From assembly GCA_964591715.1 (NCBI GenBank), contig CAZQDR010000003.1, positions 269 to 64,268 on the forward strand: a stretch of 64,000 nucleotides of DNA. The letters run 5' to 3'. Positions 1-64,000 of the stretch are shown piece by piece. The notes under the pieces were generated by a model. That model was not told the origin of the DNA. It searched no databases and saw nothing but the letters and a program-made list of their open reading frames with translations. The translations under genes and the position numbers were made by a program. The stretch comes from an uncultured Candidatus Saccharibacteria bacterium. Lineage in GTDB: Bacteria; Patescibacteriota; Minisyncoccia; Phycocordibacterales; JACOZG01. Position 1 is the stretch's first letter. Every line of letters begins with the position of its first letter.

Positions 1-12
1 CGATTTGTTAAG

Positions 13-34
13 AAAAAACCGCCCCAGGGGGCGG
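13..34 (-). terminator. Intrinsic terminator or attenuator hairpin
   Basis: CCGCCCC-A-GGGGCGG stem followed on the minus strand by T6. An upstream GGCGGC can alternatively pair with the GCCGCC that overlaps the stem. Confidence 0.5.
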
Positions 35-109
35 CCTGTCGAGCGACAGAAAGTAGCTCAGCTAAGCCGCCTTTTGGAATGATTCTTTGGTAACATATCG
101 ATACTGGCC

Positions 110-138
110 ATTCTATAGGAAGACTTATCCCCCGTCAA
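110..138 (-). promoter_or_regulatory. Sigma70-type promoter (TTGACG-17-TAGAAT) driving a ~90-nt leader or small RNA toward the window edge
   Basis: -35 at 133-138 and -10 at 110-115 with a 17-nt spacer. There is no ORF before the terminator at 13-34. Confidence 0.45.
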
Positions 139-188
139 GCGGCGGGATAGCTGCCTGTTTTTAGCTGTTAGCGCCTAGGTTTTAAGCC

Positions 189-773
189 CTATTTTGTGAA
201 CTTGAAGGAACTTAAAATGTTGTCAAAATCTGCATCGTAAGAAAACTGTTGGATTCCCAAAACAATACCCGATTTTTCAAAAGGAATAATTAATTCATTC
301 GAAGAACTCATTCCTGGAATATATTTGTAAAAGCTATAAGCATTGCCGTTTAGTATCTTTTCTACCTTCACTATCGAAGGATAGGACTCATAGGCCTTTT
401 TCACGACACTCCATTGCTGTAGGGAATAGTAATTAACGAAGACCCAACCATTGGTTTGGCCTCCCAAGGAATCACTTGTTATTTTTACACCCCAAACCGG
501 AACATCGTTATTGGTCACTTTTTGCCAACTACTGGGGTAAGTAAAGCTAAACCCAAATTGTTGATTCTGATAAAAGCTTTTACTGTCCGACAAGGAAACC
601 ACCACAGCGGGTTGAATTTGAATATTAGATTTAAGGTAAGTAATAGTTGGGTCAGAAACTTGAGAATTGCTCGTCGGAATTGCATCAACGGGTGTTTCGG
701 CTTTTTTGTTTAACAAGAAAATCCCACCAATAATTAGTGAAAGAACTAAAATGGCGATATGGGATTTTTTCAT
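189..773 (-). CDS. Membrane-anchored secreted protein, FKFT-tail family, paralog 1
   Basis: N-terminal signal anchor MKKSHIAILVLSLIIGGIFLL, a FGFSFTYPSSW motif, and a C-terminal FKFTK shared with the next genes. Confidence 0.6.
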   Translation of the reverse strand: MKKSHIAILVLSLIIGGIFLLNKKAETPVDAIPTSNSQVSDPTITYLKSNIQIQPAVVVSLSDSKSFYQNQQFGFSFTYPSSWQKVTNNDVPVWGVKITSDSLGGQTNGWVFVNYYSLQQWSVVKKAYESYPSIVKVEKILNGNAYSFYKYIPGMSSSNELIIPFEKSGIVLGIQQFSYDADFDNILSSFKFTK

Positions 774-774
774 G

Positions 775-1296
775 CTACTTGGTGAACTTGAAGGTGGAGA
801 GAATTCGACGCTCTATCGTAAATGACTCTCCTGTATTACTGAATGCTGAAGTGGAAAAAGTTAGATCAGTTTTGGGATTAGTGGTCAGAGGTATTACTGC
901 TGCGTATGTATCATATCTAAGGTTGTATTCGGGACAACCTTTTTTCTCTTCGACAGTAACCTGTTTTTTATCGATAGTGATCGAGGATGAAACAAAAGAT
1001 GTACAATTACCACCATTTGTCTGACGATAATCGTTGATAATATCTATACTAATTATACGTTGGTCCAGAACAACTTTAACCACTTCGGGCAAAGAATTGT
1101 TTATTTTCCAATCACCGGGGTACTTAAATTCAAATCCATATTTATCATTCTTGTACGTTTTCCAGTCTCCTATCGAAACTTCATTTGTTGTGGTCGCAAC
1201 GGGCGCCACGGCCGTTTTGGATAAAAACGGAACAGCAAAATTAAGTCCAACAATCACAATAACAAGCACAATGAGAGCAGTAATTTGTTTTTTCAT
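775..1296 (-). CDS. Membrane-anchored secreted protein, FKFT-tail family, paralog 2
   Basis: Conserved anchor module ALIVLVIVIVGLNFAVPFLSKTAVAPVATTT, a YGFEFKYPGDW motif, and a C-terminal STFKFTK. Its start lies 1 nt from the stop of the upstream gene. Confidence 0.65.
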   Translation of the reverse strand: MKKQITALIVLVIVIVGLNFAVPFLSKTAVAPVATTTNEVSIGDWKTYKNDKYGFEFKYPGDWKINNSLPEVVKVVLDQRIISIDIINDYRQTNGGNCTSFVSSSITIDKKQVTVEEKKGCPEYNLRYDTYAAVIPLTTNPKTDLTFSTSAFSNTGESFTIERRILSTFKFTK

Positions 1297-1297
1297 A

Positions 1298-2320
1298 TTA
1301 TGGTAATTGGCCTGGCTGGCAAGTAATTGTTCGCCCCGTCGGCACGCAGCGATTACTCACACAATCCGCCCCAGAATATTCAACAACTGGATAGGAAATT
1401 GCAACATCACACTGCTGGTTTAAGAAATTTTGGTCCTCTTGAGGATAGTGTCTCCCCTCACAACCCCAGCCCGAATTTATAAATGGATCATACGAATTAT
1501 ACGCTCCGTACCCACAAAAATGATCCCGAACTTGGCAGTCTGACTTTATTTCACAATAACTTGAGTCAGAAACATAGGGAGCTAATTTTGGATTAGCCTT
1601 CGCTAATGTGCCGTCATATTTAGCATTTTCATACTTACCAACTGCCAATTGACCGGAGGGGAAGCTTAGGTAAAATTCTCCCTTAAGTGGTTTGATGTAG
1701 GGGTTACTAACCTTACTTGCGTTGTAGACTAATCCAAAATTATTTACTGAAACGGGAATTTTAAGTAATTCCTTTATCTCATCGAGCTCACCGATAGATT
1801 CATCTTTTAAGACAACTGGAGATTTGGAGCGAACATCAATTACATACAAATCGGTATTTACTACTTGAGGAGAGGCAGTGAACTTGAAGGTCGAGATAAT
1901 ATCAGTTATTTGCTTAGCTAGCGGCAAAACAGAATCGACATAATCCTGAGAGCGAATATAAGAAAACACTAACCCATCCTTTTCAGCAATATATTGAGCG
2001 GGGTTTAATTCCGCTTTTTGAGCGTTAGCCCAATCAGCTTGAGTGGAAACTGAAAGGGTAAACATCCTTGGCTGATCCGAAACACCAAAACTCAGACCCT
2101 TATTATCCGTATTTTGAACTTGATAATTCGACCAACTAGCGGGAAATTTTAATTCAAATCCGTATTGGTCATTCTTATACGTCTTCGAATCCGCCATTGA
2201 AACTTCATCTGTCGTAGTCGTAACTGGCGCCACGGCCGTTTTAGATAAAAACGGAACAGCAAAGTTGAGACCAACAATCACTAGCACTAAAACAACGAGA
2301 GCAATGATTTGTTTTTGCAT
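1298..2320 (-). CDS. Membrane-anchored secreted protein, FKFT family, paralog 3, with an extra Cys-rich C-terminal domain
   Basis: Start trimmed to MQKQIIALVV (ATG at 2320). It has the same anchor module, YGFELKFPASW, and an internal STFKFTA, followed by a ~160-aa domain carrying 10 Cys. Confidence 0.6.
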   Translation of the reverse strand: MQKQIIALVVLVLVIVGLNFAVPFLSKTAVAPVTTTTDEVSMADSKTYKNDQYGFELKFPASWSNYQVQNTDNKGLSFGVSDQPRMFTLSVSTQADWANAQKAELNPAQYIAEKDGLVFSYIRSQDYVDSVLPLAKQITDIISTFKFTASPQVVNTDLYVIDVRSKSPVVLKDESIGELDEIKELLKIPVSVNNFGLVYNASKVSNPYIKPLKGEFYLSFPSGQLAVGKYENAKYDGTLAKANPKLAPYVSDSSYCEIKSDCQVRDHFCGYGAYNSYDPFINSGWGCEGRHYPQEDQNFLNQQCDVAISYPVVEYSGADCVSNRCVPTGRTITCQPGQLP

Positions 2321-2327
2321 ATTATAA

Positions 2328-2765
2328 TTAGTATTTCCACCCAATCTCTGAGGCCTGAAAAATATTTTGACCATTAATATTTACCCATCTACCCTTTATT
2401 TCAAAACCATAATTATCTTTATTTTTAATTTTGTTATCAATTTTTGTCAGACTTTCTGGTTGTTCACAAGAAACATCACAATCGGGATTGTCGGTATACG
2501 AATAAACTCTTGCCTTATCTGCGGAGATAGTATACTGGGCACTCGTTTGCACTTCTACTGCTTCAATGGTTTTTTTACTTAAATCAACACTGATCAACCT
2601 AGCGGGTCGCATCTCAATTTCTTCGTCGAGATTTTTATCGACTACCACCTCGCTTGTTGTCGTTGCAACTGGAGCTACGGCCGTTTTTGGTAAAAATGGA
2701 ACAATGAAATTGAGCCCGACAATGATAATAACGAGCACGATAAAAGCTAAAATGGTCTTTTTCAT
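2328..2765 (-). CDS. Membrane-anchored secreted protein sharing the anchor module, paralog 4
   Basis: Start trimmed to MKKTILAFIVLVIIIVGLNFIVPFLPKTAVAPVATTT (ATG at 2765). The ectodomain differs from paralogs 1-3. Confidence 0.55.
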   Translation of the reverse strand: MKKTILAFIVLVIIIVGLNFIVPFLPKTAVAPVATTTSEVVVDKNLDEEIEMRPARLISVDLSKKTIEAVEVQTSAQYTISADKARVYSYTDNPDCDVSCEQPESLTKIDNKIKNKDNYGFEIKGRWVNINGQNIFQASEIGWKY

Positions 2766-2786
2766 ATACTTTAACCATACCACAAA

Positions 2787-2806
2787 CCCCTGCCGTACGG
2801 CAGGGG
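2787..2806 (-). terminator. GC-rich hairpin downstream of the 2872-3561 gene
   Basis: CCCCTGCCGTACGGCAGGGG is a perfect 8-bp stem, but the flanking T tract is weak. Further hairpins lie at 2838-2868. Confidence 0.4.
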
Positions 2807-2871
2807 TTGTTTCAAGTTAAATTATTTGGGGTATATTCCGCCAGAGGCGGACCCGCCGGTGGCGGGCTAGA

Positions 2872-3561
2872 TTAGCGGCGAGCGCCAACTTCGTCGCGCA
2901 ATTTCTCGATATAGCGCGCTGCGGCGTCCCGTCCACCCAAACCGAAGGCCAAGCCACCCGCGAGGGCCAACATGGCAACCAAACCAGTGAAGAGAGTCTG
3001 GAGCAAGACTACGGCTACTCCCAATTGGAGTAAAGCGGCAATCAAAGCGAAGATCCAGATCGCCCACTTGGCGATACCGCCCAAGAACTTAGCCGAAGTG
3101 ATGCCGGCCGCCATGGCGGAACCAGTCACTACGCGCTGGAGGGCATCAGCCAAAACCGCGGCTACCAAGAGAACCAAAGCGGCAACGATTACGTTTGGCA
3201 AGAAGCCAAGCACAATCTGGTGCAAGAAGTCACTGACCTGAACCAGGCCGAGCACCTCGACTGAGGCCAAAAGGAAAACGATGATAATAAACCACTTAAC
3301 CAAACCACCGATGAAAGCCCCGGCATTCAAGCGGAAGCCAGCGCGAGCCAACAGCTCGTCAGTACCAACCTCCTCGAGCGCCTTATCTACCCGGAGTGAC
3401 TTGATTAATTGCTCAACCCAACGGCCCAAAATAGTACCGATCAACCAACCAAAAATAAAGATAACGATCGCTACTAAGAGATTAGGAACGAAGGAGATGA
3501 CGCCGTACCATAAATTCTGGAACGAATTCGTCAAAACCTGGCCCCAAGTTTGTAACAACAT
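2872..3561 (-). CDS. Multi-pass membrane protein, conserved-TM-helix-repeat type (MscS-associated family)
   Basis: Five to six hydrophobic helices with repeated GxxxKxxIxxxIxL-like units. The assignment is from memory of TM_helix repeat proteins. Confidence 0.5.
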   Translation of the reverse strand: MLLQTWGQVLTNSFQNLWYGVISFVPNLLVAIVIFIFGWLIGTILGRWVEQLIKSLRVDKALEEVGTDELLARAGFRLNAGAFIGGLVKWFIIIVFLLASVEVLGLVQVSDFLHQIVLGFLPNVIVAALVLLVAAVLADALQRVVTGSAMAAGITSAKFLGGIAKWAIWIFALIAALLQLGVAVVLLQTLFTGLVAMLALAGGLAFGLGGRDAAARYIEKLRDEVGARR

Positions 3562-3618
3562 ATATTACGCGTTTAGTAAATTGCTAATAAACACACTCTA
3601 GAGTATACCATTTAGGCC

Positions 3619-4188
3619 CTAGACTTGAATACGGTCAATCAGTCGCTCGTGGGGATAATCAAGAACGTCACGCACAAATTTATCGCAGGCGTTGACCCGA
3701 TACTTAAAGTCATTCGTTTCCAAAACAGCATAGGCTAACTCCTTACCAATTTCGGCTTCCAAGCCGCGAATGACCCGCTCGATGGCGCGACGCTTTAAGT
3801 TCTCTCCCACCACCAAAAGATCCGCCCGACTATCAGTGTCCTCAATAAAGATACCAGAGATAATGAGGAGCGAGATGCGGCCACAACCGGCAAACTGACG
3901 AATTAATTCCTTTTTGCGAGCCACCAAGTCATTCTTCAATATTCCCTTCAGGTGACTAATAAACGGGAAGGTCGGGTTTAGCTGCCAGCCTTTGGTTTTT
4001 CCCTTAGCTCGCTTGGCAATAAACTCAATCGTCCCCAACCCATTTAGCTCCCGGCCCACCGTCCCCTTACTGACCCGGCTACGCTCGGCCACTTCCTTGT
4101 TAATAAAGACAGCCTCAGGATTAAGCAGGAAGAGGCGCATAATCTTAACCTTGTTGGCACTACCAAATAGCTTACCTAAGATTTCCAT
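3619..4188 (-). CDS. Winged-helix DNA-binding protein with a C-terminal alpha/beta domain
   Basis: N-terminal KVKIMRLFLLNP...VAERSRVSKGTVGRELNGL wHTH pattern. The promoter TGtTATACT sits 7 nt upstream of the ATG. Confidence 0.45.
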   Translation of the reverse strand: MEILGKLFGSANKVKIMRLFLLNPEAVFINKEVAERSRVSKGTVGRELNGLGTIEFIAKRAKGKTKGWQLNPTFPFISHLKGILKNDLVARKKELIRQFAGCGRISLLIISGIFIEDTDSRADLLVVGENLKRRAIERVIRGLEAEIGKELAYAVLETNDFKYRVNACDKFVRDVLDYPHERLIDRIQV

Positions 4189-4205
4189 GCCCCCTAGTAT
4201 AACAC

Positions 4206-4233
4206 AAAACCACCCGCCAAGGCGGGTGGTTTT
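4206..4233 (-). terminator. Intrinsic terminator after rplL
   Basis: CCACCCGCC-AA-GGCGGGTGG stem flanked by A and T runs. Confidence 0.7.
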
Positions 4234-4256
4234 AAATTCGGTAAGTGCGGGGAAGG

Positions 4257-4628
4257 TTATTTCAATTCCACCTTGCCACCAGCCTCTTCGATCTTCTTCT
4301 TCAAAGCATCGGCTTCGTCCTTCTTCATATTCTCCTTCAAGAGAGCGGGAGCGGCGTCAACCAAGTCCTTGGCCTCCTTCAAACCGAGAGCCAAAGCCTC
4401 CTTCAACACCTTGATCACTTGGATCTTCTGCTCGCCTGCCGCTGACAAGTGGACATTGAAGCTGTCCTTCTCCTCGGCCGCCTCACCAGCACCAGCGCCG
4501 GCACCACCAGCCATCACCATGGCCGCAGCGGAAACACCAAAGCGCTCCTCCAGAGCCTTAACGAGCTCGTTTAACTCGAGCACCGTCATGCCTTCTACCT
4601 TCTCAATTAATTCTTTAAATTTTTCCAT
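4257..4628 (-). CDS. rplL: 50S ribosomal protein L7/L12
   Basis: Ala/Gly-rich hinge and a C-terminal [22 protein letters not shown]...GGKVELK. Confidence 0.92.
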
Positions 4629-4633
4629 ACGAT

Positions 4634-5125
4634 TTATGCTTGTTTAGTTTTGCTAATTTGGTCGAGAGCCATCACTAGTCGCTGCAATGGCGAGTTGATC
4701 AAGTTTACAAACTTGCCCAACAACACCTCGCGGCCCGGGATCGTTGCCAGCGTCATCATAAATGCCGCATCCGCATACTTACCCTCGAAAATTCCGCCCA
4801 CAATCTTCACCGCATCTTTGTTCTTCTTCTCAAACTCGTAGACACCGCGAGCGGGTGCAATCGCATCAGCGCCATAGGCGACGGCGATCTCACCAGGCAG
4901 TTCGGGCATCGTCCCCTCAAATGAGCGGGTGTCGAGTAGTCGGCGAATCAAAGTCTTCTTGGCGACGGTCAAACCAACATTCTGGCTTCGTAAACCGCGG
5001 CGCAGTTCAGTGGCATTACCCACTGTCAGTCCGTGAAAGCTCACAAAGACCACCGTGTCGGCCTTACCCATTTTCTCGTCAAGATTTTTGACGATATCTA
5101 TCTTCTTCGTCTTCGTAATTGCCAT
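4634..5125 (-). CDS. rplJ: 50S ribosomal protein L10
   Basis: Sits directly upstream of rplL and carries L10-like [20 protein letters not shown]. Confidence 0.85.
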
Positions 5126-5222
5126 AGAGTACTTGGGTTAATAAAAAAATAAAAACGACCAAAGCCGTTAGAAATTCCTCGGCAGGGCTTATGGACGCCT
5201 GCTGTCTAAGGCTTACATGATG
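5126..5222 (-). promoter_or_regulatory. Probable L10 (rplJ) autoregulatory leader with a terminator-like hairpin
   Basis: A ~100-nt untranslated leader lies between the promoter and rplJ. It ends in an ACGGC-TTTG-GTCGT stem plus T5AT7. Confidence 0.45.
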
Positions 5223-5250
5223 AGTATACTGATTAACCCGACACCGTCAA
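5223..5250 (-). promoter_or_regulatory. Sigma70-type promoter TTGACG-16-TATACT for rplJL
   Basis: -35 at 5245-5250 and -10 at 5223-5228. Confidence 0.55.
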
Positions 5251-5257
5251 GCGTGAG

Positions 5258-5572
5258 TTACTCGGCTTGGAGCTGGGCTAAGGTAGCGTTTAAAGCGGAG
5301 ATTTGGTTAACGAGGTCAATGACTGACTGGCTTTCCGGTACGGGGGCACCTTGCCACTTTTGGAGGGCAGCCACCAGGTTAGCGAATTCGTAGATATATT
5401 GCTCACAGTTATCCCAAGCCTCGCCCACGAGCGGACCCTGGCTAAAGTCACACACCGCGGCTTGCGCCTGGTAGGCACTCGAGGCATCCAAATTCTCTTG
5501 GTCAGCGAACACAACCGGAGCGGTTAGTAAGGTAAGGGCCACCAAAATGGCGCTGGCAATGATTTTCTTCAT
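5258..5572 (-). CDS. Small secreted protein
   Basis: Cleavable-looking signal peptide MKKIIASAILVALTLLTAPVVFA, followed by a helical domain with 2 Cys. Confidence 0.5.
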   Translation of the reverse strand: MKKIIASAILVALTLLTAPVVFADQENLDASSAYQAQAAVCDFSQGPLVGEAWDNCEQYIYEFANLVAALQKWQGAPVPESQSVIDLVNQISALNATLAQLQAE

Positions 5573-5677
5573 GCTTAAACTATATCAGACTATTTAAAAT
5601 ATTGCAAGAGGAAGATACTACCCAGGCCAACCAGCAAAATAACGATAAAACCAACCGCCATTTGCCAAAATTTGTCG

Positions 5678-6934
5678 TCAAAATATTTCATGCCACAATC
5701 TTTGCCACCACGACGGGTCAGTTGGGAGTTCGACCATGGTCGCAGTGGCCGCCGGCAGTGAGCTTACTGACGGCGGTAAGTCTATTGTAGCAGTTTCTAA
5801 AACGACTGGCACCACTGTCGCTTCATAATCAGGCGATACTGCTACGGGTAGCGCTGGTGGGGCCAGAGATTGGAGTTGCCGCGCGAGCAAGGCGAGCGCG
5901 GCTCCTTGGGTATTCGTTTCCGCATAGACTCGCCCGTTCGGGGCCGCCAGCGACAACTGGTTCGCTACAGTCAAAAAAGGAATTTTAACGGAGCTGGCAC
6001 TATTCAAAATCGTATCTTCCGGCAGGATGATTTTTTTCTTGCTGTCGCCCAACTGCCAATTCCCTACATTTACCTCATAGTTAGAATTATTTTTTAATTC
6101 GACATAGGCTTGATCACCATCATTACCCGCCCTAATAGCTAGGACTGGTTCAACCACCGTAATTACCGTCCGCGCCACCGCCTCGTCACTACCCTGCCGA
6201 ACCGTTGCCACCACGTTATAAGTGCCCGGGAAGGCGTACTGGTGATCAACCACCTCGCGATAGGCGGCGACACCATCACCAAAGCTCCAGTGATACTCAA
6301 TTGGCGCCGCGTCATCAGCACCACTAACCACTGCCCGGAAGGGCAGTCCCGCCCCCACCGCCACTTGCCGCTTGCGACCAATTGATAATCCCAGCCCTAA
6401 TTTCTCCTTCGGATTAGAGAGGGCGACCTGACTTTGATGACTGGAGCTAATACCACCCGAAGTGGCCGTGCTACCAACAACACTTACGGCGGGTTCCTCA
6501 TCTGGGTCCGAGTCGCCGCCCGCGGCCGCGGGCGGCGCGTCCGCGCTCACCGTAATTGGCTGCGAGGTTTGCCAGCTTTGACCACTCGTGCGCCCGGTTA
6601 CCACCACCTTAATGGTATACGAACCGGCCGTGGAATCGCGGTAGAGAAAATTGCGATTGGCCGAATTTTTGCTCATTGTTGTCGTTACCGGATTACCGCT
6701 AGTACTTAAAAATTCGCCCGTCGCTGACGTACTGGTAAAAGTCAGATCAGCCGTCTCGGTAATATTTTCTTTAACTCCCGCATTATTTTGGGTTTGCACG
6801 GTAATCGTCGCCGAACTCGCCCCTGGCGCAATCGTTTGCGGCTCGGTAGTAAAGACCACTCCCGCTACCTCTGCCCGCACCAAAACCGGCAGGAGGAGGA
6901 TGAGTCCCACTGCCATCACGTGTTTGTAGTTCAT
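5678..6934 (-). CDS. Secreted protein with Ig-like, PKD and lamin-tail (LTD) domains
   Basis: Signal peptide; PKD signature YHWSFGDG...HQYAFPGTYNVVATV; LTD signature AYVELKNNSNYEVNVGNWQLGD. Confidence 0.6.
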   Translation of the reverse strand: MNYKHVMAVGLILLLPVLVRAEVAGVVFTTEPQTIAPGASSATITVQTQNNAGVKENITETADLTFTSTSATGEFLSTSGNPVTTTMSKNSANRNFLYRDSTAGSYTIKVVVTGRTSGQSWQTSQPITVSADAPPAAAGGDSDPDEEPAVSVVGSTATSGGISSSHQSQVALSNPKEKLGLGLSIGRKRQVAVGAGLPFRAVVSGADDAAPIEYHWSFGDGVAAYREVVDHQYAFPGTYNVVATVRQGSDEAVARTVITVVEPVLAIRAGNDGDQAYVELKNNSNYEVNVGNWQLGDSKKKIILPEDTILNSASSVKIPFLTVANQLSLAAPNGRVYAETNTQGAALALLARQLQSLAPPALPVAVSPDYEATVVPVVLETATIDLPPSVSSLPAATATMVELPTDPSWWQRLWHEIF

Positions 6935-6937
6935 GGT

Positions 6938-7912
6938 TTAGTAACTTATTTGATCAACCAACAGACCGCTCTGGTCATAAAGACTGATTGTCTCGCGCTC
7001 CTTACCCCAGAGCTCATAACCTAAATTGAGATAAATATACCACGACTGACTGTAAAAGTCGCGCTCGCTTCGACTGCGATCCAGGCAAGCAGTATAGCTG
7101 TAATTTTGTTTGAGAAAATCCTTGCAGCGGGATGACAAGTTAGGTGTCTTATCCACAAAACCTGACTGCAATTCACCAGAGGAATCGCGAACTGATCCAA
7201 AAACTGGCGCGTGACAATATCCCAACCGCCTCACAAAGTTGTAACAGTCATCCTCCAGATTATCCACGCCAGCCACCTTGCTTGGCGTTGGGCAACGCGA
7301 GGAAATGGGTGGCGTAAACTGGTAACTAGGCAAATCTTCCAAATAACCGCTACACATATTAACTTTAAAACTAACGTCAATCGGATAAGGTGTCAGCGTG
7401 GGCATCCGACCAGTAATAATGTTGGCGTGATCCCCCCGCTCCAAAACAATGGGCTGCAAAATTTTAGCGGCGCGCGGATCGAAGAGTTTGACTCCGGAAG
7501 GGATGGCAGCGGTCGGGGCCTGATAGGCTACTTTTTGCTTGCTGTTTACCAACTTCCAACCCGTAATCGTTACCGGCTCTTGGGCTCGCGAGGTCAGTCG
7601 AATATACTCCTTCGCTGGCTGGACCTCATTGCGCGCACTGCCTAGAGAAATCTGAACTTGATCATACCAAATCGAGCGAGTCGGATCGCCCGACTTCGAA
7701 CCGGCACTGGAACTATTGGGGGTAACGGCGGAACCGGAGCTCGAGGGATAATTGCTCGGGCGAGCGGATACCCGGCTTTTCGACTCAAGGGGTGACTGGA
7801 TGAACGGCTTCTCTGTCGTTGATCGATTAGGACCACCAGTAAAAAGCCAAATGAAGCCGAGCGCCACAAAAATCCCAATCACCCACAGTAAATCGCGAAC
7901 CGCTTCACTCAT
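6938..7912 (-). CDS. Membrane-anchored protein with an LTD-like domain and a Cys-rich C-terminal domain
   Basis: N-terminal TM helix, LTD-like EYIRLTSRAQEPVTITGWKLVN, and 6 Cys in the C-terminal third. Confidence 0.5.
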   Translation of the reverse strand: MSEAVRDLLWVIGIFVALGFIWLFTGGPNRSTTEKPFIQSPLESKSRVSARPSNYPSSSGSAVTPNSSSAGSKSGDPTRSIWYDQVQISLGSARNEVQPAKEYIRLTSRAQEPVTITGWKLVNSKQKVAYQAPTAAIPSGVKLFDPRAAKILQPIVLERGDHANIITGRMPTLTPYPIDVSFKVNMCSGYLEDLPSYQFTPPISSRCPTPSKVAGVDNLEDDCYNFVRRLGYCHAPVFGSVRDSSGELQSGFVDKTPNLSSRCKDFLKQNYSYTACLDRSRSERDFYSQSWYIYLNLGYELWGKERETISLYDQSGLLVDQISY

Positions 7913-7952
7913 AATAAATTATTGTACCATGAGCTGGTTTTTCCGCGCACAC

Positions 7953-7982
7953 AAAAACACCCCGCCGAGGCGGGGTGTTTTT
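7953..7982 (-). terminator. Intrinsic terminator (bidirectional shape)
   Basis: ACACCCCGCC-GA-GGCGGGGTGT stem flanked by A5 and T5. Confidence 0.7.
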
Positions 7983-8031
7983 GATTAGCGATCCGATCAG
8001 CCAAACGCTGACGTCGGAAAGTTAAAGTTAC

Positions 8032-10020
8032 TTACTGAGGCAACGAAACCGTACCAGTTCTCCAGTCGGTCAAACCGGCCATGAAGGTGCTGGTGTTTAC
8101 ATCACTACCATTCAATGACGATTTGATTGCTTCGACACCAACCGCGTATGAGTCGAGGGTCGTAATACCCGCAACACCAGCCGCAGATTTGTCCAAGAAG
8201 GTGAAGGTAACCGGAATAGTTACATCATTACCGTCGGTGATCTTAGCCTTCTGGCCAGTAAGGAGGCCAGTAGTGATCACGCCAGCGTTTGAAGGAATAG
8301 TGAAGTCCGTCGTTGAAGCAACTGGGAAGGCCGTAAGCGTACCACCCTTGTAGATACCTAAGACAAAGGTAGAGGAAGCTGACTGCGTTCCGAGGTAAAC
8401 GTCAGAACCAACCGCCTTAACGTTAACGTTGAACTTGGCAGTAACCGTCGTAGTAGCGCGGCCATTACCATCATTGTTGGTCTCAGCAGTAATCGTAGGC
8501 GAACCAACGATAGTAAACTGAGGACCAGCACTGACAATGTACATCGTGTTACCAGCGGCGCTGCCTGACTTGTCGGTGATTACATCACCAACAGTGTTCT
8601 CAACCGTAACATCGGCATTAGCAACAGAAACGCTAATTGGCGAGGCTACAGAAGTTGCGCGGCGGACATCAGCCTTGATCGTAAGGGTCTTGGTAGAGTC
8701 CTTGGCAATCAAAACATCCAAGTCCGAGAAGGTGGCACGAGTGGTACCAGTCTCAGCACTGTCAATCTCGGTGGAACCGTCGTAGAGATAGATAGTAGTG
8801 GTGGTAGCACCGGCACCAGAAACCGTCGAGCTAGCGAGAGTAACAGTCAAGTCAGTCATGGTCAAATCATCCTTCTTGGCTTTGAGATCAAAGGTCAAGA
8901 GAGACAACTTGTTGTACTCGTTATCATTGCTGCCATCCGTAGCCGCAATCTGGCCAGAGAGAGGGTTGCTGCCACTGGCAGAAACCGTCAATGAAGCAGC
9001 GTCGGTTAGGGAAGAATCAACATTGATAGCACGGCTAACTGAGGAACCCGTAGCTGGGGAGTACTGGTCAATGCCAGCGCCATCCATACCGCGGATACCA
9101 TCATTAGCTAACTGAACCGTGTAAGTCTCGGTGTCAATATCGGTTGAATCGATACTGTCGCGAACGTCAGCCTTGATCGTCAAAATCTTGCTGGAGTTCT
9201 TTGGAACAACCAGGTTGATTCCGGCCAAAGTGATGTAGTAGCGCCCACCATCCTTAACTACCGTTGAGGAGTTAAGATCAGCAGAAGCCAAAACAGTTGA
9301 ACCATCCGTCACATAGACCTTTTGATAGATCTTGTTGTAGATAGCCGTTGAAGCACCGAGGTCTAACTTGACACGCTGGATAGCAATGTCTGAGTTCTTA
9401 GCCTCAACCTTGAAACCAAGGATTGCTGCCATGTCATCTCCTTCGTAAATCGTTGAGTTAACACCGACACTTGAAGAAGTAACAGAAAGCGTACCCTCGA
9501 TACCAGGAGTGGTGATCGTGCCTGTGCAGGAAGCACCCGTAACTGGATTAACTACCCAACCAGCCTGGCAACCAGAAGTGGTGGTCGTAGTGGTGGTCGT
9601 AGTCGTAGTACCACCCATCATCGCGTTGATAGCGGCGCGGGTCTGAGGACCAACCTGACCGACTTGGGCAATGCCCTTAGCGGCCTGGAAGGCTAGAACA
9701 GCGGCCTTGGTCTGTGCACCAAAGTAACCCGTTGGACCAGCTGGAATCGTATAACCATTACCTTGCAAGAAGTTCTGCAAAGCAGTAACTTCAGCGCCCC
9801 TGCTACCTACAGCCAACTGTTGGGTAAGCATTGCTGAACCAGTCGTGCTCGTGTTGCTACCACCCAAAAGAGCGGTCAACGATTGGAGCAAAGCTGGGTT
9901 AGCGGTCAAAGCGGCCATGATCTGATTAGCAGTCAAGGTCTCGGCGCCAGCGATCGAAACCGTCGCGCTCAAGGCCAAGGCTACTACAGCCAAGCCAACA
10001 AATAATTTCTTAATACTCAT
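8032..10020 (-). CDS. Large secreted surface protein: PG-binding domain, poly-Thr linker, repeated Ig-like modules
   Basis: Signal peptide; PG_binding_1-like GSRGAEVTALQNFLQGNGY...GAQTKAAVLAFQ; a T9 linker; and two copies of ...KTLTIKADVR... modules. Confidence 0.6.
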   Translation of the reverse strand: MSIKKLFVGLAVVALALSATVSIAGAETLTANQIMAALTANPALLQSLTALLGGSNTSTTGSAMLTQQLAVGSRGAEVTALQNFLQGNGYTIPAGPTGYFGAQTKAAVLAFQAAKGIAQVGQVGPQTRAAINAMMGGTTTTTTTTTTTSGCQAGWVVNPVTGASCTGTITTPGIEGTLSVTSSSVGVNSTIYEGDDMAAILGFKVEAKNSDIAIQRVKLDLGASTAIYNKIYQKVYVTDGSTVLASADLNSSTVVKDGGRYYITLAGINLVVPKNSSKILTIKADVRDSIDSTDIDTETYTVQLANDGIRGMDGAGIDQYSPATGSSVSRAINVDSSLTDAASLTVSASGSNPLSGQIAATDGSNDNEYNKLSLLTFDLKAKKDDLTMTDLTVTLASSTVSGAGATTTTIYLYDGSTEIDSAETGTTRATFSDLDVLIAKDSTKTLTIKADVRRATSVASPISVSVANADVTVENTVGDVITDKSGSAAGNTMYIVSAGPQFTIVGSPTITAETNNDGNGRATTTVTAKFNVNVKAVGSDVYLGTQSASSTFVLGIYKGGTLTAFPVASTTDFTIPSNAGVITTGLLTGQKAKITDGNDVTIPVTFTFLDKSAAGVAGITTLDSYAVGVEAIKSSLNGSDVNTSTFMAGLTDWRTGTVSLPQ

Positions 10021-10405
10021 AAATTGTAATAACTAATAAATTTAAACACCAAAACCTGGTGATCCATTTTAGCTTCGACAGTCACTAAAATTTCTCACCA
10101 TTTTCTAAATTTTACTAATCCTTCAAGCTAGCAGCCTAGGCCCTGTTCGACATGGCCCCGCCCACCAGAGAGAAGGTTAATAAACAATGGAACTTAATTA
10201 AGTGGATTTCAGATGAATCGGACATTCAGTAATTATTTAATTTTCAACGTTCCACCAAGACGGAAAAAACTGCCGTATCTGTTTGAGTAATTATAGTATT
10301 AGAGCCCCCCTAGCTGCAAATCCGGTGTGGATAAACCTCTTCAGTGAGGCGCTAATACTGCCTAAGCACTATATACCAAATGACGAGCTAAGTCAACGGC
10401 GATCT

Positions 10406-11059
10406 CTAGGGTATTAAGCGGTAGCGACTCCAGCGGCGATCACCTTCGCGCGAGACCTGACCCAGGCGAACCAAGTCAGATAATTCGCGCTGAACAGTCT
10501 TGTTGCTAACAGCTGGAACAGCTTGAGAAATGTCCTTTATGGATGATTCGCCGTGACTTTTTAAAAAGCGCAAAATCTGATCGCGGCGCGAACTGGCCGC
10601 CTCAGTTGCCTTAACGGGCAGGCTCGGTCGAGGCTCAATTTGTCTCTTAACTGGCTCCGGACTAGCGGGTATAGCGGCTGGGGACTTATTCTCGACCAAA
10701 TAAGGCGTGAGACTGGGTAACGGCTCGGCAATTACCGCCTGTTTCTCGCGCAGCAAAAGCTCTCCCAAACTTTGGTACTCTTGCTTCAAAATCGTCAGAT
10801 TCATCTCGGAAACTTGATGGGCCAAGAGCGCAATATCCAAGTAGCCAACCATCTGATTGATCGCGGAAAGTGAACCCTCGGGAGTGAGGGGGTTGATCTG
10901 CTTAGCAACAGCCAAAGCTTGCTCCCGCAAATGCCATTTGAGGGGGTCATTATCGTGCAAAAAACCACTAATTAGATAAGTGGCGCTGGCCAGCTTTTGG
11001 GCCTTTAAGACAGCCATTTCCTTTACGTTGTCTTTTAGATTATTGTCCTTTTGCTCCAT
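10406..11059 (-). CDS. Putative transcriptional regulator (helical N-domain plus C-terminal DeoR-type wHTH)
   Basis: C-terminal RDQILRFLKSHGESSIKDISQAVPAVSNKTVQRELSDLVRLGQV. Confidence 0.5.
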   Translation of the reverse strand: MEQKDNNLKDNVKEMAVLKAQKLASATYLISGFLHDNDPLKWHLREQALAVAKQINPLTPEGSLSAINQMVGYLDIALLAHQVSEMNLTILKQEYQSLGELLLREKQAVIAEPLPSLTPYLVENKSPAAIPASPEPVKRQIEPRPSLPVKATEAASSRRDQILRFLKSHGESSIKDISQAVPAVSNKTVQRELSDLVRLGQVSREGDRRWSRYRLIP

Positions 11060-11087
11060 GGCTTTTATATGTCCTTTATTATATATA

Positions 11088-11105
11088 GGACAAAACGTTT
11101 TGTCC
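11088..11105. promoter_or_regulatory. Perfect 18-bp palindrome GGACAAAACGTTTTGTCC in a divergent promoter region
   Basis: Read directly from the sequence. A third TGTCC half-site lies at 11070-11074. Confidence 0.5.
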
Positions 11106-11135
11106 AGTGGACGCTAGTGTTATACTAATAGGCAC

Positions 11136-13352
11136 ATGGCCCGCCCCAAGAAGAAAGCTGCTAAAAAAGCAGTCGAGAAAGCCGAACCCGCCGCCCCGCT
11201 TTTGAAGACGGAAACGCTCCACGGCATCCTAGCGGTGGCCTGCTTTGCGGCAGCCCTGTTCTTCCTCTTATCGGCCACCCCCTACGCCGGGGCGGCAGGT
11301 GAGTTTACCTACAACTTCTTTGCCAAAATGTTCGGCACCGGCTTCTACGCTATCCCGATTGTCTTGGCGCTTTTGGGTATCTCCTTTATCCGATTGGTTC
11401 GACCCAACTTTGTGGTAGTTCGCCTAGTCGCTGGCCTAGTTTCCTTTATCGCCTTCCTGGCCATTATTAGTACGGTCTTCCATAACTCCGCCTCCGTCAG
11501 CGGTGGCGTCATTGGCACAGCGATCGCCAGTCCCCTCACCCAACTCTTTAATATCTACAGCCTAGTGCTGCTCTTCGCCCTGGTGATTATTTCGCAACTC
11601 GTCCTCTTTGATACTCACATCCGACGTCACTGGTTTACCCCCTGGCGCTACTTCCGCCGGGCCGAGATTGGCGAGGGAGAAGTAGGTATTACTCTCGCCC
11701 CTGATGCCATGGTTCCCAGCCTAGAAGCCGCGCCAGTAATGGCAGCCGCCACCAAGGAAGAAGAAATTAAAACCGAGAGCAAGCCGCTTAAAACTACCGA
11801 GCCGCCCACCGAGGAAGAGTCCATCTTTTCGCGCTTAACCAGCTTTGGTGGTAAGCGTTCTTACAATACAGAGTTCACTCCCCCGCCACTTAATCTTTTA
11901 GAGCACGATAGTGGCAAGCCGGGCGCCGGTGACATTAAAGCTAACGCCAATATCATTAAGCGGACGCTCCAGAACTTTGGCATCATGGTGGAAATGGATG
12001 AAGTGTCTATCGGTCCCTCCATTACTCGCTACGCCTTAAAACCAGCCGAGGGCGTTAAGCTCTCGCGCATTCTGGCTCTCCAAAATGATCTCTCGCTGGC
12101 CCTCGCCGCTCACCCAATTCGAATCGAAGCGCCAATCCCCGGCAAGTCACTGGTGGGTATCGAAATTCCTAACCGCACCAAATCAATTGTGGGCTTGGCG
12201 TCACTAATTGGTAGCAAAGAATTTAGCGAGTCACCTAACCCGCTCATGGTCTCGCTCGGCCGCGGCATTACTGGTATCTCCCACTTTGCCAACGTGGCTA
12301 AAGCGCCCCACTTACTGATCGCTGGTACTACCGGCTCGGGTAAATCGGTCGTTATCCACACCTTTATTACCTCCCTGCTTTATCGCAACGCTCCAGACCA
12401 ACTGCGCTTTATTATGATTGACCCTAAGCGCGTCGAGTTAACGCTCTATAATAAGATCCCCCACCTGCTTACCCCCGTGGTCACTGATCCAAAAAAGGCG
12501 ATCATGGTCTTAAAGTGGGCCATTAAGGAAATGGAACGGCGTTACAACCTGCTTGAGCAACATACCGTCCGCGACATTCAGTCGTATCACAAAAACATTC
12601 TGGAACCCGCCTACTCTCAAGTGGCCGGCCGCACCCTAACGCCCGAGGAGGAGACCGCCCTGCCGGAGAAGATGCCTTATATCGTCGTTATCATTGATGA
12701 GTTGGCCGATATCATGTCCACCTATCCACGCGAACTCGAGGCCGCTATTGTACGCCTCGCCCAAATGTCACGCGCCATCGGTATCCACTTAGTCCTCTCA
12801 ACCCAGCGACCGTCGGTGGAGGTTATTACTGGTTTGATTAAAGCTAACATTCCCACTCGGATCGCTCTCCAAGTCGCCTCGCAAATTGATTCCCGCACGA
12901 TTTTGGATATGGCTGGCGCCGAGAAGCTCTTAGGTTCGGGTGACATGCTCTACCTCTCGGGTGAAATGTCGAAGCCAAACCGCCTCCAGAGTGCCTTTAT
13001 CTCTGAAGAGGAGGTTAAAAAAGTGGTTGGTTATCTGGCCACAAACTATGGCGACCAAGCCGCTGACGAATTAGCCCTCAATACCGCTGAGGCTGGACCA
13101 TTTACCAGTGTTGACCTTGAGGACGACGGTGGTGGCGAAGGTGATGATGACGAACTTTACGAGGAAGCCCGCGAGATTGTCATTAAGGCTGGCAAAGCCT
13201 CCGCCTCCTACTTACAACGCAAATTAAAAGTGGGCTATGCCCGCGCTGCTCGCCTACTCGATATGCTGGAAGAGCGCGGCGTCATTGGTCCTGGCGAAGG
13301 AGCTAAACAACGAGAAGTCTATGAGAAAGATACTGCGCCGACTGAGTTCTAA
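11136..13352 (+). CDS. ftsK: DNA translocase FtsK/SpoIIIE
   Basis: N-terminal TM helices, Walker A GTTGSGKS, the IVVIIDELADIM box, and a C-terminal gamma-domain YLQRKLKVGYARAARLLDMLEERGVIGP. Confidence 0.92.
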   Translation: MARPKKKAAKKAVEKAEPAAPLLKTETLHGILAVACFAAALFFLLSATPYAGAAGEFTYNFFAKMFGTGFYAIPIVLALLGISFIRLVRPNFVVVRLVAGLVSFIAFLAIISTVFHNSASVSGGVIGTAIASPLTQLFNIYSLVLLFALVIISQLVLFDTHIRRHWFTPWRYFRRAEIGEGEVGITLAPDAMVPSLEAAPVMAAATKEEEIKTESKPLKTTEPPTEEESIFSRLTSFGGKRSYNTEFTPPPLNLLEHDSGKPGAGDIKANANIIKRTLQNFGIMVEMDEVSIGPSITRYALKPAEGVKLSRILALQNDLSLALAAHPIRIEAPIPGKSLVGIEIPNRTKSIVGLASLIGSKEFSESPNPLMVSLGRGITGISHFANVAKAPHLLIAGTTGSGKSVVIHTFITSLLYRNAPDQLRFIMIDPKRVELTLYNKIPHLLTPVVTDPKKAIMVLKWAIKEMERRYNLLEQHTVRDIQSYHKNILEPAYSQVAGRTLTPEEETALPEKMPYIVVIIDELADIMSTYPRELEAAIVRLAQMSRAIGIHLVLSTQRPSVEVITGLIKANIPTRIALQVASQIDSRTILDMAGAEKLLGSGDMLYLSGEMSKPNRLQSAFISEEEVKKVVGYLATNYGDQAADELALNTAEAGPFTSVDLEDDGGGEGDDDELYEEAREIVIKAGKASASYLQRKLKVGYARAARLLDMLEERGVIGPGEGAKQREVYEKDTAPTEF

Positions 13353-13671
13353 ACATCTGATTGTTCTCGGGTTTATCTTCATTATTGTTGGCTATGCTAG
13401 CTACCAGATGTACGGCATCGCCAGTGGCCCAGTTCTCAAGATAACCGCTCCCTCGCCCGCGACTACGGTCAATTCGCCGCTGGTCACGGTTAGCGGCCAG
13501 GCTAAGCGCATTGCCCACATCTATTTAAATAACTCCCAAATCTTTACTGATGAGTCTGGTAACTTTAAAGAGAAATTGTTGCTCGCTCCGGGATATAATA
13601 TACTTAAATTAGCTGTTACTGATAAGTTCGGTCGATACGTCGAAAAGAAATTAGAAGTCGTCTACAATTAA
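13321..13671 (+). CDS. Membrane-anchored Ig-like protein
   Basis: Start re-picked at MRKILRRL (ATG at 13321), overlapping the ftsK end. It has a TM helix followed by a beta-rich domain. Confidence 0.45.
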
Positions 13672-13681
13672 TATATACACT

Positions 13682-14698
13682 ATGGCAAAAAAAGCGCCCC
13701 GCGAAGATTTATCCGGGGCTGGTATTGAGGATACAATTCGTTCGATTGAGACCAAGTTCGGCGAGGGTTCGATTATGAAGCTGGGCGAGAAGCCCAAGGT
13801 TGACGTCGGCGCCGTCTCCACCGGCTCGGTCAGTTTAGATATGGCTTTAGGCATTGGCGGTCTCCCTCGCGGCCGCATTATTGAAATTTACGGACCCGAA
13901 TCATCCGGTAAAACGACGCTCGCCCTGCACGTCGTCGCTCAAGCCCAAAAGCTGGGTGGCGTTTGTGCTTATATTGATGCCGAGCACGCCCTAGACCCCG
14001 AGTATACGAAGAAGATCGGCGTTAAAATTGAAGACTTGCTGATCTCGCAACCAGACTACGGCGAGCAAGCTTTGGAAATCTCGGAAAGCTTAATCCGCTC
14101 TGGCAAAATTGATGTCATTGTCATTGACTCCGTTGCCGCTCTGACCCCTAAAGATGAGATCGAGGGCGACGTGGGAGCATATCATGTGGGCAAGCAGGCC
14201 CGACTCATGAGCCAAGCGCTCCGCAAAATGACCGCTATCGTTGCCAAGTCCAAAACCGTCGTGATCTTTATCAATCAGATTCGCATGCAAATCGGCGTCA
14301 TGTTTGGCAATCCGGAGACTACACCAGGTGGCAAGGCACTTAAGTTTTACGCTTCGGTCCGACTGGATATCCGCCGCATTGCTCAAATCAAGAAGGGTGA
14401 AGAAATTGTTGGTGGCCGGGTCCGAGTGAAGGTCGTGAAGAACAAGGTGGCGGCACCATTTAAGATTGGCGAGTTCGATGTTCTTTACAACGAGGGCATC
14501 TCCCCCGAAGGGGAAATTATTGCGCTTGGCGAGAAATCTGGTATTATCTCGAAGTCTGGGTCGTCCTACGCCTACGGTGAGATTAAACTCGGTCGCGGCT
14601 ATGACGCGGCTCGGACCTACTTGAAGGAGAATCCTAAACTTCAGAAAGAATTATTACAGAAGATTAAGGCCGCTTTGGCCGCCGAACAACAAGCATAG
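13682..14698 (+). CDS. recA: Recombinase RecA
   Basis: [13 protein letters not shown]-loop, the IDAEHALDP motif, and [23 protein letters not shown]. Confidence 0.95.
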
Positions 14699-14701
14699 CC
14701 T

Positions 14702-15277
14702 ATGGCGTCAATTGATTATAGTGAGGTAAAAGAGCGCCGCCACATCGTTTTGGATGGCGAACCGTACGAAGTTTTATCAAGCCACGTCTTTCGCAAACAA
14801 CAGCGCAAGCCGGTTAATGCGACGAAATTAAAAAACCTGATCACCGGCAAAGTGCGCGAGCACTCGTTCCACGTTAGCGATCAGGTCGAAGTGGCCGAAC
14901 TGAACGAGAAAGAAGTAATTTATTTGTATAATCACCGCGGTGAGTTTTGGTTTTGTGATGCCAGCAACAAGTCTAATCGCTTTGAACTGCCCGACAAGCT
15001 GGTTGGCGAACAAATGAAGTTCACCAAACCCAACACCACGATCTCCCTGCTCTCCTTTGGCGACCTGCCGATTGGCGTTAAAACGCCCGTGAAGGTGGAG
15101 TTGCGGGTAAAAGAGGCCGCGCCAGCCGTTAAGGGCAACACCGTCCAAGGTGGTACCAAACGGGTCATCCTAGAGACCGGCGCCGAGATGGACGTCCCAA
15201 TGTTCATTAACGAAGGTGATGTTTTGGTCATCAATACCAACACCGGCGAGTACGTTGAACGCTTAGGTAAGAAGTAA
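14702..15277 (+). CDS. efp: Elongation factor P
   Basis: EF-P length and KOW/OB pattern (TKLKNLITGK, VPMFINEGDVLVINT). The modification loop is atypical; see findings. Confidence 0.85.
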   Translation: MASIDYSEVKERRHIVLDGEPYEVLSSHVFRKQQRKPVNATKLKNLITGKVREHSFHVSDQVEVAELNEKEVIYLYNHRGEFWFCDASNKSNRFELPDKLVGEQMKFTKPNTTISLLSFGDLPIGVKTPVKVELRVKEAAPAVKGNTVQGGTKRVILETGAEMDVPMFINEGDVLVINTNTGEYVERLGKK

Positions 15278-15289
15278 ACCTCTCTCACT

Positions 15290-15337
15290 AAAAAACCGCC
15301 CCGTTAAATCTGAACAAATTTAACGGGGCGGTTTTTT
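15290..15337. terminator. Bidirectional intrinsic terminator between efp and rpsR
   Basis: AACCGCCCCGTTAAAT...ATTTAACGGGGCGGTT long stem flanked by A6 and T6. Confidence 0.8.
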
Positions 15338-15344
15338 AGTTGAC

Positions 15345-15545
15345 TTAGCGTGAGATGAACGGCAAGAGTGCCAAATGACGAGCGCGTTTTACTGCCTCGG
15401 TCAGCTTGCGCTGGTGGTTAGAGCAGTTGTTTGAGCGTTTGTGATTAACAATTTTGGCGTACGGATCAATAAACTTCTTTAAAAGTTCAGTGTCCTTGTA
15501 ATCAATATACTTAATATTATTCGTGCAAAAGTGACAGTATTTCAT
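15345..15545 (-). CDS. rpsR: 30S ribosomal protein S18
   Basis: IDYKDTELLKKFI...QRKLTEAVKRARHLALLPF. Confidence 0.85.
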   Translation of the reverse strand: MKYCHFCTNNIKYIDYKDTELLKKFIDPYAKIVNHKRSNNCSNHQRKLTEAVKRARHLALLPFISR

Positions 15546-15548
15546 AAA

Positions 15549-15998
15549 TTAGAATGGGATATCGTCAGGGTTAATGTCTTCCTCGGGGTACTCGATCGTC
15601 TTGACCGTCTCACGGGGGGCCTCGCCGGTCCCGGCCGCCGCGGCGGCGGGAGCACCACTGGGAGCGGCGCCGCCCTTGGGTCCAAACTGAACGCGGTCAG
15701 CGACGATCTCGGTCCGGTACTGCTTCTTGCCATCCTTATCGTCCCAGCTGCGGGTTTGGAGTCGGCCTTCAATCAACAGCGAGTTACCTTTCTTCATGTA
15801 CTGCGAGACATTCTCCGCTTGGCTACCGAAAACCACGACGTTGTGATACTGGGTGTCCTCCTGGCGAGCACCGTTCTTGTCGCGCCAGACGCGATTAGTG
15901 GCCATCCCCATCGTGCAAACCTTAATGCCTGACGGCAATGACTTGAGTTCGGGATCGCGGGTCAGATTACCAATCAAAATAACTTTGTTAAGATACAT
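15549..15998 (-). CDS. ssb: Single-stranded DNA-binding protein
   Basis: OB fold MYLNKVILIGNLTRDPEL and an acidic tail DDIPF. Confidence 0.9.
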   Translation of the reverse strand: MYLNKVILIGNLTRDPELKSLPSGIKVCTMGMATNRVWRDKNGARQEDTQYHNVVVFGSQAENVSQYMKKGNSLLIEGRLQTRSWDDKDGKKQYRTEIVADRVQFGPKGGAAPSGAPAAAAAGTGEAPRETVKTIEYPEEDINPDDIPF

Positions 15999-16001
15999 AG
16001 T

Positions 16002-16505
16002 TTATTTATTTGGCGTTAAGAGACTATCAATCTCTTTATCAATGGCCTCGTCGGTCATGACGGCCGGCTTGGCCTCCGCCTCCACACTACCCTCAGGGAC
16101 CAAGACGCTTTTAGCAGCGGCTGGTGGTGGAATGCGGCGTTCGACCTTCTTATTATAATCCTTCGGCAAGATGATAAGGAGCGTGCGGACCAATTCAACA
16201 ATCTTCTTTAAATCATTAGTAAACGAAACGATTGACTCTGATCCTAGTTCAAAACGGATTGAACCAAAGTAAGACTCCTTAAACGTACTGGACTTGTGCT
16301 CCACAACTTGGCGAATTGGGTAAGCGAGAGCCATCATTTTGGGTCCGGTCTCCTCCTTTAGCTTAGCGCCAATCTTAGTAAGTTGGGCTTTGATTTTACT
16401 CTCGACCAATTCGAGCACCTTCTCCTCAGGCAATAACGGGGTTACTAAATAACCTAACTCGTAGGTCTTGACGCTCTTGGCGTTAATATCATCTTGTTTT
16501 TCCAT
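16002..16505 (-). CDS. rpsF: 30S ribosomal protein S6 with a C-terminal extension
   Basis: Standard rpsF-ssb-rpsR gene order and the YELGYLVTP start motif. Start trimmed to MEKQDD (ATG at 16505). Confidence 0.7.
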   Translation of the reverse strand: MEKQDDINAKSVKTYELGYLVTPLLPEEKVLELVESKIKAQLTKIGAKLKEETGPKMMALAYPIRQVVEHKSSTFKESYFGSIRFELGSESIVSFTNDLKKIVELVRTLLIILPKDYNKKVERRIPPPAAAKSVLVPEGSVEAEAKPAVMTDEAIDKEIDSLLTPNK

Positions 16506-16510
16506 TGCGG

Positions 16511-17284
16511 CTATAGTAGCAAAGACGGGAGATAATTGCAAATAGCGTTATTTAGAGTCGCCTTAAGCAGGCTCTCGGTCGAAATACCCTTAATTTGAGC
16601 CATCTTTTCGATAGTCGCTAAAACATGGAGCGGCTCATTCCGCTGGCCCCTAAAGGGTACCGGCGAGACATAGGGTGAATCGGTCTCGGCCATTAGTCGA
16701 TCTAAGGGCACCAGTTTAATTAGCTCATCGTAATCGGTGGTAAAAGTGATCACACCAGTAAATGACAGAGTAAAACCTAAGTCGAGAAACTGCTTTGCCT
16801 GGTCAGTGTTACCGGCAAAGAAGTGGGCGTTGCCTCGAGCCGCCGGAAAGTTTTTTAAAATCGCTAAGACATCATCGTAAGAATCGCGAATATGCAGCAT
16901 TAGCGGCTTGGCCAATTTAATCGCCAGCGCAATCTGCCACTCAAAGGCCGCTCGCTGTCGCTCTTTGGTGGCCGCGACATCATCAGTTAGTCTAAAATAG
17001 TCCAAGCCGCACTCCCCGATGGCCACCACTTTCTCGTGACTAGCCAGTTGCTCAAGCGCTGTCCACGCCGCTTCATCCAAGCCCGCAATCTCGTCCGGAT
17101 GAACGCCAACGGTCGCATAAAAATTGGGATTAGTCGTCAAAGCCACCACCGCCTCGGAACTTTTTAAATCGGTACCCACATTGATCACGCCGCAATCCGC
17201 AGCCACCGTCCGAGCGATCACCGCCTCGCGGTCAGCCTCAAAAGCGGCATCATTGAGGTGGGCATGGATATCAATTAATTTCAT
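16511..17284 (-). CDS. TatD-family metal-dependent hydrolase
   Basis: IDIHAHL..., GECGLDY, and the typical length. Confidence 0.8.
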   Translation of the reverse strand: MKLIDIHAHLNDAAFEADREAVIARTVAADCGVINVGTDLKSSEAVVALTTNPNFYATVGVHPDEIAGLDEAAWTALEQLASHEKVVAIGECGLDYFRLTDDVAATKERQRAAFEWQIALAIKLAKPLMLHIRDSYDDVLAILKNFPAARGNAHFFAGNTDQAKQFLDLGFTLSFTGVITFTTDYDELIKLVPLDRLMAETDSPYVSPVPFRGQRNEPLHVLATIEKMAQIKGISTESLLKATLNNAICNYLPSLLL

Positions 17285-17862
17285 GAAAATAAAGTCACCG
17301 CTTTAGCCACCTCGTCTTTAATGCCATCAATACAATCATAAGCCGCCACCTCGGCGACGTTGACCCAAGCAAAATCAGTAAAACCGCCCACCTCCGGCTT
17401 CACTTCCCCACTTCGATACTTGGCGGCAAATTTAACCAACATTACCGGTGTTTCGTCTGGTCGGACAAACGCGACGCTATTAATATATTTTAAATCTGGA
17501 TCAATCTCGATCCCCGCTTCCTCTCGCGTCTCCCGCACCAGCAAATCCTCCACCGCGTTCTCAAAATCAATCACCTCGCCATTTAAACGCGTGGGCCGCT
17601 CCAGCGGTAAGTCCTTCCATTCTAATTTACCGCCGGGCGTGGCCCACTTGCCGGGGTGGACCTTCTCGCGCGGGTCGCGTTTTAAAAGCAGGCAGCGACC
17701 GTCGCTCTCCCGATAGACCAACACATTGGCGACAAAATAAAACAGCTTCTCCGGTTTAGCATTATCAATACTGATCTTCTGGGCAGGCATAATTAAATTA
17801 ACTTTGTCTGGTTCCGCACCACGGGCAGAACCAAATCTTTTTATTTTTTGGCGCATCACCAA
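17281..17862 (-). CDS. NUDIX hydrolase
   Basis: Nudix box GGKLEW...LVRETREEAGIE. The start is uncertain; MPAQK is an alternative. Confidence 0.7.
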   Translation of the reverse strand: MVMRQKIKRFGSARGAEPDKVNLIMPAQKISIDNAKPEKLFYFVANVLVYRESDGRCLLLKRDPREKVHPGKWATPGGKLEWKDLPLERPTRLNGEVIDFENAVEDLLVRETREEAGIEIDPDLKYINSVAFVRPDETPVMLVKFAAKYRSGEVKPEVGGFTDFAWVNVAEVAAYDCIDGIKDEVAKAVTLFS

Positions 17863-17918
17863 TTGACCACCATTTTTTACACTTAAAGCAAGTAAAGTGG
17901 GTCAGAACTTCTATGCTT

Positions 17919-18323
17919 TTAAATTTTGATTTTATTTTCATTTATCAAAGATTTAAAGTAATTATCCAGATCATCAATTTTCACCAATTCGTCCTTGGTT
18001 AACCATTGGTACATATCATTTTCGGAAGTATCTAGTCTGACTGTTCCGAAGGCCTGACCGACATATGTCAGTCGGACAACGTGGCGATCGTTTTTTAAAA
18101 TATCTTGAGCGGCTACAAGTTCACACTCTTTAAGCTCTAGGCCCGTTTCCTCCTCGACTTCTCGCTTGAGATTTTCCAAAAGAGCTGTGCCGGGATTAAT
18201 TCGCCCACCAACAATATCCCACCGACCATTTACCTCTGGATACTTTTCGAGCGAGCGGCGCAAAAGAAGATACTCTCCCTTTTGATTCTTCAAAAGCACT
18301 TTTACTCCGACTTGTAGTTCCAT
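17919..18323 (-). CDS. NUDIX hydrolase
   Basis: Nudix box GGRINPGTALLENLKREVEEETGL. Confidence 0.75.
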   Translation of the reverse strand: MELQVGVKVLLKNQKGEYLLLRRSLEKYPEVNGRWDIVGGRINPGTALLENLKREVEEETGLELKECELVAAQDILKNDRHVVRLTYVGQAFGTVRLDTSENDMYQWLTKDELVKIDDLDNYFKSLINENKIKI

Positions 18324-18324
18324 A

Positions 18325-19764
18325 TTACTTTCTTAAAAAGAGGGGCTCGGCGGGCATTTGGTTGGCAGTAATCAAATCTTGAATAGTCTTGGCGGTTGCT
18401 GGCATAAACGGTCGGAGCTCCCCACCGATCTCCCAAAGTCCGGACAATAGTTCTTTGATTATTTCTTTAGCTTTGATCTCGTCAGTTTTAATCAATTTAA
18501 ACGGCTCGGTGGTTTGGATTTTCAAATCTAACTCACTAATCTTTTTCCAAATTTCTTCAATCGCTTTTTGAATATCAAAATTATCTAAATTTGCGCTCGT
18601 TAAACTTTTCACTTCGCTTGTTTTGATTTGAACATTATTCGTCGTGGCCATTTTCATCACTCGACTAACCAGGTTGCCCAAGCCATTAGCTAAGCCGGCA
18701 TTGTAGGCCTCCTTAAAACGCTCAAGCGTCACCGGTGAATCTTCAAACGGATTAATATGCCGCGCGATAAAATAGCGCACCGCCTCGGTACCATATTCGG
18801 CGACTAGGTCCAGAGGATTAATCGTGTTACCCAAACTCTTCGACATTTTTTGCCCACCTTCGGCAGTGACGAAGCCGCGGATAATTATTTGTTTCGAAGG
18901 TGGCAGTTGGGCTGACATCAGCATGGCCTGCCACATTGCGGCCTGCTGCCGCAAGTTATCTTTACCGGCCAGTTGGATCACTGGCCACCACTGCTCAAAC
19001 TTTTTTTGATCAGTGGGCCAACCGATCGCCGAAATATAATTCACTAACGCATCAAACCAAACGTACATCACCTGCCTACCGGCAGGCAGGCTTGCTTCCT
19101 CATCGGGCACGGGTACTCCCCAAGGCATTTTGCTGGCCAGGCGTGAGATACTAAAATCTTCTAGTCCCCGCTCCACAAAAGCTTTGATTTCACCGAAGCG
19201 CGAAGCCGGAACAACGAAATCAGGGCGTTCAGAATAAAGTTTTAAAAGCGGCGCCTGATATTTGGAAAATTTGAAGAAATAATTTTCCTCATCAATTATT
19301 TCCAGCTCCAAATTTGGATGGATCGGACATTTCCCCTCGACCAACTCCGACTCAGTCTTCTCTAACTCGCAGCCCACGCAATACTTAATCTGGTAGGTTT
19401 TTTTATAAATATCCCCCGCCGACGCGCAACGCCGCCAAAACTCCTGCGCGGCGGCAACGTGAGCCGCGTCAGTGGTGCGGATGAAATTGACTTGGTTCCA
19501 AATCCCGAGCGCTGGGATCAGCTCCTTAAACTTAGCCGCAAAGCCGTCCACATACTGCTGGGGTTCCACCTCCGCCGCCAGCGCGTTACGATAAACTTTT
19601 AAGCCATGTTCGTCGGTGCCGGTGTTTAAAAAAACCGCTGCTCCTTTAAGCAGTTGGTAGCGGGCAAGAATGTCAGCGTGGACTAGCTCGGCAGCAAAGC
19701 CGATATGGGGATCGGCGTTAACGTAAGGTAAGGTCGTGGTCAGGTAAATTTTATTCGGCATCAA
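18325..19764 (-). CDS. metG: Methionyl-tRNA synthetase
   Basis: TTTLPYVNADPHIGF (the HIGH region) and KMSKS. Start trimmed to MPNKIYL (ATG at 19764). Confidence 0.9.
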   Translation of the reverse strand: MMPNKIYLTTTLPYVNADPHIGFAAELVHADILARYQLLKGAAVFLNTGTDEHGLKVYRNALAAEVEPQQYVDGFAAKFKELIPALGIWNQVNFIRTTDAAHVAAAQEFWRRCASAGDIYKKTYQIKYCVGCELEKTESELVEGKCPIHPNLELEIIDEENYFFKFSKYQAPLLKLYSERPDFVVPASRFGEIKAFVERGLEDFSISRLASKMPWGVPVPDEEASLPAGRQVMYVWFDALVNYISAIGWPTDQKKFEQWWPVIQLAGKDNLRQQAAMWQAMLMSAQLPPSKQIIIRGFVTAEGGQKMSKSLGNTINPLDLVAEYGTEAVRYFIARHINPFEDSPVTLERFKEAYNAGLANGLGNLVSRVMKMATTNNVQIKTSEVKSLTSANLDNFDIQKAIEEIWKKISELDLKIQTTEPFKLIKTDEIKAKEIIKELLSGLWEIGGELRPFMPATAKTIQDLITANQMPAEPLFLRK

Positions 19765-20812
19765 TTTTCCGGAAGAGATACTTACTCTTCTCAAAGTCGG
19801 TCACCGCCTCCATTAATACCGCAGCAAGCGGCACCGCCAAAATTAAACCCAAAAATCCGGCCAGCTGGGCTCCCACCAACAGCGAGAGAATAACCAAGAG
19901 CGGCGGTACACCAACAATCTTCTTTACTACCAGCGGATAAATTAAATGATTCTCAAACTGCTGCATAATAATGTAAAGACCGATCGTCATTAAACCTAAG
20001 GTCACACTATCAGAGAAGCCTAACAACACCGCTGGAACGGCTGACAAGATTGGCCCGAAAAATGGGATCAACTCAAACAGAGCAGCCAAGATGGCGAGCA
20101 CTAGCGCATACTTAACTTGCAAAATAGTTAGGCCCAAGAAAACCAAGATGCCAATAATCAGTCCGAGCAGTAGTTGGCCCTGCATCCAATAGCCAATCTT
20201 TTGCTGGGATCGACGCCATAGACCCAAAACATATTTCTCGCGATCTAGTGGCGTAACCACGCGCAAGAAGTTCTCAATCCCATTTTGCTGGACGGAAAGA
20301 TAGAAGGAAATGACGATAATCAAAATAAATTTAAAGAAACCGCCAAAGACTAGGCTGGTGGTCTGGACAAAACCACTAGGAAGTTCGCCCAGATTAGCCT
20401 GCAGACTCAGGAAAACGTCGTGGATAGAGAAGGATTCGCCCAAAGTACCCGTCCACGAACCGAAGGAAGAGTTGCTAAGTAAGGCTGGGATTGTGCCGAT
20501 CTTATCGGCCACGGTGGTCGACAGTTCCGACAAGTCTCCAAGAATAGGGAAAACAAAGAGCGGCACTAACACTAAAATTAAACCAAAAAAGATAATGTAC
20601 ATTAGCAAGACAGCTGGTACGCGTGGAATCCGATAACGAGCCAGGCGTCGGGTAATGGGCTCAACAGCAGAAGCGATCACCACCGAAACGAGCACCACCA
20701 TTACCAGATCCCTAAGCAAATAAAGCACAATCAAGAAAAGCACCAGCCCAACCGCCTTTAAAATCGTGCCGAAGCTGATGCTAACGTAAACCTTTTCGGG
20801 TGAGGTGGCCAT
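19751..20812 (-). CDS. AI-2E (PerM) family transporter
   Basis: Eight TM helices and the typical C-terminal LIPFFGPILSAVPAVL motif. Confidence 0.7.
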   Translation of the reverse strand: MATSPEKVYVSISFGTILKAVGLVLFLIVLYLLRDLVMVVLVSVVIASAVEPITRRLARYRIPRVPAVLLMYIIFFGLILVLVPLFVFPILGDLSELSTTVADKIGTIPALLSNSSFGSWTGTLGESFSIHDVFLSLQANLGELPSGFVQTTSLVFGGFFKFILIIVISFYLSVQQNGIENFLRVVTPLDREKYVLGLWRRSQQKIGYWMQGQLLLGLIIGILVFLGLTILQVKYALVLAILAALFELIPFFGPILSAVPAVLLGFSDSVTLGLMTIGLYIIMQQFENHLIYPLVVKKIVGVPPLLVILSLLVGAQLAGFLGLILAVPLAAVLMEAVTDFEKSKYLFRKIDAE

Positions 20813-20828
20813 AGATAGCTATAGTCTA

Positions 20829-22112
20829 CTATAGTCGCAGAAGCGACTCAAACCTCGCCCCCTCCCGCTCAGGGCCAATCAAAGCCAGATTAAGTGCCTC
20901 GGTTTTGAAGATTCGGCGAGCCACTGCCTTGATCTCCTTGGCAGTCACCGCCCGAATTTTTTTGGCGATCAGCTCTGGGGATTCTAGTTTACCCTTTATA
21001 ATTTCCTCGGTGCCAAAAAAGCCGGCTAAACTTGAGGAGCGCTCGAGCCCCAAAAACAGGGAGCCGATCATCGACTCTTTGACCCGCTCCAGTTCAACGG
21101 CTGGGACCAAAGTCTCGGTTAGCTTGCGGCATTCAGCTAAAATAGCGGTAATAATTTCGTCAACCCGCTTGGTGTCTGAACCCACCGCAATCTCTAAAAC
21201 CCCGTGATCGGTATAGGTATCATTTTCGGCTCGGACATAATAGGCGGCGCCCAATTCCTCTCTAATTTTGAGAAACAAGCGCGAGCTCATTCCCCCACCA
21301 AGCACTGCCGCTAAAACATCGGCCGCGTCCGACTCGGGGGCGGTTGCGGAGAAGGTTCGCACCCCTAAAATCAAATGGGTTTGATCAGATTTTTTGTATT
21401 CTACTCGGTACTCAGGCTTGGTCTGCTTTTCGATCACGGCTGGTTTAGATAAATTAGGCCCAGACGGGATGGTCTTAAACTGCTTGGTGATCTTTTTAAT
21501 CATCGCCGCTTCGTTAAACTTACCCGAGACCACCACCACGGTGGCAGGAGCAACATAGTGGTTAGCCTGGTAACGCAAAAAATCCGCTCGAGTAAAACTT
21601 TTGACAGTCTCCTTGGTGCCCAAAATTGATCGCCCTGCTGGCTGATCACCGTAAAGTAGCGCGAGGAAAAGTTGGGCCACTCGATCGCGTGGCATATCCT
21701 CATACATATTTATTTCTTCCACGATCACCCCAGATTCCTTTTTTATTTCCACTTCGGGAAAAGTGGAGTTCAAATACATGTCGGCAATAATATCTAGCGC
21801 CCGATCCACCAGCTTGGGCTGAACCGTGGCGTAGTAGCCAGTGTACTCCTGCGAGGTAAAGGCATTGTAATTGGCACCTAAACCATCAAGCTCGGTCGAA
21901 ATGTCGGCCGCCCGGGGTCGGCGTTTGGTCCCTTTAAAAAACATATGCTCTAAAAAGTGCGACAAGCCGCCCTCGGCCTTGGACTCGTACTTGGAACCAG
22001 TCTCGGCTAAAACTAGAACATTAGTGGCCAGCGCCTCTGGCCGGGGAATCGTAATAATACGCAAGCCATTCGGCAACACCCTTTTATTAAAATTGGTCTT
22101 AGATTTTGGCAT
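20829..22112 (-). CDS. M16 (pitrilysin) family zinc peptidase
   Basis: Inverted zinc motif HFLEHMFFKGT. Confidence 0.8.
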   Translation of the reverse strand: MPKSKTNFNKRVLPNGLRIITIPRPEALATNVLVLAETGSKYESKAEGGLSHFLEHMFFKGTKRRPRAADISTELDGLGANYNAFTSQEYTGYYATVQPKLVDRALDIIADMYLNSTFPEVEIKKESGVIVEEINMYEDMPRDRVAQLFLALLYGDQPAGRSILGTKETVKSFTRADFLRYQANHYVAPATVVVVSGKFNEAAMIKKITKQFKTIPSGPNLSKPAVIEKQTKPEYRVEYKKSDQTHLILGVRTFSATAPESDAADVLAAVLGGGMSSRLFLKIREELGAAYYVRAENDTYTDHGVLEIAVGSDTKRVDEIITAILAECRKLTETLVPAVELERVKESMIGSLFLGLERSSSLAGFFGTEEIIKGKLESPELIAKKIRAVTAKEIKAVARRIFKTEALNLALIGPEREGARFESLLRL

Positions 22113-22146
22113 GCGCCTAGACTACCATACTTATTAAATTTTAGAC

Positions 22147-22410
22147 AAAAAAAATAGCCCCGTCATTCTTCTGAAGAATGTGTGGTCGGAGCTGGTGTCG
22201 CGCAACATGGTTGCGAAGAAGGTCTTAGTGCCTGTTGGCTAGCCCTCATTTAACGTATCTGCGTCGTGGCCTGCGGTGGTGATACGTGACTCTTACGTAA
22301 CCGCAGGGGTACTACTACAAACCCTTATTTACGCCTCTGCCGTCTAGGACCACTGGGCTTTGGCGGGTCTGCCAGCGCCAGCACTTGATGTGCTTCGGCT
22401 GGACATGTCT
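22147..22410 (-). ncRNA. Unclassified structured RNA (~260 nt) with its own promoter and terminator
   Basis: The 406-bp gap has no ORF. At least four strong hairpins lie at 22201-22215, 22271-22308, 22306-22325 and 22370-22400. A terminal long-stem hairpin at 22156-22193 is followed by U8. Confidence 0.5.
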
Positions 22411-22416
22411 GATGGC

Positions 22417-22444
22417 AGTATAGCATAGCCACAATTCTTGTCAA
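22417..22444 (-). promoter_or_regulatory. Sigma70-type promoter TTGACA-16-TATACT for the structured RNA
   Basis: -35 at 22439-22444 and -10 at 22417-22422. Confidence 0.55.
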
Positions 22445-22475
22445 GTATTTTCAGGATTGTTAATGACGACACAAG

Positions 22476-22501
22476 AAAAACGGCTCTGCTGGGCCGTTTT
22501 T
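22476..22501 (-). terminator. Intrinsic terminator after glyQS
   Basis: CGGCTC-TGCT-GGGCCG hairpin flanked by A5 and T5. Confidence 0.65.
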
Positions 22502-22518
22502 GGAAGGGTGATTTTTAA

Positions 22519-23832
22519 TTAGGCTAGCTTAGCCGCTAGTTCAGAGATTTTGACCCGGGTTTGCTCACCAGTATCGCGATCGCGGAGCGTGACCGTGTTT
22601 AAGAGGTCAGGGTTTTCACCGAGAGTATCGAAGTCGATGGTCACGCAGTAAGGCGTCCCAATCTCATCCTGGCGGCGATAGCGCTTACCAATATTGCCAT
22701 TATCATCAAAAATAGCTACTAGCGAAGAGCTTTCAGCTTTTAGCTTTAAATACACCTCGCGGGCTTTAGCCACCAACTCCGGTTTGTTTTTTAAGAGCGG
22801 GAAGACGGCCACTTTAATAGGAGCAATATTTTTACTTAATTTAAGATAGACCCGCTTTTCGCCACCCAGTTCGTCCTCGCGATAGGCATCCACCAGTACC
22901 GCCAAGAAGGTTCGATCCACTCCGAGCGATGGCTCAATAACATGGGGCATAAAACGTTCACCGCTAGCCTCATCAAAGTAGGACAAATCAACCCCACTAT
23001 ACTCCTGGTGCTTCGACAAATCATAGTCGGTCCGATAAGCCAAACCATAGAGCTCTTTGCGACCAAAACGAAAATCAAATTCACAATCACTCGTTCGCTT
23101 GGAGTAATGCGCCCGCTCCCCGTCCTCAACTTCAAGTTCATGAACCGAGTCGCGATCCAAACCAATTAGATCGATCCACTGCCACATTAAGTTCCGCCAC
23201 AGTTCAAAATTATTCTGCCAATCAGCCTCGCGAGTAAAATATTCTACCTCCATCTGCTCCAGCTCCCGCACGCGGAAGATAAAATCCCGCGGCGTAATCT
23301 CGTTGCGGAAAGCTTTGCCGATTTGAGCGATACCGAAAGGTAATTTAGGATGAAACGAATCCACCACATTTTTAAAATTCACGAAAATTCCCTGCGCTGT
23401 TTCTGGTCGCAAGTAGGCGGTAGCCGCGGAATCATCCATCGCTCCCACCTTAGTCGAAAACATCATATTAAACTGACGGGCCTCGCCTAGTGCGCCGCCA
23501 CAGTCCGGACACTTATCACTCTCTAGTTGATCGGCGCGGAAGCGACGCTTGCACGTGGTACACTCCACCAATGGATCGGCAAACCCGGCCACGTGTCCCG
23601 AGGCCTCCCAAACTTTAGCGTTCATGAGCAGGGCCGCATCCAAGCCAAACATCTCCTCGCGGTCGGTCACAAAGAGCTTCCACCAGGCATTTTTAATATT
23701 ATTCTTTAGCGCGACGCCCAAAGGACCGTAATCCCAAGTACCGGCTAAACCACCATAAATTTCCGAGCCTTGATAGACAAAGCCGCGGCGCTTGGCTAGG
23801 CTCGAGATCTTCTCCATTAGTTCAGGGTTCAT
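22519..23832 (-). CDS. glyQS: Glycyl-tRNA synthetase (dimeric class II type)
   Basis: MEKISSLAKRRGFVYQGSEIYGGLAGTWDYGPLG, the FRNEITPR motif, and a C-terminal anticodon-binding domain. Confidence 0.9.
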   Translation of the reverse strand: MNPELMEKISSLAKRRGFVYQGSEIYGGLAGTWDYGPLGVALKNNIKNAWWKLFVTDREEMFGLDAALLMNAKVWEASGHVAGFADPLVECTTCKRRFRADQLESDKCPDCGGALGEARQFNMMFSTKVGAMDDSAATAYLRPETAQGIFVNFKNVVDSFHPKLPFGIAQIGKAFRNEITPRDFIFRVRELEQMEVEYFTREADWQNNFELWRNLMWQWIDLIGLDRDSVHELEVEDGERAHYSKRTSDCEFDFRFGRKELYGLAYRTDYDLSKHQEYSGVDLSYFDEASGERFMPHVIEPSLGVDRTFLAVLVDAYREDELGGEKRVYLKLSKNIAPIKVAVFPLLKNKPELVAKAREVYLKLKAESSSLVAIFDDNGNIGKRYRRQDEIGTPYCVTIDFDTLGENPDLLNTVTLRDRDTGEQTRVKISELAAKLA

Positions 23833-23843
23833 GACTGTATATA

Positions 23844-25769
23844 TTACTTAACTACCTTCTCTTGTCCAAGTTGGAACTGGGGATCCGTATTTAAATTGGT
23901 GTCCAGGGGTCGTTTAAAGGTGGTCTCCAACGTCTGGCCCGTGGAACCATCAATGGCCGTAAAGGTCGGTTCGCTGACCAAATTAGGGATAGTGCCCACC
24001 TGGCTTAAGCTGGGCTTAAGCGCCACCTGGAAGGAAACCTGCCGCGGTGCTGTCCCAAAGCCCGTAGCGGCGCTAATCGTGCCCAGCGACCAGACTACCT
24101 GACCACCACCACCGGAAGCGGGCGTAAAAGTCAGGTTCTCATTGGCTGGGCTTTGACTGTTGGTCCAGGCCACATAAGAAGGCAAAACAGCAGTAACAAA
24201 CGCTTCGCTCAAATTATTGGAGGAGTTAAGTAGCGACCAGGTAATTGTATAAGTCGTTTCTTGATCAACCTTGGGTGGGAGCGGTCCACGATTGAGGAGT
24301 GGGCCGCTGGCATAATTAGCCTTAGCCGCCAACTGGACAACCGAATTTAGTTTAAGACTGCGCGTCAGCTTGGTCTCCACTAGCTCGGTACCACCACCAT
24401 CGGCCACGCGCTTGCCCCGCAAAGTAATCACTAAATCAATCTGGGGATTTTTAATTTGATAATTATTGGCGCTTACTAGTGAGACTGGTGAGAAAGTAAA
24501 GTCAGCCGAGCCTTCACTGCTGGGTGCCAAGGAACCTAGACCACTGTAATTCGAGCGATTCCAGCGAATTAGATTAGCCGCCGAGTCATAAAAGCCCCGA
24601 GGCGCCAGCACACTCGACTTATCCAAGGCGTCGCCCTTAAACTCAACCGTAATTTCCGTATCTGTTACCGGCGTCGCTAAATTATTGCGCCAGTCAATTT
24701 TACCCTGAACTGTTTGGCGACTCTCACCAACCGACACATTCTCACTGGAGTTGTTAATGAGAGCCCCCAAACCAACCGAGGCGCGCTCGATCGTAAGCTG
24801 CTTGGTAATGGCGCCAAAACTAACAGCAATTGCGGTGTCGGTAATCGTGCGACCACTACCAACTTCAATCCTAAAAGCTTTATCCTCAGCATCTTGACCA
24901 GTAATCACACCCTTAACGGTATAGGTAACTTTGTCTCCCGGCTTAAGCGGATCCAGCAGCCAAACATTGCGACCATAAGTGGGTGACAGGCTAGCACTGC
25001 GAAACTCGAAGCCGCTCGGATAGTTCATGACCACTAGCGGCGCCGAGATTGTTGAAGCGGCATTAGAGACGATTGTCACTTTGGCTGTCACCTCTTGATT
25101 GGCATTAACCGTCTCGGGTAAATCAAGCGTCACATCAATCGGCGAAGAACTAATTGATAAATCTAAAGTCTGACTGGTATGGAAAGTCGCGTTCGAATTT
25201 ACTAGTCGGTACTGCGCGGTAACTTTAATTGGTAGGTCGGCATCTTTTTGGCCAAACAAAACTGGTCGCAAGGTGCGCCGAACCACCTCGCCTGATGCGA
25301 TCTTGCCGATCGACTGTTTATCGTAAGTTAGCTCTCTGGTACTAGTGGCCGCGCTTTTGGTGCCGGCTGGATATTCTGCAATTAAATCTACCAACTCCAT
25401 CGCTACGGCGTTTTTGTTGGTGATAGTTACCTCAATGGCCGCCGCTTGGCCAGAGCGCACCGACAACGGCCCCGTCATGTCTACCACCACATTACCACTC
25501 GAGACAACATTCTCCCCGCGCAAGAAAACAAAAAGAGTAACACCAATCATTAGCACAAAAAAGACCGCCGCAACGAGCAGTAACTTTTTTAACCATTTAG
25601 GACTAAGGTACTTTGATGTGGCCATGTTGTTATTGGGGGCGGACCAGTCGCGAGGCAAAGTGGGCTCGCGCTCCTCTAGCGGCGAACGCCGAACTGGCGG
25701 AGCCTCATTAGTGCGACCGTGCAACTTGCGCTTTAAACGTTCAATGCTATCTTCTCCGGGATCAACCAT
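23844..25769 (-). CDS. Large membrane-anchored surface protein with repeated beta-sandwich domains
   Basis: Start trimmed to MVDPGED (ATG at 25769, 7 nt after TGgTATACT). It has one TM helix (LLLVAAVFFVLMIGVTLFVFL), then ~550 aa of beta-rich repeats. Confidence 0.55.
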   Translation of the reverse strand: MVDPGEDSIERLKRKLHGRTNEAPPVRRSPLEEREPTLPRDWSAPNNNMATSKYLSPKWLKKLLLVAAVFFVLMIGVTLFVFLRGENVVSSGNVVVDMTGPLSVRSGQAAAIEVTITNKNAVAMELVDLIAEYPAGTKSAATSTRELTYDKQSIGKIASGEVVRRTLRPVLFGQKDADLPIKVTAQYRLVNSNATFHTSQTLDLSISSSPIDVTLDLPETVNANQEVTAKVTIVSNAASTISAPLVVMNYPSGFEFRSASLSPTYGRNVWLLDPLKPGDKVTYTVKGVITGQDAEDKAFRIEVGSGRTITDTAIAVSFGAITKQLTIERASVGLGALINNSSENVSVGESRQTVQGKIDWRNNLATPVTDTEITVEFKGDALDKSSVLAPRGFYDSAANLIRWNRSNYSGLGSLAPSSEGSADFTFSPVSLVSANNYQIKNPQIDLVITLRGKRVADGGGTELVETKLTRSLKLNSVVQLAAKANYASGPLLNRGPLPPKVDQETTYTITWSLLNSSNNLSEAFVTAVLPSYVAWTNSQSPANENLTFTPASGGGGQVVWSLGTISAATGFGTAPRQVSFQVALKPSLSQVGTIPNLVSEPTFTAIDGSTGQTLETTFKRPLDTNLNTDPQFQLGQEKVVK

Positions 25770-25791
25770 GATATGCAGTATACCACAAGCT

Positions 25792-26376
25792 TTAGAGGTG
25801 ACTGTGGTGTAAGGCTTGATTAATAATTTCGAGCGCCAGCTGCTGGCGCTCGGCCGACAACTCGAGCGGCGCCATGTCCCAGTCGTTGAAAGCAAAAATG
25901 ACCTCGAGCTCCGGGCGCTCCTCTACATAACCCAAACGGCGCAAAAGCCGCGCCACCCAAATTAGCTCAAAATTGACTAGCTCCGCTTCGGTCAAAAAAG
26001 GTCGTTCCAAAAAATGGGCTCCGCTTTTAAACTCCTCAAAAAAATCGGGCTGGGCCACTTCACCGGTTACTAAGCGCAAAATCAGTTGGGCAACCCGGGC
26101 CAGGAGCTGCAGGCGCACCGCTTCGCGGTGCGCCGCCAATTCCCCCGCCTCAACATGCACCACGCGCCAGACCTCCCGGCCTCGCACCAACGAGACCTCC
26201 GGCCAACTAAATAATTGCAGATTATAACGGAGCTTAGACTTTAATTCCCGCAAACCTTGGGCGGTAGCGTTAACCAAACCGTGATCACGCGTATACAAAG
26301 TCAGCGTCCGGGTTGCTTCGCTCGCCTCTCGGACACCCAACACGACCGCTGGCGTGGTGTAAATTTGATGCGACAT
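25792..26376 (-). CDS. recO: DNA repair protein RecO (short form)
   Basis: N-terminal OB-like TPAVVLGVREASEATRTLTLYTRDHGLVNATAQGLRELKSKLR. The start overlaps the ileS stop (TAATG). Confidence 0.6.
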   Translation of the reverse strand: MSHQIYTTPAVVLGVREASEATRTLTLYTRDHGLVNATAQGLRELKSKLRYNLQLFSWPEVSLVRGREVWRVVHVEAGELAAHREAVRLQLLARVAQLILRLVTGEVAQPDFFEEFKSGAHFLERPFLTEAELVNFELIWVARLLRRLGYVEERPELEVIFAFNDWDMAPLELSAERQQLALEIINQALHHSHL

Positions 26377-29300
26377 TATTCGTAACGAAAAGCGCTCGCG
26401 CAGGTCGCGACTTTTATTTCGTGCTCATACTTCTCGGCCAAGCTCTGTTTGGCAATCGGTATAACCACTTCCGCTTGTTCTCCTGCCTTCAAGCCGCTTT
26501 CTTTACGCCAATCCTGAATTTCGCGAATCAAATCGCGCAGTTCCCCCTCCTCCTTAAGTTCAGGAGTGATAGTCAAATCAAGTTCTACCACTGCCGACAA
26601 GTTAGGATCAAAGATTACCGCTTTAACATTTACTTCGTCTTGGATAAGTTGAGCCAGTTCAGCGGAGAGCGGAGCACTTTTGGCTTTAAGTTCTTTTAGT
26701 GGTTGGCGAACTTTAATCGCGGCTTTGGCTCGCGCCTCTAAGCCACCCGAGACGAGCTGGCGCACGAGTTGCATCGCGGTAATAATTTCTTCGTCGCTCT
26801 TGTCGGCCTCGGGCCAATGCTCTAAGTGCACGCTCTCCGCGCCACCTTTCAATTTCAAATAAATTTCCTCAGCAACAAAGGGCGTAAATGGGGCCATCAA
26901 GCACGACAACACCAACAGCGTCCGGCGGAGCGTATCCATCACTGCCTGCGCCTCAGCGGGATCAGTGGGCTTAAAGCGATCGCGCGACCGGCGTAAATAC
27001 CAAGTTGATAAATCGTCCACAAATTCGTCGATGGGCCGCAAAGCCCGATCAAGCTCATAAGACTCCATCGCCGCTGTTACTAATCCAATCACTTCGTTAA
27101 GCCGGTCGTTAATCCAACGATCTAAAATATGAGTACTAGCGGCATCGCTCGGAACGTGGGCGCCGGCGTACAGTTCATAAAACGCCACCACGTTCCGCAG
27201 ACGGCCCAGCACCCGATTACTGGTCTCGCGCAAACCACGCTCCGAAAAATTAAATTCTTCAGCATGTACCGCTGGTGATGAGAGCAAGTAAAAACGCAAC
27301 GCGTCCGCGCCAAAAGTATCAATCGTGGGTTCCAGATCGGGATAATTTTTTAGACGCTTAGACATCTTTTGGCCATCCTCGGCTAAAATCAAACCATTCA
27401 CTACGACACGCTTAAAGGGGGGGCGATTAAAAAGTCCCAGCGAGAGCACCAGCAAAACATAAAACCAGCCGCGAGTTTGATCCAAACCTTCGGCAATAAA
27501 GTCCGCGGGAAAATGCTTTTCAAACTCTTCCTTGTTGGCAAACGGATAATGTAACTGGCCGTAAGGCATGGAACCGGACTCAAACCACACATCAAAAACA
27601 TCGGGTACGCGCGCCATCTCGGCACCACACTCGCAACGGAGTTTAACCTCATCAATATACGGCCGGTGAAAGTCGAGCTCGTAGGCTTGATTGTGCGGGA
27701 GAGCGACAAAGGGCAGTGGTCGCGATTCGGCGGTTTTTAAAAAGTAACGATCCTCACTCTGCGCGGCTTCGGCCTCGTGATCATTAAAGCCTTGGGCTCC
27801 CACCATCAATAACCAGCCCACCGCTTCGTGAGTGATCAGTAAAATATTTTTACCCGCATAACGAGCGTCAATCTCATACAGCGACTGGAGCGCCCGCGCC
27901 TTCACCTCATGAAAGTTTTCCCCCGCTGGTGGCGCCTTAGTAAAGCGCTCGGCTCGACCACTGAAAAAAGCGTGGAACTTAGCCACCGACCCCCCCTCCA
28001 ATTCGCCAAAGCCCACCTCGCGCAGGCGCTCATCCAAAACCACTTGATCGGCCGGTACTCCTAAAGCCTCCGCCATGAGCGCCGCCGTCTCTCGTGTTCG
28101 CAAAACTGGCGAAGTAATGATCAGATCAATTTTTTCCTTAGCCAAAGTTTTACCGGTGGCTTCTACTTGCTCACGGCCATTTTCCGTTAAATGATTGTCG
28201 CCATCGAGCGCCGAGGTAACAATGCTTTGTACGTTCGACTGGGCCTCGCCGTGACGCATGACCCAATAATTATTTTTTGGCTGCCGCTTAGCAGTGAGCT
28301 CCTCGAGTGAGCCAATCACTTCAATTTTTTTGCAGCTTTCGCAACGCCAGACCGGTAGCGGCGCCCCCCAGTAACGCGAACGCGATACTGCCCAATCGCG
28401 CGCCCCCTCCAGCCATTTACCAAAGCGACCGTCTTTAATATATTCCGGCACCCAAGTTACGCCCTCGTTTGCCTTCAAGAGTGCCTCCTTCATCGTACTT
28501 ACAGCAATAAACCAGGATGATGACGCGTAGTTTAAGAGAGGTGTATCGCAACGCCAACAATGAGGGTAGGGGTGAGTAATTTTTTCCTTCGCAAAAAAGG
28601 TGCCATGCTCCTGCAAATATTTTAAGACTGCAATGTCAGCCGAGAGACGCTCCTTCTCATCTTCACTCTTGGGTTTAACTGGCAGACCGGCAAAATCTTT
28701 GACCGCCGCTTTAAAGTGACCGCTAGTATCAACGTGCTGGATAAAAGGTAAATTTTTAGCCTGACCCAACTTTAAGTCGTCCTCGCCGAATGCCGGTGCA
28801 ATATGGACAATGCCGGTACCATCCTCGGTTGTCACAAAATCCGCGCCGTAAACCTGCCAACCGTTCTCCTTATTTTTCAGCGTCGTATCATTCTGATAAT
28901 AATCAAAAACTGGTTGATACTTTTTACCCACCAATTTTTGTCCGGTAAATGTTTCTTCAATGGTAAAATTATCGGTTAAAACTTTTGTGGCCAGCGCCTC
29001 CGCCACAATCAACTTAATTCCGCCCTTTTCGACTCGAACATAGTTCAGTTCGGGATTAACCGCCAGCGCCACATTACCTGGCAGCGTCCAAGGTGTCGTG
29101 GTCCAGGCCAACAAGTAAGTCCCCGGCTCATCAACCAGTTCAAATTTTACCGTCACCGACAAATCCGTGACATCTTTGTAACCCTGATTAACCTCAAAGT
29201 TAGCCAGCGTTGTCTCACAGCGCGGGCACAAATGCATAGACTTGTAACCTTCGTAGGCCAAGCCCTTGTCGTAGAGTTGTTTAAAAATCCACCACACCGT

Positions 29301-29771
29301 CTCGGTGTAACTGGAGTCCATCGTTTTATAATCGTTCTCCATGTCCACAAAACGGCCAATGCGGGGAATAATCCTTTTCCACTCGTCAGCATAACGGAGC
29401 ACGCTCTCTCGTGCCTTTTGGTTAAAGACGTCAATCCCCAACGCTTCAATATCCTTTTTGGTTTTTAGACCCAACTCTTTCTCGATCAGGTTCTCGATCG
29501 GCAAGCCGTGACAATCCCAACCCCAGCGACGCGCCACTCTAAAGCCGCGCATGGTTTGATAGCGTGGAATAGCGTCTTTAATCGAGGTCGGCAGCAAGTG
29601 ACCAAAGTGAGGCAAACCGGTCGCAAAGGGCGGCCCATCATAAAAAACGTACTCGCCTTTGGGCGCATCTTTAGCCAGGGACTTGGCGAAAATTTGGTGA
29701 TCTTGCCAGAACTTAAGGATCTCTTCCTCGCGTTTGGCAACATCGGATTTTTGGGGCAGAGCTTCGGCCAT
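26376..29771 (-). CDS. ileS: Isoleucyl-tRNA synthetase with an inserted histidine-phosphatase domain
   Basis: PPFATGLPHFGHLL (HIGH region), the editing-domain WTTTPWTLPGN, and KMSKRLKN. The ~195-aa insert carries RHGE...SPVLRTRETA...THE motifs; see findings. Confidence 0.9.
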   Translation of the reverse strand: MAEALPQKSDVAKREEEILKFWQDHQIFAKSLAKDAPKGEYVFYDGPPFATGLPHFGHLLPTSIKDAIPRYQTMRGFRVARRWGWDCHGLPIENLIEKELGLKTKKDIEALGIDVFNQKARESVLRYADEWKRIIPRIGRFVDMENDYKTMDSSYTETVWWIFKQLYDKGLAYEGYKSMHLCPRCETTLANFEVNQGYKDVTDLSVTVKFELVDEPGTYLLAWTTTPWTLPGNVALAVNPELNYVRVEKGGIKLIVAEALATKVLTDNFTIEETFTGQKLVGKKYQPVFDYYQNDTTLKNKENGWQVYGADFVTTEDGTGIVHIAPAFGEDDLKLGQAKNLPFIQHVDTSGHFKAAVKDFAGLPVKPKSEDEKERLSADIAVLKYLQEHGTFFAKEKITHPYPHCWRCDTPLLNYASSSWFIAVSTMKEALLKANEGVTWVPEYIKDGRFGKWLEGARDWAVSRSRYWGAPLPVWRCESCKKIEVIGSLEELTAKRQPKNNYWVMRHGEAQSNVQSIVTSALDGDNHLTENGREQVEATGKTLAKEKIDLIITSPVLRTRETAALMAEALGVPADQVVLDERLREVGFGELEGGSVAKFHAFFSGRAERFTKAPPAGENFHEVKARALQSLYEIDARYAGKNILLITHEAVGWLLMVGAQGFNDHEAEAAQSEDRYFLKTAESRPLPFVALPHNQAYELDFHRPYIDEVKLRCECGAEMARVPDVFDVWFESGSMPYGQLHYPFANKEEFEKHFPADFIAEGLDQTRGWFYVLLVLSLGLFNRPPFKRVVVNGLILAEDGQKMSKRLKNYPDLEPTIDTFGADALRFYLLSSPAVHAEEFNFSERGLRETSNRVLGRLRNVVAFYELYAGAHVPSDAASTHILDRWINDRLNEVIGLVTAAMESYELDRALRPIDEFVDDLSTWYLRRSRDRFKPTDPAEAQAVMDTLRRTLLVLSCLMAPFTPFVAEEIYLKLKGGAESVHLEHWPEADKSDEEIITAMQLVRQLVSGGLEARAKAAIKVRQPLKELKAKSAPLSAELAQLIQDEVNVKAVIFDPNLSAVVELDLTITPELKEEGELRDLIREIQDWRKESGLKAGEQAEVVIPIAKQSLAEKYEHEIKVATCASAFRYE

Positions 29772-29780
29772 ATAGCGTTT

Positions 29781-29815
29781 ATCCTAGCATTTTTCGGCCA
29801 AGAAAAAAGCCCGCG
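29781..29815 (-). repeat. Copy 1 of a 35-nt terminator-tail/promoter cassette upstream of ileS
   Basis: ATCCTAGCATTTTTCGGCCAAGAAAAAAGCCCGCG matches 31619-31654 apart from one substitution and one extra C. Confidence 0.8.
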
Positions 29816-29825
29816 AGATGCGGGC
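29802..29825 (-). terminator. Intrinsic terminator downstream of argS and the small ORF
   Basis: GCCCGCG-AGA-TGCGGGC hairpin followed by T6 on the minus strand. Confidence 0.7.
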
Positions 29826-29831
29826 GAAGGG

Positions 29832-29960
29832 TCAGGGGCTCGAAGGCGGTGTCTTGTCGCCACAAAGGCTAAAGATTATCGCCAAGATCCCCAACAGGAA
29901 GACAGTGAGCAACCAGGCTCCGGGAGAGTGAGCGAACTCTTCAAGCGTCACAGCGTCCAC
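29832..29960 (-). CDS. Possible 42-aa single-TM peptide (GTG start)
   Basis: AAAGGA lies 6 nt upstream of the GTG. The hydrophobic core AWLLTVFLLGILAIIFSL sits between argS and its terminator. Confidence 0.25.
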   Translation of the reverse strand: MDAVTLEEFAHSPGAWLLTVFLLGILAIIFSLCGDKTPPSSP

Positions 29961-30012
29961 GGCGAATCCTTTCGCACTTAAAACTAATTGAGCGGCGGCC
30001 GATTTAGTTATA

Positions 30013-31611
30013 TCACATCTGGTCCGGAGTCTGTATCCCCAACAGCCCGAGGCCATTTTTGAGCACTTGGGCGACGGCCGCCGTCAGTGCCAAGCGATAG
30101 TTCTCGTTCTCACTGCCAATAATCCGATTTTGGGCATAGTAGGCGTTAAAAGCCGAGGCCAGCTCCAGCAAGTAAGTCACAATATAGTTTGGCGCCAATT
30201 CTTGGGCCGCAAATGCCGCCAGATCCGGGAAACGAATTAATAATTTCTCTACCGCTGTCGCGTCCTCCGCCACTAACTCGACTGCCAAATTCGGCGCCTT
30301 AGCAAGAATAGACTGCGCGCGCACGGCAGTGTACTGCAGGTAAGGACCGGAGTCGCCTAAAAAGGAGAGCGATTTTTCTAAATCAAAAATAATATCGCGA
30401 CCAGGCGCCTGTTTCAAAATCGAATATTTAATTGCGGCCACCGCAATCGGCTCAGTCACATCCTCCCGCGCCTTCATCGCCTCGGCTAATAAAAATTCCG
30501 CCGTAATGACATCGCCAGTCCGGGAAGACATTTTTCCGGTTGGCAAACGAAGCATCCCGTGAGCCACATGTTTAGTTTTAGCGGCCAAGTCAGGAAAAAC
30601 CAACGACATCGCCTTTAACAACACTTTAAAATAGGCTTGGATTTCGTTGCCGGTCACCACGATCGACTGATCATACGGGAACTCGTCAAATTTAATTTTA
30701 GCTAGCCCCAACTCCTTCGCTTCATAAGTCGGCAACCCGTCCGAGTTAATAAAAACTCGGGTATGTAAGCCCTCCTCTTCGGCTCCCTTAAAGACTACGG
30801 CGCCATCGCTCTTTTCAAACACTTTACCTAAGTTATCCTCCACCACCTGCTTACCAAACGGTCCCGCCGCACTCTCAAAGAAATAATAATCAAATTTAGT
30901 CCCCAGCTTCTCGTAAATGGTTTCGAAATATTCTAAACTGACCCGCCGACCCTCGTCATAAATTTTATTAATTGCCTCGTCGCTCTTGTCATAAATCTTT
31001 TTGTTGATTTCTCTGATCGCCGCCTCGTCACCCTTGGTGGCGCCGTAGGCGTAGGCCTCGCCGAGCGTTGCGGCCGAGAGTTGGGCGGGCTTAAGTTCAA
31101 GTAACCCCCAAACCGCCCTGGCGACGTGTAACCCGACATCACCCTGATAACACGCCCGTTTAACCTCCGCGCCACTAAAAGCCAAGAGGCGGGACAGTGA
31201 CTCGCCGATCACATTTGGCATCAGGTGACCAATGTGAAATTCTTTAAATGGATTAGGGTCGGTATACTCGACAATCACTTTTTGCCCGGCCAGCTTTTGA
31301 CCACGACCATAATTCTCCTTCTCGCTTAAAACTTTTTTAATTTCCGCTGCAAAAACGGAGGTGGCTAAATAAAAATTAATAAAACCTGGACCGGCCACCT
31401 CCACCTTGGCCAACCACTCGGGTTTATCAGCTAAAATTTTTTCCTTAATTTTCTCCGCCACGGCTTTGGGATTCTCTCCCGCAGTTTTAGCGGCAACCAT
31501 GGCGACGTTAGAAGCAAAATCTCCGTGCGCCAAATCAGCCGGATATTCGACGGAAAATTTAACGGGCGCCTCCAGCACCCCCTCAATTAGTTTTTTGACC
31601 ACCTCTTTCAT
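30013..31611 (-). CDS. argS: Arginyl-tRNA synthetase
   Basis: EYTDPNPFKEFHIGHL (HIGH region) and the typical class I Arg C-terminal DALR domain. The start was placed at the third ATG because the -10 element overlaps the first two. Confidence 0.9.
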   Translation of the reverse strand: MKEVVKKLIEGVLEAPVKFSVEYPADLAHGDFASNVAMVAAKTAGENPKAVAEKIKEKILADKPEWLAKVEVAGPGFINFYLATSVFAAEIKKVLSEKENYGRGQKLAGQKVIVEYTDPNPFKEFHIGHLMPNVIGESLSRLLAFSGAEVKRACYQGDVGLHVARAVWGLLELKPAQLSAATLGEAYAYGATKGDEAAIREINKKIYDKSDEAINKIYDEGRRVSLEYFETIYEKLGTKFDYYFFESAAGPFGKQVVEDNLGKVFEKSDGAVVFKGAEEEGLHTRVFINSDGLPTYEAKELGLAKIKFDEFPYDQSIVVTGNEIQAYFKVLLKAMSLVFPDLAAKTKHVAHGMLRLPTGKMSSRTGDVITAEFLLAEAMKAREDVTEPIAVAAIKYSILKQAPGRDIIFDLEKSLSFLGDSGPYLQYTAVRAQSILAKAPNLAVELVAEDATAVEKLLIRFPDLAAFAAQELAPNYIVTYLLELASAFNAYYAQNRIIGSENENYRLALTAAVAQVLKNGLGLLGIQTPDQM

Positions 31612-31618
31612 TGCCATC

Positions 31619-31654
31619 ATCCTAGCATTTTTCGGACAAGAAAAAAGCCCCGCG
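31619..31654 (-). repeat. Copy 2 of the terminator-tail/promoter cassette upstream of argS
   Basis: ATCCTAGCATTTTTCGGACAAGAAAAAAGCCCCGCG. Confidence 0.8.
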
Positions 31655-31686
31655 TTTCTCTGTCGTTAAACAGAAAAATGCGGGGC
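31641..31686 (-). terminator. Intrinsic terminator after the 31702-32292 gene
   Basis: GCCCCGC...GCGGGGC outer stem with a nested inner helix, followed by T6 on the minus strand. Confidence 0.7.
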
Positions 31687-31701
31687 ATGAGGCACGCCAA
31701 C

Positions 31702-32292
31702 TCAGCGGGAGAATACCCGACTGCCGTCGCGCCACTCACGCGGACCCTCGACCGCACGGGCGTTCACGCCCCAACCGGCCTTAAGCCAGTCCACACCGAC
31801 CAAGAGCAGAACTCCTTCAGCGTCGCGAACGTAAAAGATGTTCACGTAACCATTGTTAAGGAGCGCGCCACTCTCGCCTTTCGCCTGCCGACTGATCAGC
31901 TGAACAATGGCGGAAAGCGTGGTCTCCACCTTCTCCTCTCCACCCAACTCGGCGATGATTCGTAGATCGCGAGACTGCTTCCTGAGTCGGTGGGAGCGGA
32001 GCACAGTCTCCGGCTGCGGTTCCTCCACCTTGTTGCCGAACCAAGTCTTGAAGTTCTTACCAAGCCAGGCGATACCACTCTGGCCGACGACCAACTCCTG
32101 TTCGGCAACGAACTTGGCCGTGGTCGCGACGATGGTGATAGTAGTGAGGAAGTCGAGAATGCTGTCCACGATTTCCTCAATCACCACCTTTGCCTTTCCG
32201 GCGAGCAGGCTCTTGGCGTTCTCCTCACCAATAATGTTGATGAGCGCTTCCACCTGACCGAACGACCAACCGCTATACTTGTAACTAGCCAT
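31702..32292 (-). CDS. Hypothetical protein, paralog A of an unknown family
   Basis: Start re-picked at MASYKYSGW (ATG at 32292). The C-terminal ~130 aa align with the 32500-32994 product. Confidence 0.6.
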   Translation of the reverse strand: MASYKYSGWSFGQVEALINIIGEENAKSLLAGKAKVVIEEIVDSILDFLTTITIVATTAKFVAEQELVVGQSGIAWLGKNFKTWFGNKVEEPQPETVLRSHRLRKQSRDLRIIAELGGEEKVETTLSAIVQLISRQAKGESGALLNNGYVNIFYVRDAEGVLLLVGVDWLKAGWGVNARAVEGPREWRDGSRVFSR

Positions 32293-32388
32293 AGCACACA
32301 AACCTTTCCGGCTAAAAGCCGAGAAACTGCCTCTACCCGAGGTGGGGGCTGTATTCACTCGAATCCAGCGTTTCAAAGAACTAATATT

Positions 32389-32417
32389 AGTATACACCTA
32401 ATTACCCTATTTGTCAA
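32389..32417 (-). promoter_or_regulatory. Sigma70-type promoter TTGACA-17-TATACT for paralog A
   Basis: -35 at 32412-32417 and -10 at 32389-32394. A ~95-nt leader follows. Confidence 0.6.
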
Positions 32418-32445
32418 TAATAGAAAGTGGCTTAAATTGGCGATA

Positions 32446-32479
32446 AAAAAGAGCCCCATCACTGGTGTGATAGGGCTCG
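32446..32479 (-). terminator. Intrinsic terminator after paralog B
   Basis: GAGCCC...GGGCTC hairpin followed by T6 on the minus strand. Confidence 0.65.
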
Positions 32480-32499
32480 GGGTCAGGGGCACAACGGGC

Positions 32500-32994
32500 T
32501 TAGCGGCGGGCGATGTCGACGGAGAAGAAGCGCACTTGGCGACTCTTCAACCAGCCGTCGTAATCGGCCCAAGTCAGGCCAACATTCCAGCGTCGGGAAT
32601 ACTTAAAGAGAACGACGCATCGAGGCTGCCGGCGGCCGTCCAGGATATTGAACAGATTCAACCCGCCATCGGCAATCAGGGCGTCGCCACCCTGGGACGA
32701 TTGATCAATCAACCAAGCCAGGTCGGCCAAGGTCGTATGGGCTCGAGCCCACTCGGCGAGAGAGACCTCCATCTCGGCCCGATTGGACCAATTTGAAGAT
32801 TGATCCCACCTCAACTGCGCCGCCGCCTGGGCCGCCTCCACCTTGTCGAGGAAGCTGTTCCTAAAGTGGGGTGATAGAGCCGCTGGGTCGAACCGCTCGG
32901 CGGTGAAGAACTTGGCGGCCACAAACCGTGGCAGGGCTGGCCGAACAATGGCTGCTGGGCTCTGAATTACCGTCGCACTACTCGTTACCATCAT
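32500..32994 (-). CDS. Hypothetical protein, paralog B of an unknown family
   Basis: Start re-picked at MMVTSS (ATG at 32994), preceded by GGAGGAGG. Confidence 0.6.
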   Translation of the reverse strand: MMVTSSATVIQSPAAIVRPALPRFVAAKFFTAERFDPAALSPHFRNSFLDKVEAAQAAAQLRWDQSSNWSNRAEMEVSLAEWARAHTTLADLAWLIDQSSQGGDALIADGGLNLFNILDGRRQPRCVVLFKYSRRWNVGLTWADYDGWLKSRQVRFFSVDIARR

Positions 32995-33042
32995 TTCCTC
33001 CTCCCGGGGAAAATATAACAAACAACAGATACTCCACCCTTG

Positions 33043-33071
33043 TTTATACCTCTTCTTTAACCTATTGTCAA
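33043..33071 (-). promoter_or_regulatory. Sigma70-type promoter TTGACA-17-TATAAA for paralog B
   Basis: -35 at 33066-33071 and -10 at 33043-33048. The first 15 nt resemble the paralog A promoter. Confidence 0.55.
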
Positions 33072-33073
33072 CT

Positions 33074-33502
33074 CTACTTGCGGCCCGTGCTACCAAAAGC
33101 ACTGGTGCCCCGAGAAGAATCGGCCAGTTCAGCGGCTTCTTCCAACTCGGCGACCGCGACGGGATAAATGATAAGTTGAGCCACCTTATCCCCCACTTCA
33201 ACGGTATATGCCTTGTCGCTCAAATTAACCAAGTGAACATTATACTCGCCGCGATAACCAGCATCGAACACGCCACCCATGGTATGTAATCCTGCTTTAG
33301 AGATACTCCCCTTGTCTTTAATAATCGCCGCATAACCAGCTGGGAACTCTAAGGCAAAACCCAAATGGAATCGCGCGTGATCACCCGGCAGAATAGTTTG
33401 TTCTTCTAGAGCATACAAATCTAATCCGGCGTCTCCAGGATGACCATAGGTTGGCTGCTTTGCTTCCGGCTTTAATTTTTTAAACTTTATGGACAGGGAC
33501 AT
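33074..33502 (-). CDS. dut: dUTP diphosphatase (trimeric dUTPase)
   Basis: GDAGLDLYA, GVFDAGYRGE, and the C-terminal RGTSAFGSTG motif. Confidence 0.9.
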   Translation of the reverse strand: MSLSIKFKKLKPEAKQPTYGHPGDAGLDLYALEEQTILPGDHARFHLGFALEFPAGYAAIIKDKGSISKAGLHTMGGVFDAGYRGEYNVHLVNLSDKAYTVEVGDKVAQLIIYPVAVAELEEAAELADSSRGTSAFGSTGRK

Positions 33503-34187
33503 GTTTCTTCACTAATTTATAAACTTGCTCATGGACCGCTTCGGGCGTTTGGCAAACCATTCCGGCACAACACTCAATGCGGCGCCACTTTTTATCTTTC
33601 TCGGCTAAGGCCAGCGCGCTCTGGCGCGAATTTTTAAGATGGAGCAGATTATCCTCGGCAACATCTTTGCGGCCCTTTAAATATTTCTTACGGCGCTTGG
33701 CGATCTTTTTCTCAAGCCACAGCTTACTCACCTCAAATGGCACGTCTAAATAAATCACCAAATCTGGTTTGGGAATTTTAAAAACGCCGTACTCCATTTT
33801 ATCAAGCCAAGTTAAAAACTCCTGACGCTTTTTAGGATCAGCGATTTTGCCACCCTGGTGGATTTGGTTAGCACTGACATAACGATCAGCGACAACAACA
33901 AAGCCAGCCGCGAGCCACTCTTTAATTTTGGCACTAGTCTCAAAACGGTCCGCGGCATAGAGCACTGAGGCTAGGCGTGGATCAGCCTGAATAAAATCAC
34001 CATGGAGTCCGGAAAGATATTCGCCAATTAAAGCGCCAAAAAAATTATCATAATAACGAGGGAAGTCGATCGTTTTAACCGGCACCTTCTCTTTTTTCAA
34101 CCGGTCAGCTAAAAGTTTAGTTTGCGTCGCCTTGCCTGAACCATCAATCCCGTCAATCACCACTAACCGTCCTGCCGTTTTAGTCAT
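33480..34187 (-). CDS. tmk: Thymidylate kinase
   Basis: VVIDGIDGSGKATQTKLL P-loop and the DRY motif (VADRYVSAN). Confidence 0.85.
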   Translation of the reverse strand: MTKTAGRLVVIDGIDGSGKATQTKLLADRLKKEKVPVKTIDFPRYYDNFFGALIGEYLSGLHGDFIQADPRLASVLYAADRFETSAKIKEWLAAGFVVVADRYVSANQIHQGGKIADPKKRQEFLTWLDKMEYGVFKIPKPDLVIYLDVPFEVSKLWLEKKIAKRRKKYLKGRKDVAEDNLLHLKNSRQSALALAEKDKKWRRIECCAGMVCQTPEAVHEQVYKLVKKHVPVHKV

Positions 34188-35445
34188 TTTGTTTTTTAAT
34201 TTTTCTTAAAATTTGATCAATCTTGCCGGCCAATATTTTTACCTGTTTTTCTTTGGCACCGCGGGTAGTCTCGGCCGCTAAACCAATCCGGATTCCCGAC
34301 GGGTCAACGGGCGGCCGAGTATCAAAAGGAATCGCATTTTTGTTCACAATAATCCCCGCCTGCTCTAGCGCCTCACTCGCTGCCTGACCACCAACACCGA
34401 CGCCGTTTAACCAAGTGTCCAGCAAGATCAAGTGGGTGTCGGTGCCATCACTGACTAGCCGCCAGCCCAGCTTCTTTAACTCCATTGCTAGCGTTTTGGT
34501 GTTCTTGATAATTTGAGTGGCGTACTTCTTAAACGCCGGCGTGGCTGCCTCGGCAAGCGCCACCGCCACGCCGGCAATTTGGTTAACATGCGGCCCCCCT
34601 TGGATACCCGGGAAAACCGCTTTATCTATTAAGTCAGAAATAAGCTTCGGTTCGGGCGCAGACTTTCTTCCATCACGGTCAACGAGGGAAATGATTCCAG
34701 AAAGCCCGCGCCCAACCTGCGCCGGTACCCGCCGGCTGAAGATTAATGCCGCTCTCGGACCACGCAAAGTTTTGTGGGTGGTAGTGGTCACGACGTCAGC
34801 GTATGGGAAAGGGCTCGGATGGACGCCCGCGGCCACCAGACCAGCAATGTGCGACATGTCTACCATCAGGATTGCTCCGCAGGCGTCGGCAATCTCGCGA
34901 AACTTTTTGAAATTAATCTGACGCGGATAAGCCGTAAAACCGGCGACAATAATATTTGGTTTTTCTTTAACTGCCAAAACTTTAACCGCTTCGTAATCTA
35001 ACTGTTCACTATCACGGTCAACGGTAAACGGGATTTGCTGCCAGGCTTTGCCAGTTAGGGAGACTTTGTGACCGTGCGTTAAATGACCGCCATGCGCTAG
35101 CGACATGCCCATAATTTTCCCCCCGATTGGGACGAGCGCAGTGTACACCGCCAAGTTGGCCGGTGAACCAGAAAGCGGCTGAACATTCACGGCCCACTTC
35201 TTTGGGCTAAGTTTAAAAAGTTTCAGCGCTCGTTCTTGGCAAAGTCGCTCTACCTGATCAATGATTTTATTGCCGCCATAATAACGCGCGCCCGGATAAC
35301 CCTCGGCATACTTATTATTTAATTCCGAACCCAGCGCCGCCAAAACATCGGCGGAAACATAGTTCTCTGACGCAATTAAATTAACTACCTTCTGTTGTCG
35401 CTCTCGCTCGGCCTTGATCAATCGTTCAATCGGTTTATCTTTCAT
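34180..35445 (-). CDS. glyA: Serine hydroxymethyltransferase
   Basis: NLIASENYVS and the PLP-lysine segment VVTTTTHKTLRGPR. Confidence 0.95.
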   Translation of the reverse strand: MKDKPIERLIKAERERQQKVVNLIASENYVSADVLAALGSELNNKYAEGYPGARYYGGNKIIDQVERLCQERALKLFKLSPKKWAVNVQPLSGSPANLAVYTALVPIGGKIMGMSLAHGGHLTHGHKVSLTGKAWQQIPFTVDRDSEQLDYEAVKVLAVKEKPNIIVAGFTAYPRQINFKKFREIADACGAILMVDMSHIAGLVAAGVHPSPFPYADVVTTTTHKTLRGPRAALIFSRRVPAQVGRGLSGIISLVDRDGRKSAPEPKLISDLIDKAVFPGIQGGPHVNQIAGVAVALAEAATPAFKKYATQIIKNTKTLAMELKKLGWRLVSDGTDTHLILLDTWLNGVGVGGQAASEALEQAGIIVNKNAIPFDTRPPVDPSGIRIGLAAETTRGAKEKQVKILAGKIDQILRKIKKQND

Positions 35446-35454
35446 GTTTAAGAT

Positions 35455-35943
35455 TTATTTTTTACGACTGCCGTGGAATCTGAGATGGGCATCATCCGTA
35501 ACATACAGCGTTTTTATCCCCGCCTCCAGCATCCGCTCCCAGCAAGGTTGGCAGGCCCACCAGTGACCCCACAAATAGACTTCCGCCCCCGCGGTGACTT
35601 CCCCATTTTTTATTGCATCCGCCACGGCTCGTGATTCTGAGTGAAGCTTGTAATTAGAGCACCCCGGACAAAGCCAATACTTTTGGCCAGTTTTAATTTT
35701 TAACTTGTGCCGGACACACCAACCCTTGGTGTGAAGATCAGCCAAAAAAGCATTCTTTAGTGCTGATTGATTGGCTCCCCGACCGATAATTTTACCGCCC
35801 TCAACAACCACCGCCCCACTTGGCTGATTACGTTCCGTGGCCGACTGAAAACGCATTTTCTTGGCTTCAGCCATAAATTGGTCCGTCTCAGGCACCAACT
35901 TAATCTCGCAACCAGCAGGCAAATAAGGGTAGATAATCGTCAT
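35455..35943 (-). CDS. Cytidine/deoxycytidylate deaminase-fold zinc enzyme (dCMP deaminase-like) with an extra Cys-rich insert
   Basis: An HSE zinc/catalytic motif (KLHSESRAV) and PCxxC (CQPCWERM). The insert is CVRHKLKIKTGQKYWLCPGC. Confidence 0.65.
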   Translation of the reverse strand: MTIIYPYLPAGCEIKLVPETDQFMAEAKKMRFQSATERNQPSGAVVVEGGKIIGRGANQSALKNAFLADLHTKGWCVRHKLKIKTGQKYWLCPGCSNYKLHSESRAVADAIKNGEVTAGAEVYLWGHWWACQPCWERMLEAGIKTLYVTDDAHLRFHGSRKK

Positions 35944-35967
35944 GTGGCCATTGTCTCATAGCTCTAG

Positions 35968-35973
35968 TATAAT
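35968..35973 (+). promoter_or_regulatory. -10 element TATAAT 9 nt upstream of the thyA-like ATG
   Basis: Read directly. Only a weak -35 (TGGCCA at 17 nt) is present, and there is no SD. Confidence 0.4.
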
Positions 35974-35982
35974 TGGCAAAAT

Positions 35983-36819
35983 ATGACCGCCTTTGACCGA
36001 ATCTACCAGAATCTGTTAAGGCAAATCATGACCGAGGGCATTGCGGAAATGAGCGAGCGCACCGGCCACGAAACCCGGGCCATCCCCGGCCTCCACTTTA
36101 CGACCGACCTCCAAAAAGACGGCTTCCCCCTACTTACCCTGCGCAAAATACCAATTCGGGTCTTCGTGGCCGAGCAAATTTGGTTTCTCCTTGGCTCGCG
36201 CAAACCAGCCGACTTTCTGCGGGAGTACACTAAAATTTGGGATGACTTTACCAACCCAGGCGATGTCGTCACGGTCGCTTACGGTTACCGTTGGCGCAAA
36301 CATTTTGGCCGCGATCAAATCGCCCTGTTGATTGAACTTTTAACCAAGGAGCCAAGTTCGCGCCACGGCGTCGTAATTGCTTGGGATCCAGCCCAGGATG
36401 GCTTGTCGCTGTTTAAAAAGAAAAACGTCCCCTGTCCCTACACCTTTACCGTTAATATTATTGGCGGACACCTCCATCTCCACAACATGATTCGCTCTAA
36501 CGACGTCATGCTCGGCATGCCTCACGACGTGGCGGGCTTTGCTTTGCTCCAGTGCATTTTAGCCGAACGATTAGGAGTAAAGCCGGGCATTTACTCGCAC
36601 TCTATTTCTAACGCTCATGTTTACGACATTCACTACTCAGCCGCGGAAGAAATAATTAGCCGCCACAACGATCATCCTAATGTGACACTCGAGATTCCCG
36701 CCAACACCTTTGCCCGGATCGAGAACCGCGACCCGGCGATAGCCAAAGAACTAATCGATCAACTGACTAACCAGTACACACCAATGGATGCCATTAAAGG
36801 TTTACAAATTGTCCTCTAA
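35983..36819 (+). CDS. Thymidylate-synthase-family C5-pyrimidine transferase with Asp at the base-specificity position
   Basis: ThyA-like motifs DRTG-like ERTGHET, FPLLTLRK, YGYRWR, DQI, SSRHGVVIAWDP, PCP (Cys151), and RSNDVMLGMPHDVAGF (Asp182). Confidence 0.8.
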   Translation: MTAFDRIYQNLLRQIMTEGIAEMSERTGHETRAIPGLHFTTDLQKDGFPLLTLRKIPIRVFVAEQIWFLLGSRKPADFLREYTKIWDDFTNPGDVVTVAYGYRWRKHFGRDQIALLIELLTKEPSSRHGVVIAWDPAQDGLSLFKKKNVPCPYTFTVNIIGGHLHLHNMIRSNDVMLGMPHDVAGFALLQCILAERLGVKPGIYSHSISNAHVYDIHYSAAEEIISRHNDHPNVTLEIPANTFARIENRDPAIAKELIDQLTNQYTPMDAIKGLQIVL

Positions 36820-37316
36820 TGATTCCAGCGTTTATTATTGCCAGCGTGACCGCCGACGGCCTGATTGCCCGTGATGCTAGTCACGCGGCCACCTGGTCCA
36901 GCCAAGCTGATAAAAAGTTTTTTGTGACCCGAACCAAAGCCGCTGGTGCGATCATTATGGGCGCTAAAACTTTTGCCACTATTGGCCGACCCCTCCCAGA
37001 ACGCTTAAATGTGGTTTACACCCATCAACCTTCACCTCACCCTGAAGTCTTGGCCACCGCTTTGCCGCCAGCGGAACTACTGGCGGAACTTGAGCGCCGG
37101 GGCATTAGGGAGGCGGCCATTTGCGGGGGCAGTTCAATTTATACGCTCTTTCTTAAGGCCGGCCTGGTCCAGAAAATTTATTTAACTGTTGAACCACGCC
37201 TCTTCGGCCAAGGCCTCTCGCTTTTTAATCAGGAACTGGACCTCACCCTCAAGCTTTTGTCGACTCAACAATTAGCCCCAGACGTCGTATTATTGGAGTA
37301 TCAAGTAATCACCTAA
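36819..37316 (+). CDS. RibD C-terminal / DHFR-fold reductase
   Basis: IIASVTADGLIA...IIMGAKTF...GGSSIY pattern. Coupled to the upstream gene by a TAATG overlap. Confidence 0.6.
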   Translation: MIPAFIIASVTADGLIARDASHAATWSSQADKKFFVTRTKAAGAIIMGAKTFATIGRPLPERLNVVYTHQPSPHPEVLATALPPAELLAELERRGIREAAICGGSSIYTLFLKAGLVQKIYLTVEPRLFGQGLSLFNQELDLTLKLLSTQQLAPDVVLLEYQVIT

Positions 37317-37318
37317 TC

Positions 37319-37960
37319 ATGGCTGTTATCACCAAAGAAGACATTATCGAACGAATCAAGGGAGGGAGCTTAAAGTTTGTCCCCAATCTCGACGTCTTCC
37401 AGCTTCAAAGCCACTCGGTTGACTTGCGGCTGGGCTTTACTTTTATGCTGCCCAAGATTTGGCATCTCACTACCCGCGGCCGCGAGTCACTCGACATCCT
37501 CCATTTTGATAAACGGACTCAAGAATATTTTGATATCGTAGAACTAGAGGAGGGTCAATACTTTGATCTCTTGCCTCAAGAATATATTTTGGTTTCCACC
37601 CTCGAGACTTTAACTGTCCCTAAAGATTTGATGGCTGTGCTTTATCCGCGCTCCTCGACCAATCGCAAAGGTTTGTCGCTCGACTTAACGGGCATTATTG
37701 ATTCGGGTTACGAAGGCCAGCTAAGCTTACCGATTCGCAATAATACTCGTTCGCAAACAGTGCGACTTTATCCGGGCGAGCGTCTCTGCCAAGTGGTTTT
37801 TGAAGAACTAACCCAAACAATTAACCCGCGCCAAAGTAAGTATCACCAGCGTGACATCATTGACGGCGTTCAGCGCGAAGCCGAAACGGAAGTTAAGTTG
37901 TTGTTAGCCGGAAAAATAAAAGAGTTAAAGCGTGACCACGCTGTCGAGGGCTTGATATAG
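37319..37960 (+). CDS. dCTP deaminase/dUTPase-fold protein lacking the deaminase Glu
   Basis: SVDLRLG, PRSSTNRKGL, and IIDSGYEGQLSLPIRN. Pro138 sits where E. coli Dcd has Glu138. Confidence 0.7.
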   Translation: MAVITKEDIIERIKGGSLKFVPNLDVFQLQSHSVDLRLGFTFMLPKIWHLTTRGRESLDILHFDKRTQEYFDIVELEEGQYFDLLPQEYILVSTLETLTVPKDLMAVLYPRSSTNRKGLSLDLTGIIDSGYEGQLSLPIRNNTRSQTVRLYPGERLCQVVFEELTQTINPRQSKYHQRDIIDGVQREAETEVKLLLAGKIKELKRDHAVEGLI

Positions 37961-38470
37961 CTCTTCCACCTCGCCATTGTTATTGATCACCACCGAAGCG
38001 GCGTCTTTAAGCGACCGGATTTGAATCTCGGTTTCCAGTTGCTGATCTTTTTGAAATTGCTCCCAAGTTTTGCCGTTATCATCTGGATTCTCACCGCGAA
38101 CTGATAAACGCTTAAATCGAACCTCCGGGTCAGCCTCAAGATAAATTAATTTAAATTGGGGTAACTTTTGGAGAGCCTTAATGTCAGGCAAGCGACGGAT
38201 ACCATCAATGACCACCAGATCAGTCTTGGCGCCCGCCGCGTCCTTGGCCACTATCTCGGAAAATAAATCTTCGCCGAAGGTCTGGCGCAAGGCCAGCGAC
38301 AGTGCCGACATGTTCTCTCGCGTCTCGGTTAGATACAAGCGAGCCATAACGTCGCGCAGTGGCGTAGAAAAGCGATACGACTCGGCGTTAAACTTTTTAG
38401 CTAAATATTTCGTACTGAACGTCTTTCCTGAAGCCATCTCCCCCGTCAAACCAATAATTAATTTAGCCAT
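37925..38470 (-). CDS. P-loop nucleotide kinase (dNMP-kinase / CoaE-like)
   Basis: GLTGEMASGKT P-loop, YRFSTPLRDVMA, VIDGIRR, and terminal VINNNGEVEELY. This resembles T4 gp1-type dNMP kinases, from memory. The 3' end overlaps the convergent dcd-like gene by 36 nt. Confidence 0.5.
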   Translation of the reverse strand: MAKLIIGLTGEMASGKTFSTKYLAKKFNAESYRFSTPLRDVMARLYLTETRENMSALSLALRQTFGEDLFSEIVAKDAAGAKTDLVVIDGIRRLPDIKALQKLPQFKLIYLEADPEVRFKRLSVRGENPDDNGKTWEQFQKDQQLETEIQIRSLKDAASVVINNNGEVEELYQALDSVVTL

Positions 38471-38497
38471 ATGGGGATAATAATAATTGACCCCACC

Positions 38498-38512
38498 CTA
38501 AAAAGCAAAAGC
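38498..38512. repeat. 15-bp direct repeat CTAAAAAGCAAAAGC, copy 1
   Basis: Identical to 40604-40618. The two copies bracket the beta-helix gene. Confidence 0.8.
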
Positions 38513-38518
38513 TGGGCT

Positions 38519-40579
38519 TTAGCGGGCAGATTGAGCGCTCAGTCGGGCTTGAAATAAGCGGAGCAGAAGCTGGAGCGCCGGAGTGGAGGTCGCTGTCGGA
38601 GCCATGGTTGGAACCAAGACTGGCGATCCCACTGTTGCGGTTGGAGCATACACCTCATTGAGTTTGGCGAGCGTCTTAGGCCCTACCGCTCCCGCTGTCA
38701 CCGGCTCAGTAATCTGGTATTTCAACTGAAAGCGCTTTATCGCCTGAGAAGTAAGTGGCCCATAATAACCACTGACAATTGCCTCGGGATAGATTGTTCT
38801 ATCTTTCGCCAAGTACTGCTGCAAAATCTTAACTTGCTCACCGCGCGCCGCTGGCGCTAGCGCCGCCGTAAAGATTGGTGCCGCCCGGACAGCGGTCGGA
38901 GTACTGCGCGCCACTTCGCTACTTCGATTATTACTAACCCCCGATCCCCCACCACCCCCACCGCTGCGGCTACTGCCGCCCCCACCAACTGGGCGGGGTG
39001 GTGGTTCCGTCGGCACCACGGGTGTATCCGGCGCCACTGGCGTATCCACTGTCTCGCCAGGCGTAAAGGTCACTCGCAGCAAATATTGTGTTCGCACATC
39101 CGACAGCAAATAAGAAATTTTACCCTTCGCCACCGGTAGCGAGGTTGTGGCTTGAGCAACGCCATCAAGGCTAATCGTCGCCAACTGATAACCCGGCTTG
39201 GGGGTAATAGTGAAAAGTTGAGAGCCACCTTCCGGTACCGCAACCGTTCCAGGTGAAATACTTCCTCGCGTTGCCATCACGCCAATTAGTAAAACATTTA
39301 TATTGCGCATTGGTTGTCCGGCATCACTAAAAGTATTACGAACAGACATTCGGTCTTGAGCGATCTTTTGACTACGGACTGCACCATAGCGAATATTTCT
39401 AAAAGTGTTGTCGCTTGACTGCACCAAGGTAATCCCATTTTTAGCTGTGATTGAAATAATATTTTCGATTGTGCTACTTGAGGTGTACCCCAGATAGATT
39501 TCGTTAATCTGAGAATCGCGAACAGTAATGTTGCTGCAGTGCGTACAAATGAAAGCCGCCAAATCTAAACCACTAAATATTTTGTCTGAAATATCAGCAT
39601 AGTAAGCAACATCCTTACCCGCCACGGAATTGTTGGTGAAGTTATTGGTAAAGCCTTGGGGCTGATCGCCGATCGTCGTCTGATCCCAGTAAAAATTAAA
39701 ATCCTCGTTAAGGTTATCGTAAATCTGATTACCTGAAATAAGATTGTTATTGGTGCGCTTGGCACCGTAGCCATAACCGACCACCGTCCCAGCTTCCCAG
39801 CGGCGATAATGGGCGCGCAACAAATTTACAATAAAGCCAGATTTGTTATTGCGGATAATATTATCCTGGTACTCGCTGTGACTAGCCATAATCCTCATGC
39901 CCTCCACGCTGCTGTTCTCAATTATGTTGCGATTAATCTTCTGCCTATCTGGCCAAATGGCAGTTAAATCAGTTGTCCACATTGCCTGCAAACCCGGCGC
40001 GATGCCATATTGGCTGCCAGAAATTAAGTTGTCCGAGATCTCAATCCGCGGCGTTTCGTCGAGCATAATATTGGCGTCGGAGTTGTCGCGGATAATATTG
40101 TGGGAAATTAAAATATCACCGCTGGCGTACGTGGCCACCCCCATTCGGTTGTTATAAATCTCGCTGTCGAGTAAGGTAAAACCGTTACCACCACCACTGT
40201 GATGGACCCCGAATTCAAAGTCATGGACCTTACAATTCTTTATTAGCCTGATTGCTCGCGAGTCGTTAACCACAATACCCCGACCAGTTTTATTATTTCC
40301 CGCAATTTCAAAATTTGCACAATCAAGGGTGGGCGCATCCTTCCCCGGCTGACGCAGTCCCAAGGCCAGACCGTCAGCCGGGCAGGCTGTCTCACCACTG
40401 CGACCCCGCAAATTTTCAGTCAGAGTGTAATCGCCAATGATGGTATCACCGCAATAACAGGGTACCACCACGCCATTAATTAAGCCGCATTCAGTAACTG
40501 CGGCCATAACAGTTCGCCAGCCAAAAAGCAGCCCTGACACTAAAACCAGCATCCCGATACCATTGATGAGTTTGTTCAT
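38519..40579 (-). CDS. Secreted right-handed beta-helix (PbH1/NosD-like) protein with a Gly-rich linker and a C-terminal PG-binding domain
   Basis: Signal anchor; repeated NxIxxN beta-helix rungs (ISHNIIRDN, ISDNLISGS, INRNIIENS, YQDNIIRNN); a GGGGSSRSGGGGGGSG linker; and PG_binding_1-like GEQVKILQQYL...GPLTSQAIKRFQ. Confidence 0.65.
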   Translation of the reverse strand: MNKLINGIGMLVLVSGLLFGWRTVMAAVTECGLINGVVVPCYCGDTIIGDYTLTENLRGRSGETACPADGLALGLRQPGKDAPTLDCANFEIAGNNKTGRGIVVNDSRAIRLIKNCKVHDFEFGVHHSGGGNGFTLLDSEIYNNRMGVATYASGDILISHNIIRDNSDANIMLDETPRIEISDNLISGSQYGIAPGLQAMWTTDLTAIWPDRQKINRNIIENSSVEGMRIMASHSEYQDNIIRNNKSGFIVNLLRAHYRRWEAGTVVGYGYGAKRTNNNLISGNQIYDNLNEDFNFYWDQTTIGDQPQGFTNNFTNNSVAGKDVAYYADISDKIFSGLDLAAFICTHCSNITVRDSQINEIYLGYTSSSTIENIISITAKNGITLVQSSDNTFRNIRYGAVRSQKIAQDRMSVRNTFSDAGQPMRNINVLLIGVMATRGSISPGTVAVPEGGSQLFTITPKPGYQLATISLDGVAQATTSLPVAKGKISYLLSDVRTQYLLRVTFTPGETVDTPVAPDTPVVPTEPPPRPVGGGGSSRSGGGGGGSGVSNNRSSEVARSTPTAVRAAPIFTAALAPAARGEQVKILQQYLAKDRTIYPEAIVSGYYGPLTSQAIKRFQLKYQITEPVTAGAVGPKTLAKLNEVYAPTATVGSPVLVPTMAPTATSTPALQLLLRLFQARLSAQSAR

Positions 40580-40603
40580 TGCCCCAGCATATGCTTCTGA
40601 CCA

Positions 40604-40618
40604 CTAAAAAGCAAAAGC
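40604..40618. repeat. 15-bp direct repeat CTAAAAAGCAAAAGC, copy 2
   Basis: Forms the U-tract side of the terminator of the NDT-like gene. Confidence 0.8.
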
Positions 40619-40642
40619 CACCGCGAGTCCGTTCGCGGTGGC
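40604..40642 (-). terminator. Intrinsic terminator after the NDT-like gene
   Basis: GCCACCGCGA-GTCCG-TTCGCGGTGGC hairpin followed by TTTTGCTTTTT on the minus strand. Confidence 0.75.
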
Positions 40643-40663
40643 AATTTTGGTTTGGTGGGGAGT

Positions 40664-41170
40664 CTAACGTGAGAGGGGTTCGAAATAAGCCTTCTCCTTC
40701 AGAAAGTGTTGCCGTCGTGCCTCGTTGGCGAGAACGGCAAGCATGGGCAAATCCTTGAGCCAGAGACCGATTGTTTCTAATAGATCAGTACACTTGTCCA
40801 CATATTCGGCCGCCCGACAGTAGTTGTGATGCGGCTCAATACCCTGAATCAGGCGACTGATCTTGGAACCACGAGGGCTGACATTAAGGCAGGGCTTGAA
40901 AAAGCGGCCGATTCCAATTCCTTCTTCAAACCCCAAACCTGAGGACGCGCCATCCCAAATAGCCAAGATCCCGCGCGCCCGAGCCACCCCTCGATTGATA
41001 TCTTGCTCATAGACATCCCAAGGCGTGCCTTCGGTCATACCACAGAACTCCAAAATCTCGATCTCGGGAAAGCGGCGCCGAGCAAGGGACTTAAAATCCC
41101 TAATCTCCTGACGATACTCCTCGCTCTTGTCCGTCAACGGACACCCAAAGTAGAGTAAGATCTTATCCAC
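40664..41170 (-). CDS. Nucleoside 2-deoxyribosyltransferase / Rcl-like protein
   Basis: GTG start 6 nt after AAGGAG. ILLYFGCP matches the NDT IYFGAGW motif, and SSGLGFEEGIG matches the NDT catalytic GLGMELG. Confidence 0.55.
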   Translation of the reverse strand: MDKILLYFGCPLTDKSEEYRQEIRDFKSLARRRFPEIEILEFCGMTEGTPWDVYEQDINRGVARARGILAIWDGASSGLGFEEGIGIGRFFKPCLNVSPRGSKISRLIQGIEPHHNYCRAAEYVDKCTDLLETIGLWLKDLPMLAVLANEARRQHFLKEKAYFEPLSR

Positions 41171-41231
41171 GATTATCTCCTTTTTAATTGGGGTGCTAAA
41201 ACTCTGCCTTGAGCGTAGCACGGGCCACCAA

Positions 41232-41270
41232 GAGAAACAAAATACCCCCGCAACCAGATGGTTGTGGGGG
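41232..41270 (-). terminator. Intrinsic terminator after the 41282-41575 gene
   Basis: CCCCCACAACC-ATCT-GGTTGCGGGGG hairpin followed by TATTTTGTTTCT on the minus strand. Confidence 0.7.
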
Positions 41271-41281
41271 TAGCAGACGTG

Positions 41282-41575
41282 TCAGGCCAGAGCCCTTCTG
41301 ACCTGACGGAGAACGAGTTGGTGATTTTTAATTCTGATCTGGTGAATGTCCGAGTCGCTCGGCGACTCAAACTTGAGCTCTTGCAGATCTTCGGTCTGGG
41401 CGCCTTTGGCAATCAGCGCCGCCACTACGATTTTCTGCATCTGACTACGCTCCACCTCCGCTTGATCCTCGGCCATGACTTCCCTCCTGTGAAAGCCGCT
41501 TCGCAGAACGCGGTCAAAAATATCAACCGCCATTCCGACAAATGACACAATAAAAAGAGGCCAGATCTTAGTCAT
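41282..41575 (-). CDS. Small hypothetical protein with an N-terminal TM helix
   Basis: AAGGAG lies 5 nt upstream of the ATG. MTKIWPLFIVSFVGMAV is followed by a charged helical region. Confidence 0.5.
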   Translation of the reverse strand: MTKIWPLFIVSFVGMAVDIFDRVLRSGFHRREVMAEDQAEVERSQMQKIVVAALIAKGAQTEDLQELKFESPSDSDIHQIRIKNHQLVLRQVRRALA

Positions 41576-41633
41576 CCTGACTCCTTTGCAAATGATCTTA
41601 TTAAGTTGTACTAAACTTCTACTGTCGAGTCAA

Positions 41634-42062
41634 TTAGTTAGTCACGTCGATACCCATCGAGCGAGCCGTACCCATGATGGTCTTCATCGCCTGTTCTACT
41701 GTGGCGGCGTTAAGGTCAGGCATTTTTTTCTCGGCGATTTCGCGAATTTGAGCCTTGCTGACTTTGCCGATCTTAGAAGTGTTCGGCTTGCCGGAACCTT
41801 TATCCTTACCAATTGCTTTAAGCAATAAACTGGAAGCGGGAGGAGTTTTTAAAACGAAGTCAAAGCTGCGGTCTTGGTAGATTGAGATAACCACTGGCAC
41901 AATATCACCCCGCATCTCGGCAGTGGCGGCGTTAAACTTGGTGACGAACTCACCAATATTAATACCCGTCGGACCAAGGTTGGTACCGATCGGCGGGGCC
42001 GGGGTCGCTTTGCCGGCCGGAATGACGAGTTTTACTTGTTTGGTTGGTTTTTTAGCAGCCAT
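41634..42062 (-). CDS. rplK: 50S ribosomal protein L11
   Basis: [30 protein letters not shown]. Confidence 0.92.
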
Positions 42063-42086
42063 GGTATGTAGCGTGTTTAGACTACC

Positions 42087-42632
42087 TTAAATCTTTTTCA
42101 CTTGCAAGAAGTCAATTTCAACCGGCGTTTCGCGGCCGAACATTGAGACGAGCACCTTAACCTTACCGCGATCGTCGTCAATCTCGCTAACCTTGCCCTC
42201 CATATCCTTAAATGGACCGTCCACAATCTGCACCGCCTCACCGTTAACCAGGTCAATATTGTGCTTAACTTGGTCATTACCCATGCGAGAGAAGAGTATG
42301 TCTACCTCAGCGCGATCAAGCGGCACCGGGACCACTCCCGCACCAACGAAGCCAGTGACTCGAGGCGTGTTACGCACCACGTACCAAGAGTCGTCGGTTA
42401 CAATCATATCCACTAGCACGTAGCCAGGGTAAATCTTCTCCTCCACCGTCACGCGCTTACCACCCTTAACCTTTACCTTCTTCTCCATCGGCACAATGAC
42501 ATTAAAAATCTTGTTCGACATGTCGAGCGATTCAATGCGTTGCTTTAAGTTGCGGGCAACCGCGTTCTCATAGCCAGCGTAGGTGTGAATGGCGTACCAA
42601 TTGCGTTCCTGTTGTAACTCTTGCTTGCTCAT
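42087..42632 (-). CDS. nusG: Transcription termination/antitermination factor NusG
   Basis: WYAIHTYAGYENAV NGN start and a C-terminal KOW GEAVQIVDGPFKDMEGKV. Confidence 0.9.
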   Translation of the reverse strand: MSKQELQQERNWYAIHTYAGYENAVARNLKQRIESLDMSNKIFNVIVPMEKKVKVKGGKRVTVEEKIYPGYVLVDMIVTDDSWYVVRNTPRVTGFVGAGVVPVPLDRAEVDILFSRMGNDQVKHNIDLVNGEAVQIVDGPFKDMEGKVSEIDDDRGKVKVLVSMFGRETPVEIDFLQVKKI

Positions 42633-42645
42633 AGAAGATTAAAAA

Positions 42646-42822
42646 TTAGATGACTAATTTCAGGAGGGCGCTGAATAAGGCGTCGAAGAAGCCGAGCAAA
42701 AAGGCTACGGCGAGCGACATAATAATGACTGTTGCCGTAAAAACCACGGTTTGGCGGCGGGTCGGCCAGCTAACGTGCTTTAGTTCGGCTTTGGTTTCCG
42801 TAAGATAGGTGGTGAGATTCAT
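42646..42822 (-). CDS. secE: Preprotein translocase subunit SecE (58 aa; absent from the ORF track)
   Basis: Translated by hand: MNLTTYLTETKAELKHVSWPTRRQTVVFTATVIIMSLAVAFLLGFFDALFSALLKLVI. Standard secE-nusG-rplK gene order. Confidence 0.7.
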   Translation of the reverse strand: MNLTTYLTETKAELKHVSWPTRRQTVVFTATVIIMSLAVAFLLGFFDALFSALLKLVI

Positions 42823-42881
42823 AGTCTTGGTTTAAATGGGTTAGTTCTTATTCAAAAAAACGCCCCCCGGGCTTGCCTACC

Positions 42882-42909
42882 ATCTTACCCTAAACCAAAG
42901 CTTTGTCAA
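42882..42909 (-). promoter_or_regulatory. Sigma70-type promoter TTGACA-16-TAAGAT upstream of secE
   Basis: -35 at 42904-42909 and -10 at 42882-42887. Confidence 0.45.
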
Positions 42910-42928
42910 CCCAAAAATGAGGTTAAAA

Positions 42929-43768
42929 TCAGATTAAATACGAGAGCACCACCGCCAATAACACCGAAGCGCCAGCCGTCGAGAGATTGCGCCAGCGGAA
43001 CCAGCCCTGGGGTGAGCGACTCTCGACCTCGTCCGTCTTTAAAAACTGGCGAATAATATGCTCCAAATCATGGGGACTCTCCACCGTTTCGAGAGTGGTC
43101 CCCCGCGCCACCGAGATCGTGCGCTTCTCCTCCGAGAGCACGATCGCCAGAGCGTCGGTGCGCTCGGTAATCCCGAGCGCCGCGCGGTGGCGCGTACCCG
43201 AATTGGCAAAAAATTTAAAATTGTCCGCCAGCGGCAAATGCACGCCAAAGGATTTAATCACCCCCTGCTCAATAATAATGGCGCCATCGTGACCTGGTGA
43301 ACTCGGGTCAAAAATACTTAAAATCAGCGGCACCGAAGGCGTCCCACCCAAACTAAAGCCACCCTGGGTCAGTGTTTCGAGCGGATAGTCTCCTGCTAAA
43401 ACAATCAGGGCGCCTATTTTGCGCTTCGCCATTTCTCGACACGCCTCCACGATTATCGCGGGGATTTCCGCCACCGCATTAGCGCCAGACCCCAGCCAAC
43501 GCCGGCGCGTGGGAAAGGTCAGCCAGTCAAAGAAGCGACGAATTTCCTTTTGGAACACCACCACAAACACCACCACAAAGGAGGTCAGGAGGGGTTGAAA
43601 TAATTCGCGAGTCAAAACGAGATCTAGCTTATAGGCCACAAAGTTAATCGTCGTTAGAACGGCGATCATACTTAACACCACAAAGGACCGCGTTTGGCGG
43701 ATGAAGACCAGGACTAAATAGATTAAAAAGGCGACTAGTAAAACATCAAGCAGATTTTTCAGTTCCAT
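42929..43768 (-). CDS. cdaA: Diadenylate cyclase CdaA (DisA_N domain)
   Basis: Three N-terminal TM helices, GALIVLAGD, DGAIIIE, and GTRHRAALGITERTDALAIVLSEE. Confidence 0.85.
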   Translation of the reverse strand: MELKNLLDVLLVAFLIYLVLVFIRQTRSFVVLSMIAVLTTINFVAYKLDLVLTRELFQPLLTSFVVVFVVVFQKEIRRFFDWLTFPTRRRWLGSGANAVAEIPAIIVEACREMAKRKIGALIVLAGDYPLETLTQGGFSLGGTPSVPLILSIFDPSSPGHDGAIIIEQGVIKSFGVHLPLADNFKFFANSGTRHRAALGITERTDALAIVLSEEKRTISVARGTTLETVESPHDLEHIIRQFLKTDEVESRSPQGWFRWRNLSTAGASVLLAVVLSYLI

Positions 43769-43955
43769 CGCGGCGTTTTTTTGGTTTAAAAATTTTCAGA
43801 AATCCCAGCGCTTGGCGCACCTCCCCCACCAACTCATGCAAGTCGCGCATCATCTTGGCGGCGTAAGTTAAAATGATTACCCACAAAATAATTACTGCCG
43901 TCATCCCTACCGCCATTACCACGAGCAAGGTATTGGAAAGAGCGAAATTAGTCAT
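43746..43955 (-). CDS. Small membrane protein overlapping the cdaA start
   Basis: One TM helix (LLVVMAVGMTAVIILWVIILTY). The -10-like TAGTAT lies 6 nt upstream of the ATG. Confidence 0.4.
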   Translation of the reverse strand: MTNFALSNTLLVVMAVGMTAVIILWVIILTYAAKMMRDLHELVGEVRQALGFLKIFKPKKRRDGTEKSA

Positions 43956-43996
43956 AACTGTATACTAAACTGTTTTGTTAAATTTTCCAATTAAAT

Positions 43997-44029
43997 TAAA
44001 AAGGCCCGCCACTCAAATAGTAGCGGGCC
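43997..44029 (-). terminator. Intrinsic terminator after csrA
   Basis: GGCCCGC...GCGGGCC hairpin followed by TTTTTAATTT on the minus strand. Confidence 0.7.
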
Positions 44030-44049
44030 CACCTCCCCATTGGATCAAG

Positions 44050-44304
44050 TCACGCCTTCTTTGTGTTGGCGGCGGCTTTGTCTTTCGGGGCGCCGGCGAC
44101 ATTGGCAATGTCCTCCGGCTTGACGCTCGCGGCGGCGCGATTCTCGCGCTTGATGGCCTCGTACACCTCTTTGCGATGCACGGGGACTTCGCTTGGAGCA
44201 CTGATCCCGAGGCGAACTTTGTCGCCTCGAACATCAACAACCGTGATCTCGATGTCATCTCCGATCATGATTGTCTGATCTCGTTGGCGTGATAACACCA
44301 GCAT
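44050..44304 (-). CDS. csrA: Carbon storage regulator CsrA
   Basis: MLVLSRQRDQTIMIGDDIEITVVDVRGDKVRLGISAPSEVPVHRKEVYE. Confidence 0.88.
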   Translation of the reverse strand: MLVLSRQRDQTIMIGDDIEITVVDVRGDKVRLGISAPSEVPVHRKEVYEAIKRENRAAASVKPEDIANVAGAPKDKAAANTKKA

Positions 44305-44412
44305 GACGACAAGACTCCCTTCTTGGTTAGGGGTGCTTCAAGCACCCACCCCAGCGCGACTATAACGAACAACGCTACCGCCTTTGTAGCACTTTCAAAT
44401 TATTTTGTCAAT

Positions 44413-44446
44413 AAAAAAGCCGGCAGATTGCGCATATCCGCCGGCT
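44413..44446 (-). terminator. Intrinsic terminator after the 44474-45118 gene
   Basis: GCCGGC...GCCGGC hairpin followed by T6 on the minus strand. Confidence 0.65.
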
Positions 44447-44473
44447 TCACACTTCACCGCACGATTTCCCTAT

Positions 44474-45118
44474 TTACTCCTGGGAATAAGGCTCGAAGGT
44501 CAGTCGAACTCCCGGTCCCCGAACGGCCCGCTGGACCGAGACTCTCATGACGGAATCGAAGCCGTTCTTGCCCCGGCGTTGACCGAGGAAGAAGGCCCGA
44601 CCGATGTCGATGACGACATAATCATCGGACTTCGAGGCCGCGTTGCCGAAGAATGAGCGCGGCGGACCTTCGAACAAGGCATCGCCAAATTCAGTCGTCT
44701 CCGCGGGAGCGAATTTGATCTCGACCCGCGGCTTCGTGTGGGGCAAGATGTCACCCAACCAAATCTGGCCCGCCAGCCCTTCAACCAGGGGCGGTACAGC
44801 CACGCGAGCGCCCCGCCCAACATCGAAAATGGTTGGGGCTGTCTGGTCGGTCTTCGCTGCCAACCTAGCCACTTTCCGTGCTTTCGCCACTGCCGTTGTC
44901 ATAGTAATCAATCCCTGTCCTTGGAAATTCGTCGATCCTACCAAGTGGAAACGATCTTCGTTCCGCACCTGATCCCTATTAAGAACCCCGAGCAAACAAT
45001 TAACTAGTCCTTCTATTCGCTCTGGGCTCTCATACACTCGGCTCATAGCCTCAAGCCGAGATATTTCGGGCTGTCTTGCCGCATCCGTGACAAGACGTAA
45101 TACTCCTTTTTTAGCCAA
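44474..45118 (-). CDS. Hypothetical 214-aa protein (TTG start)
   Basis: AGGAGG lies 4 nt upstream of the TTG. I recognise no motif. It has its own terminator. Confidence 0.55.
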   Translation of the reverse strand: MAKKGVLRLVTDAARQPEISRLEAMSRVYESPERIEGLVNCLLGVLNRDQVRNEDRFHLVGSTNFQGQGLITMTTAVAKARKVARLAAKTDQTAPTIFDVGRGARVAVPPLVEGLAGQIWLGDILPHTKPRVEIKFAPAETTEFGDALFEGPPRSFFGNAASKSDDYVVIDIGRAFFLGQRRGKNGFDSVMRVSVQRAVRGPGVRLTFEPYSQE

Positions 45119-45233
45119 AGTACCTCCTTGTACCGGCGATGACCCCCTTTAAGAACAACGCGGGAAAAATCCTCCTTTCGTTAGATAAAAATGAACTATT
45201 TGGGCTTATTAAGATATACGCCTAATCTTTAAC

Positions 45234-46247
45234 TTAGTCAACCAAAACCGGGTAACTAGCCTTAAGCTCAGCAATAATTTTACGCTTTGCCTCCTCAAGC
45301 GGTAGGTGCAAATAGGCTCCAATTGCCGCCCGGTGACCGCCACCACCAATAGCTACAGCAAACTTAGTTAAATCAAAAACTTTGGCGTCACGAGTCCGGG
45401 CGCTTAATTTAATCACCCCTGGCTCCCATTCAAAAATCGTGAGCCCAATGTCCCAACCCGAGACTGATTTTAAAATATTAGCGATGGTCACCCCCTTGGC
45501 ATCATTCTCTTTAATCATTGCTCCCTTGAGTCGCTCATGCGGTAAGACCGAGAGCGCAACGCGACCACCGCAACAGACCTCGATTGAGCTTAAGGCTAAC
45601 GCCTGGAAGTAAATTGATCCCGGCGTATTATTATTTTCTAGTTTAAAAATCAGACTGGAATAATCTGGAGCGAGCGCCGCCAGACGCGAGGCTACCGCCA
45701 AGGTCCGACTAGTCGTCGCTTGATACTTAAAACCGCCAGTGTCGGTATAAATGCCGAGCAAAAAACACAAAGCGCTTTCCCGATCAAGTGGCCAGACCAG
45801 CGTCTCGGCTAATTCGGTCAGCATTTCGGCCGTCGCAGCATAGGTACTATCCACCCAGTTAAGCGTGGCGAATTGCGTTGTCGTCAAATGATGATCAATC
45901 AAAATCGTCGTCATGGTGTCGGGAAAGCTAACTAGTCCAAGCGTCGAGATCCGATCCAAACCCCCGCTGTCGAGCACAATAAATAAATCGTAATCGGCCG
46001 GATTAAGCTCGAGATAATTTTTAGCCACCACCAGTTCGCCACCAGGCAAGAATTGGGCAAAATCCGGAATCGGTGAATCCCCCTTTATCACCGTCACCTC
46101 CTTACCTAGATTGCGCAATACGTGCGCCAATCCCAAGGCACTGCCATAACTGTCCGGATCGGGACTGGGGTGACAGTGGAGCAAAATATGTCTTGAGCGC
46201 TCAACCGCCGTTTTGATTTCTTGGGCTTTAACCGCCAATTCATTCAT
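45234..46247 (-). CDS. DHH/DHHA1 phosphoesterase (NrnA-like)
   Basis: HCHPSPDPDSYGSALGL, VLDSGG, IDHH, and GGGHRAAIG. The start at MNELAV is uncertain. Confidence 0.75.
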   Translation of the reverse strand: MNELAVKAQEIKTAVERSRHILLHCHPSPDPDSYGSALGLAHVLRNLGKEVTVIKGDSPIPDFAQFLPGGELVVAKNYLELNPADYDLFIVLDSGGLDRISTLGLVSFPDTMTTILIDHHLTTTQFATLNWVDSTYAATAEMLTELAETLVWPLDRESALCFLLGIYTDTGGFKYQATTSRTLAVASRLAALAPDYSSLIFKLENNNTPGSIYFQALALSSIEVCCGGRVALSVLPHERLKGAMIKENDAKGVTIANILKSVSGWDIGLTIFEWEPGVIKLSARTRDAKVFDLTKFAVAIGGGGHRAAIGAYLHLPLEEAKRKIIAELKASYPVLVD

Positions 46248-46445
46248 GCCTCCTATAGTAGCATCATTAGTCCCCATTATTAAGCCAAGAAATAAACCCA
46301 TGTCTATCCGCAATTATTTTTTAAGTTTAGTGGATGCTATTCTGGCTCGCCTCGACAGTCAAATTGAAGGGCTAAATCATTCACATTTTGCTCATTAATC
46401 CAAGGCACACTTAAAACTATTATTAATTAATTTTGATTAAATTTT

Positions 46446-46700
46446 ATGGCCACCATCATCAACACCCCAGCGAGAGCGAGCAGCGAGGAGAACGCCTGGG
46501 GAATTGTGCTCGCGGTAGTAGTTTTGGTCTTACTGGCGTTCTTCTTCTTTTCGTATTTGCTCCCAACGATGCGGGCTAATGCCCCAGCCGCTCCCGCCGC
46601 TACTCCTAGCACCCCGAGCGCCAGCATTAATGTTGAGCTACCAACGCCCGTTCAACCTCAGAGTCCAACTCCGGCTCCAACCAACGGCACAGTTCAATAA
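46446..46700 (+). CDS. Possible small membrane protein with a Pro-rich tail
   Basis: TM helix WGIVLAVVVLVLLAFFFFSYLL followed by a PAAPAATPSTPS tail. It competes with an antisense ORF. Confidence 0.35.
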   Translation: MATIINTPARASSEENAWGIVLAVVVLVLLAFFFFSYLLPTMRANAPAAPAATPSTPSASINVELPTPVQPQSPTPAPTNGTVQ

Positions 46701-47926
46701 ACTTCGCCCCAAAACGGCAGTGGTAATCGCCGATTCATCGACCCGCCTCTGGCGGGTCGATGTTGTTTAGCCACCAAACTCGAGGCTAAAAATACCGCCG
46801 CGGTGCCGCGATCACAGTGGAGGCGATCAACTATTTGATAGAGTTCCCGCGCTTGGTCACCACGGCAACTGTCGCCAAAAAGGTCCAATTGCGCTGGCGA
46901 TCGATCTCTAAAATGACTCAGCGTTACCCCGGTACTTCGATAACGGCAACCAGAGCGATACCAACGCAAACAGTAGCGAGAGGCCAGCGTCACCAACTCT
47001 CCTGGTTCAACAATTGGTCGCTCAAGCCTAAGCTCAAAAGAGTGGTAACGAAAGTCTTGGGTTTTAAAAAAGAAAAACACATGACATGGCTCCAACTCGT
47101 AGGCCCGGGCCTCTCGGCAAGCCGCTTCAATGTTTTTAGACAAATGAGACAAGAGAAAAGAAAGTTCCGTGGTGGGTGGAGTAAAAGTGCCGGTCCGACT
47201 AATCGAGCCATAGCTCTCCCGACCAACTGTTCCCACTAACTTAACCGCCTTGCCGCCCAACTCCAACCACAACTCATAGTAGGGTTGGGCAAAATGCTCC
47301 CGCACCCACCACTCGGGCTTAGCGGCAAATTGAGCGGCCGTCTTTAACCCCAGAGCCGCCAGCGCCCGAGTGGTCCGCGGTCCAATACCCCAAACTTTAC
47401 CCAAGGCTAATTGCTGCAAGATTTCCAGACGATTGGTCTCATCCATTATCACTAAGCCCGAGGGCTTACGCCACTTCGAGGCCACTTTTGCCAAAACTTT
47501 AGTTTCCGCCAGGCCCAAAGAGAAGGTGGTATTCAATTCCCGCTCTAGAGCATTTTTAATTTCCGCCACTAAGGCTCGGTAGTCCAAGCGCCGCGGCAAC
47601 TGCCAACCAGTAAGATCAGCAAAACACTCATCAATACTGTACTCCTCAACCACAGGGGTATAGCGACGAACAATCGCATACATCCGCCGAGCGTAACTTC
47701 GATAGAGCTCGTAGTCAGAGGGCAAAATAACTACTTCCGGATAACGGCGTCGGATTTGGAACACTGGCATCCCCCGCGTCACACCTAAAGCCTTGGCTTC
47801 ATAACTAAGAGCCGCAGCTATCCCCCGATCTTGGCCGACCACCACTGGTTTACCGCGCAAAGACGGGTCACGAGAAATTTCACACCCAGCGAAAAAGGCA
47901 TCACCATCAACATGCAAAATAGGCAT
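46694..47926 (-). CDS. Y-family DNA polymerase (DinB/UmuC-like)
   Basis: ILHVDGDAFFAGCE, YSIDECFADLTG, and the HhH region VWGIGPRT. Confidence 0.85.
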   Translation of the reverse strand: MPILHVDGDAFFAGCEISRDPSLRGKPVVVGQDRGIAAALSYEAKALGVTRGMPVFQIRRRYPEVVILPSDYELYRSYARRMYAIVRRYTPVVEEYSIDECFADLTGWQLPRRLDYRALVAEIKNALERELNTTFSLGLAETKVLAKVASKWRKPSGLVIMDETNRLEILQQLALGKVWGIGPRTTRALAALGLKTAAQFAAKPEWWVREHFAQPYYELWLELGGKAVKLVGTVGRESYGSISRTGTFTPPTTELSFLLSHLSKNIEAACREARAYELEPCHVFFFFKTQDFRYHSFELRLERPIVEPGELVTLASRYCLRWYRSGCRYRSTGVTLSHFRDRSPAQLDLFGDSCRGDQARELYQIVDRLHCDRGTAAVFLASSLVAKQHRPARGGSMNRRLPLPFWGEVY

Positions 47927-47929
47927 CGC

Positions 47930-48499
47930 TTAACGATACTTACGTACCACTGCCGTTACAACAGCGGCAATTTTTAAATCATGCTCCGGATAAATCGGTT
48001 TGTAGTTTTTATTGGCGGGTTCTAGGTAAGCGCGAATCCCTTGGCGGCGGTAATACTTCATTGTCCAGCCGCCATCAATCTCGGCAATCACAATGTCACC
48101 CTCATGAGGAGTCCGGCCGCGTTCCACCAACACCATGTCACCCTCCTGAATGCCAGCATCAATCATGGAGTCGCCTTTTACCTCAAGCATGTAAGTCGCC
48201 TCTTTATTATTGATTAGATAATCATCTAAGCTTACTGTATCCAACACGTGCTCCTCAGCGATGGTGGGGAAACCAGCCTCCACCAAACCCAAAACTGGCA
48301 CCTCGCCAAACAACTTCAGCGGAATCAGTCGGCCGGTGCTATCTTTAGACAACATCCCCTCCTCGATTAATTTGTGGACCAGTTTAAAAGCGGCGTTTTT
48401 AGATTTGAAACCGCAGAGCGTCATGATCTCCTGATAGCTCGGCATGCGCTTGTGGCGTTGATAGAAGCCAATGATTTTATCTTTATAGCGATTCATCAT
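47930..48499 (-). CDS. lexA: LexA-type repressor (wHTH plus S24 peptidase)
   Basis: N-terminal wHTH PSYQEIMTLCGFKSKNAAFKLVHKL, a cleavage-site-like VEAGFP, the catalytic GDSM, and the Lys in TMKYY. Confidence 0.8.
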   Translation of the reverse strand: MMNRYKDKIIGFYQRHKRMPSYQEIMTLCGFKSKNAAFKLVHKLIEEGMLSKDSTGRLIPLKLFGEVPVLGLVEAGFPTIAEEHVLDTVSLDDYLINNKEATYMLEVKGDSMIDAGIQEGDMVLVERGRTPHEGDIVIAEIDGGWTMKYYRRQGIRAYLEPANKNYKPIYPEHDLKIAAVVTAVVRKYR

Positions 48500-48642
48500 A
48501 CCCGGGCCAACTTACTTAGTAATTGCTTGTGGCGGCGAGCCTCGACGCGGTAATCTTGACCGCGCAGAATCTTTTGATCGATCAGACGATTAAGCCAGTT
48601 AATCTCAACCTTGATGATGCTAACCATTTGCGTGCGACTCAT
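48496..48642 (-). CDS. Small 48-aa protein, first gene of the lexA operon
   Basis: The ATG lies 6 nt after -10 TATCAT (leaderless geometry). Its stop overlaps the lexA ATGATG. Confidence 0.4.
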   Translation of the reverse strand: MSRTQMVSIIKVEINWLNRLIDQKILRGQDYRVEARRHKQLLSKLARV

Positions 48643-48648
48643 GCTTAT

Positions 48649-48677
48649 ATGATAGGTGAACGATCGTTTACCGTCAA
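48649..48677 (-). promoter_or_regulatory. Promoter TTGACG-17-TATCAT with an embedded Cheo-type SOS box
   Basis: The plus-strand GAACGATCGTTT at 48658-48669 matches GAAC-N4-GTTC in 11 of 12 positions and sits inside the spacer. Confidence 0.55.
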
Positions 48678-48708
48678 GCACTCTTCCTGGGGATAACTCG
48701 GTTTTAGC

Positions 48709-49899
48709 CTAGGCTTGGGGCTCGGGTGCCACCGCAACTTGCGGAAAAAAGTGAGCAATGATCTGAGGCAGCAAGCTTAGTATCACCAAAAGCAACAACG
48801 CCGCCAAATAGCGAAAATCAACGACCAAGTATTTTAAAGCCGGAATAGCGGTCGACAAATACGGTAAGTAGGCGAGAAAAGAAACCAGGAGAACGGCAGC
48901 GGGCACATGCCATTGGCGCGGATAATAGTAAACGTATAACACAGATAAGACATCCGCTAAATAGAAGTAACGCTCGTGCATCCGCGGCAACAGGAACGGA
49001 ATCACGATCACGCAAAACAAACTGATTAAAACCGCCCGAGGAGCAGTTAAACTCTCCCGACTCCGCCGCAACAATACGACCAGCGCCAGAGCCGCAATCG
49101 CTGCCACCACAACCCCACTAAACACCGCCAGCGAACGAGTGCCCTCGGTCAAAGTTAGACGCTCAATAAAAGCGTAAACGGTTGGCGCCGACAAAACTAA
49201 GGCTTGATACTCATTAGCCTGATTGGCGTAGACTAATAATAATTCTGAAAACGATCCCCCACCGAGCCAGGCTGGCAACACCGAAAGAACATAGATCAAG
49301 GGAATTAAAAATAAGTACAGCCATCGACCCCGCGCTCGCAAAAGATAACCCGCCAGAACGGGCAAGAAAAATAGACTTTGAACTTTAAAACAAAAGCTGA
49401 TCGCAAAGGCCAACGTTGCCCCGAGCGGCTTATCGCGAATAATCAACCACAGGCTAAGTAAAACAAAGGTGGCGTAGAGCGAGTCGGACTGACCCCAGAG
49501 GGCGCTATTAATAATGACGGTGGGGAGTGCCAGCACGGATGCAAAAACCAAGCTCTTTTTTTGCGCGATAATAGCCGCCAAAGAGGCTAAAACAAGATCA
49601 AAAATCACCGAAAGAGTCTTGAGACTCACCAAGCTGTCCACTGGCAACCAGGTCAAAACTTTGATCAGGTAAAGATATAGCGGAGCATAATTGGAAAACG
49701 GGGTTTGGAAGGCACTCAATCCGGGAGCTGAGGCTAGGGCAGAGAACCAAGGTTGCAAAAAATACCGATAGTCATCAGTGGTAACCGGATAAGCCATAAC
49801 TCTCACCAACAGCGCCAAGACGACAATAATTAGTGACGCCCAAAAGGCGTAGCGCCAAGCCCGTTGCTCAAGGCCAGGTTTAATAGAAGCCGGGGGCAT
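48709..49899 (-). CDS. Polytopic membrane glycosyltransferase (GT-C fold, DUF2029/mannosyltransferase-like)
   Basis: About 11 TM helices and a DD motif in the first loop (TTDDYRYFLQPW). Confidence 0.5.
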   Translation of the reverse strand: MPPASIKPGLEQRAWRYAFWASLIIVVLALLVRVMAYPVTTDDYRYFLQPWFSALASAPGLSAFQTPFSNYAPLYLYLIKVLTWLPVDSLVSLKTLSVIFDLVLASLAAIIAQKKSLVFASVLALPTVIINSALWGQSDSLYATFVLLSLWLIIRDKPLGATLAFAISFCFKVQSLFFLPVLAGYLLRARGRWLYLFLIPLIYVLSVLPAWLGGGSFSELLLVYANQANEYQALVLSAPTVYAFIERLTLTEGTRSLAVFSGVVVAAIAALALVVLLRRSRESLTAPRAVLISLFCVIVIPFLLPRMHERYFYLADVLSVLYVYYYPRQWHVPAAVLLVSFLAYLPYLSTAIPALKYLVVDFRYLAALLLLVILSLLPQIIAHFFPQVAVAPEPQA

Positions 49900-49949
49900 T
49901 TACCCATTCTCAGCTATAAGCTTAGAGATTTGATGAAGACAATCTGGGA

Positions 49950-50273
49950 CTAGCGGGGACGGGTGGTCGTAGCCAAAGGCTGAGCCACGGTGAAGGTGTA
50001 GCGATCATCCAGAGCTGGTCCCATCATTAAAGTAGGGGTCCGACTCCATTGGCGTCCAGGATAATCGCTGCTGTGCTCAATCCAACCCTTCATTTCTCCC
50101 ACCTGGAGACCAAGCGAGAAAATCATCACCACCACAATTAATCCTAAAATCCAGCGCGTGATTGGTGCGGAACCATAATAATTTTGGTGACCACATTTAC
50201 AACCGCAATTACACTGGCAACCACCACACTCCGCCAAAGGAATCATCTTTGTTTCTTCTTTGGTGCTTTTCAT
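49950..50273 (-). CDS. Small membrane protein with an N-terminal Cys cluster
   Basis: CGGCQCNCGCKCGH followed by one TM helix. The start is uncertain. Confidence 0.45.
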   Translation of the reverse strand: MKSTKEETKMIPLAECGGCQCNCGCKCGHQNYYGSAPITRWILGLIVVVMIFSLGLQVGEMKGWIEHSSDYPGRQWSRTPTLMMGPALDDRYTFTVAQPLATTTRPR

Positions 50274-50728
50274 TACACCAGTATAGTACTGAGCACGTAC
50301 AAGAGCAACGCTAACAAGAAAAATTTATAGTAGGAAAAAGGAACACCAAACACCCAGCGACTATGCCACGGCACATTACTCTTGGTAAAACGAAAGAACC
50401 CGTAGTGGGGATTTAGTACAAACCATAAAAAATCTTCCACCAGCCAAAACAAAAAGAACATCGCTAAAATCTTTAGCTCAAAAGCCAAGGTCCAAGGAAT
50501 ACCTGCGACAAATGGAAAATGGAAAAACAATCCCACCAGCATACCCAAATAAAAATGGTAGCCGGTTAAGGGATGGTAAGCGTCACCAAGAACAAACGAG
50601 GTAACAATATTACTAACGCGCCAGGTTGGTAGTTGGCCAGCCCAGCCGTTTTTGCCTTCAATTTGAATTTCCAACTTCGCTAGAACAGCCGAAATCAGAA
50701 TCGTAAAAATGAATAAGCCAATATCCAC
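50273..50728 (-). CDS. Integral membrane protein
   Basis: Four hydrophobic helices and tight coupling to its neighbours. Confidence 0.5.
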   Translation of the reverse strand: MDIGLFIFTILISAVLAKLEIQIEGKNGWAGQLPTWRVSNIVTSFVLGDAYHPLTGYHFYLGMLVGLFFHFPFVAGIPWTLAFELKILAMFFLFWLVEDFLWFVLNPHYGFFRFTKSNVPWHSRWVFGVPFSYYKFFLLALLLYVLSTILV

Positions 50729-50751
50729 ACCCTAAGTATACCCCGTTTTTA

Positions 50752-51090
50752 CTAGACGGAAAGTTTGCCCTCGCGGCGCCAATAGATCGCCAGTGGAATA
50801 AGACCCATCAGGGCATAGATAATCGGATCAACAATCAAGTTGGAACGATGGAAGATAAAAATTTCCGCGAGAGTACCGACAACCGCCCAGGCGATCGCCG
50901 CTACCCACCAGCGGCGATCGCGCAGAGTCACATAAGAGACAGTCTGGAGCAGACCGTACCAAATAATAAAAAATACGACAGCGCCTTCCACCTGGAAAAG
51001 CTTCCCGTCGCCGATAGTGTTAGCCACAATCTCAAAGAAAAGTGACGTGGCGTAACCGGCCACCATAAACCATAAATAATTCTTCATCAC
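50752..51090 (-). CDS. Integral membrane protein
   Basis: Four hydrophobic helices. Confidence 0.5.
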   Translation of the reverse strand: MMKNYLWFMVAGYATSLFFEIVANTIGDGKLFQVEGAVVFFIIWYGLLQTVSYVTLRDRRWWVAAIAWAVVGTLAEIFIFHRSNLIVDPIIYALMGLIPLAIYWRREGKLSV

Positions 51091-51135
51091 CTCAGTATAA
51101 GCTCAACAATGAATTTTTGCTTAAGCTCAACCGAT

Positions 51136-54100
51136 CTAGAGATGCTGCTTTTTGTCTTTCATTAGCTCCAAAAAGAAAGCTGGCACAATATATAGAGTGA
51201 GGAAGGAAGACAAAGTGAGGCCAAAGATAACCGCACCGCCAAGTGAGCGCCATAGCTCATTGGAAAGAGTGACTGGCAAAATACCAAAAATTGTACTAAT
51301 CGAAGTGATAAAAATCGCCTCCAACCGCGACTTACCAGCATCCGCAACCGCCTCTTGAAAAGGAATGCCACTTCGAATATTTAGATTAATTTTATCAACG
51401 AGAATAATCGCGTTCTTCACCACAATTCCGAAGAGGGCCAAAATACCGATTAGCCCAGGGAAACTGAGGGGGACGTCAAAGAGAGCCATCCCAATAAAGA
51501 CGCCAATTAGCGCTAGTGGAATCGGCACCAAAACAATCAAAGCTTTGCGGAAAGAATTAAACTGGATAATCAGTGTTGCCACAATCAAAACGAGCGCAAT
51601 AATCATGGCCCGGAGCACTGAGGTGACCGACTCGGTATTTTGCTCATTCTCACCACCATAGGTAAGAGTGTAGCCGGCCGGCAAACTATAGCCGGCAATT
51701 CTTTTTTGGAAATCCGACAAGATGGCCTGGCCGTTTGTTGAGGAATCGGCGCCAGCGGAAATAATAATGGTGCGCTTCTGATCAATGCGAGTGATCACAT
51801 CCACGGCCGGCTTCAATTCAACCTTGGCCACATCCTTCAAAAACACCGGCTGCTTGCGTAGATTAAGAATTTGCATGTTTTGAATAGCGGCCAAATCAGG
51901 AATCGCGGTTTGATCGAAAGTAGCAATCAACTGAACCTCCTTATCCCCTTCTACAATCTTAGTCAGCTCAACTCCCGAAACCGCAGTGCGGAGGGTTGAA
52001 CCAACAATCAGAGCGTTTAAATTATTTTGCTCCATAGCAGCCGAATCAAGCGTAAAGGTATACTCGGGAACAGACTCCTTCTGAGAAACATTTACGTTAA
52101 TGACGCCAGGCACTGAGACTAAGATTGGTTTGAGATCGCGGATGATTCCCGCTAGACGATCAAGGTCATCACCAGCCAAGTGCGCCTCGAAAGAAGCCCC
52201 CGAGGGCGGGCCACCCGCCAAAGTGGAAACGTTGACTGTTAAACCGGTAGTTGTTGCCAAGTCGACCCGCAAGCGATCAGAGAATTCGTAAGATTTTTCG
52301 GAGCGCTCCCCTTTCTCTTTAAGAATAATGGAAATACCCGCCAGGTTGGCGCCACTCCCAGAACCAGAAAAGGAACCTGAGTTGGGACTGGATTGTCCCA
52401 CCACGGTTGAAAAATTAGCAATGTCTTCGTAGTGGCGCAATTGCTGTTCCACCTTCTGAACCCGAGAGTCCGTTTCGGCCAGAGTAGTACCAACCGGCGC
52501 TCTTAGGTCAACGAAAACATAGTCACTATCCTGAATCGGAAAGAAGACGCTCTTAACAAAACCCAACGCCACCAGCGCCACCGCCACAAAAAACAAAACA
52601 ACGACGACGCCAATAACGCGACGACGTTTCTTTTTGTCGATAATATAGTATCGAAATGAGCGCTCATATAGCGGCAAGAAACGCTGAAAGTTAATAATGC
52701 CGTGCATTACTTTGCCAGCAAAGTTTTCGTGATCGCGGCTTCCCTGCGCGGCCAATTTTGCTTTGATTAGATCATCACTGTCCCACTCGCGCTCCATCTG
52801 CTCTTTATTGACCGACAGCTTAGACTTGCCCCCTTTCTCGTACCAGCGGATTAAATAGAGGGAAATCGCCACCAAAACAATGCCCACAATAGTAGCAATA
52901 ATCCCACCGACATAAAAAAGAATTGCTGCGATCGTCAAAAGCCCAGCTTCGAGTAAGAATAAGAAACGCCGCGTCAAGCGAAGGCGCTCAAGCACCGCGG
53001 CAAGCGGGTGGTTAATCATGAGAGCGATCAAGAGCGATGCAATCAGCGTAATCGACACGGTAACTGGAATTGATTTTAAGTATTGGCCAATGATGCCCGT
53101 GGCAAACAAGAGCGGCAAGAAAGCCCAGACCGTCGCCAGAGTCGTAGTTAACAGCACCCCCTTAAAATCGTTGAGCACCAAAAGCACCGCTTCTTCGGGC
53201 GTAAACTTACCGGTATTTAAATATTGCTTTGTCGCTGACACCACCACGATCGCATCGTCAACCAACAAACCCAACGCTAAAATAAGAGAAAACAGGGAGA
53301 GAAAGTTAAGCGAGATGCCGAGCAATAAAAGTGAGCCGAAGGTGACAAAGAAGACCAGCGGAATCGCCAGCACGGCCACAAACGCCTCCTTCAAACCAAC
53401 AATCAAAAAAAGAATGATGGATACCAGCAGAATCGTGAGCAAAAAATCATCAGAGAGCTGAACAAAATCCTCCCGCACTTGTTTAGCCATATCCGTACCA
53501 ACCACGTCATAAGTAATTCCCGGGGGTAGACTGGCCACCATTTTATCGACCGTCGCTTTAGCCTCGTCAACCGTGTCTAATACTGAGGCCCCCTGACGCT
53601 TAACCAGCGAGAGAGTAACTGCATTCTTCGGTGCCGCCCCCGCAATCGACAGACGCGAATAAACAGTTTTTTTATGCGCCTTTTCTGTAACTTCGGCCAC
53701 ATCTTTAAGCAAAATCACTCCCCCGCTTTCAGGATGAGCAATCGCCAGTGAGGCAATTTGCTCAACTGTCTCTAAAGGCAAGTCCGTTCGAATTGGCACA
53801 ATAAACGAACCCGTTTCGAGATTACCAGCGGGGATCGCTGTGTTGGCTGCCAAGATAGCATTGTTTGCCTCGGCCGCTGTGACCCCGTAAAACAAAAGTT
53901 GGTCGGGACGATAGGCTACCTCGATTTCCTTCTCATCACCACCGGAAATTTCAATCTGACGCACGCCAGGAATCTTCTCAAGTTCTGTTTGAATATCTTC
54001 CGCATATTTGCGAAGCGTGAAGGCATCATATGGACCAGTGACCGAAATTGACCAAACCGGCATATCATCAAGCGAGACTTCAGTCACGATTGGATCTTTA

Positions 54101-54543
54101 GCATCAGTGGAAATGCTAGACTTGGCCGCATCAACCGAGTTTCTTAACAGCTGAATCGAGCTTTGAATGTCAGCGCTGGCGTTAAACTCAACAACAATGG
54201 AAGACAAGGAGTTATAAGAATTAGAGGTAATTTTATTAAGCCCCCTCAGTCCCGACAACTCAGTCTCAATTTTTTTGGTCACAAATTGCTCCACGTCCGA
54301 CGGCGAAGCGCCCGGAAAAACAGTGGTTACCACTGCGATGGGAATTTTTACCTCTGGATTCGATTCTTGGGGCAAGCTAAAAAAAGCGTAGAGACCCCAG
54401 ACGCTGATTAATAAAATCATTAAAACAACTACCCGAAAATTGGTGACAAAAAAGTTAAACCACGTCTGACGCAGCTCGGGCCGAAAAGTTAAGCGCTCAA
54501 GATATTTGCTGTCTGAAGAGTGTTCGTGGTTGAAGTCCGCCAT
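51136..54543 (-). CDS. RND-superfamily efflux transporter (AcrB/AcrD/AcrF family)
   Basis: 12-TM architecture with two large loops, and a typical N-terminus ...RPELRQTWFNFFVTNFRVVVLMILLISVWGLYAF. Confidence 0.88.
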   Translation of the reverse strand: MADFNHEHSSDSKYLERLTFRPELRQTWFNFFVTNFRVVVLMILLISVWGLYAFFSLPQESNPEVKIPIAVVTTVFPGASPSDVEQFVTKKIETELSGLRGLNKITSNSYNSLSSIVVEFNASADIQSSIQLLRNSVDAAKSSISTDAKDPIVTEVSLDDMPVWSISVTGPYDAFTLRKYAEDIQTELEKIPGVRQIEISGGDEKEIEVAYRPDQLLFYGVTAAEANNAILAANTAIPAGNLETGSFIVPIRTDLPLETVEQIASLAIAHPESGGVILLKDVAEVTEKAHKKTVYSRLSIAGAAPKNAVTLSLVKRQGASVLDTVDEAKATVDKMVASLPPGITYDVVGTDMAKQVREDFVQLSDDFLLTILLVSIILFLIVGLKEAFVAVLAIPLVFFVTFGSLLLLGISLNFLSLFSLILALGLLVDDAIVVVSATKQYLNTGKFTPEEAVLLVLNDFKGVLLTTTLATVWAFLPLLFATGIIGQYLKSIPVTVSITLIASLLIALMINHPLAAVLERLRLTRRFLFLLEAGLLTIAAILFYVGGIIATIVGIVLVAISLYLIRWYEKGGKSKLSVNKEQMEREWDSDDLIKAKLAAQGSRDHENFAGKVMHGIINFQRFLPLYERSFRYYIIDKKKRRRVIGVVVVLFFVAVALVALGFVKSVFFPIQDSDYVFVDLRAPVGTTLAETDSRVQKVEQQLRHYEDIANFSTVVGQSSPNSGSFSGSGSGANLAGISIILKEKGERSEKSYEFSDRLRVDLATTTGLTVNVSTLAGGPPSGASFEAHLAGDDLDRLAGIIRDLKPILVSVPGVINVNVSQKESVPEYTFTLDSAAMEQNNLNALIVGSTLRTAVSGVELTKIVEGDKEVQLIATFDQTAIPDLAAIQNMQILNLRKQPVFLKDVAKVELKPAVDVITRIDQKRTIIISAGADSSTNGQAILSDFQKRIAGYSLPAGYTLTYGGENEQNTESVTSVLRAMIIALVLIVATLIIQFNSFRKALIVLVPIPLALIGVFIGMALFDVPLSFPGLIGILALFGIVVKNAIILVDKINLNIRSGIPFQEAVADAGKSRLEAIFITSISTIFGILPVTLSNELWRSLGGAVIFGLTLSSFLTLYIVPAFFLELMKDKKQHL

Positions 54544-54549
54544 AACTAT

Positions 54550-56073
54550 TTATTGCACCACGACCGTTTGGCCCTCATCTAACTCGTAAACCGGCGTCAC
54601 TAAATTAATCGTGTCATTCAATCCAGAAACAACCTCAATAAAGTCGCCTTGGATTTCCCCCAAAATAACCGGGAGACGTTTGATCTTAGAGCTTTGATCG
54701 ACAGTATAAACAAAAGCATCCCCTGGAATAATTTTGACGTTTTGAATCGGTAGCACGTAGGTCACGGGTTTATCTGAGTTTTCGGTAACCGCGGCGGCAC
54801 CCGTAATAATGGCCACACCCACATTTTGGCCGACCACCAATTTAGTATTGGCACTATCTGTAACTGAGATGTTAACCTCCGCTTTTTTAGTGAGGAGATC
54901 AACGCTCGGTGCCACCCCGGAAACCACCCCCTTAGCTGAACCCTGAATCAGCGCTGCTTGGCCGACTTTTATTCGCGAGAGATCATCACCGCTGGCGCGC
55001 GCCTTAATTTGCAAATTAACATTATCGCCCACCACCGTGGCCAACAAGGCACCAGGCAGGGCCAGCTCACCGGGTCGCAAAGGCAAGGAAGCAATCCGCC
55101 CAGTGATCGGCGAAGTAATAACCGTTTTGGCTAGCTGGGCCTGCAGGTTGTTAACCCCGGCCCGGGCGGCGGCCACTCCCGCCGAAGCAGTGGTGTTTTG
55201 CGAAGCATTGCCAGTAGCCAAAGCTGCTCCGGCACCAGTAAGTGCCTGGGCAGCACCACTAACAATGCCTCGAGAAGTGGAGATGGTCGTCTTCCAGCCA
55301 TTAAGTCTCGTCAATTCTGAAGCGGGAGAAGTTTTTGCTGTGTCATTAAGCGCTTGGGAAATGTAACTAAGGAGATTATCAATTACTCCCAAATTTCTTT
55401 CAGATAACTCAACAACCGCCGTGACACTTTCGAGATCAGTGGCAACCGATAGAGAGTTAACCGCAATTTTCCATTCTACTAAATCAGTTCGCAAATCCAG
55501 CCAGGTGTCTAAGATGTTTGTTTTTAATTTGCTGTCGCCAATCATCGATTCTAGTCTTCCACCAGTACCATCATTGTTATATAAAATTGGCTCAAGCTGA
55601 GAGTTAACAATGTCGTAACCTTTAACATAGGCGTCGCGGATTTTATCAATCGCCCCCTGCTTAGCCGACTCGACCGACACTGAACCGGTGTACTGCTGGC
55701 CTTCGGCCACCGCGAGTCCCGCTTGAGCCTGGGCCAACTGAGCCCGAATGTCCGCGTTAGTAAGTTCCATAATTACTTGGCCAGCATAGACAGTATCCCC
55801 AACCGCCACATTAACCGTCGCCACCGGTGCCGATAATTGGCTCTTTAAATCAGCCTGAGATAACGACTCCACCACGCCATTGGCGGCCACGTTCAGATTA
55901 CCTCGACGAAAAGTGCCAGCATTTACTAAGGTAACTTTGGTGGGGGCAACATTGACCTCGGTCGCCGGCCGACTCAATAGCGCTCGGCCACCAATGATGG
56001 CCACCATTACCACAATCACTCCAATCACCGACGCCGCCGCCACATGTTGGCGAAGATAAGAAAATTTATTCAT
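54550..56073 (-). CDS. Efflux adaptor / membrane fusion protein (HlyD family)
   Basis: N-terminal TM helix, lipoyl-like VAVGDTVYAGQVIMEL, a coiled-coil hairpin, and a beta-barrel domain. Confidence 0.72.
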   Translation of the reverse strand: MNKFSYLRQHVAAASVIGVIVVMVAIIGGRALLSRPATEVNVAPTKVTLVNAGTFRRGNLNVAANGVVESLSQADLKSQLSAPVATVNVAVGDTVYAGQVIMELTNADIRAQLAQAQAGLAVAEGQQYTGSVSVESAKQGAIDKIRDAYVKGYDIVNSQLEPILYNNDGTGGRLESMIGDSKLKTNILDTWLDLRTDLVEWKIAVNSLSVATDLESVTAVVELSERNLGVIDNLLSYISQALNDTAKTSPASELTRLNGWKTTISTSRGIVSGAAQALTGAGAALATGNASQNTTASAGVAAARAGVNNLQAQLAKTVITSPITGRIASLPLRPGELALPGALLATVVGDNVNLQIKARASGDDLSRIKVGQAALIQGSAKGVVSGVAPSVDLLTKKAEVNISVTDSANTKLVVGQNVGVAIITGAAAVTENSDKPVTYVLPIQNVKIIPGDAFVYTVDQSSKIKRLPVILGEIQGDFIEVVSGLNDTINLVTPVYELDEGQTVVVQ

Positions 56074-56100
56074 AAATCGGATATTACACCAGAACTCGTT

Positions 56101-57204
56101 CTAGGGCAACTCGTCAACAATTTTATCTTTCCGAGGCAAGCTGAAGTAGAATGACGAGCCCTTGCCCTTCTTACTTTCCAGCCACATTTTTCCTTTATGG
56201 GCCACCACTATTTGCTTGGCCACATATAAACCCAAGCCAATACCTTCGATCTTGAGATTAATCGCCCCCGTAGTCCGATAAAAGCGCCCGAAAATTTCAG
56301 GCTGTTCCGCCTCTGCAATACCCAACCCAAAATCTTTGACCGAGACCACAATGTTGTCCACCTTATCGACACCCTTAACAATCACCTCATCAGCACCGGG
56401 AGAATATTTGATAGCATTCGTTAGAAGATTGACCAAAACTTGAGCCAGTCTGTCTCGATCACCGTATACCTTCTCAGCAATTTTACCCTCGTGGAGAATC
56501 GTGTGCTTTTTGGTGACCATCTGAATCGTCCCAATTGTCTCCTCGATAAGAATATTCATATCAAAGAATTTCTTTTTCAATTGCAATCTCCCCTTCTGAA
56601 TCTTACCGACATCTAAAAGATAATCCATCAGCGTTACGATCTTATCTACTTGTTTATTTAAATCAACAACTGATTGGATATGAGCTTCATTATTAGATCG
56701 CCTAGTTTCCGCTTCGACAATTTCTCCGTACAGTTTCAGACTCGTAACCGGAGATTTAAGTTCGTGGGTGGCAGTGCTAATGAAAGAGTCCTTTCTTTTT
56801 TCAAACTCCGCCTTCTCGCTTAAGTCGCGCACAATAAAAGTAAAGCCTTGCGCGGCCGCCTTCTCATCATTTAAAGCAAAAATCAATCCACTAGCCCAAA
56901 ACTGCGTACCATCTTTGCGTAGATGATGACGTTCAATAACCACCTTGCCTTTGGCGACAGCCGCCAAAAGTTCTTTCCTTAGTTTGTGGCTATCAACATC
57001 TTCCTTGCGAAAAATAATCGACGCATTTTTACCCAGAACTTCAGGCTCTTTATAGCCAAATAGCTTTTGGGCTCCGCCATTCCAGCTGTTGATATGGCCC
57101 CTCCTGTCGGTCGTGAAAATCGCGTATCCAGTAAGACTCTCTACGAGCAAGCGGTAAAAATTATCATCTACCCGAAAACCTTCATGTTTGATTGGTTTTT
57201 TCAA
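56101..57204 (-). CDS. Cytoplasmic PAS-domain sensor histidine kinase
   Basis: PAS GHINSWNGGAQKLFGY, H-box FISTATHELKSPVT, N-box LLTNAIKYS, and G-boxes DFGLGI and GIGLGLY. Confidence 0.85.
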   Translation of the reverse strand: MKKPIKHEGFRVDDNFYRLLVESLTGYAIFTTDRRGHINSWNGGAQKLFGYKEPEVLGKNASIIFRKEDVDSHKLRKELLAAVAKGKVVIERHHLRKDGTQFWASGLIFALNDEKAAAQGFTFIVRDLSEKAEFEKRKDSFISTATHELKSPVTSLKLYGEIVEAETRRSNNEAHIQSVVDLNKQVDKIVTLMDYLLDVGKIQKGRLQLKKKFFDMNILIEETIGTIQMVTKKHTILHEGKIAEKVYGDRDRLAQVLVNLLTNAIKYSPGADEVIVKGVDKVDNIVVSVKDFGLGIAEAEQPEIFGRFYRTTGAINLKIEGIGLGLYVAKQIVVAHKGKMWLESKKGKGSSFYFSLPRKDKIVDELP

Positions 57205-57305
57205 TGATTAGTTGCATAGTCGCGAGGAAGAGGCTATTTCCCACACTGTACACCTTATTGATTAGTATTCAATGAAGCTAGCGAGTGACCTTGTGGTAAA
57301 CCCCC

Positions 57306-57692
57306 TTAATTAAACTTGATTTCAAACGGGTACATACCCATGCCACAGGAACCTTTAAGTGTGCCAAGCTGACCACTGCCAATATCAATATCCGTTGACC
57401 CCGTTTGAGGCAGTAGCTTTGAAATATTCATACTGGCGATCCTAACCGATGACGAACAATCAAACGTATTTTGAGTGTTAAATCGAAGAATGGTCGGGAT
57501 CCCGGCTTTAGCCACACTCTTGCGAGGCTGAAAACCGCCCCGAGCCGTAATCTCTATTATTTGTTTCCCATCAACAATGGTGACATTATTGCCGTTCTCG
57601 GTTAACTCCGCGCCGTCTTTATTACCGGCAAACAGGAAAGCTCCTCCAATGAGAGCCAGGGCGATAAATATGGCGATAACGGTTGCTTTCAT
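57306..57692 (-). CDS. Membrane-anchored cupredoxin-like protein
   Basis: Start re-picked at MKATVIAIF (ATG at 57692). The C-terminal ...GSCGMGMYPFEIKF resembles the Cupredoxin_1 family, and the gene sits in a copper operon. Confidence 0.5.
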   Translation of the reverse strand: MKATVIAIFIALALIGGAFLFAGNKDGAELTENGNNVTIVDGKQIIEITARGGFQPRKSVAKAGIPTILRFNTQNTFDCSSSVRIASMNISKLLPQTGSTDIDIGSGQLGTLKGSCGMGMYPFEIKFN

Positions 57693-57705
57693 AAATATTA
57701 TTATT

Positions 57706-58737
57706 TTAAAAATTAAACACTGGCGGAATAAGCCCAATGACCACCAAACTATTTATAAGGTTAAACAGCGCAAACATGATCACGATCAAGCCAGCCGTCT
57801 TAAAGAAAACTCCAGCCTTCGAACTTTTTTGGATGCTGAATGAACTAAAACTGATCAGGGCTAAAACGGGCAAAGTACCCAAAGCAAAAGCCAACATCGT
57901 TAACCCGCCAGCAATAAAGCTCCCCGTGGTCAGCGTGTAAAGCTGCATCGACTGAGTAAAACCGCAAGGCAAGAAGAAAGTGGCCACACCAACCGCGAGT
58001 GGGGTGAGAGTGTGATTAAGCTTTGAGACCCCATGAGCGTGTTTGGCAATAAACTTTGGCATCGAGGGCTGAAGCTTCTTAGCCCAATGAAAGGTGTCGA
58101 GAAGGTTAATCCCCAAAATAAGCATAACGGCAGCAATAACCAGACCCAAAATAAAAGTGGCGGTCGAACTTAGAGTAAAGGCTGACCCGATCGCCCCAAT
58201 AACTCCACCCAAAACAAAGAAAGAAACGATTCTTCCCCCATGGAACATCAGCTGGGGACGGACTTTGTCGCCCTCTTTAGCAAAGGTGGCGGACATCGAT
58301 AGAACCAGGCCACCCACTACCGCCATACAGGTCGAAAGCGAAGCGATTACTCCAACAATAAAAGTGGTGCCGTAGGAGACATTGCCGGCACTAACCAGGT
58401 TTACGATTCCCATTTTTTGAAGTCCGACAAATAAAACAGCAAAGGCAACCGCAATGGGAGCGGCAATCTTAAAGTCTCGCCACTTTGCTTGATGTTGCTG
58501 CTTAGATACCGAAACCGTATAGCCGTGGGATTTAAGAGGTACGGTGAGCTCCTCCGCGATCTGCTCTGGCGCCTGATTGCCAAAATTACCGACTACCTCT
58601 ACCGAATGATGTTTCAGACTGGATTTGACTTTAGTCAATTGAGGTAAATCACGCAACTCACTTTCGATCATGAGGACACAGGAATTACAGTGCATGCCGT
58701 GGACGTGAAAAATATAGGTTTGGTTTTGAGTGGCCAT
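57706..58737 (-). CDS. HMA-domain protein fused to a DsbD_2/TauE-like membrane domain
   Basis: GMHCNSCV metal-binding motif followed by 6-7 TM helices. Confidence 0.7.
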   Translation of the reverse strand: MATQNQTYIFHVHGMHCNSCVLMIESELRDLPQLTKVKSSLKHHSVEVVGNFGNQAPEQIAEELTVPLKSHGYTVSVSKQQHQAKWRDFKIAAPIAVAFAVLFVGLQKMGIVNLVSAGNVSYGTTFIVGVIASLSTCMAVVGGLVLSMSATFAKEGDKVRPQLMFHGGRIVSFFVLGGVIGAIGSAFTLSSTATFILGLVIAAVMLILGINLLDTFHWAKKLQPSMPKFIAKHAHGVSKLNHTLTPLAVGVATFFLPCGFTQSMQLYTLTTGSFIAGGLTMLAFALGTLPVLALISFSSFSIQKSSKAGVFFKTAGLIVIMFALFNLINSLVVIGLIPPVFNF

Positions 58738-58742
58738 AGTAA

Positions 58743-60986
58743 TTATAATTTTTTAGCTTTGATTCTAAGCGAGTTGGAGACGACCGACACACTGGAAAAG
58801 GCCATCGCCAAACCGGCAAACACCGGATTCAACAGCCAGCCAAAGACTGGATAAAACACGCCCGCCGCCAGCGGGATGCCGATGATGTTATAGATAAAGG
58901 CCCAGAAAAGATTTTGCTTAATCCCCCGCATTGTCATCCGGGACAACTTAATAGCTTTTACCAGCTTCGAAATGTCGCCGCCCAACAGAGTAATACCGGC
59001 TGACTCGATCGCGACGTCAGTGCCCGTCCCCATCGCAATTCCCACGTCAGCTTGAGCTAAGGCGGGAGCATCATTAACCCCATCACCAGCCATGGCCACC
59101 GTTTTACCTTGCGATTGTAATTCTTTTATTTTTGCTAGTTTATCTTGAGGTAAAACATGAGCGACCACATCATCAATGCCCACCAGCGAGGCGATATAGT
59201 TGGCCGCCTTTTCATCATCGCCCGTTAGCATCACCACCTTAATTCCCAGCCGATGAAGAGCGGTTACCATTGGTTTTGATTCTGGTTTAATTTCGTCAGC
59301 CACCATCACAAAACCAATAACGTTCTCGGTCGTCGCCAGAATAACCGGCGTTTTACCTTGTGCGGTGAAGAGGTCTAGGGCGCTGACATCAAAAGCCAAC
59401 CCCCGCTCATTAATCAGCTTGGCATTGCCCACAAAATATCCGACCCCTTTAACTGATCCTTTGAGTCCTCTCCCCTGTAACGCTTCGAAGTCTTCCACAT
59501 TTTCGATGATTATTTTTTTCTCTTGCGCGTAATTAACAATCGCCTGAGCAATCGGGTGCTCGGACTTCTTCTCCAATGAGGCTAGGATGGAAATCAGTTC
59601 TTCGTCTGAAAGGTTAGAGAAGTGTTTAATAACCGTGTCTACCTCGTGAAGTTTTTCTAGCGTGGCGGCATCTTTAATCAAAATTCCCTCCTTGGCTCCC
59701 TTACCAACCCCCACAATAATAGCGGTCGGCGTTGCCAGCCCCAAGGCACAAGGACAGGCAATGACCAGCACTCCCACAAAGGAAACCAGCCCAAACGATA
59801 AAGCTTGCGAGAAACCAAGAGCGGGAATGCCGAGCATTAACCAGATTCCCAGAGTCAGGAACGAGATCGCCAAAGTGATCGGCACAAAAACACTGGAAAT
59901 TTTATCGGCCAGCGCTTGAATCGGAGCTTTACTGCCCTGGGCCTCTTCGACCAGCTTGATGATCTGCGCCAGCAGAGTCTCCGCTCCCACTTTGGTAGCG
60001 CTAAAAATAAATGAACCGGTCGTATTTATTGTTCCCGCCACCACACTGTCGCCGATTTTCTTTTGGGCTGGCATCGGTTCGCCCGTCACCATCGACTCAT
60101 TAACGAAAGAGGCACCCTCGGTAATTACTCCATCGACAGGGATCTTAGCTCCCGGTTTTATCACAATCAGATCTCCATGCTTGACCTCATTCACCGAAAT
60201 CTCGACTTCTTCTCCCCCTCGAACCACCAGAGCCGTTTTAGCTTGAAGGTTGAGAAGTTTTTCAATCGCATCACCTGTCTTAATTTTTGATCGCGCTTCC
60301 AAATATTTACCGAGCGCAATAAAGGTAATAACCACGATTGTCACATCATAATAAGTCTGTTCAACATTAATGAAGGGCTGGAGTGATGACTCAAAAGCCG
60401 TAACAATAAAACTATAGAGAAACGCCGCGGAAGTACCAATACCAATCAGCGTATCCATGTTGGCTTTGCCGTAGCGGAGGAAACGATAAAAACCAAGGAG
60501 ATAGGGTTTGCCCACCACCAATAGGGCATAGGCGGCAAAGATCGGTAAAAGGTGATGGAAAAATTCTTTGCTAACGGGCCCCATTTCTGGCACCAGATTA
60601 TACTGAGCGAGAATATCCCAACCCATCACCAAGATGCTAAAAATCGCCAAAGGAATTGCGGATAAAACTTTTGATCGCATATCGGCCACCTCCGCCAACT
60701 TCTCCTTCTTTGATTGATTTAACCCTAAGTGAGCGGCGTGCTCGTCCTCTGACATCCCCATCTCACTCGCGGTAGGCAGCTCCAAGGAATACCCCAACTT
60801 TTCTATTTTTTGAGAAAGGTGGTGGGCGTTAGTCTGAGATTCATCAAAGCTTACTTTGGCCGTTTCCGTCCCATAGTTCACTTCAACCGAATCAACACCA
60901 GCTGTTTTTTTAAAAGTTTTCTCGATGATGCCCGCGCAAGAGGCGCAATGCATTCCCTTTACCCGATAAATTTTAGTGTGACTCAT
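58743..60986 (-). CDS. copA: P1B-type (copper) ATPase homolog lacking the DKTGT phosphorylation motif
   Basis: GMHCASCA HMA, TGEP, CPCALGLATP, SEHP, MLTGD and GDGVNDAP are all present. DKTGT is absent at the HEVDTV|IKHF junction (59630/59631). Confidence 0.85.
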   Translation of the reverse strand: MSHTKIYRVKGMHCASCAGIIEKTFKKTAGVDSVEVNYGTETAKVSFDESQTNAHHLSQKIEKLGYSLELPTASEMGMSEDEHAAHLGLNQSKKEKLAEVADMRSKVLSAIPLAIFSILVMGWDILAQYNLVPEMGPVSKEFFHHLLPIFAAYALLVVGKPYLLGFYRFLRYGKANMDTLIGIGTSAAFLYSFIVTAFESSLQPFINVEQTYYDVTIVVITFIALGKYLEARSKIKTGDAIEKLLNLQAKTALVVRGGEEVEISVNEVKHGDLIVIKPGAKIPVDGVITEGASFVNESMVTGEPMPAQKKIGDSVVAGTINTTGSFIFSATKVGAETLLAQIIKLVEEAQGSKAPIQALADKISSVFVPITLAISFLTLGIWLMLGIPALGFSQALSFGLVSFVGVLVIACPCALGLATPTAIIVGVGKGAKEGILIKDAATLEKLHEVDTVIKHFSNLSDEELISILASLEKKSEHPIAQAIVNYAQEKKIIIENVEDFEALQGRGLKGSVKGVGYFVGNAKLINERGLAFDVSALDLFTAQGKTPVILATTENVIGFVMVADEIKPESKPMVTALHRLGIKVVMLTGDDEKAANYIASLVGIDDVVAHVLPQDKLAKIKELQSQGKTVAMAGDGVNDAPALAQADVGIAMGTGTDVAIESAGITLLGGDISKLVKAIKLSRMTMRGIKQNLFWAFIYNIIGIPLAAGVFYPVFGWLLNPVFAGLAMAFSSVSVVSNSLRIKAKKL

Positions 60987-60991
60987 AAAAT

Positions 60992-61255
60992 CTATTTACG
61001 CTTAAGCTTATAGACCTTGAGCACTTCCCCGACAGCCTTATCGGGCTTGCCTTCTTTTATTTGTTTAACCACACAATGTGAGAGATGGTGCTCCATAAGC
61101 AGATCCTCCACATTCGACAAACCCTGCTTGGCGGCCGAGCTTTGGGTAATGACGTCAATGCAATAGGTCCCCTTCTCCACCATTTCCCGCAAGCCCCGGA
61201 CCTGACCTTCAATAATCTTTAGGCGACGAGCCAGCTTCTCCTTGTTTGTATTCAT
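60992..61255 (-). CDS. csoR: CsoR-family metal-sensing repressor
   Basis: LARRLKIIEGQVRGLREMVE...YCIDVITQ...HLSHCV (the C-H-C ligand pattern). Confidence 0.85.
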   Translation of the reverse strand: MNTNKEKLARRLKIIEGQVRGLREMVEKGTYCIDVITQSSAAKQGLSNVEDLLMEHHLSHCVVKQIKEGKPDKAVGEVLKVYKLKRK

Positions 61256-61266
61256 AGTTCTATCCT

Positions 61267-61284
61267 ATACCCCCCAGGGGGTAT
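61267..61284. promoter_or_regulatory. CsoR-type operator ATACCCCC-CA-GGGGGTAT overlapping the csoR-copA promoter
   Basis: Perfect 8-bp arms lie between TTGACG (61286-61291) and TAGGAT (61262-67). Confidence 0.7.
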
Positions 61285-61312
61285 CCGTCAAGTATAGATA
61301 TCCCCCTTACCG

Positions 61313-61354
61313 TCAAAACAAAAATGACCCCGCGAATAGTGTTCGCGGGGTCAT
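61313..61354 (-). terminator. Intrinsic terminator after the HIT gene
   Basis: ATGACCCCGCGAA-TAGTG-TTCGCGGGGTCAT hairpin followed by TTTTTGTTTTG on the minus strand. Confidence 0.75.
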
Positions 61355-61380
61355 GAAAACTGGCGCCTAGTGACAACGGG

Positions 61381-61836
61381 TCAGGCAATGGTTTTATCTA
61401 AAGTCAATTTAAGCTGTTTCGCCACCTCTTTAAGTTCCGCCTCTGGACTCGCCTCTCGGCTACCAGGACGATATAAAAATTGACGAGGTTCATATTCAAT
61501 AATTCCTGCGTCACCTTCCTTTCGTGGCAACAAGTGCAAATGAAAGTGCGGCACTGATTGTCCCGCCAATTTACCCTCATTCCAGGCAAAGTTGAAACCT
61601 TCAGCGCCAAACACTTTAGTCAGTGCCCCTTTAAGTGTCCCCATTAAATTAAAAATGGCTTGTCGTTCCGCTTCGGTCAACTCCGCAAAAGTAGCGACAC
61701 AGCGAGTCGGCACAATTAAAACGTGGCCAGGCACAATCGGGATATTGGTTGGGAAAGCGAAAGCTAATTCATTAGAAATAATCACCCGCTCTTTAATAGC
61801 TGGGATTTCACAAAACGCGCAGTAAATATCAGTCAT
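61381..61836 (-). CDS. HIT-family nucleotide hydrolase/transferase
   Basis: Histidine triad HFHLHLLPR and GHVLIVP. Confidence 0.85.
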   Translation of the reverse strand: MTDIYCAFCEIPAIKERVIISNELAFAFPTNIPIVPGHVLIVPTRCVATFAELTEAERQAIFNLMGTLKGALTKVFGAEGFNFAWNEGKLAGQSVPHFHLHLLPRKEGDAGIIEYEPRQFLYRPGSREASPEAELKEVAKQLKLTLDKTIA

Positions 61837-61890
61837 AAATTTGAAAGCCAGTATATCAACTAATCTCTTGGTTAGAAAGTTAATTGAGTT

Positions 61891-61932
61891 ATTTAAATAA
61901 AAGAAGCCCCGTCAGCATCACGCTGCGGGGCT
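61891..61932 (-). terminator. Intrinsic terminator after the 61963-62343 gene
   Basis: AGCCCCGTCAGC...GCTGCGGGGCT hairpin followed by TTCTTTTATTT on the minus strand. Confidence 0.7.
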
Positions 61933-61962
61933 ATTAAGGTTGTGACTGGGGCACTTCTGACT

Positions 61963-62343
61963 TCAGTCCGGCAGAGCTTCGTTATCAAGCTTGATCGCCA
62001 GAGCTAGAAGAACTAACGCATTTCTGACTCTCAAACTACGACCGCCACCGATCATCGTTCGAAAGCGCAAAACCGGTCCGCGGTGCTGGTCGGTGCTTAA
62101 CCAAGCATCACCATCCCGAGTAAACCCGACAATCATCCGTCCTTCCCGCGTGCCATCATGATCATCGTGCAATCTCAAGTATTGCTCATCCACCGATAAT
62201 CCGGTTGGCCAAAAAGGATTGTTCAGCACCCGCAACGCATCTTTGTTCAGTCTTTCGCTGGAGGGTTCCACATTGATCTCCTTATATTTAACCAAGCTCC
62301 CCTCTTCCTCTTTAAAACTACTGCGTTTAGAAGATAGGGTCAA
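61963..62343 (-). CDS. Hypothetical protein
   Basis: An ORF with a TTG start at 62343. An alternative GTG at 62271 lies 6 nt after GGAG. I recognise no motif. Confidence 0.45.
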   Translation of the reverse strand: MTLSSKRSSFKEEEGSLVKYKEINVEPSSERLNKDALRVLNNPFWPTGLSVDEQYLRLHDDHDGTREGRMIVGFTRDGDAWLSTDQHRGPVLRFRTMIGGGRSLRVRNALVLLALAIKLDNEALPD

Positions 62344-62344
62344 A

Positions 62345-62839
62345 TCATTTCCTTGCTCGATATATTTTTAACTTACTGTACTCTTTATCCTCTTCTGACT
62401 CTAACACTAACTCTGGCTCTAGATTAAACACTGGAACACCTTCTACCACTTCAACTGGCACGACATTAAAAATAACCTTGTCGATCAAACCAAGCTTATA
62501 AAAATCAGTATTTAAAGTCGGGCCACTTGATAATAAAATCTTTTTCCCTTGCTCTACCGCCTCTTCTGGCGACCCCACTTTTACATAGCCAAGCTTAGGA
62601 ACGAATTCCTCATTCTTGCTTACGACGACTTTTTTAATTTTAAGCTCTCCAAAACTTCTAACTAAACCTGGTTCATATGATTGAATCACTTCATACGTCC
62701 TTCGGCCCATTACCACGACATCGCACTGACGGCACAAGTTTAAAAAATCACTCCATAGCTCGTCGGGTATAAAATCCTCCGAGTCATCTAATCGAGAAAT
62801 AAACCCATCGGCCGAAATGGCGTTATATAGAGTTACCAT
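62345..62839 (-). CDS. RibD C-terminal / DHFR-fold reductase (second copy in the window)
   Basis: YNAISADGFISR...VVMGRRTYE...LLSSGPTL pattern. The ATG lies 6 nt after TGcTATACT. Confidence 0.6.
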   Translation of the reverse strand: MVTLYNAISADGFISRLDDSEDFIPDELWSDFLNLCRQCDVVVMGRRTYEVIQSYEPGLVRSFGELKIKKVVVSKNEEFVPKLGYVKVGSPEEAVEQGKKILLSSGPTLNTDFYKLGLIDKVIFNVVPVEVVEGVPVFNLEPELVLESEEDKEYSKLKIYRARK

Positions 62840-62892
62840 CCCTAAAGTATAGCAGACCAGCTTTCTCCATACCCACCTGGAAAAAAGTGTAC

Positions 62893-62917
62893 TGAGAAGT
62901 CGTTTTGGTTTTAGGTG
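62893..62917. repeat. 25-bp direct repeat, copy 1 (TGAGAAGTCGTTTTGGTTTTAGGTG)
   Basis: Matches 63943-63967 at 24 of 25 positions. Confidence 0.8.
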
Positions 62918-63074
62918 AGGTCGTAGAGGATGTTAGAACTATATTTGAGAAAAGGAATGATGCGACGATCTACATTCCTGATTTATACCCTACCCCAGCA
63001 CGTCAAAACTAGAACCGATTTTACAGCTCAAAGAAAACCGCCCTCTAACGGTTTTCGTTAGTGGGCGGTGGTGG

Positions 63075-63605
63075 TTAAACAAAAGAACAAATACAACTTT
63101 CTTTCCGCCGGCCGCAACCGAGACAGTCGCGGTTTACAGGTTCGCTCTCGGTGAGAAAGTCCTCTTCGTCATACTGCTCGCACCGTGCTTCGTCGGCATC
63201 GCGTTGAGAATTGTCCGTCGAGAACAGATTGATACGCCCCGGACGGTGAACCGACATCGAGACTTCGTGTTCAAGCTCGCAGCAGGCAAGCGTCGTCCTT
63301 GTGTCAGCGTCGCGAATCACTCTCATGAGCTTGTTGCGCACAGACTTCAGAAGTTTCTGGGGGTTGCGCAGTTCCCCTCGGAGGCTGTACTCAAAAAGAA
63401 TAATTTCACCCATACCCCCGAGCCGATGCTGAACAATCACGCAGTTGCTGGCGAAGCATTCCAAATCTTCTACTGTCAGTCCAATGGTCGTGATTCCATA
63501 AACCATGAACACGACTCGTGAGCATGACTGGCCGATGATGGCGAGCGTACCCTCACTCTGGATTTGAACTTGCCGAGACGCCGAAACGATGACGTTGCTT
63601 TTCAT
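63075..63605 (-). CDS. Hypothetical protein with a C-terminal Cys cluster
   Basis: Start re-picked at MKSNVIV (ATG at 63605, AGGAG 7 nt upstream). The C-terminus reads CLGCGRRKESCIC. Confidence 0.5.
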   Translation of the reverse strand: MKSNVIVSASRQVQIQSEGTLAIIGQSCSRVVFMVYGITTIGLTVEDLECFASNCVIVQHRLGGMGEIILFEYSLRGELRNPQKLLKSVRNKLMRVIRDADTRTTLACCELEHEVSMSVHRPGRINLFSTDNSQRDADEARCEQYDEEDFLTESEPVNRDCLGCGRRKESCICSFV

Positions 63606-63696
63606 CTCTAGACTCCTAATTTGAAGGAACAATGTGTCGAATGTTTATTGAGCCCAACACGTTGGCTCACAGGATCGAATGATTCTTGCTTTTACT

Positions 63697-63725
63697 ATTA
63701 TATCTTTATTCCAGTTTTTTGTCAA
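63697..63725 (-). promoter_or_regulatory. Perfect consensus sigma70 promoter TTGACA-17-TATAAT
   Basis: -35 at 63720-63725 and -10 at 63697-63702. It drives the 63075-63605 gene. Confidence 0.65.
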
Positions 63726-63784
63726 TAGCTCGGGTAGAACTAAAACATGCCTTAAAATAAGGCTAGATTGGAGAAAATTATCGC

Positions 63785-63800
63785 TGGGTGCCCACTAGGA
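63785..63800 (-). other. Orphan copy of the tRNA 3' end (att-like fragment)
   Basis: TGGGTGCCCACTAGGA matches TGGGTGCCCACTGGGA at 63962-63977 at 15 of 16 positions. Confidence 0.6.
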
Positions 63801-63942
63801 CGCTTCGCTATCTCACATCGCTTCGCTCCTACAAACCCCTCGGTTTGTATTGTTCCGCCACGGGGAACTAATGTTCCCCGACCCCCTCCTTGTTCTATTC
63901 CCACTGGGGCCCAACAGCGAAACACAAAACGACCCCTCGTAA

Positions 63943-63967
63943 TGAGAAGTCGTTTTGGTTTTGGGTG
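63943..63967. repeat. 25-bp direct repeat, copy 2, overlapping the last 4 nt of the tRNA
   Basis: TGAGAAGTCGTTTTGGTTTTGGGTG. Confidence 0.8.
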
Positions 63968-64000
63968 CCCACTGGGAATCGAACCCAGATTGAGAGATCC
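63964..64000 (-). tRNA. tRNA gene, 3' portion only (truncated by the window edge); identity undetermined
   Basis: The minus strand reads ...CTGGG-TTCGATT-CCCAG-TGGGCAC-C, giving a T arm, a 7-nt acceptor strand and discriminator C. CCA is not encoded. Confidence 0.65.

Follow-up and report, generated by a model that had tools for sequence, protein, structure and literature searches.

Trans-encoded small RNA (sRNA) genes lie in intergenic regions, are driven by a sigma-70 promoter, end at a Rho-independent terminator and are often strain-specific. The element described here, termed the orphan unit, lies on the minus strand in the gap between glyQS and an M16 peptidase gene, and resembles such genes in being intergenic and non-coding, in having a near-consensus promoter and a terminator with a U-tract, and in ending with a stable 3′ hairpin. 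The likeness of this predicted unit is one of architecture only; at ~260 nt it exceeds most sRNAs in length, and it comes without a recognised target, chaperone context or homologue. Leaders of the riboswitch, T-box and attenuator types share with it a promoter, a structured region and a terminator close before a gene start, but the orphan unit differs from them in that it has no aptamer match and no antiterminator, that the M16 promoter is independent of it, and that it is absent in relatives.

Patescibacteria also possess intron-containing tRNA genes that standard tools overlook (Nakagawa et al. 2026, PMC13011429), with a total length for tRNA and group I intron of ~270–330 nt (PMC13011429). 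The orphan unit comes from the same phylum, is of similar length, is invisible to Rfam and ARAGORN, and carries ...CUCCG-A-CCA near its 3′ end; however, it has no D-arm, T-arm, 5′ acceptor strand or group I core, and the intron mode of ARAGORN gave a negative result. Finally, variable accessory slots between housekeeping genes offer a parallel at the level of the locus, because the glyQS–M16 slot holds different small genes in each lineage, each with a promoter and a terminator, whereas the occupant in the genome of the window (the whole stretch of DNA analysed, 64 kb in length) is without an ORF. Compared with these systems, the orphan unit is best filed as a single-genome case of a familiar kind, the strain-specific intergenic sRNA-like transcription unit. 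Tentatively, we prefer to see in it a non-coding, sRNA-like unit that is peculiar to the strain, is transcribed independently and may occupy a fast-turnover accessory slot. The elements of the locus, in the order of transcription, are as follows.

22519–23832, minus strand: glyQS, encoding a class II glycyl-tRNA synthetase of 437 aa; upstream neighbour, 65–74% identity to Parcubacteria GlyRS
22471–22501, minus strand: glyQS terminator, AAAAACGGC-CCAGCAGA-GCCGUUUUU then CUUG; perfect 9-bp arms, −10.6 kcal/mol
22417–22444, minus strand: sigma-70-type promoter of the orphan unit, TTGACA-16-TATACT with an extended −10 TG; 11/12 consensus match
22194–22410, minus strand: predicted RNA body, a hairpin chain closed by a weak 4-bp helix; start at ~22410 from the −10 spacing
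22147–22193, minus strand: intrinsic terminator of the orphan unit, AGCUCCG..CAUUCUUC-AGA-GAAGAAUG.CGGGGCU, then A and U8; −13.6 kcal/mol
22119–22148, minus strand: M16 promoter, TTGTCT-18-TAGTCT with TGg; block conserved in relatives L081, L085, L086 and L099
20829–22112, minus strand: gene for an M16 (pitrilysin-family) peptidase; downstream neighbour, PF00675 and PF05193 on homologues

The gap between the two genes covers 22113–22518 (406 nt) and, in agreement with the first-pass annotation, contains no credible ORF and is non-coding. Upstream of it, the Pfam domains tRNA-synt_2b and HGTP_anticodon are found on an orthologue of the synthetase, and the GlyRS encoded in the window, which derives from a Parcubacteria/Paceibacteria (CPR) genome, is 65–74% identical to those of Parcubacteria metagenome-assembled genomes. 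Downstream, M16 belongs to an operon with an AI-2E-family transporter and metG, which encodes MetRS. The hairpin of the glyQS terminator (22501–22476) lies 5′ of the promoter of the orphan unit and is homologous to the sequence following glyQS in L085; because glyQS is terminated upstream of that promoter, the unit is more than a glyQS 3′ UTR. At the other end, the M16 promoter overlaps the U-tract of the orphan unit's terminator, and the M16 start lies 35 nt beyond the terminator and U8. Since the −10 element of the M16 promoter ends 6 nt before the ATG, the M16 mRNA is probably leaderless, so that this gene is apparently served by a conserved, leaderless promoter.

The promoter of the orphan unit is composed of TTGACA at 22444–22439, a 16-nt spacer and TATACT at 22422–22417, with the TG of the extended −10 at 22425–22424. 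Counting both strands of the 64-kb window (128 kb), only 4 sites match at 11/12 or better, and all 4 are intergenic and directed at downstream sequence; the promoter is more than a chance match. The terminator consists of a long, interrupted hairpin (22193–22156) and the U8 tract (22154–22147), and its 5′ strand stays unpaired in folds of successively longer prefixes until the hairpin forms. The near-consensus promoter, terminator and U8 reported earlier on the minus strand are therefore upheld. Their description as the unit's own signals needs qualification: they are present in the gap, but counterparts of the −35 side and of the terminator's 3′ half serve protein-gene cassettes in relatives. 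The usual mark of an sRNA gene, an intergenic promoter paired with an intrinsic terminator, is found at this locus with its −35 side and terminator 3′ half common to those cassettes.

The second trait of an sRNA gene, the lack of a translated ORF, also appears to be present as far as the sequence can tell. ORFs in the gap reach only 39–42 aa and start with TTG or GTG at positions 5′ of where transcription is predicted to begin; the ATG ORFs within the predicted transcript, of 20 aa and 28 aa, are both without a Shine-Dalgarno (SD) sequence. A six-frame translation searched against 5.8 billion predicted proteins gave no match at E≤10, so the orphan unit is not a recognisable pseudogene. It is improbable, on this evidence, that the transcript is an mRNA for a tiny protein, either the 20-aa MSSRSTSSAGAGRPAKAQWS, whose ATG at 22406 is ~4 nt from the predicted start and thus nearly leaderless, or the 28-aa MRASQQALRPSSQPCCATPAPTTHSSEE, which starts with an ATG at 22250 and ends within the terminator. 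Such an mRNA would be in keeping with the small proteins encoded by other cassettes of the slot; furthermore, leaderless translation is probably present in the organism, given that M16 appears leaderless, and the first ATG comes 10 nt past the −10. However, in a genuine leaderless gene the ATG would lie closer to the −10 than 10 nt, and neither ORF has an SD, compared with the strong SDs of the leadered cassette genes of relatives. The peptides, moreover, are of low complexity and unmatched among the 5.8 billion proteins, and more than 70% of the transcript would be left untranslated.

The predicted RNA body contains the following helices and one palindrome.

22372–22402, minus strand: hairpin H1, CCAGC/GCUGG plus AGCAC-AUCAA-GUGCU; −15.2 kcal/mol
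22324–22307, minus strand: hairpin GGGU-N10-ACCC, read from the sequence
22270–22307, minus strand: hairpin H3 of 13 bp, CCUGCGGU-UACGU-AAGAGUC-ACGUA-UCACC-ACCGCAGG; −16.9 kcal/mol
22237–22244, minus strand: self-complementary palindrome GGCUAGCC, by direct reading
22201–22215, minus strand: hairpin CGCAAC-CAU-GUUGCG with a 3-nt loop; −6.1 kcal/mol

All of the hairpins listed in the first-pass annotation were recovered, although with small slips in their coordinates (H1 runs from 22402 to 22372 rather than over 22370–22400) and with a loop of 3 nt (CAU), not 4, in the hairpin at 22201–22215; the 8-nt self-complementary segment is also present, at 22244–22237. The full unit folds with a minimum free energy (MFE) of −88 kcal/mol (z −2.9), and 2 of 200 shuffled sequences fold equally well. 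For the body without the terminator the MFE is −74.4 kcal/mol (z −2.7), and the MFE structure coincides with the centroid. The opposite strand gives z −0.9, compared with −2.9 and −2.7 on the RNA strand, which makes the fold signal strand-specific. A z at least as low is nevertheless reached by 5.9% of 320 windows of the same size sampled across the genome, and neither GNRA or UNCG tetraloops nor any other sign of tertiary folding appear in the predicted structure. "Highly structured", the term used earlier, is therefore an overstatement, and the modelled fold of the orphan unit is unusual only to a moderate degree.

No known RNA family accounts for these structures. The 4227 models of Rfam 15 gave no match in the whole window at the gathering threshold and none at E≤10 in 22050–22560, on both strands, so that the scan proposed at the outset returned no known family even at the permissive threshold; the same tool recovered the tRNA of locus L099 as a positive control, and Rfam gave no match on the loci of 15 relatives. 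ARAGORN found neither a tRNA nor a tmRNA in the orphan unit at its default setting, and nothing with introns allowed at the default or the 80% threshold. At 60–70% only nonsensical calls appeared, among them a tmRNA called at 70% on the other strand, with a run of A for its "5′ tRNA domain". The earlier failure to match the region to RNase P RNA, tmRNA, SRP RNA, 6S RNA, a T-box or a riboswitch is borne out by the controlled Rfam search and by ARAGORN, and by these comparisons the orphan unit is a member of no described RNA family.

Several individual identities were considered and rejected. RNase P RNA was assessed by its P4 helix formed from CR-I and CR-V, a length of at least 300 nt, and its status as a single essential gene kept among close relatives; the orphan unit has no Rfam match, lacks the CR-I motif (GGAAAGUCC) and is missing at the locus of a relative whose M16 is 96% identical. 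A tmRNA, standard or permuted, would combine a tag reading frame with a tRNA-like domain (5′ GGGG acceptor strand, T-arm and 3′ acceptor-ACCA); it was rejected because there is no T-arm and because the pairing of GGGGCU with CAGCUCC directly abuts U8 and leaves no space for a coding piece. 6S RNA is a long rod with a central bubble, and SRP RNA is recognised by conserved internal loops and a GNRA-capped domain IV helix; the fold predicted here is a chain of several hairpins closed by 4 bp, has no GNRA loop and gives no Rfam match. Periodic direct repeats were not found, which excludes guide arrays of the CRISPR or TIGR type; such arrays lie next to an effector gene, and the genes near the orphan unit encode GlyRS, M16, the transporter and MetRS.

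It is extremely improbable that the unit is a highly divergent member of a known family, whether RNase P, tmRNA, SRP or 6S RNA or an intron-containing tRNA gene. The idea draws on Patescibacterial tRNA genes whose divergent group I introns evade both RF00028 and ARAGORN (PMC13011429), on the segment CAGCUCCG-A-CCA at 22194–22183, which resembles a tRNA 3′ end, and on a superficial likeness of H3 (CUGCGG/CCGCAG) to the P4 helix of group I introns. The sole partner of the tRNA-like segment, however, is the downstream CGGGGCU that abuts U8, so this pairing is the terminator stem, and the unit lacks a T-arm, a D-arm and an upstream partner for the acceptor strand. Rfam was empty at E≤10 although its control worked, and ARAGORN with introns was empty down to 80%. 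A tRNA with a group I intron, which calls for two exon halves (D-arm, T-arm, paired acceptor stem) around a P3–P9 core, was rejected on the same ground (ARAGORN -i negative at 100% and 80%), together with the lack of an RF00028 match and of a T-loop or D-loop by inspection, and a group I intron as such was rejected because RF00028 does not match and P3, P7 and P8 pairings could not be assembled by hand around the P4-like H3. As for a tRNA remnant, CAGCUCCGACCA looks like the 3′ end of the tRNA-Pro of L099, but the two align no better than chance (25/300 shuffles).

It is also very unlikely that the unit is a cis-regulatory leader, that is, a riboswitch or attenuator controlling the operon of M16, the AI-2E-family transporter and metG. 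The layout, with a promoter, a structured region of ~220 nt, a terminator with U8 and a gene start 35 nt further on, is like that of a riboswitch or T-box, and the operon does hold an aminoacyl-tRNA synthetase. No aptamer or T-box match was obtained at E≤10, however, and neither prefix folds nor a constrained fold revealed an antiterminator for the orphan unit: blocking the terminator hairpin costs 12.5 kcal/mol and no replacement helix forms. The terminator is, as modelled, constitutive. M16, furthermore, has its separate conserved leaderless promoter over the U-tract, a read-through transcript would have no SD for its translation, and relatives do without the element. A riboswitch or attenuator was rejected on the strength of the missing exclusive terminator/antiterminator pair and of this separate M16 promoter.

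Comparison with relatives shows that the interval itself is variable. The set examined comprised 80 glyQS loci from GTDB species representatives, together with M16 homologues and their contigs, and M16 follows glyQS in 36 of the 80. Among these 36 syntenic loci the gap is ≤50 nt, or the genes overlap, in 17, whereas it measures 113–137 nt in 2, 228–707 nt in 11 and ≥853 nt in 6. The gaps of 228–707 nt mostly hold unrelated ORFs of 43–186 aa, most of them with an ATG and an SD, and in a further relative, L099, the slot is occupied by a tRNA-Pro. In the nearest relative (L081–L084), which has an M16 96% identical to that of the window, the slot contains a gene for a 235-aa protein without a Pfam domain, equipped with a TTGACA-17-TGgTATATC promoter, a strong SD and a terminator. 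L085, with 69% M16 identity, has a homologous gene of 251 aa, and relatives with 62–67% M16 identity have gaps of ~10–78 nt or overlapping genes. No defence or Pfam annotation was found for the cassette proteins of relatives.

Alignment with the two closest cassettes delimits the part that is peculiar to the window. Nucleotide homology with L081 ends near 22547 and restarts at 22161 in the 3′ half of the terminator, and the left flank can be aligned with L085 through the glyQS terminator as far as the −35 TTGAC. The −35 side of the orphan unit thus aligns with the promoter of the L085 cassette, and the 3′ half of its terminator and the U-tract align with the terminator of the L081 cassette; in those relatives the aligned signals serve the 251-aa and 235-aa protein genes. 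The interior, ~22439–22162, has no match in L081 or L085 on either strand, and a decayed copy of the 235/251-aa gene was rejected because tblastn and Smith-Waterman scores are at the level of shuffled sequences. Because the interior is unmatched while the outer signals are shared, the interior is likely to be a recent replacement in a slot with older expression signals. The halves of the terminator read AGCUCCG/CGGGGCU in the window, as against CCCCCG/CGGGGG for L081, the 3′ half being the shared one; the 3′ half and U-tract are, judged from these alignments, ancestral to the slot. That each cassette has brought a matching 5′ half suggests that termination before M16 is held by selection. The picture of the glyQS–M16 junction as a fast-evolving cassette site before a conserved, apparently leaderless M16 promoter is more solid than the RNA itself.

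The same comparisons bear on the most serious rival explanation, which we regard as possible but rather unlikely, namely that the segment is a non-functional remnant of cassette turnover, with filler as its interior, a functionless transcript and a terminator that acts only as an insulator of M16. By this route a protein gene like those of L081 and L085 would formerly have filled the slot, until recombination or deletion exchanged its interior for unrelated sequence. The element is missing from every relative compared, including the one with 96% M16 identity, and the −35 side and terminator 3′ half have counterparts in protein-gene cassettes, so these signals, being partly inherited, may merely have outlasted the gene. 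The fold z lies in the top ~6% of the background and is not exceptional, and the genome of the window occurs only once in the protein collection, where nothing indicates that the element persists. Against this explanation, the interior supplies a near-consensus extended −10 at the correct spacing and a fitting 5′ terminator half, both of which are unlikely in random filler. In addition, gaps of ≤50 nt are frequent among the relatives of this compact genome (17/36), so unused DNA tends to go; the former gene left no trace; and the fold signal is confined to one strand.

The failure to find the RNA elsewhere extends over a broad range of databases. No homologue was detected by nhmmer and blastn in 100 related loci (806 kb) or by BLAST in phage and plasmid databases, and there is no second copy within the window. 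Six seeds of 18–26 nt in IMG/VR viral contigs, and two in JGI metagenomes, gave only chance matches of 17–21 nt, in searches that require exact 17–20-mers and that homologues below ~90% identity would escape. A chimeric query of the GlyRS C-terminus and the M16 N-terminus, for partial genes on short contigs, returned only the GlyRS of the window, which forms a singleton cluster in the protein collection; the nearest relative available is the one with 96% M16 identity. Conservation in relatives, the lack of which had been named in advance as telling against the first-pass annotation, is indeed absent, even in that closest relative. With no homologue among the databases searched there is no conservation and no covariation, and function at the RNA level is unsupported. 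Absent from relatives, the element can count as a candidate for a strain-specific transcript but not as an established, conserved structured RNA.

If the orphan unit is an independently transcribed sRNA-like unit, as we prefer to think, RNA polymerase would start near 22410 and stop in U8 at 22154–22147, giving a product of ~255–265 nt that would fold as a row of hairpins with a stable hairpin at its 3′ end. Should this RNA be functional, it would probably act in trans through exposed single-stranded segments, candidates for contact being the J-region UAAAUAAG, the AAGAGUC loop of H3 and the palindrome GGCUAGCC. The terminator may also shield the overlapping M16 promoter from read-through. The unit would have arisen recently, by replacement of the interior of a cassette.

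To our knowledge, almost no sRNA biology has been described in Parcubacteria, the genomes of which are tiny. If real and expressed, the orphan unit would be among the very few candidate regulatory RNAs described in that group, and the slot would be one where protein and RNA genes can replace each other behind shared expression signals. In practical terms the unit, a single-genome orphan, serves as a target for transcriptomics of its lineage.

The boundaries of the unmatched segment are marked by two copies of a short palindromic motif.

22434–22448, no strand: motif ATTCTTNNNAAGAAT, copy 1, with 1 mismatch; over the −35
22165–22179, no strand: motif ATTCTTNNNAAGAAT, copy 2, exact; at the tip of the terminator hairpin

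A bolder account, which we consider doubtful, makes the orphan unit a new functional structured RNA gene of a CPR bacterium, gained as an accessory cassette in place of a protein gene whose signals it reuses, with the palindromic motif as a regulatory or recombination site for RNA cassettes of this kind. Alternatively, the 15-nt motif might mark both ends of a MITE-like or recombination-delivered element or cassette; this we hold to be highly improbable, because the window holds a single copy of such an element and 100 other loci hold none, a target-site duplication could not be seen, and no recombinase or transposase gene lies nearby. A gapped alignment of the two ends, moreover, is not significant (p ~0.03), and palindromy is built into both TTGACAA and a hairpin tip. 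What speaks for a delivered element is the distribution of the motif: with 1 mismatch allowed, ATTCTTNNNAAGAAT occurs only twice in the 64-kb window, at the two edges of the segment without counterpart in relatives, and a degenerate form of it occurs once in the 806 kb of relatives' loci.

The junction between glyQS and the M16 peptidase gene, in which the ~260-nt unit lies, is a variable accessory slot among the related loci compared (L001-L100). The gap is 50 nt or shorter in 17 of the 36 syntenic glyQS-M16 loci, and elsewhere the slot is occupied by unrelated small ORFs, by a tRNA-Pro(CGG) (L099) or by an orphan protein of 235 or 251 amino acids, for which searches of Pfam and PADLOC gave no match. 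Examples of the slot are L081 2035-3000, L085 1251-3000 and L099 1-213, and the orphan gene lies at:
L081 2162-2869
L085 1425-2180

The left flank in the window is closer to that of the distant relative L085 (69% M16 identity) than to that of the close relative L081 (96%), and the slot is therefore a mosaic. Because 100 consecutive N, from a scaffold gap or from masking, fill ~2790-2890 in L085, within the 820-nt region from the 251-aa gene to M16, the slot sequence of this relative is known only in part.

The edges of the unique segment both carry a 15-nt palindromic motif, ATTCTTNNNAAGAAT, which has just two sites in the 64 kb:
22434-22448, overlapping the -35 element
22165-22179, forming the tip of the terminator

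Within the terminator, CAGCUCCG-A-CCA (22183-22194), a loop and CGGGGCU (22156-22162) resemble the acceptor stem of a circularly permuted tRNA or tmRNA, down to a G-U pair and an ACCA. This likeness at 22156-22194 is read as a coincidence, because U8 and the M16 promoter follow directly after CGGGGCU.

That promoter is a block conserved among relatives:
22119-22148, minus strand, promoter-like TTGTCT-18-TGgTAGTCT

Its counterparts are found at 2960-3000 in L081 and directly 5′ of M16 in L085, L086 and L099. Because the M16 ATG lies 6 nt past the end of the -10 element and is not preceded by an SD sequence, the arrangement suggests that the M16 mRNA is leaderless and that this trait is conserved throughout this Parcubacteria clade.

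No tRNA, tmRNA or other Rfam family was found in the 64 kb. Four 266-nt windows have folding z-scores of -4.6 to -6.1, more extreme than that of the ~260-nt unit:
15201-15466, at the ORF-free gap 15278-15548/16001
31601-31866
44001-44266
61201-61466

All four fall in or beside gaps without an ORF, gave no Rfam match, and may represent leaders, terminators or further unclassified RNAs. A second near-consensus promoter is also present:
32417-32389, minus strand, TTGACA-17-TATACT with TG

In the ~90 nt 3′ of it lies a GC-rich, apparently structured leader ahead of the gene at 31702-32397. The minus strand carries nearly all genes of the window, and a negative GC skew extends along the window's entire length.

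Follow-up and report, generated by a model that had tools for sequence, protein, structure and literature searches.

How does an isoleucyl-tRNA synthetase (IleRS) come to contain what appears to be a complete second enzyme, and could that enzyme have a part in the charging of tRNA? The gene that raises this question lies at 26376..29771 (minus strand, as do all features described here) within the 64-kb stretch of DNA analysed, referred to below as the window. As a preliminary description of the locus had stated, it is a single uninterrupted open reading frame coding for 1131 aa rather than two genes, and its base composition is unremarkable across the insert. The product is a type 2 IleRS that passes the TIGR00392 equivalog cutoff for ileS (891.9 bits against 621.4), with the match falling into two stretches around the insert; the Pfam tRNA-synt_1 match is likewise split. 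In the NCBI pipeline, proteins with this nested architecture are labelled “class I tRNA ligase family protein”, not IleRS.

The signatures of both synthetase active sites are in place. The HIGH signature of the synthetic site reads H55-F-G-H58 (29598..29609; H55 and G57 100%, H58 97% conserved) and the KMSKS signature reads K802-M-S-K-R806 (27354..27368; K802 and K805 both 100% conserved), while the TTTPWT and GEDD motifs of the CP1 editing domain are also conserved, with T224-T226, W228, G329 and D332 at 100%. Since these motifs and the linker of the CCA pocket (see below) are conserved, and since orthology is supported by synteny, we take the IleRS to be functional. Read from its sequence, the window protein is the housekeeping IleRS of the organism, with its synthetic and editing sites intact, and on the grounds of orthology and synteny it would be expected to aminoacylate tRNA-Ile. 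The 64-kb window itself contains no tRNA genes or Rfam matches.

The insert interrupts a feature that the preliminary description called the zinc knuckle and that corresponds to the CP3 subdomain, a region that is structurally variable among IleRSs (PMC7191050). The first pair of CP3 zinc ligands, C477-x-x-C480 (28332..28343; 97% conserved), aligns with the CEGC motif of Priestia megaterium IleRS2 (8c8u) and with a C-x-C pair of insert-less IleRSs, and the second, C713-x-C715 (27627..27635; 97% conserved), corresponds to the second Cys pair in both. All four cysteines of the arrangement known from T. thermophilus IleRS, in which two pairs flank a short hairpin, can thus be recognised in the sequence, and they form a putative zinc site. 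Alignment to 8c8u, in which residues 474 and 485 correspond to residues 492 and 698 of the window protein, and to insert-less relatives places the extra domain between the CxxC and CxC ligands, as had been proposed. The statement that these pairs normally lie a few tens of residues apart was likewise sound, the distance being ~36 aa in insert-less Patescibacteria IleRSs.

Just ahead of this site is the CP2-CP3 linker, A457-RDWAVSRSRYWG-469 (28365..28403), which shows motif identity with 453-ARDWNVSRNRYWG-465 of yeast IleRS, where it lines the pocket for the tRNA 3' end and reveromycin A (PMC7955072). Its residues W460, S463, R464, R466, W468 and G469 are invariant, and it ends 8 residues ahead of C477. 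The additional domain sits at the tip of the CP3 knuckle, the base of which adjoins the tRNA 3'-end pocket.

The nested domain itself spans residues 497-697 (27681..28283), the size of a whole standalone protein of ~195-200 aa. The interval first reported, 27687-28283, corresponds exactly to residues 497-695, and we have moved the end of the domain to ~697. Profile searches identify it as a histidine phosphatase of the His_Phos_1 family (Pfam PF00300, cutoff 21.7 bits): in the whole protein the match covers residues 503-667 (118.5 bits, E=3.9e-34), and the insert alone scores 123.3 bits (E=1.3e-35). The residues expected of the PF00300 catalytic core (the RHG histidine, Arg/His phosphate ligands and an acidic donor) are represented by R506, H507, R558, E585 and H648. 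Among 120 homologues, the RHG motif R506-H507-G508, which includes the nucleophilic His (28248..28256), is conserved at 100/100/99%, and the second phosphate-binding arginine R558 (28098..28100), the acid/base glutamate E585 expected for the family (28017..28019) and the second catalytic histidine H648 (27828..27830) are all conserved at 100%. In an exhaustive search the position of E585 was occupied by E or D in every copy, and the full catalytic set was intact in 109 of the 114 complete IleRS-embedded copies, the remaining 5 differing only by E585->D. We note, as a consideration against coupling to the synthetase, that a phosphatase acting independently would also be expected to keep its catalytic residues.

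The insert also has the alpha/beta fold of the histidine phosphatase superfamily. Profile, catalytic residues and fold agree with the earlier assignment to an intact branch-1 histidine phosphatase, and every motif quoted in the preliminary description is present, the cysteines C477/C480 and C713/C715, R506-H507 and H648 all standing at the positions first given for them. With its R-H-R-E-H set conserved, the domain is apparently an active phosphatase, as predicted from sequence.

Is the arrangement real, and how widespread is it? The PF00300 insert is carried by all 120 of the best homologues (54-70% identity, from Parcubacteria/Paceibacteria MAGs), and among the best 150 clusters of the exhaustive HMMER search 100 were IleRS-embedded. 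Fifty hits matched the insert only, a figure best taken as a ceiling on the number of genuine standalone genes, because some “standalone” matches turned out to derive from nested copies that were fragmentary or frameshifted (P0193 at locus L013 is one). A GTDB scan with a single-protein query returned 5 GTDB species loci with the nested form, and a word-indexed search with the insert alone returned 4 proteins, the insert being too divergent for word indexing. Overall, more than 200 proteins from independent assemblies (NCBI, JGI, ENA and Logan) share this architecture, with conserved junctions. These data show that a large clade of Parcubacteria/Paceibacteria has the nested arrangement as a fixed trait, making the insert a lineage-wide feature in a large part of Patescibacteria, and they rule out a chimeric assembly. 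The window contig comes from a MAG, and we therefore weighed the broader idea that the domain is an artefact or dead, being either a chimera or an inert structural spacer. No support for this was found; against the recurrence with conserved junctions, the invariant catalytic set and the high-confidence predicted fold, we consider its probability negligible.

Neither full-text literature searches nor a curated catalogue of aminoacyl-tRNA synthetases (aaRSs) yielded a description of an IleRS-nested phosphatase or of any aaRS with this insertion, in line with the novelty first suggested for it. This matters because aaRSs are among the best-catalogued enzymes, and their accessory domains (editing, GST, WHEP, EMAP) have repeatedly revealed new biology.

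What kind of phosphatase is it? The closest structures are those of PhoE (1h2e), Hydrogenobacter phosphoserine phosphatase 1 (4ij5), glucosyl-3-phosphoglycerate phosphatase (6s2q) and CobC (6e4b), to which the insert has sequence identities of only 22-28%. In fold comparisons, these ~200-aa small-molecule phosphatases align over 178-184 residues, and the protein phosphatases SixA and PGAM5 over 137-158 residues with lower Z. Structurally, the domain thus belongs with the small phosphatases of the PhoE / phosphoserine-phosphatase / CobC type. No consistently basic surface was found on the phosphatase domain, which, together with the identity of the closest structures, argues for a small-molecule preference. 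The domain also falls under every NCBIfam equivalog cutoff, so a substrate cannot be transferred to it from PhoE/PSP/CobC-type enzymes. The best match, NF038349 (dPGM_arch), reaches 90.1 bits against a cutoff of 225; CobC (TIGR03162) reaches 74.6 against 162.9; pgm_1 (TIGR01258) reaches 22.4 against 81.7, over the N-terminal 90 residues only; and the scores for PSP and for SixA (TIGR00249), a minimal ~155-aa fold without a cap, are likewise below cutoff.

These comparisons bear on the idea that the domain is a protein phosphatase, reversing an inhibitory phosphorylation of the synthetase, by analogy with HipA-type attack, or of another translation factor. Toxin kinases of the HipA type target class I aaRSs, and the superfamily does include SixA and PGAM5, seen here as weaker structural neighbours. 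However, the closest relatives of the insert are small-molecule enzymes, no kinase was found in the conserved neighbourhood, and such a role would leave the standalone form, the tandem arrays and the TsaC fusion described below unexplained; we regard it as very improbable.

The way in which the two domains are joined is itself conserved. The polypeptide returns from the phosphatase to CP3 through a junction motif, F688...P692-H693-N694..Y697-E698-L699-D700 (27672..27710), that is 75-99% conserved across the nested family (P692-H693-N694 94-99%; F688, E698 and D700 90-99%; L699 83%; Y697 75%). Neither standalone phosphatases nor insert-less IleRSs have this motif, and the predicted structure, in which the fold is high-confidence, has a pLDDT of ~95 at the motif. 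As the motif belongs to neither separate partner and model confidence stays high through the junctions, the sequences and the model together suggest a fixed docking of the phosphatase.

In the window, IleRS is directly preceded by ArgRS (30013..31620; Pfam Arg_tRNA_synt_N, tRNA-synt_1d and DALR_1) and directly followed by RecO (25792..26376; Pfam RecO_N), which serves as a synteny anchor. The ArgRS-IleRS order recurs at loci L001-L005, L014-L017 and L019, and RecO lies downstream of IleRS or of an ArgRS-phosphatase fusion at L001, L006, L007, L014, L017 and L019. In several sister lineages the phosphatase is an ordinary separate gene (L014/L015/L016, L012, L007 and L019), in the order ArgRS, phosphatase, insert-less IleRS. 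ArgRS can be an alternative fusion partner, since at L006 the phosphatase is joined to its C-terminus (P0239). In the close relative L017, ArgRS and an insert-less IleRS are neighbours and the phosphatase gene is missing from the space between them, which implies that IleRS does not need the phosphatase. Local rearrangement of the adjacent-gene form is the probable origin of the nested one; duplication of the phosphatase-ileS gene pair followed by two in-frame deletions would be one example of a route. Neighbour-joining trees of the ~170-column domain were poorly resolved and gave no clear direction to the change: the unfused copies formed one clan in 3/100 bootstraps, the copy P0184 grouped with the ArgRS-fused copy in 131/200, and a “type 2” clade of extra copies was recovered in 59/200. 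A single-sequence AF2 model of the standalone phosphatase P0204 had a pLDDT of 51 and was set aside.

Further arrangements extend the series. Some IleRS variants carry 2-3 tandem phosphatase copies, or a second insertion site; a ValRS with four phosphatase copies is found on 2 short, low-coverage contigs, and a TsaC/Sua5-phosphatase fusion on 1 short, low-coverage contig. All copies in ArgRS, ValRS, TsaC and the multi-copy and second-site IleRS variants are catalytically intact. As a separate observation, and one that speaks against coupling, the argS-phosphatase-ileS adjacency could by itself have led to the ArgRS and IleRS fusions in a trivial and perhaps neutral way.

The gene-order data could be read as the history of a housekeeping phosphatase, independent in function, that was joined to IleRS through accidental gene order, by local rearrangement or read-through, and that keeps its own substrate without any link to aminoacylation. 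Candidates would be a sugar-phosphate or phosphoglycerate phosphatase/mutase, a phosphoserine phosphatase or a nucleotidase, and the sole gain would be co-expression or the compaction of a reduced genome. This would fit the separate genes of the sister lineages, the absence of the phosphatase from the L017 locus, adjacency as the source of the IleRS and ArgRS partners, the metabolic small-molecule phosphatases among the closest structures and an archaeal-type dPGM model as best NCBIfam match at 90 bits. It would also fit the faster evolution of the insert (mean identity 42%, against 62-71% for the synthetase core) and the lack of a separate PGM in the 64-kb window, which is a fraction of the genome. 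On the other hand, it does not explain why all four partners, including ValRS and TsaC, are tRNA-linked adenylate-forming enzymes, why there should be a second insertion site and arrays of 2-4 copies within synthetases, or why a new junction motif should be conserved. The domain is, moreover, far under the dPGM, CobC and PSP equivalog cutoffs, and neutral nesting within an essential enzyme is much less likely than end-to-end fusion. We regard this explanation as the main rival and a credible one, but do not favour it.

The reading we prefer, with a probability of about 0.5, is that the domain is an active phosphohydrolase acting in cis alongside enzymes that serve tRNA function by cleaving ATP to an acyl-AMP and PPi. 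Support for a cis function comes from the repeated linkage of the phosphatase to tRNA-linked adenylate-forming enzymes, namely IleRS, ArgRS, ValRS and TsaC. Under this cis-acting reading, the phosphatase would remove a phosphate-bearing species that otherwise slows or blocks charging, and His507 would be phosphorylated in the intermediate of hydrolysis, with E585 serving as the acid. Our first choice of substrate, put forward tentatively, is a small molecule that all four partners share, such as PPi or a nucleotide phosphate by-product. We know of no branch-1 histidine phosphatase that acts on PPi or on phosphates at RNA ends.

The second choice of substrate, a 2'/3'-(pyro)phosphate at the acceptor end of tRNA, amounts to a sub-case of the cis-acting reading in which the domain strips a 2'/3'-phosphate or a toxSAS-type 3'-pyrophosphate from the CCA end before the same enzyme charges it. 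Pyrophosphorylation of the tRNA 3'-CCA end blocks aminoacylation and is established as a toxin and antiphage mechanism (bioRxiv 10.1101/2021.04.30.441581; PMC11559606). The acceptor end is bound by IleRS, ValRS and ArgRS alike, and the proximity of the CCA-pocket linker to CP3 (PMC7955072) would suit such a role. The acceptor end is not, however, where TsaC acts; arrays of 2-4 active copies would better suit the turnover of a diffusible substrate; and the domain has a full-size PhoE-like fold instead of the open, minimal SixA type, with a surface that is not consistently basic. A literature search for histidine phosphatases acting on RNA ends returned nothing relevant. Repair of tRNA ends is the most novel but an unlikely version of the cis-acting reading.

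Were it true, the synthetase would carry an embedded repair or antitoxin activity acting right before charging, for instance after toxSAS/CapRel-type attack, and the recruitment of the phosphatase to IleRS, ValRS and ArgRS would be the result of an arms race fought over the ends of tRNA in these episymbiotic bacteria. Whatever the substrate, a predicted second catalytic centre of a different chemical class, placed in an essential synthetase beside its pocket for the tRNA 3' end and fixed in a large branch of the Candidate Phyla Radiation, has to our knowledge not been described before. The adjacent gene, the nested form, the ArgRS fusion, the multi-copy ValRS and IleRS variants and the TsaC fusion together provide a natural “Rosetta stone” with its own controls, and this comparative series suggests that ATP-dependent tRNA enzymes are linked to a step of phosphate removal that has so far gone unrecognised. 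Pipelines that assign one function per protein would overlook the embedded phosphatase, and metabolic reconstructions may suffer as a result.

Compared with known type-2 IleRSs (eukaryote-like, MupA/MupB-like; for example P. megaterium IleRS2, 8c8u, and T. thermophilus IleRS, 1ile), the nested IleRS differs at the CP3 tip, where ~200 residues comprising a complete second enzyme take the place of the ~10 found in 8c8u and insert-less IleRSs. That IleRS tolerates added enzymatic domains is indicated by the existence of the NF040702 “ileS_w_GNAT” family, of which the window protein is not a member (313.4 bits against a cutoff of 1999) and which differs in its added domain and lineage. The structural relatives PhoE, 4ij5, 6s2q and CobC are free-standing, while the phosphatase described here sits within or beside tRNA enzymes. 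Rv2228c-type RNase H / acid phosphatases (NF005567) likewise join a His_Phos_1 domain to a nucleic-acid enzyme and provide the second-best NCBIfam match (87 bits against 326, with insert residues 6-152 on model positions 180-326), but they are end-to-end fusions to RNase H, whereas the window phosphatase lies within a synthetase. Small alarmone hydrolase antitoxins, which take the 3'-pyrophosphate off toxSAS-modified tRNA, would resemble the insert only in function, and only if it repairs tRNA ends, since they have an HD domain of unrelated fold. A parallel within the synthetases is the CP1 editing domain of IleRS, ValRS and LeuRS, which is also hydrolytic, nested in the Rossmann fold and active in cis on the product of the synthetic site. 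CP1, however, is an ancient and universal ester hydrolase for mischarged tRNA, whereas the insert is lineage-restricted, sited in CP3 and predicted to be a phosphohydrolase.

The IleRS of the window is encoded by an uninterrupted minus-strand ORF of 1131 aa (26376..29771), in keeping with the single reading frame claimed in the preliminary description, and the insert placed there at 27687-28283 corresponds exactly to residues 497-695. The suspected histidine phosphatase homology was borne out by Pfam, in which His_Phos_1 (PF00300) matches residues 503-667 above the 21.7-bit cutoff (E=3.9e-34 in the full protein; E=1.3e-35 with the insert alone). This match is nested within a split tRNA-synt_1 match, with Anticodon_1 and DUF5915 following towards the C-terminus. 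The host is an IleRS according to NCBIfam, where TIGR00392 matches it in two stretches with 892 bits (cutoff 621), and it is of the type-2, MupA/MupB-like form. In a PDB comparison, residues 11-474 and 485-905 of P. megaterium IleRS2 (8c8u) align with window residues 12-492 and 698-1107; the window protein therefore has ~205 residues where the P. megaterium enzyme has ~10. The spacing between the cysteine pairs, given in the preliminary description as normally short, is indeed so in insert-less relatives, which have a knuckle of the form C-x-C...(~36 aa)...C-x-x-C. Base composition over the insert region is unremarkable.

Both parts of the protein retain the residues expected of active enzymes. 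R506, H507, R558, E585 and H648 are invariant in the 120 best homologs, as are S554, G532, G589, E618 and R626, while G508 is conserved in 99%, N513 in 97% and all four predicted zinc cysteines in 97%. Across the 172 domain copies surveyed from an exhaustive search, the full R-H-R-E-H set is present in 109 of 114 complete IleRS-embedded copies, the other five differing by E->D only. The synthetase part keeps its HIGH, KMSKS and WFESGS motifs, together with the editing motifs TTTPWT and GEDD. A structure prediction, suggested earlier as a check, was run with AlphaFold2 on a 120-sequence alignment and gave a confidently folded insert with confident junctions (mean pLDDT 93.6, pTM 0.88). Profile match, catalytic set and model thus agree on the central claim, an intact phosphatase inserted in the IleRS zinc knuckle. 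Judged from their sequences, phosphatase and IleRS both look functional, making this a bifunctional-looking polypeptide with two intact predicted active sites; that the domain is inert or artefactual is extremely improbable. By sequence, the nearest solved protein to the insert is PhoE (E=5e-14). SixA and PGAM5, which act on proteins, are structural neighbours at a greater distance, and we consider it very unlikely that the domain is itself a protein phosphatase. The insert scores below all NCBIfam equivalog cutoffs tested (dPGM, CobC, PSP, SixA), so no particular substrate can be transferred to it.

Comparison with the IleRSs of relatives, also proposed in the preliminary description, revealed the nested phosphatase to be lineage-wide. 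PF00300 accompanies the IleRS domains in 120/120 best homologs (54-70% identity, 1112-1231 aa), which come from NCBI, JGI, ENA and Logan assemblies and, where the source names them, from Patescibacteria, Paceibacterota, or Yonath-, Vogel-, Niyogi- or Zambryskibacteria; five GTDB species genomes also carry it. When 1.84 billion cluster representatives were searched exhaustively with the 199-aa insert (HMMER), 982 matches had E<=1e-10; of the best 150, 100 are joined to the N-terminal half of an IleRS, the C-terminal half or both. Recurrence of the architecture in more than 200 independent assemblies rules out a chimera. Two of the GTDB species genomes with nested IleRS (L002, L003) bear the submitter label 'Candidatus Saccharibacteria', while every other relative with a name belongs to Parcubacteria/Paceibacteria; the label may be a loose one, or else the feature reaches further.

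The genes around the phosphatase stand in a conserved order, ArgRS - [X] - RecO - DUF7619/CLIPPER surface protein - class II aaRS - M16 peptidase - AI-2E transporter, in which four states of [X] were seen. In the unfused state (related loci L014/L015/L016, L012, L019 and L007), ArgRS is followed by a separate 195-200-aa phosphatase gene, whose stop abuts or overlaps the start of an insert-less IleRS of 963-1018 aa. In the nested state (the window and L001-L005) there is no separate phosphatase gene. In the third (L006, two contigs), a phosphatase of the same subfamily as the insert is fused to the ArgRS C-terminus (P0239, L006:6001-8070) and RecO follows directly; since IleRS is missing from this otherwise conserved locus, it must sit elsewhere in that genome. 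In the fourth (L017), the phosphatase is absent and ArgRS abuts an insert-less IleRS. The unfused clade consists of Staskawiczbacteria-type Parcubacteria, with PF00300 in 0/120 of its best IleRS homologs, and the nested insert matches the entire standalone phosphatase, end to end. In poorly resolved neighbour-joining trees of ~170 columns, unfused copies form one clan in 3/100 bootstraps, and the ArgRS-fused copy pairs with P0184, an unfused copy with ArgRS upstream, in 131/200, which fits read-through fusion. We consider a change from adjacent gene to nested domain more likely than the reverse; the nested form could have arisen, for example, via tandem duplication of the phosphatase-ileS pair followed by two in-frame deletions. 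Adjacency is an easy route to fusion, and the fourth state shows the phosphatase to be dispensable for IleRS, both of which favour the main rival to a functional association: that an unrelated housekeeping phosphatase merged with its neighbours through gene order.

NCBI names insert-less orthologs 'isoleucine--tRNA ligase' and nested ones 'class I tRNA ligase family protein' or 'hypothetical protein'; automatic naming seems to be defeated by the insertion, and genomes with nested IleRS could appear to lack the enzyme. Insert-less lineages have a small conserved ORF of 100-142 aa between IleRS and RecO (L014:5650-5952, L007:8498-8926, L017:7898-8203, L019:8060-8431), and Pfam gave no match for the two scanned. 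The window has no such ORF, the IleRS stop overlapping the RecO start at 26376. Directly downstream of RecO lies a large predicted surface protein (23844-25895, minus strand; DUF11/A2M-like, DUF7619/CLIPPER-like in relatives), kept in the related loci read there (L007, L014, L017, L019 and L006). In L007, a diversity-generating retroelement (313-4853) with a bAvd accessory protein, a reverse transcriptase and a 1015-aa putative target protein (faint PG_binding_1 match) lies directly upstream of the unfused phosphatase-IleRS pair, in the place of ArgRS in other loci.

Elsewhere in the window are RecA (13682-14698, plus strand) and, on the minus strand, a LexA-like S24 peptidase beside a DinB-type (IMS) translesion polymerase (46694-48499), a minimal SOS-type pair. 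A c-di-AMP cyclase with a DAC domain and a CdaA N-terminal region has a DHH-family protein in its vicinity (42929-43768 and 45234-46313, minus strand). The DHH protein may serve the cyclase as partner phosphodiesterase or be of NrnA type; family II pyrophosphatase may be a further reading. At 51136-60986 on the minus strand, a 1135-aa AcrB-like RND-type transporter and an HlyD-like adaptor cluster with a PAS histidine kinase, a copper-type P-type ATPase and a DsbD_2/HMA protein. The group resembles a metal or efflux island, something unusual in a genome this small. Neither tRNA genes nor Rfam families (gathering threshold) were found across the 64-kb window (1-64000).

The best 150 of the 982 insert matches also include standalone two-domain phosphatases and further fusions. 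In four IleRSs (P0194, P0250, P0214, P0257), CP3, the subdomain that forms the zinc knuckle, holds a tandem array of two or three copies, and two IleRSs of 1419 aa (P0155, P0198) have a second copy elsewhere, at the counterpart of window residues 864-881 (about 27129-27182), in the loop after a helix ending at residue 869, the last of the catalytic/stem-contact region, just before the anticodon-binding domain. A ValRS (P0207, L009/L010:366-3851, on a 3.9-kb contig of ~2x coverage seen in two samples) has four copies, one at the CP2 start and three at the CP3-equivalent site; the catalytic set is intact in the three complete copies, and the ORF ends inside the truncated fourth on this short, low-coverage contig, so its completeness is uncertain. 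P0236 (L020:977-2140, a single 3.7-kb contig) fuses the phosphatase to Sua5/YrdC/TsaC, the t6A threonylcarbamoyl-AMP synthase, in place of the SUA5 domain of long Sua5 proteins; its neighbours encode a HAD hydrolase and a PD-(D/E)XK-like protein. Complete extra, tandem and fused copies keep the catalytic set. 'Extra' copies (P0194_d1, P0198_d2, P0250_d2, P0214_d2, P0257_d2, P0267_d1/d2) share Asn at the position of window T529 and form a separate, weakly supported clade (59/200 neighbour-joining bootstraps); they may represent a second paralog type with another specificity, not recent duplicates. The partners of the subfamily are thus IleRS, ValRS, ArgRS and TsaC, all of them tRNA-linked and all turning ATP into an acyl-AMP and PPi. 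Ties between the phosphatase and tRNA adenylate-forming enzymes therefore recur, either within one polypeptide or through gene order.

CP3 binds zinc in T. thermophilus IleRS and differs in topology in every solved IleRS (PMC7191050), so the site is variable and permissive. In yeast IleRS, the pocket for the tRNA 3' end and reveromycin A is partly formed by the CP2-CP3 linker ARDWNVSRNRYWG (PMC7955072). Its window counterpart, A457-G469, has six invariant residues and ends 8 residues before C477, so that the CP3 base adjoins the CCA pocket. The C-terminal junction of the insert is conserved in the nested family, P692-H693-N694 at 94-99% and F688 and Y697-E698-L699-D700 at 75-95%, and the motif was found neither in standalone phosphatases nor in insert-less IleRSs. 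This pattern suggests a fixed docking geometry, not a floppy tether.

We put the probability that the phosphatase acts in cis with its adenylate-forming partners at about one half. Conserved catalytic residues would be expected equally if gene order alone had brought a housekeeping enzyme into these proteins; against that quite possible origin stand the restriction of all four partners to tRNA adenylate-forming enzymes, the second insertion site in IleRS, the copy arrays within synthetases and the conserved junction motif. Were the domain to act in cis, its substrate might, tentatively, be a small molecule that every partner shares, either PPi or a nucleotide phosphate. To our knowledge, no branch-1 histidine phosphatase hydrolyses PPi. 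A substrate of this sort agrees with the set of partners, the arrays of several copies, the capped fold resembling PhoE and a domain surface that is not consistently basic. A doubtful alternative is that the domain would remove a phosphate or pyrophosphate from the tRNA 3' end, where toxSAS toxins place such blocking groups in nature (10.1101/2021.04.30.441581; PMC11559606); the TsaC fusion and tandem arrays make this the poorer fit.

The preliminary description knew of no aaRS with a phosphatase insertion, and our searches agree: no histidine phosphatase in or beside an aaRS was found described in the full-text literature (IleRS or aaRS with histidine phosphatase, PGM or Parcubacteria; both Pfam accessions together; RNA repair), and AARS Online, a curated catalogue of aaRS domains, does not mention one. 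The architecture can be seen in public databases, which list nested proteins along with their precomputed Pfam hits, but it appears to have gone unremarked. A phosphatase-bearing IleRS, widespread in a major radiation and accompanied by a natural comparative series, would surprise an aaRS specialist; synthetases that bear additional catalytic domains are a known kind, however, and it is not categorically new.

Follow-up and report, generated by a model that had tools for sequence, protein, structure and literature searches.

Two hypothetical genes between argS and dut of a Candidatus Saccharibacteria bacterium are probable members of a Patescibacteria DGR variable-protein family

Introduction

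What are the two small genes that stand in tandem between argS and dut in an uncultured Candidatus Saccharibacteria bacterium, and how did they come to lie side by side? The initial annotation of this DNA (64,000 nucleotides, here called the window) described gene A and gene B as paralogs of unknown kind, each with its own promoter and terminator, and proposed that a duplication had taken the regulatory region along. The products are already on record, as P0001 for gene A (196 aa) and P0041 for gene B (163 aa, starting at the second Met). To which family do they belong? Is one a copy of the other? Is either tied to a mobile element?

The answer leads to diversity-generating retroelements (DGRs) that rewrite parts of their target genes. 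An RNA copy of the template repeat (TR) is reverse-transcribed by the DGR reverse transcriptase (RT) with the accessory protein Avd, with errors at adenines, and the resulting cDNA overwrites the variable region (VR) of the target gene. The first survey of DGRs in CPR bacteria is said to be that of Paul et al., published in Nature Microbiology in 2017. According to Roux et al. 2021 (PMC8144416), DGR clade 2 is restricted to Patescibacteria, its targets are typically without transmembrane or other recognisable domains and probably carry novel C-type-lectin variants, and remote or orphan VRs lying away from the RT escape RT-centred surveys. Both window genes can be placed with high confidence in the family of small variable proteins targeted by these Patescibacteria (CPR) DGRs.

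The gene pair and its expression signals

Two tandem ORFs on the minus strand do lie between argS and dut, with the coordinates first assigned to them (Table 1). The near-consensus promoter proposed for each gene was also found and is kept in relatives. Both hexamers of the gene A promoter recur upstream of its closest homolog (L011), and the -35, spacer and -10 of the gene B promoter are almost invariant in L002 and L003, where the transcribed spacer downstream has diverged. Among 79 family loci, 53 have a promoter beginning TTGACAA in front of the gene, where the background expectation is 0.036 per 430 nt. The resemblance between the two promoters, from which a duplication including the regulatory region had been deduced, is explained by this family-wide consensus.

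Each gene has its own intrinsic terminator, as proposed. The gene A stem-loop comprises 17 pairs, in helices of 7 and 10 pairs, with an MFE of -27.5 kcal/mol over the 66-nt stretch 31636-31701 (z=-4.0); the gene B terminator reaches z=-4.5, and in both cases 0 of 200 shuffles were as stable. The latter is conserved in L002, where argS comes directly after it. A hairpin just past the gene A stop (31698..31684) was considered as a DGR-type cruciform and rejected, the evidence being too weak and the hairpin immediately preceding the terminator stem (31685..31647). A long ORF on the plus strand (31990-32796) was also rejected as a gene, as were versions of A and B extended upstream to 231 and 233 aa, since all of these cross promoters and terminators.

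The by-eye impression that the pair is richer in G+C than its neighbours agrees with the computed values, 57.4% for gene A and 59.6% for gene B, compared with 48.9% across the window and ~49% in argS and dut. Such an excess over the flanks is found at 74 of 74 family loci, so the richness of the pair reflects a family-wide trait. Neither product has a signal peptide or a membrane segment, no third paralog occurs within the 64-kb window, and an Rfam scan of 31500-33200 gave nothing close to threshold.

Table 1. Positions of the genes and associated features in the window
Feature	Position	Strand	Basis or remark
argS	30013-31620		Flank on the gene A side; Pfam label via syntenic locus L002
Gene A cassette absent from syntenic relative	31635..32450	minus	Three-way junction alignment with L002
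Gene A intrinsic terminator	31641..31685	minus	Stem-loop 31685..31647, then T6 31646..31641
Gene A	31702-32292	minus	196 aa; Patescibacteria DGR variable-protein family (probable)
Gene A VR equivalent	31705..31812	minus	Residues 161-196; alignment with three VR/TR pairs
Gene A structured 5' leader	32293..32356	minus	Covariance model; conserved
Gene A promoter	32389..32417	minus	TTGACA-17-TATACT; 11/12 consensus positions
Gene B intrinsic terminator	32445..32478	minus	12-bp stem 32478..32451, 4-nt loop, T6
Gene B	32500-32994	minus	164 aa; narrow-lineage, deeply diverged paralog; predicted fold as gene A; DGR signature absent
Gene B ribosome-binding site	32997..33004	minus	GGAGGAGG; sequence reading; conserved in L002 and L003
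Gene B promoter	33043..33071	minus	TTGACA-17-TATAAA; sequence reading; begins 2 nt past the dut stop codon
dut	33074-33502		Flank on the gene B side; Pfam label via syntenic locus L002

A family of DGR targets

Are the two genes really related to each other, and to anything else? The proposed paralogy is borne out by pairwise statistics that are significant yet point to a distant relationship: BLASTP aligns the proteins with 28% identity over 98 aa (E=6e-8), and hhalign places gene B against the gene-A family profile with a probability of 97% over 139 columns (E=1e-10). Searches of Pfam, NCBIfam, PADLOC and PHROGs with A and B gave no meaningful match, those in PADLOC and PHROGs being at chance level (E 0.008 to 0.044), and none of 38 aligned family members matched a Pfam model at E<=0.1, including the FGE-sulfatase, DUF1566 and Lectin_C-like models. 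The gene A family comprises >4,000 clusters at 50% identity, mostly from Patescibacteria-labelled MAGs.

The link to retroelements comes from the neighbourhoods of these homologs, compared in species-representative genomes in which a locus counted as informative if the sequence downstream of it extended for 3 kb or more; the genomes were scanned for the peptide GYANIFY[VI], a pattern that gene A itself (GYVNIFYV) falls outside. The neighbourhoods are unrelated to one another and half of them contain DGR cassettes: a TR with RT and/or Avd lies downstream in 31 of the 62 informative loci, with full-length RT matches in most, in the layout target, TR, Avd (on the opposite strand), RT. Over the last ~110 nt of the homologous genes, 673 of 761 VR/TR mismatches (88%) fall at TR adenines. 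Cognate VR/TR pairs with adenine mismatches stand beside homologs 50-68% identical to gene A (L005, L006 and L011).

Like the clade 2 variable proteins (PMC8144416), members of this family are small, have no recognisable transmembrane or Pfam domain, carry a C-terminal VR of ~110 nt with adenine-specific mismatches and occur predominantly in Patescibacteria-labelled MAGs. The window genes differ from those proteins in that TR, Avd and RT are all missing from the 64 kb around them; gene A, moreover, is without the repeats and short tail that follow the VR, and gene B is without a VR signature and confined to a narrow lineage. The designation of the genes as unknown is thus superseded, as both fall in the Patescibacteria DGR variable-protein family. 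As to whether this is a known family, the class is a recognised one and a curated family model is lacking; the pair represents a gene type that can be recognised, not a novel system.

The gene A variable region and its cassette

Does gene A still look like a DGR target? Its 3' end aligns codon for codon with homolog VRs, and ten of its codons stand at template AAC/AAT positions (G166, D168, L170, G175, N177, R179, G183, R185, R188 and S191). All ten are NNY, with 8 of 8 among the amino acids of four-fold type, a modest result (P=0.026). Adenine accounts for 9.9% of the VR against 23.5% of the rest of the gene, close to the family means of 9.5% and 26.7%. The common VR end, ...TTCTCCCGC, is kept where TRs have ...CGA. 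Judged by its sequence, gene A retains the hallmarks of a VR, namely varied NNY codons and low adenine. Directly after the last shared VR codon comes the stop, without the GACCCT/CCTTTG-type repeats and the short tail of its relatives; repeats of this type follow the VR at 74% of cognate loci, and verified remote targets have them too.

How did such a gene arrive next to argS? In the syntenic relative L002, whose neighbouring genes share 93-97% protein identity with those of the window, the gene B ortholog stands alone between dut and argS. At either border of the segment that L002 lacks stands one copy of an imperfect 12-nt direct repeat (TTTTTTATCGCC, 32450..32439; TTTTTTCTTGTC, 31646..31635), and the segment is placed directly after the T-run of the gene B terminator and before argS. 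Relative to L002, gene A thus reads as a self-contained insertion of ~0.8 kb that includes its promoter, leader and terminator. Its nearest relatives (68% and 50% identity) are found at unrelated loci, adjoining retroelement cassettes.

The leader is a conspicuous part of this module. It folds into two small hairpins inside a helix in which a CCCC run is base-paired to a Shine-Dalgarno-like GG(A/U)G, and it is nearly identical in L011 despite 68% protein identity. A covariance model located it directly against the start codon at six other, distinct loci of the family (L011, L087, L070, L014, L092 and L091); an eighth match, L001, merely duplicates the window sequence. In the alignment 90% of the cells are paired, compensatory changes occur in nine pairs and none of 500 shuffles scores as high. 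The leader has no match in Rfam.

Stranded copy or remote target?

Is gene A still being rewritten? Word-7 blastn over the 64-kb window found no repeat of the 3' end of gene A or gene B that could serve as a TR, and tblastn of the same window with two family-linked RTs and Avds gave no match. The missing post-VR repeats and the stop at the last VR codon would argue that gene A is stranded, and we lean slightly towards the reading that it is now frozen as such a copy. Could it instead be an active remote (trans) target, served by a DGR on another contig of the same genome whose TR matches 31705-31812? This carries a substantial, if minority, share of the probability. The window is a mere fraction of the genome, and the VR of gene A is intact, adenine-poor and NNY at ten of ten positions. 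Family copies that lack a local cassette, as the window genes do in the manner of remote or orphan VRs, make up 26 of the 62 informative loci, several of them matched by a TR on another contig. DGR genomes indeed have family copies on other contigs that match their TR with adenine-biased mismatches: L093 is 91% identical to the L088 TR with 10 of 10 mismatches at adenines, and the corresponding counts are 14 of 17 for L029 and the L040 TR and 23 of 29 for L025 and the L023 TR. These verified targets, however, share post-VR sequence with the cognate copy, including GACCCT/CTTTGA-type repeats, and gene A has none; its downstream flank differs, and a matching TR was found neither in the window nor in a scan of JGI metagenomes with a degenerate VR pattern. 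That scan gave solely other members of the family, at seven loci, all ~50% identical and most with their own DGRs. The 100% identity between the window and L001, an independent assembly of 2 kb that may come from the same sample, also speaks against ongoing rewriting from a remote TR.

Gene B and the predicted fold

Gene B presents a different picture. It has no TR similarity, no TR or RT lies near its ortholog, and the changes between the two are evenly spread along the gene. Nor does the ortholog protein vary between samples, its sequence being the same on each of the 9 recorded contigs (3+4+2). Gene B dN is 0.256 against 0.02-0.05 in neighbouring genes, roughly a tenfold difference, with a dN/dS of 0.20. 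Searching proteins with a B-type profile added no B-type relatives to the two known clusters. On these sequence comparisons gene B appears to be a lineage-specific, fast-evolving derivative that bears no DGR signature. It is probably an older offshoot of the family in which the DGR hallmarks have been lost; within a narrow lineage it has become fixed at this locus and changes by ordinary but fast substitution.

What might the proteins do? The structure models are confident, with pLDDT of 92.8 for gene A and 85.6 for gene B, and each independently retrieves C-type-lectin/FGE-like folds, including that of Treponema TvpA, with low scores; Foldseek against the PDB was not significant and a sequence-profile search of the PDB gave nothing significant. 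The gene A product is predicted to have a pair of helices at its N terminus and a domain of divergent C-type-lectin-like fold, and the gene B model adopts the same fold. Compared with established C-type-lectin DGR proteins (Bordetella phage Mtd, Treponema denticola TvpA, PDB 2y3c, and Thermus TaqVP), the window proteins show identity of <=9% and low structural scores, are much smaller (a domain of ~150 aa), and have neither an FGE-sulfatase/DUF1566 Pfam signature nor a lipoprotein or tail-fibre context. In the structure model, the ~ten AAY codons that a DGR would randomise correspond to alternating positions on two adjacent beta-strands, so that their randomisation would rewrite a ligand-binding surface. 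Our reading is that the cell probably expresses gene A as a binding protein with a DGR-written specificity.

Might the proteins instead be enzymes or lectins of FGE-like or C-type-lectin fold that serve a constant housekeeping function connected with the nucleotide-metabolism and tRNA-synthetase genes beside them, the DGR association of the relatives being incidental? This is improbable, as 0 of 38 members match Pfam FGE-sulfatase or any other model, a DGR targets precisely this domain at half of the homolog loci, the neighbourhoods of the homologs are unrelated and gene B exceeds its neighbours about tenfold in rate of evolution. Least probable of all, and not supported, is a plain recent tandem duplication, promoter included, of a lineage-specific gene with no retroelement tie: A and B are adjacent, paralogous and on the same strand, with promoters that start alike, but their proteins are merely ~27% identical, gene A is missing from L002, its closest relatives are DGR-linked and at other loci, the promoter likeness is a consensus across the family, and the gene A leader is common to distant homologs and not to gene B.

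Implications

Membership of the DGR variable-protein family turns two hypothetical genes into recognisable members of a CPR DGR-target family. This family has no curated model, and as a result annotators and RT-centred DGR surveys overlook such copies. A broader reading can be offered only tentatively, and we consider it rather doubtful as a whole: variable-protein genes of CPR bacteria may move as autonomous promoter-leader-ORF-terminator modules and be exapted as binding proteins independent of the retroelement, with gene A freshly stranded and gene B older, fixed and fast-evolving in a lineage-specific role. The leader would then be a new cis-regulatory RNA of DGR proteins that gates expression, a previously undescribed element of the gene A subfamily acting by Shine-Dalgarno sequestration.

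The pair bears on the role of non-membrane CPR retroelement targets and on the fate of targets once they are parted from their retroelement. Gene A offers a VR that looks freshly written within a transplanted expression cassette, and gene B a gene that has become fixed, evolves rapidly and has a strong promoter kept in its relatives. The leader RNA and the post-VR repeats may provide handles on the regulation and targeting of these systems.

Genes A and B belong to a retroelement target family

Genes A and B, the paired minus-strand genes between argS and dut, are members of a Patescibacteria family of variable proteins targeted by diversity-generating retroelements (DGRs), here without the retroelement, and do not represent a new system. 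Both products are in public collections, gene A as P0001 (exact match, 196 aa) and gene B as P0041 (163 aa, with the second Met as its start), and neither is recognised by the curated libraries Pfam, NCBIfam, PADLOC and PHROGs. The initial annotation described a tandem pair of paralogous unknown genes, both equipped with a strong promoter and a terminator of their own, in a G+C-rich segment. The paralogy is significant and genuine but old: the two proteins share 28% identity over 98 residues (BLASTP, E=6e-8), and gene B aligns across 139 columns with a profile of the gene A family from which it was left out (hhalign probability 97%, E=1e-10). The description of the signals was also correct: the promoters are consensus-like (a promoter scan skips that of gene B solely since it requires a final T), and for each terminator 0/200 shuffles fold as well. 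The G+C content is indeed raised, at 57.4% in gene A and 59.6% in gene B against 48.9% in the window. L054 and L089 each hold two family copies a few kb apart, with VRs (variable regions) about 81% identical and no adenine bias, so paralog clusters like the A-B pair exist elsewhere.

Are the similar starts of the two promoters a trace of co-duplicated regulatory DNA, as had been proposed? This is not borne out. Of 79 family loci, 53 have the pattern TTGAC[AT]-16..18-TAnnnT upstream, where the expectation is 0.036 per 430 nt, and numerous promoters among them read TTGACAAA...GGTGTATAAT. Because the promoter is a family trait, the likeness is no proof of co-duplication. The G+C excess over the flanks, seen in 74/74 family loci (means of 55.3% for the gene and 42.8% for the flanks), is likewise a family trait and therefore no sign of a window-specific recent foreign origin.

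Coordinates of the gene pair, its signals and the related features in other loci
Feature	Locus	Position	Strand	Remark
Gene A	window	31702-32292	minus	ORF, 196 aa
Gene B	window	32500-32994	minus	ORF, 164 aa
argS	window	30013-31620		flank of A-B pair
dut	window	33074-33502		other flank of A-B pair
Gene A promoter	window	32417..32389	minus	TTGACA-17-TATACT; 11/12 consensus positions matched
Gene B promoter	window	33071..33043	minus	TTGACA-17-TATAAA; direct reading of sequence
Gene A terminator	window	31685..31647	minus	stem-loop + T6; z=-4.0
Gene B terminator	window	32478..32451	minus	stem + T6; z=-4.5
Leader, ~65 nt	window	32293-32356	minus	abuts gene A start codon
Leader copy	L011	3589-3659		abuts family start
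Leader copy	L087	2172-2242		abuts family start
Leader copy	L070	2389-2454		abuts family start
Leader copy	L014	1983-2054		abuts family start
Leader copy	L092	5945-6017		abuts family start
Leader copy	L091	5945-6013		abuts family start
Post-VR repeats	L022	6516-6635		example
Post-VR repeats	L053	6489-6608		example
Paired family copies	L054	3330-3478; 6348-6496
Paired family copies	L089	2427-2551; 3385-3509
M16 peptidase arrangement	L012	6001-8438
Isoleucyl-tRNA synthetase	window	26376-29771	minus	1131 aa
Isoleucyl-tRNA synthetase	L002	8414-11752
Thymidylate/nucleotide cluster	window	35455-38470		flanks A-B pair
Thymidylate/nucleotide cluster	L002	1-5919		conserved

Link to the retroelement

A word-indexed search gave 40 relatives of gene A, the named ones labelled Paceibacterota, Wolfebacteria or Patescibacteria, and a profile run against 1.84 billion cluster representatives gave 4,177 matches at E<=1e-3, including 1,047 at E<=1e-30; no Pfam model is matched by any of 38 aligned family members. 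What explains these formerly unknown genes is the DGR linkage of their homologs. The genes of P0005 (50% identical to A) and P0017 are both followed by a gene for the accessory protein (bAvd) and an RVT_1 reverse transcriptase (RT). At one locus, L005, the final 116 nt of the family gene recur 472 nt downstream with 83% identity, and the downstream copy has adenine at every difference but one (C/T near the 3' edge); the same adenine-placed differences are found in L006 and in L011, which holds gene A's closest relative (68% identity). Such an adenine-biased downstream repeat is the signature of a DGR, in which adenines of a template repeat (TR) are mis-copied into the VR of the target gene. 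Across 38 VR/TR pairs, 673 of 761 mismatches (88%) are at TR adenines.

Eighty loci from species-representative genomes were fetched and scanned, 62 of them having 3 kb or more of sequence downstream. In 31/62 the target is followed by a TR and then by RT and/or Avd, with Avd on the opposite strand and the RT full-length in most; 1/62 has only a TR, 4/62 have RT or Avd fragments without TR, and 26/62 have no TR, RT or Avd. Apparent decay or rearrangement of a DGR beside the family gene is seen in L016, L028, L051 and L057 (GTDB; RT or Avd fragments only, no TR) and in L012 and L008, where an M16 peptidase gene separates the target from an opposite-strand ORF of 82-83 aa with no RT after it; this ORF, with no Pfam hit on record, may be Avd-like. 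The A/B family matches the published picture of the Patescibacteria-restricted DGR 'clade 2', in whose targets a transmembrane or other recognised domain is typically absent and novel C-type-lectin variants are suspected (Roux et al. 2021, PMC8144416). The same study notes that remote targets are undetectable by RT-centred surveys.

Is gene A still rewritten?

Aligned with three VR/TR pairs, gene A reads GGT, GAC, CTT, GGC, AAC, CGT, GGT, CGT, CGC and AGT at the TR AAC/AAT positions and retains the conserved scaffold codons between them. Adenine makes up 9.9% of its VR versus 23.5% of the rest of the gene (family means 9.5% versus 26.7%). All ten variable codons end in a pyrimidine, as do 8/8 of those for four-fold-type amino acids (P=0.026 versus gene A's own background); ten NNY codons are expected if only positions 1-2 of AAY were rewritten, with little later drift. 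The window holds no TR-like repeat, no RT or Avd and no further paralog.

We lean, if only slightly, towards gene A being a stranded, frozen copy. The alternative, which we regard as possible but hold tentatively, is that it is a remote target still diversified by a DGR elsewhere. Within the family, orphan copies do match a TR on another contig of the same genome, and their mismatches are biased to adenines: L093 with the L088 TR (91% identity, 10/10 mismatches at adenines), L029 with that of L040 (14/17) and L025 with that of L023 (23/29). However, these remote copies have post-VR sequence in common with the cognate copy, whereas gene A has its stop codon immediately after the last shared VR codon and no GACCCT/CCTTTG-type repeats after it. 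A degenerate-pattern scan of JGI metagenomes returned other family members only, and L001, a second assembly of the locus, is identical.

These post-VR repeats, degenerate tandem GACCCT / CCTTTG(A) motifs within ~120 nt downstream of the VR, were found in 39 cognate loci, GACCCT being 55-fold enriched in the post-VR 120 nt. Most of the 26 DGR-less loci have them too (2.8 motifs per 120 nt on average, as in cognate loci, versus a background of 0.21); they are retained by verified remote targets and are found after neither gene A nor gene B. They could be a part of target recognition, or part of the element between VR and TR.

Gene A as a cassette with a conserved leader

In L002, a syntenic relative whose flanking proteins (dut, tmk, glyA, dCMP deaminase, argS, recO) are 93-97% identical to those of the window, argS comes directly after the terminator of the gene B ortholog. 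The window has an extra ~0.8 kb there, comprising the promoter, leader, ORF and terminator of gene A, with an imperfect 12-nt direct repeat at its ends (TTTTTTATCGCC and TTTTTTCTTGTC). Gene A is thus either a self-contained module that was inserted here or one that the relative lost by a precise deletion. The pair is flanked by a compact cluster of dCMP deaminase, thyA, folA, dCTP deaminase-like, glyA, tmk and dut genes. The isoleucyl-tRNA synthetase, with a His_Phos_1 (histidine-phosphatase) domain between the tRNA-synt_1 halves (Pfam listing of the L002 ortholog), is just 67.6% identical between window and L002 (dN 0.256).

The leader of the gene A subfamily forms two hairpins, CCUC-GGGYA-GAGG and UCYCGRC-UUUYA-GYCGGGA, and a closing helix in which CCCC pairs with a Shine-Dalgarno-like GGRG. 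Only 3 positions differ between the window and L011, whose proteins are 68% identical. In the alignment 90% of cells are paired and 9 pairs have compensatory changes, and none of 500 shuffles attains the score observed; folded as a single sequence, the leader has an ordinary energy (z=0.47), and Rfam has no match. The leader may be a translational control element.

Gene B

The gene B type has only two 90%-identity clusters among 5.8 billion proteins. Its ortholog P0042, between dut and argS in L002-L004, has one and the same protein sequence on all 9 contigs where it is recorded (3+4+2). At the DNA level gene B resembles none of the family TRs, its VR-equivalent is not short of adenine (15% versus 18% elsewhere), and the 12.5 kb of L002 examined contain no TR or RT. 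Changes relative to the ortholog are scattered over the full length of the protein, many of them synonymous; dN is 0.256 versus 0.02-0.05 in the neighbours, about ten times faster, dS is 1.29 versus about 0.5, and dN/dS is 0.20. Between the two lineages the promoter and the ribosome-binding site hardly differ, while the transcribed spacer that separates them diverges. We read gene B as an old offshoot of the variable-protein family that has ceased to rely on a retroelement, is presumably expressed from its strong promoter, and evolves under purifying constraint of a relatively loose or shifting kind.

Fold and mechanism

In DGRs such as that of Bordetella phage BPP-1, RT with Avd reverse-transcribes the TR RNA, misincorporating opposite adenines, and the VR is then overwritten by the cDNA; 15 amino acids can arise from AAY codons, but never a stop. 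The adenine-specific TR-to-VR differences and the cassette layout are seen in relatives of gene A. The model of gene A has the ten variable codons alternating along two adjacent strands (162-170 and 173-180) and the loop after them, a secondary structure that would put the ten residues on one face. Across the family, about ten variable residues would make a ligand-binding face on a C-type-lectin-like scaffold, with a repertoire of the order of 15^10. Most members, A and B included, have no signal peptide. Two proteins of the representative library have several domain copies: P0043 (926 aa) has five in tandem with a repeated linker (...VVIDAGEPVVVVPEQPK...), and P0044 (379 aa) has two, preceded by an N-terminus that resembles a signal peptide, an indication that some members of the family at least are exported.

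What remains of interest is the transplanted cassette of gene A, gene B as a fixed and fast-evolving gene, the conserved structured leader of the gene A subfamily and the post-VR repeats.
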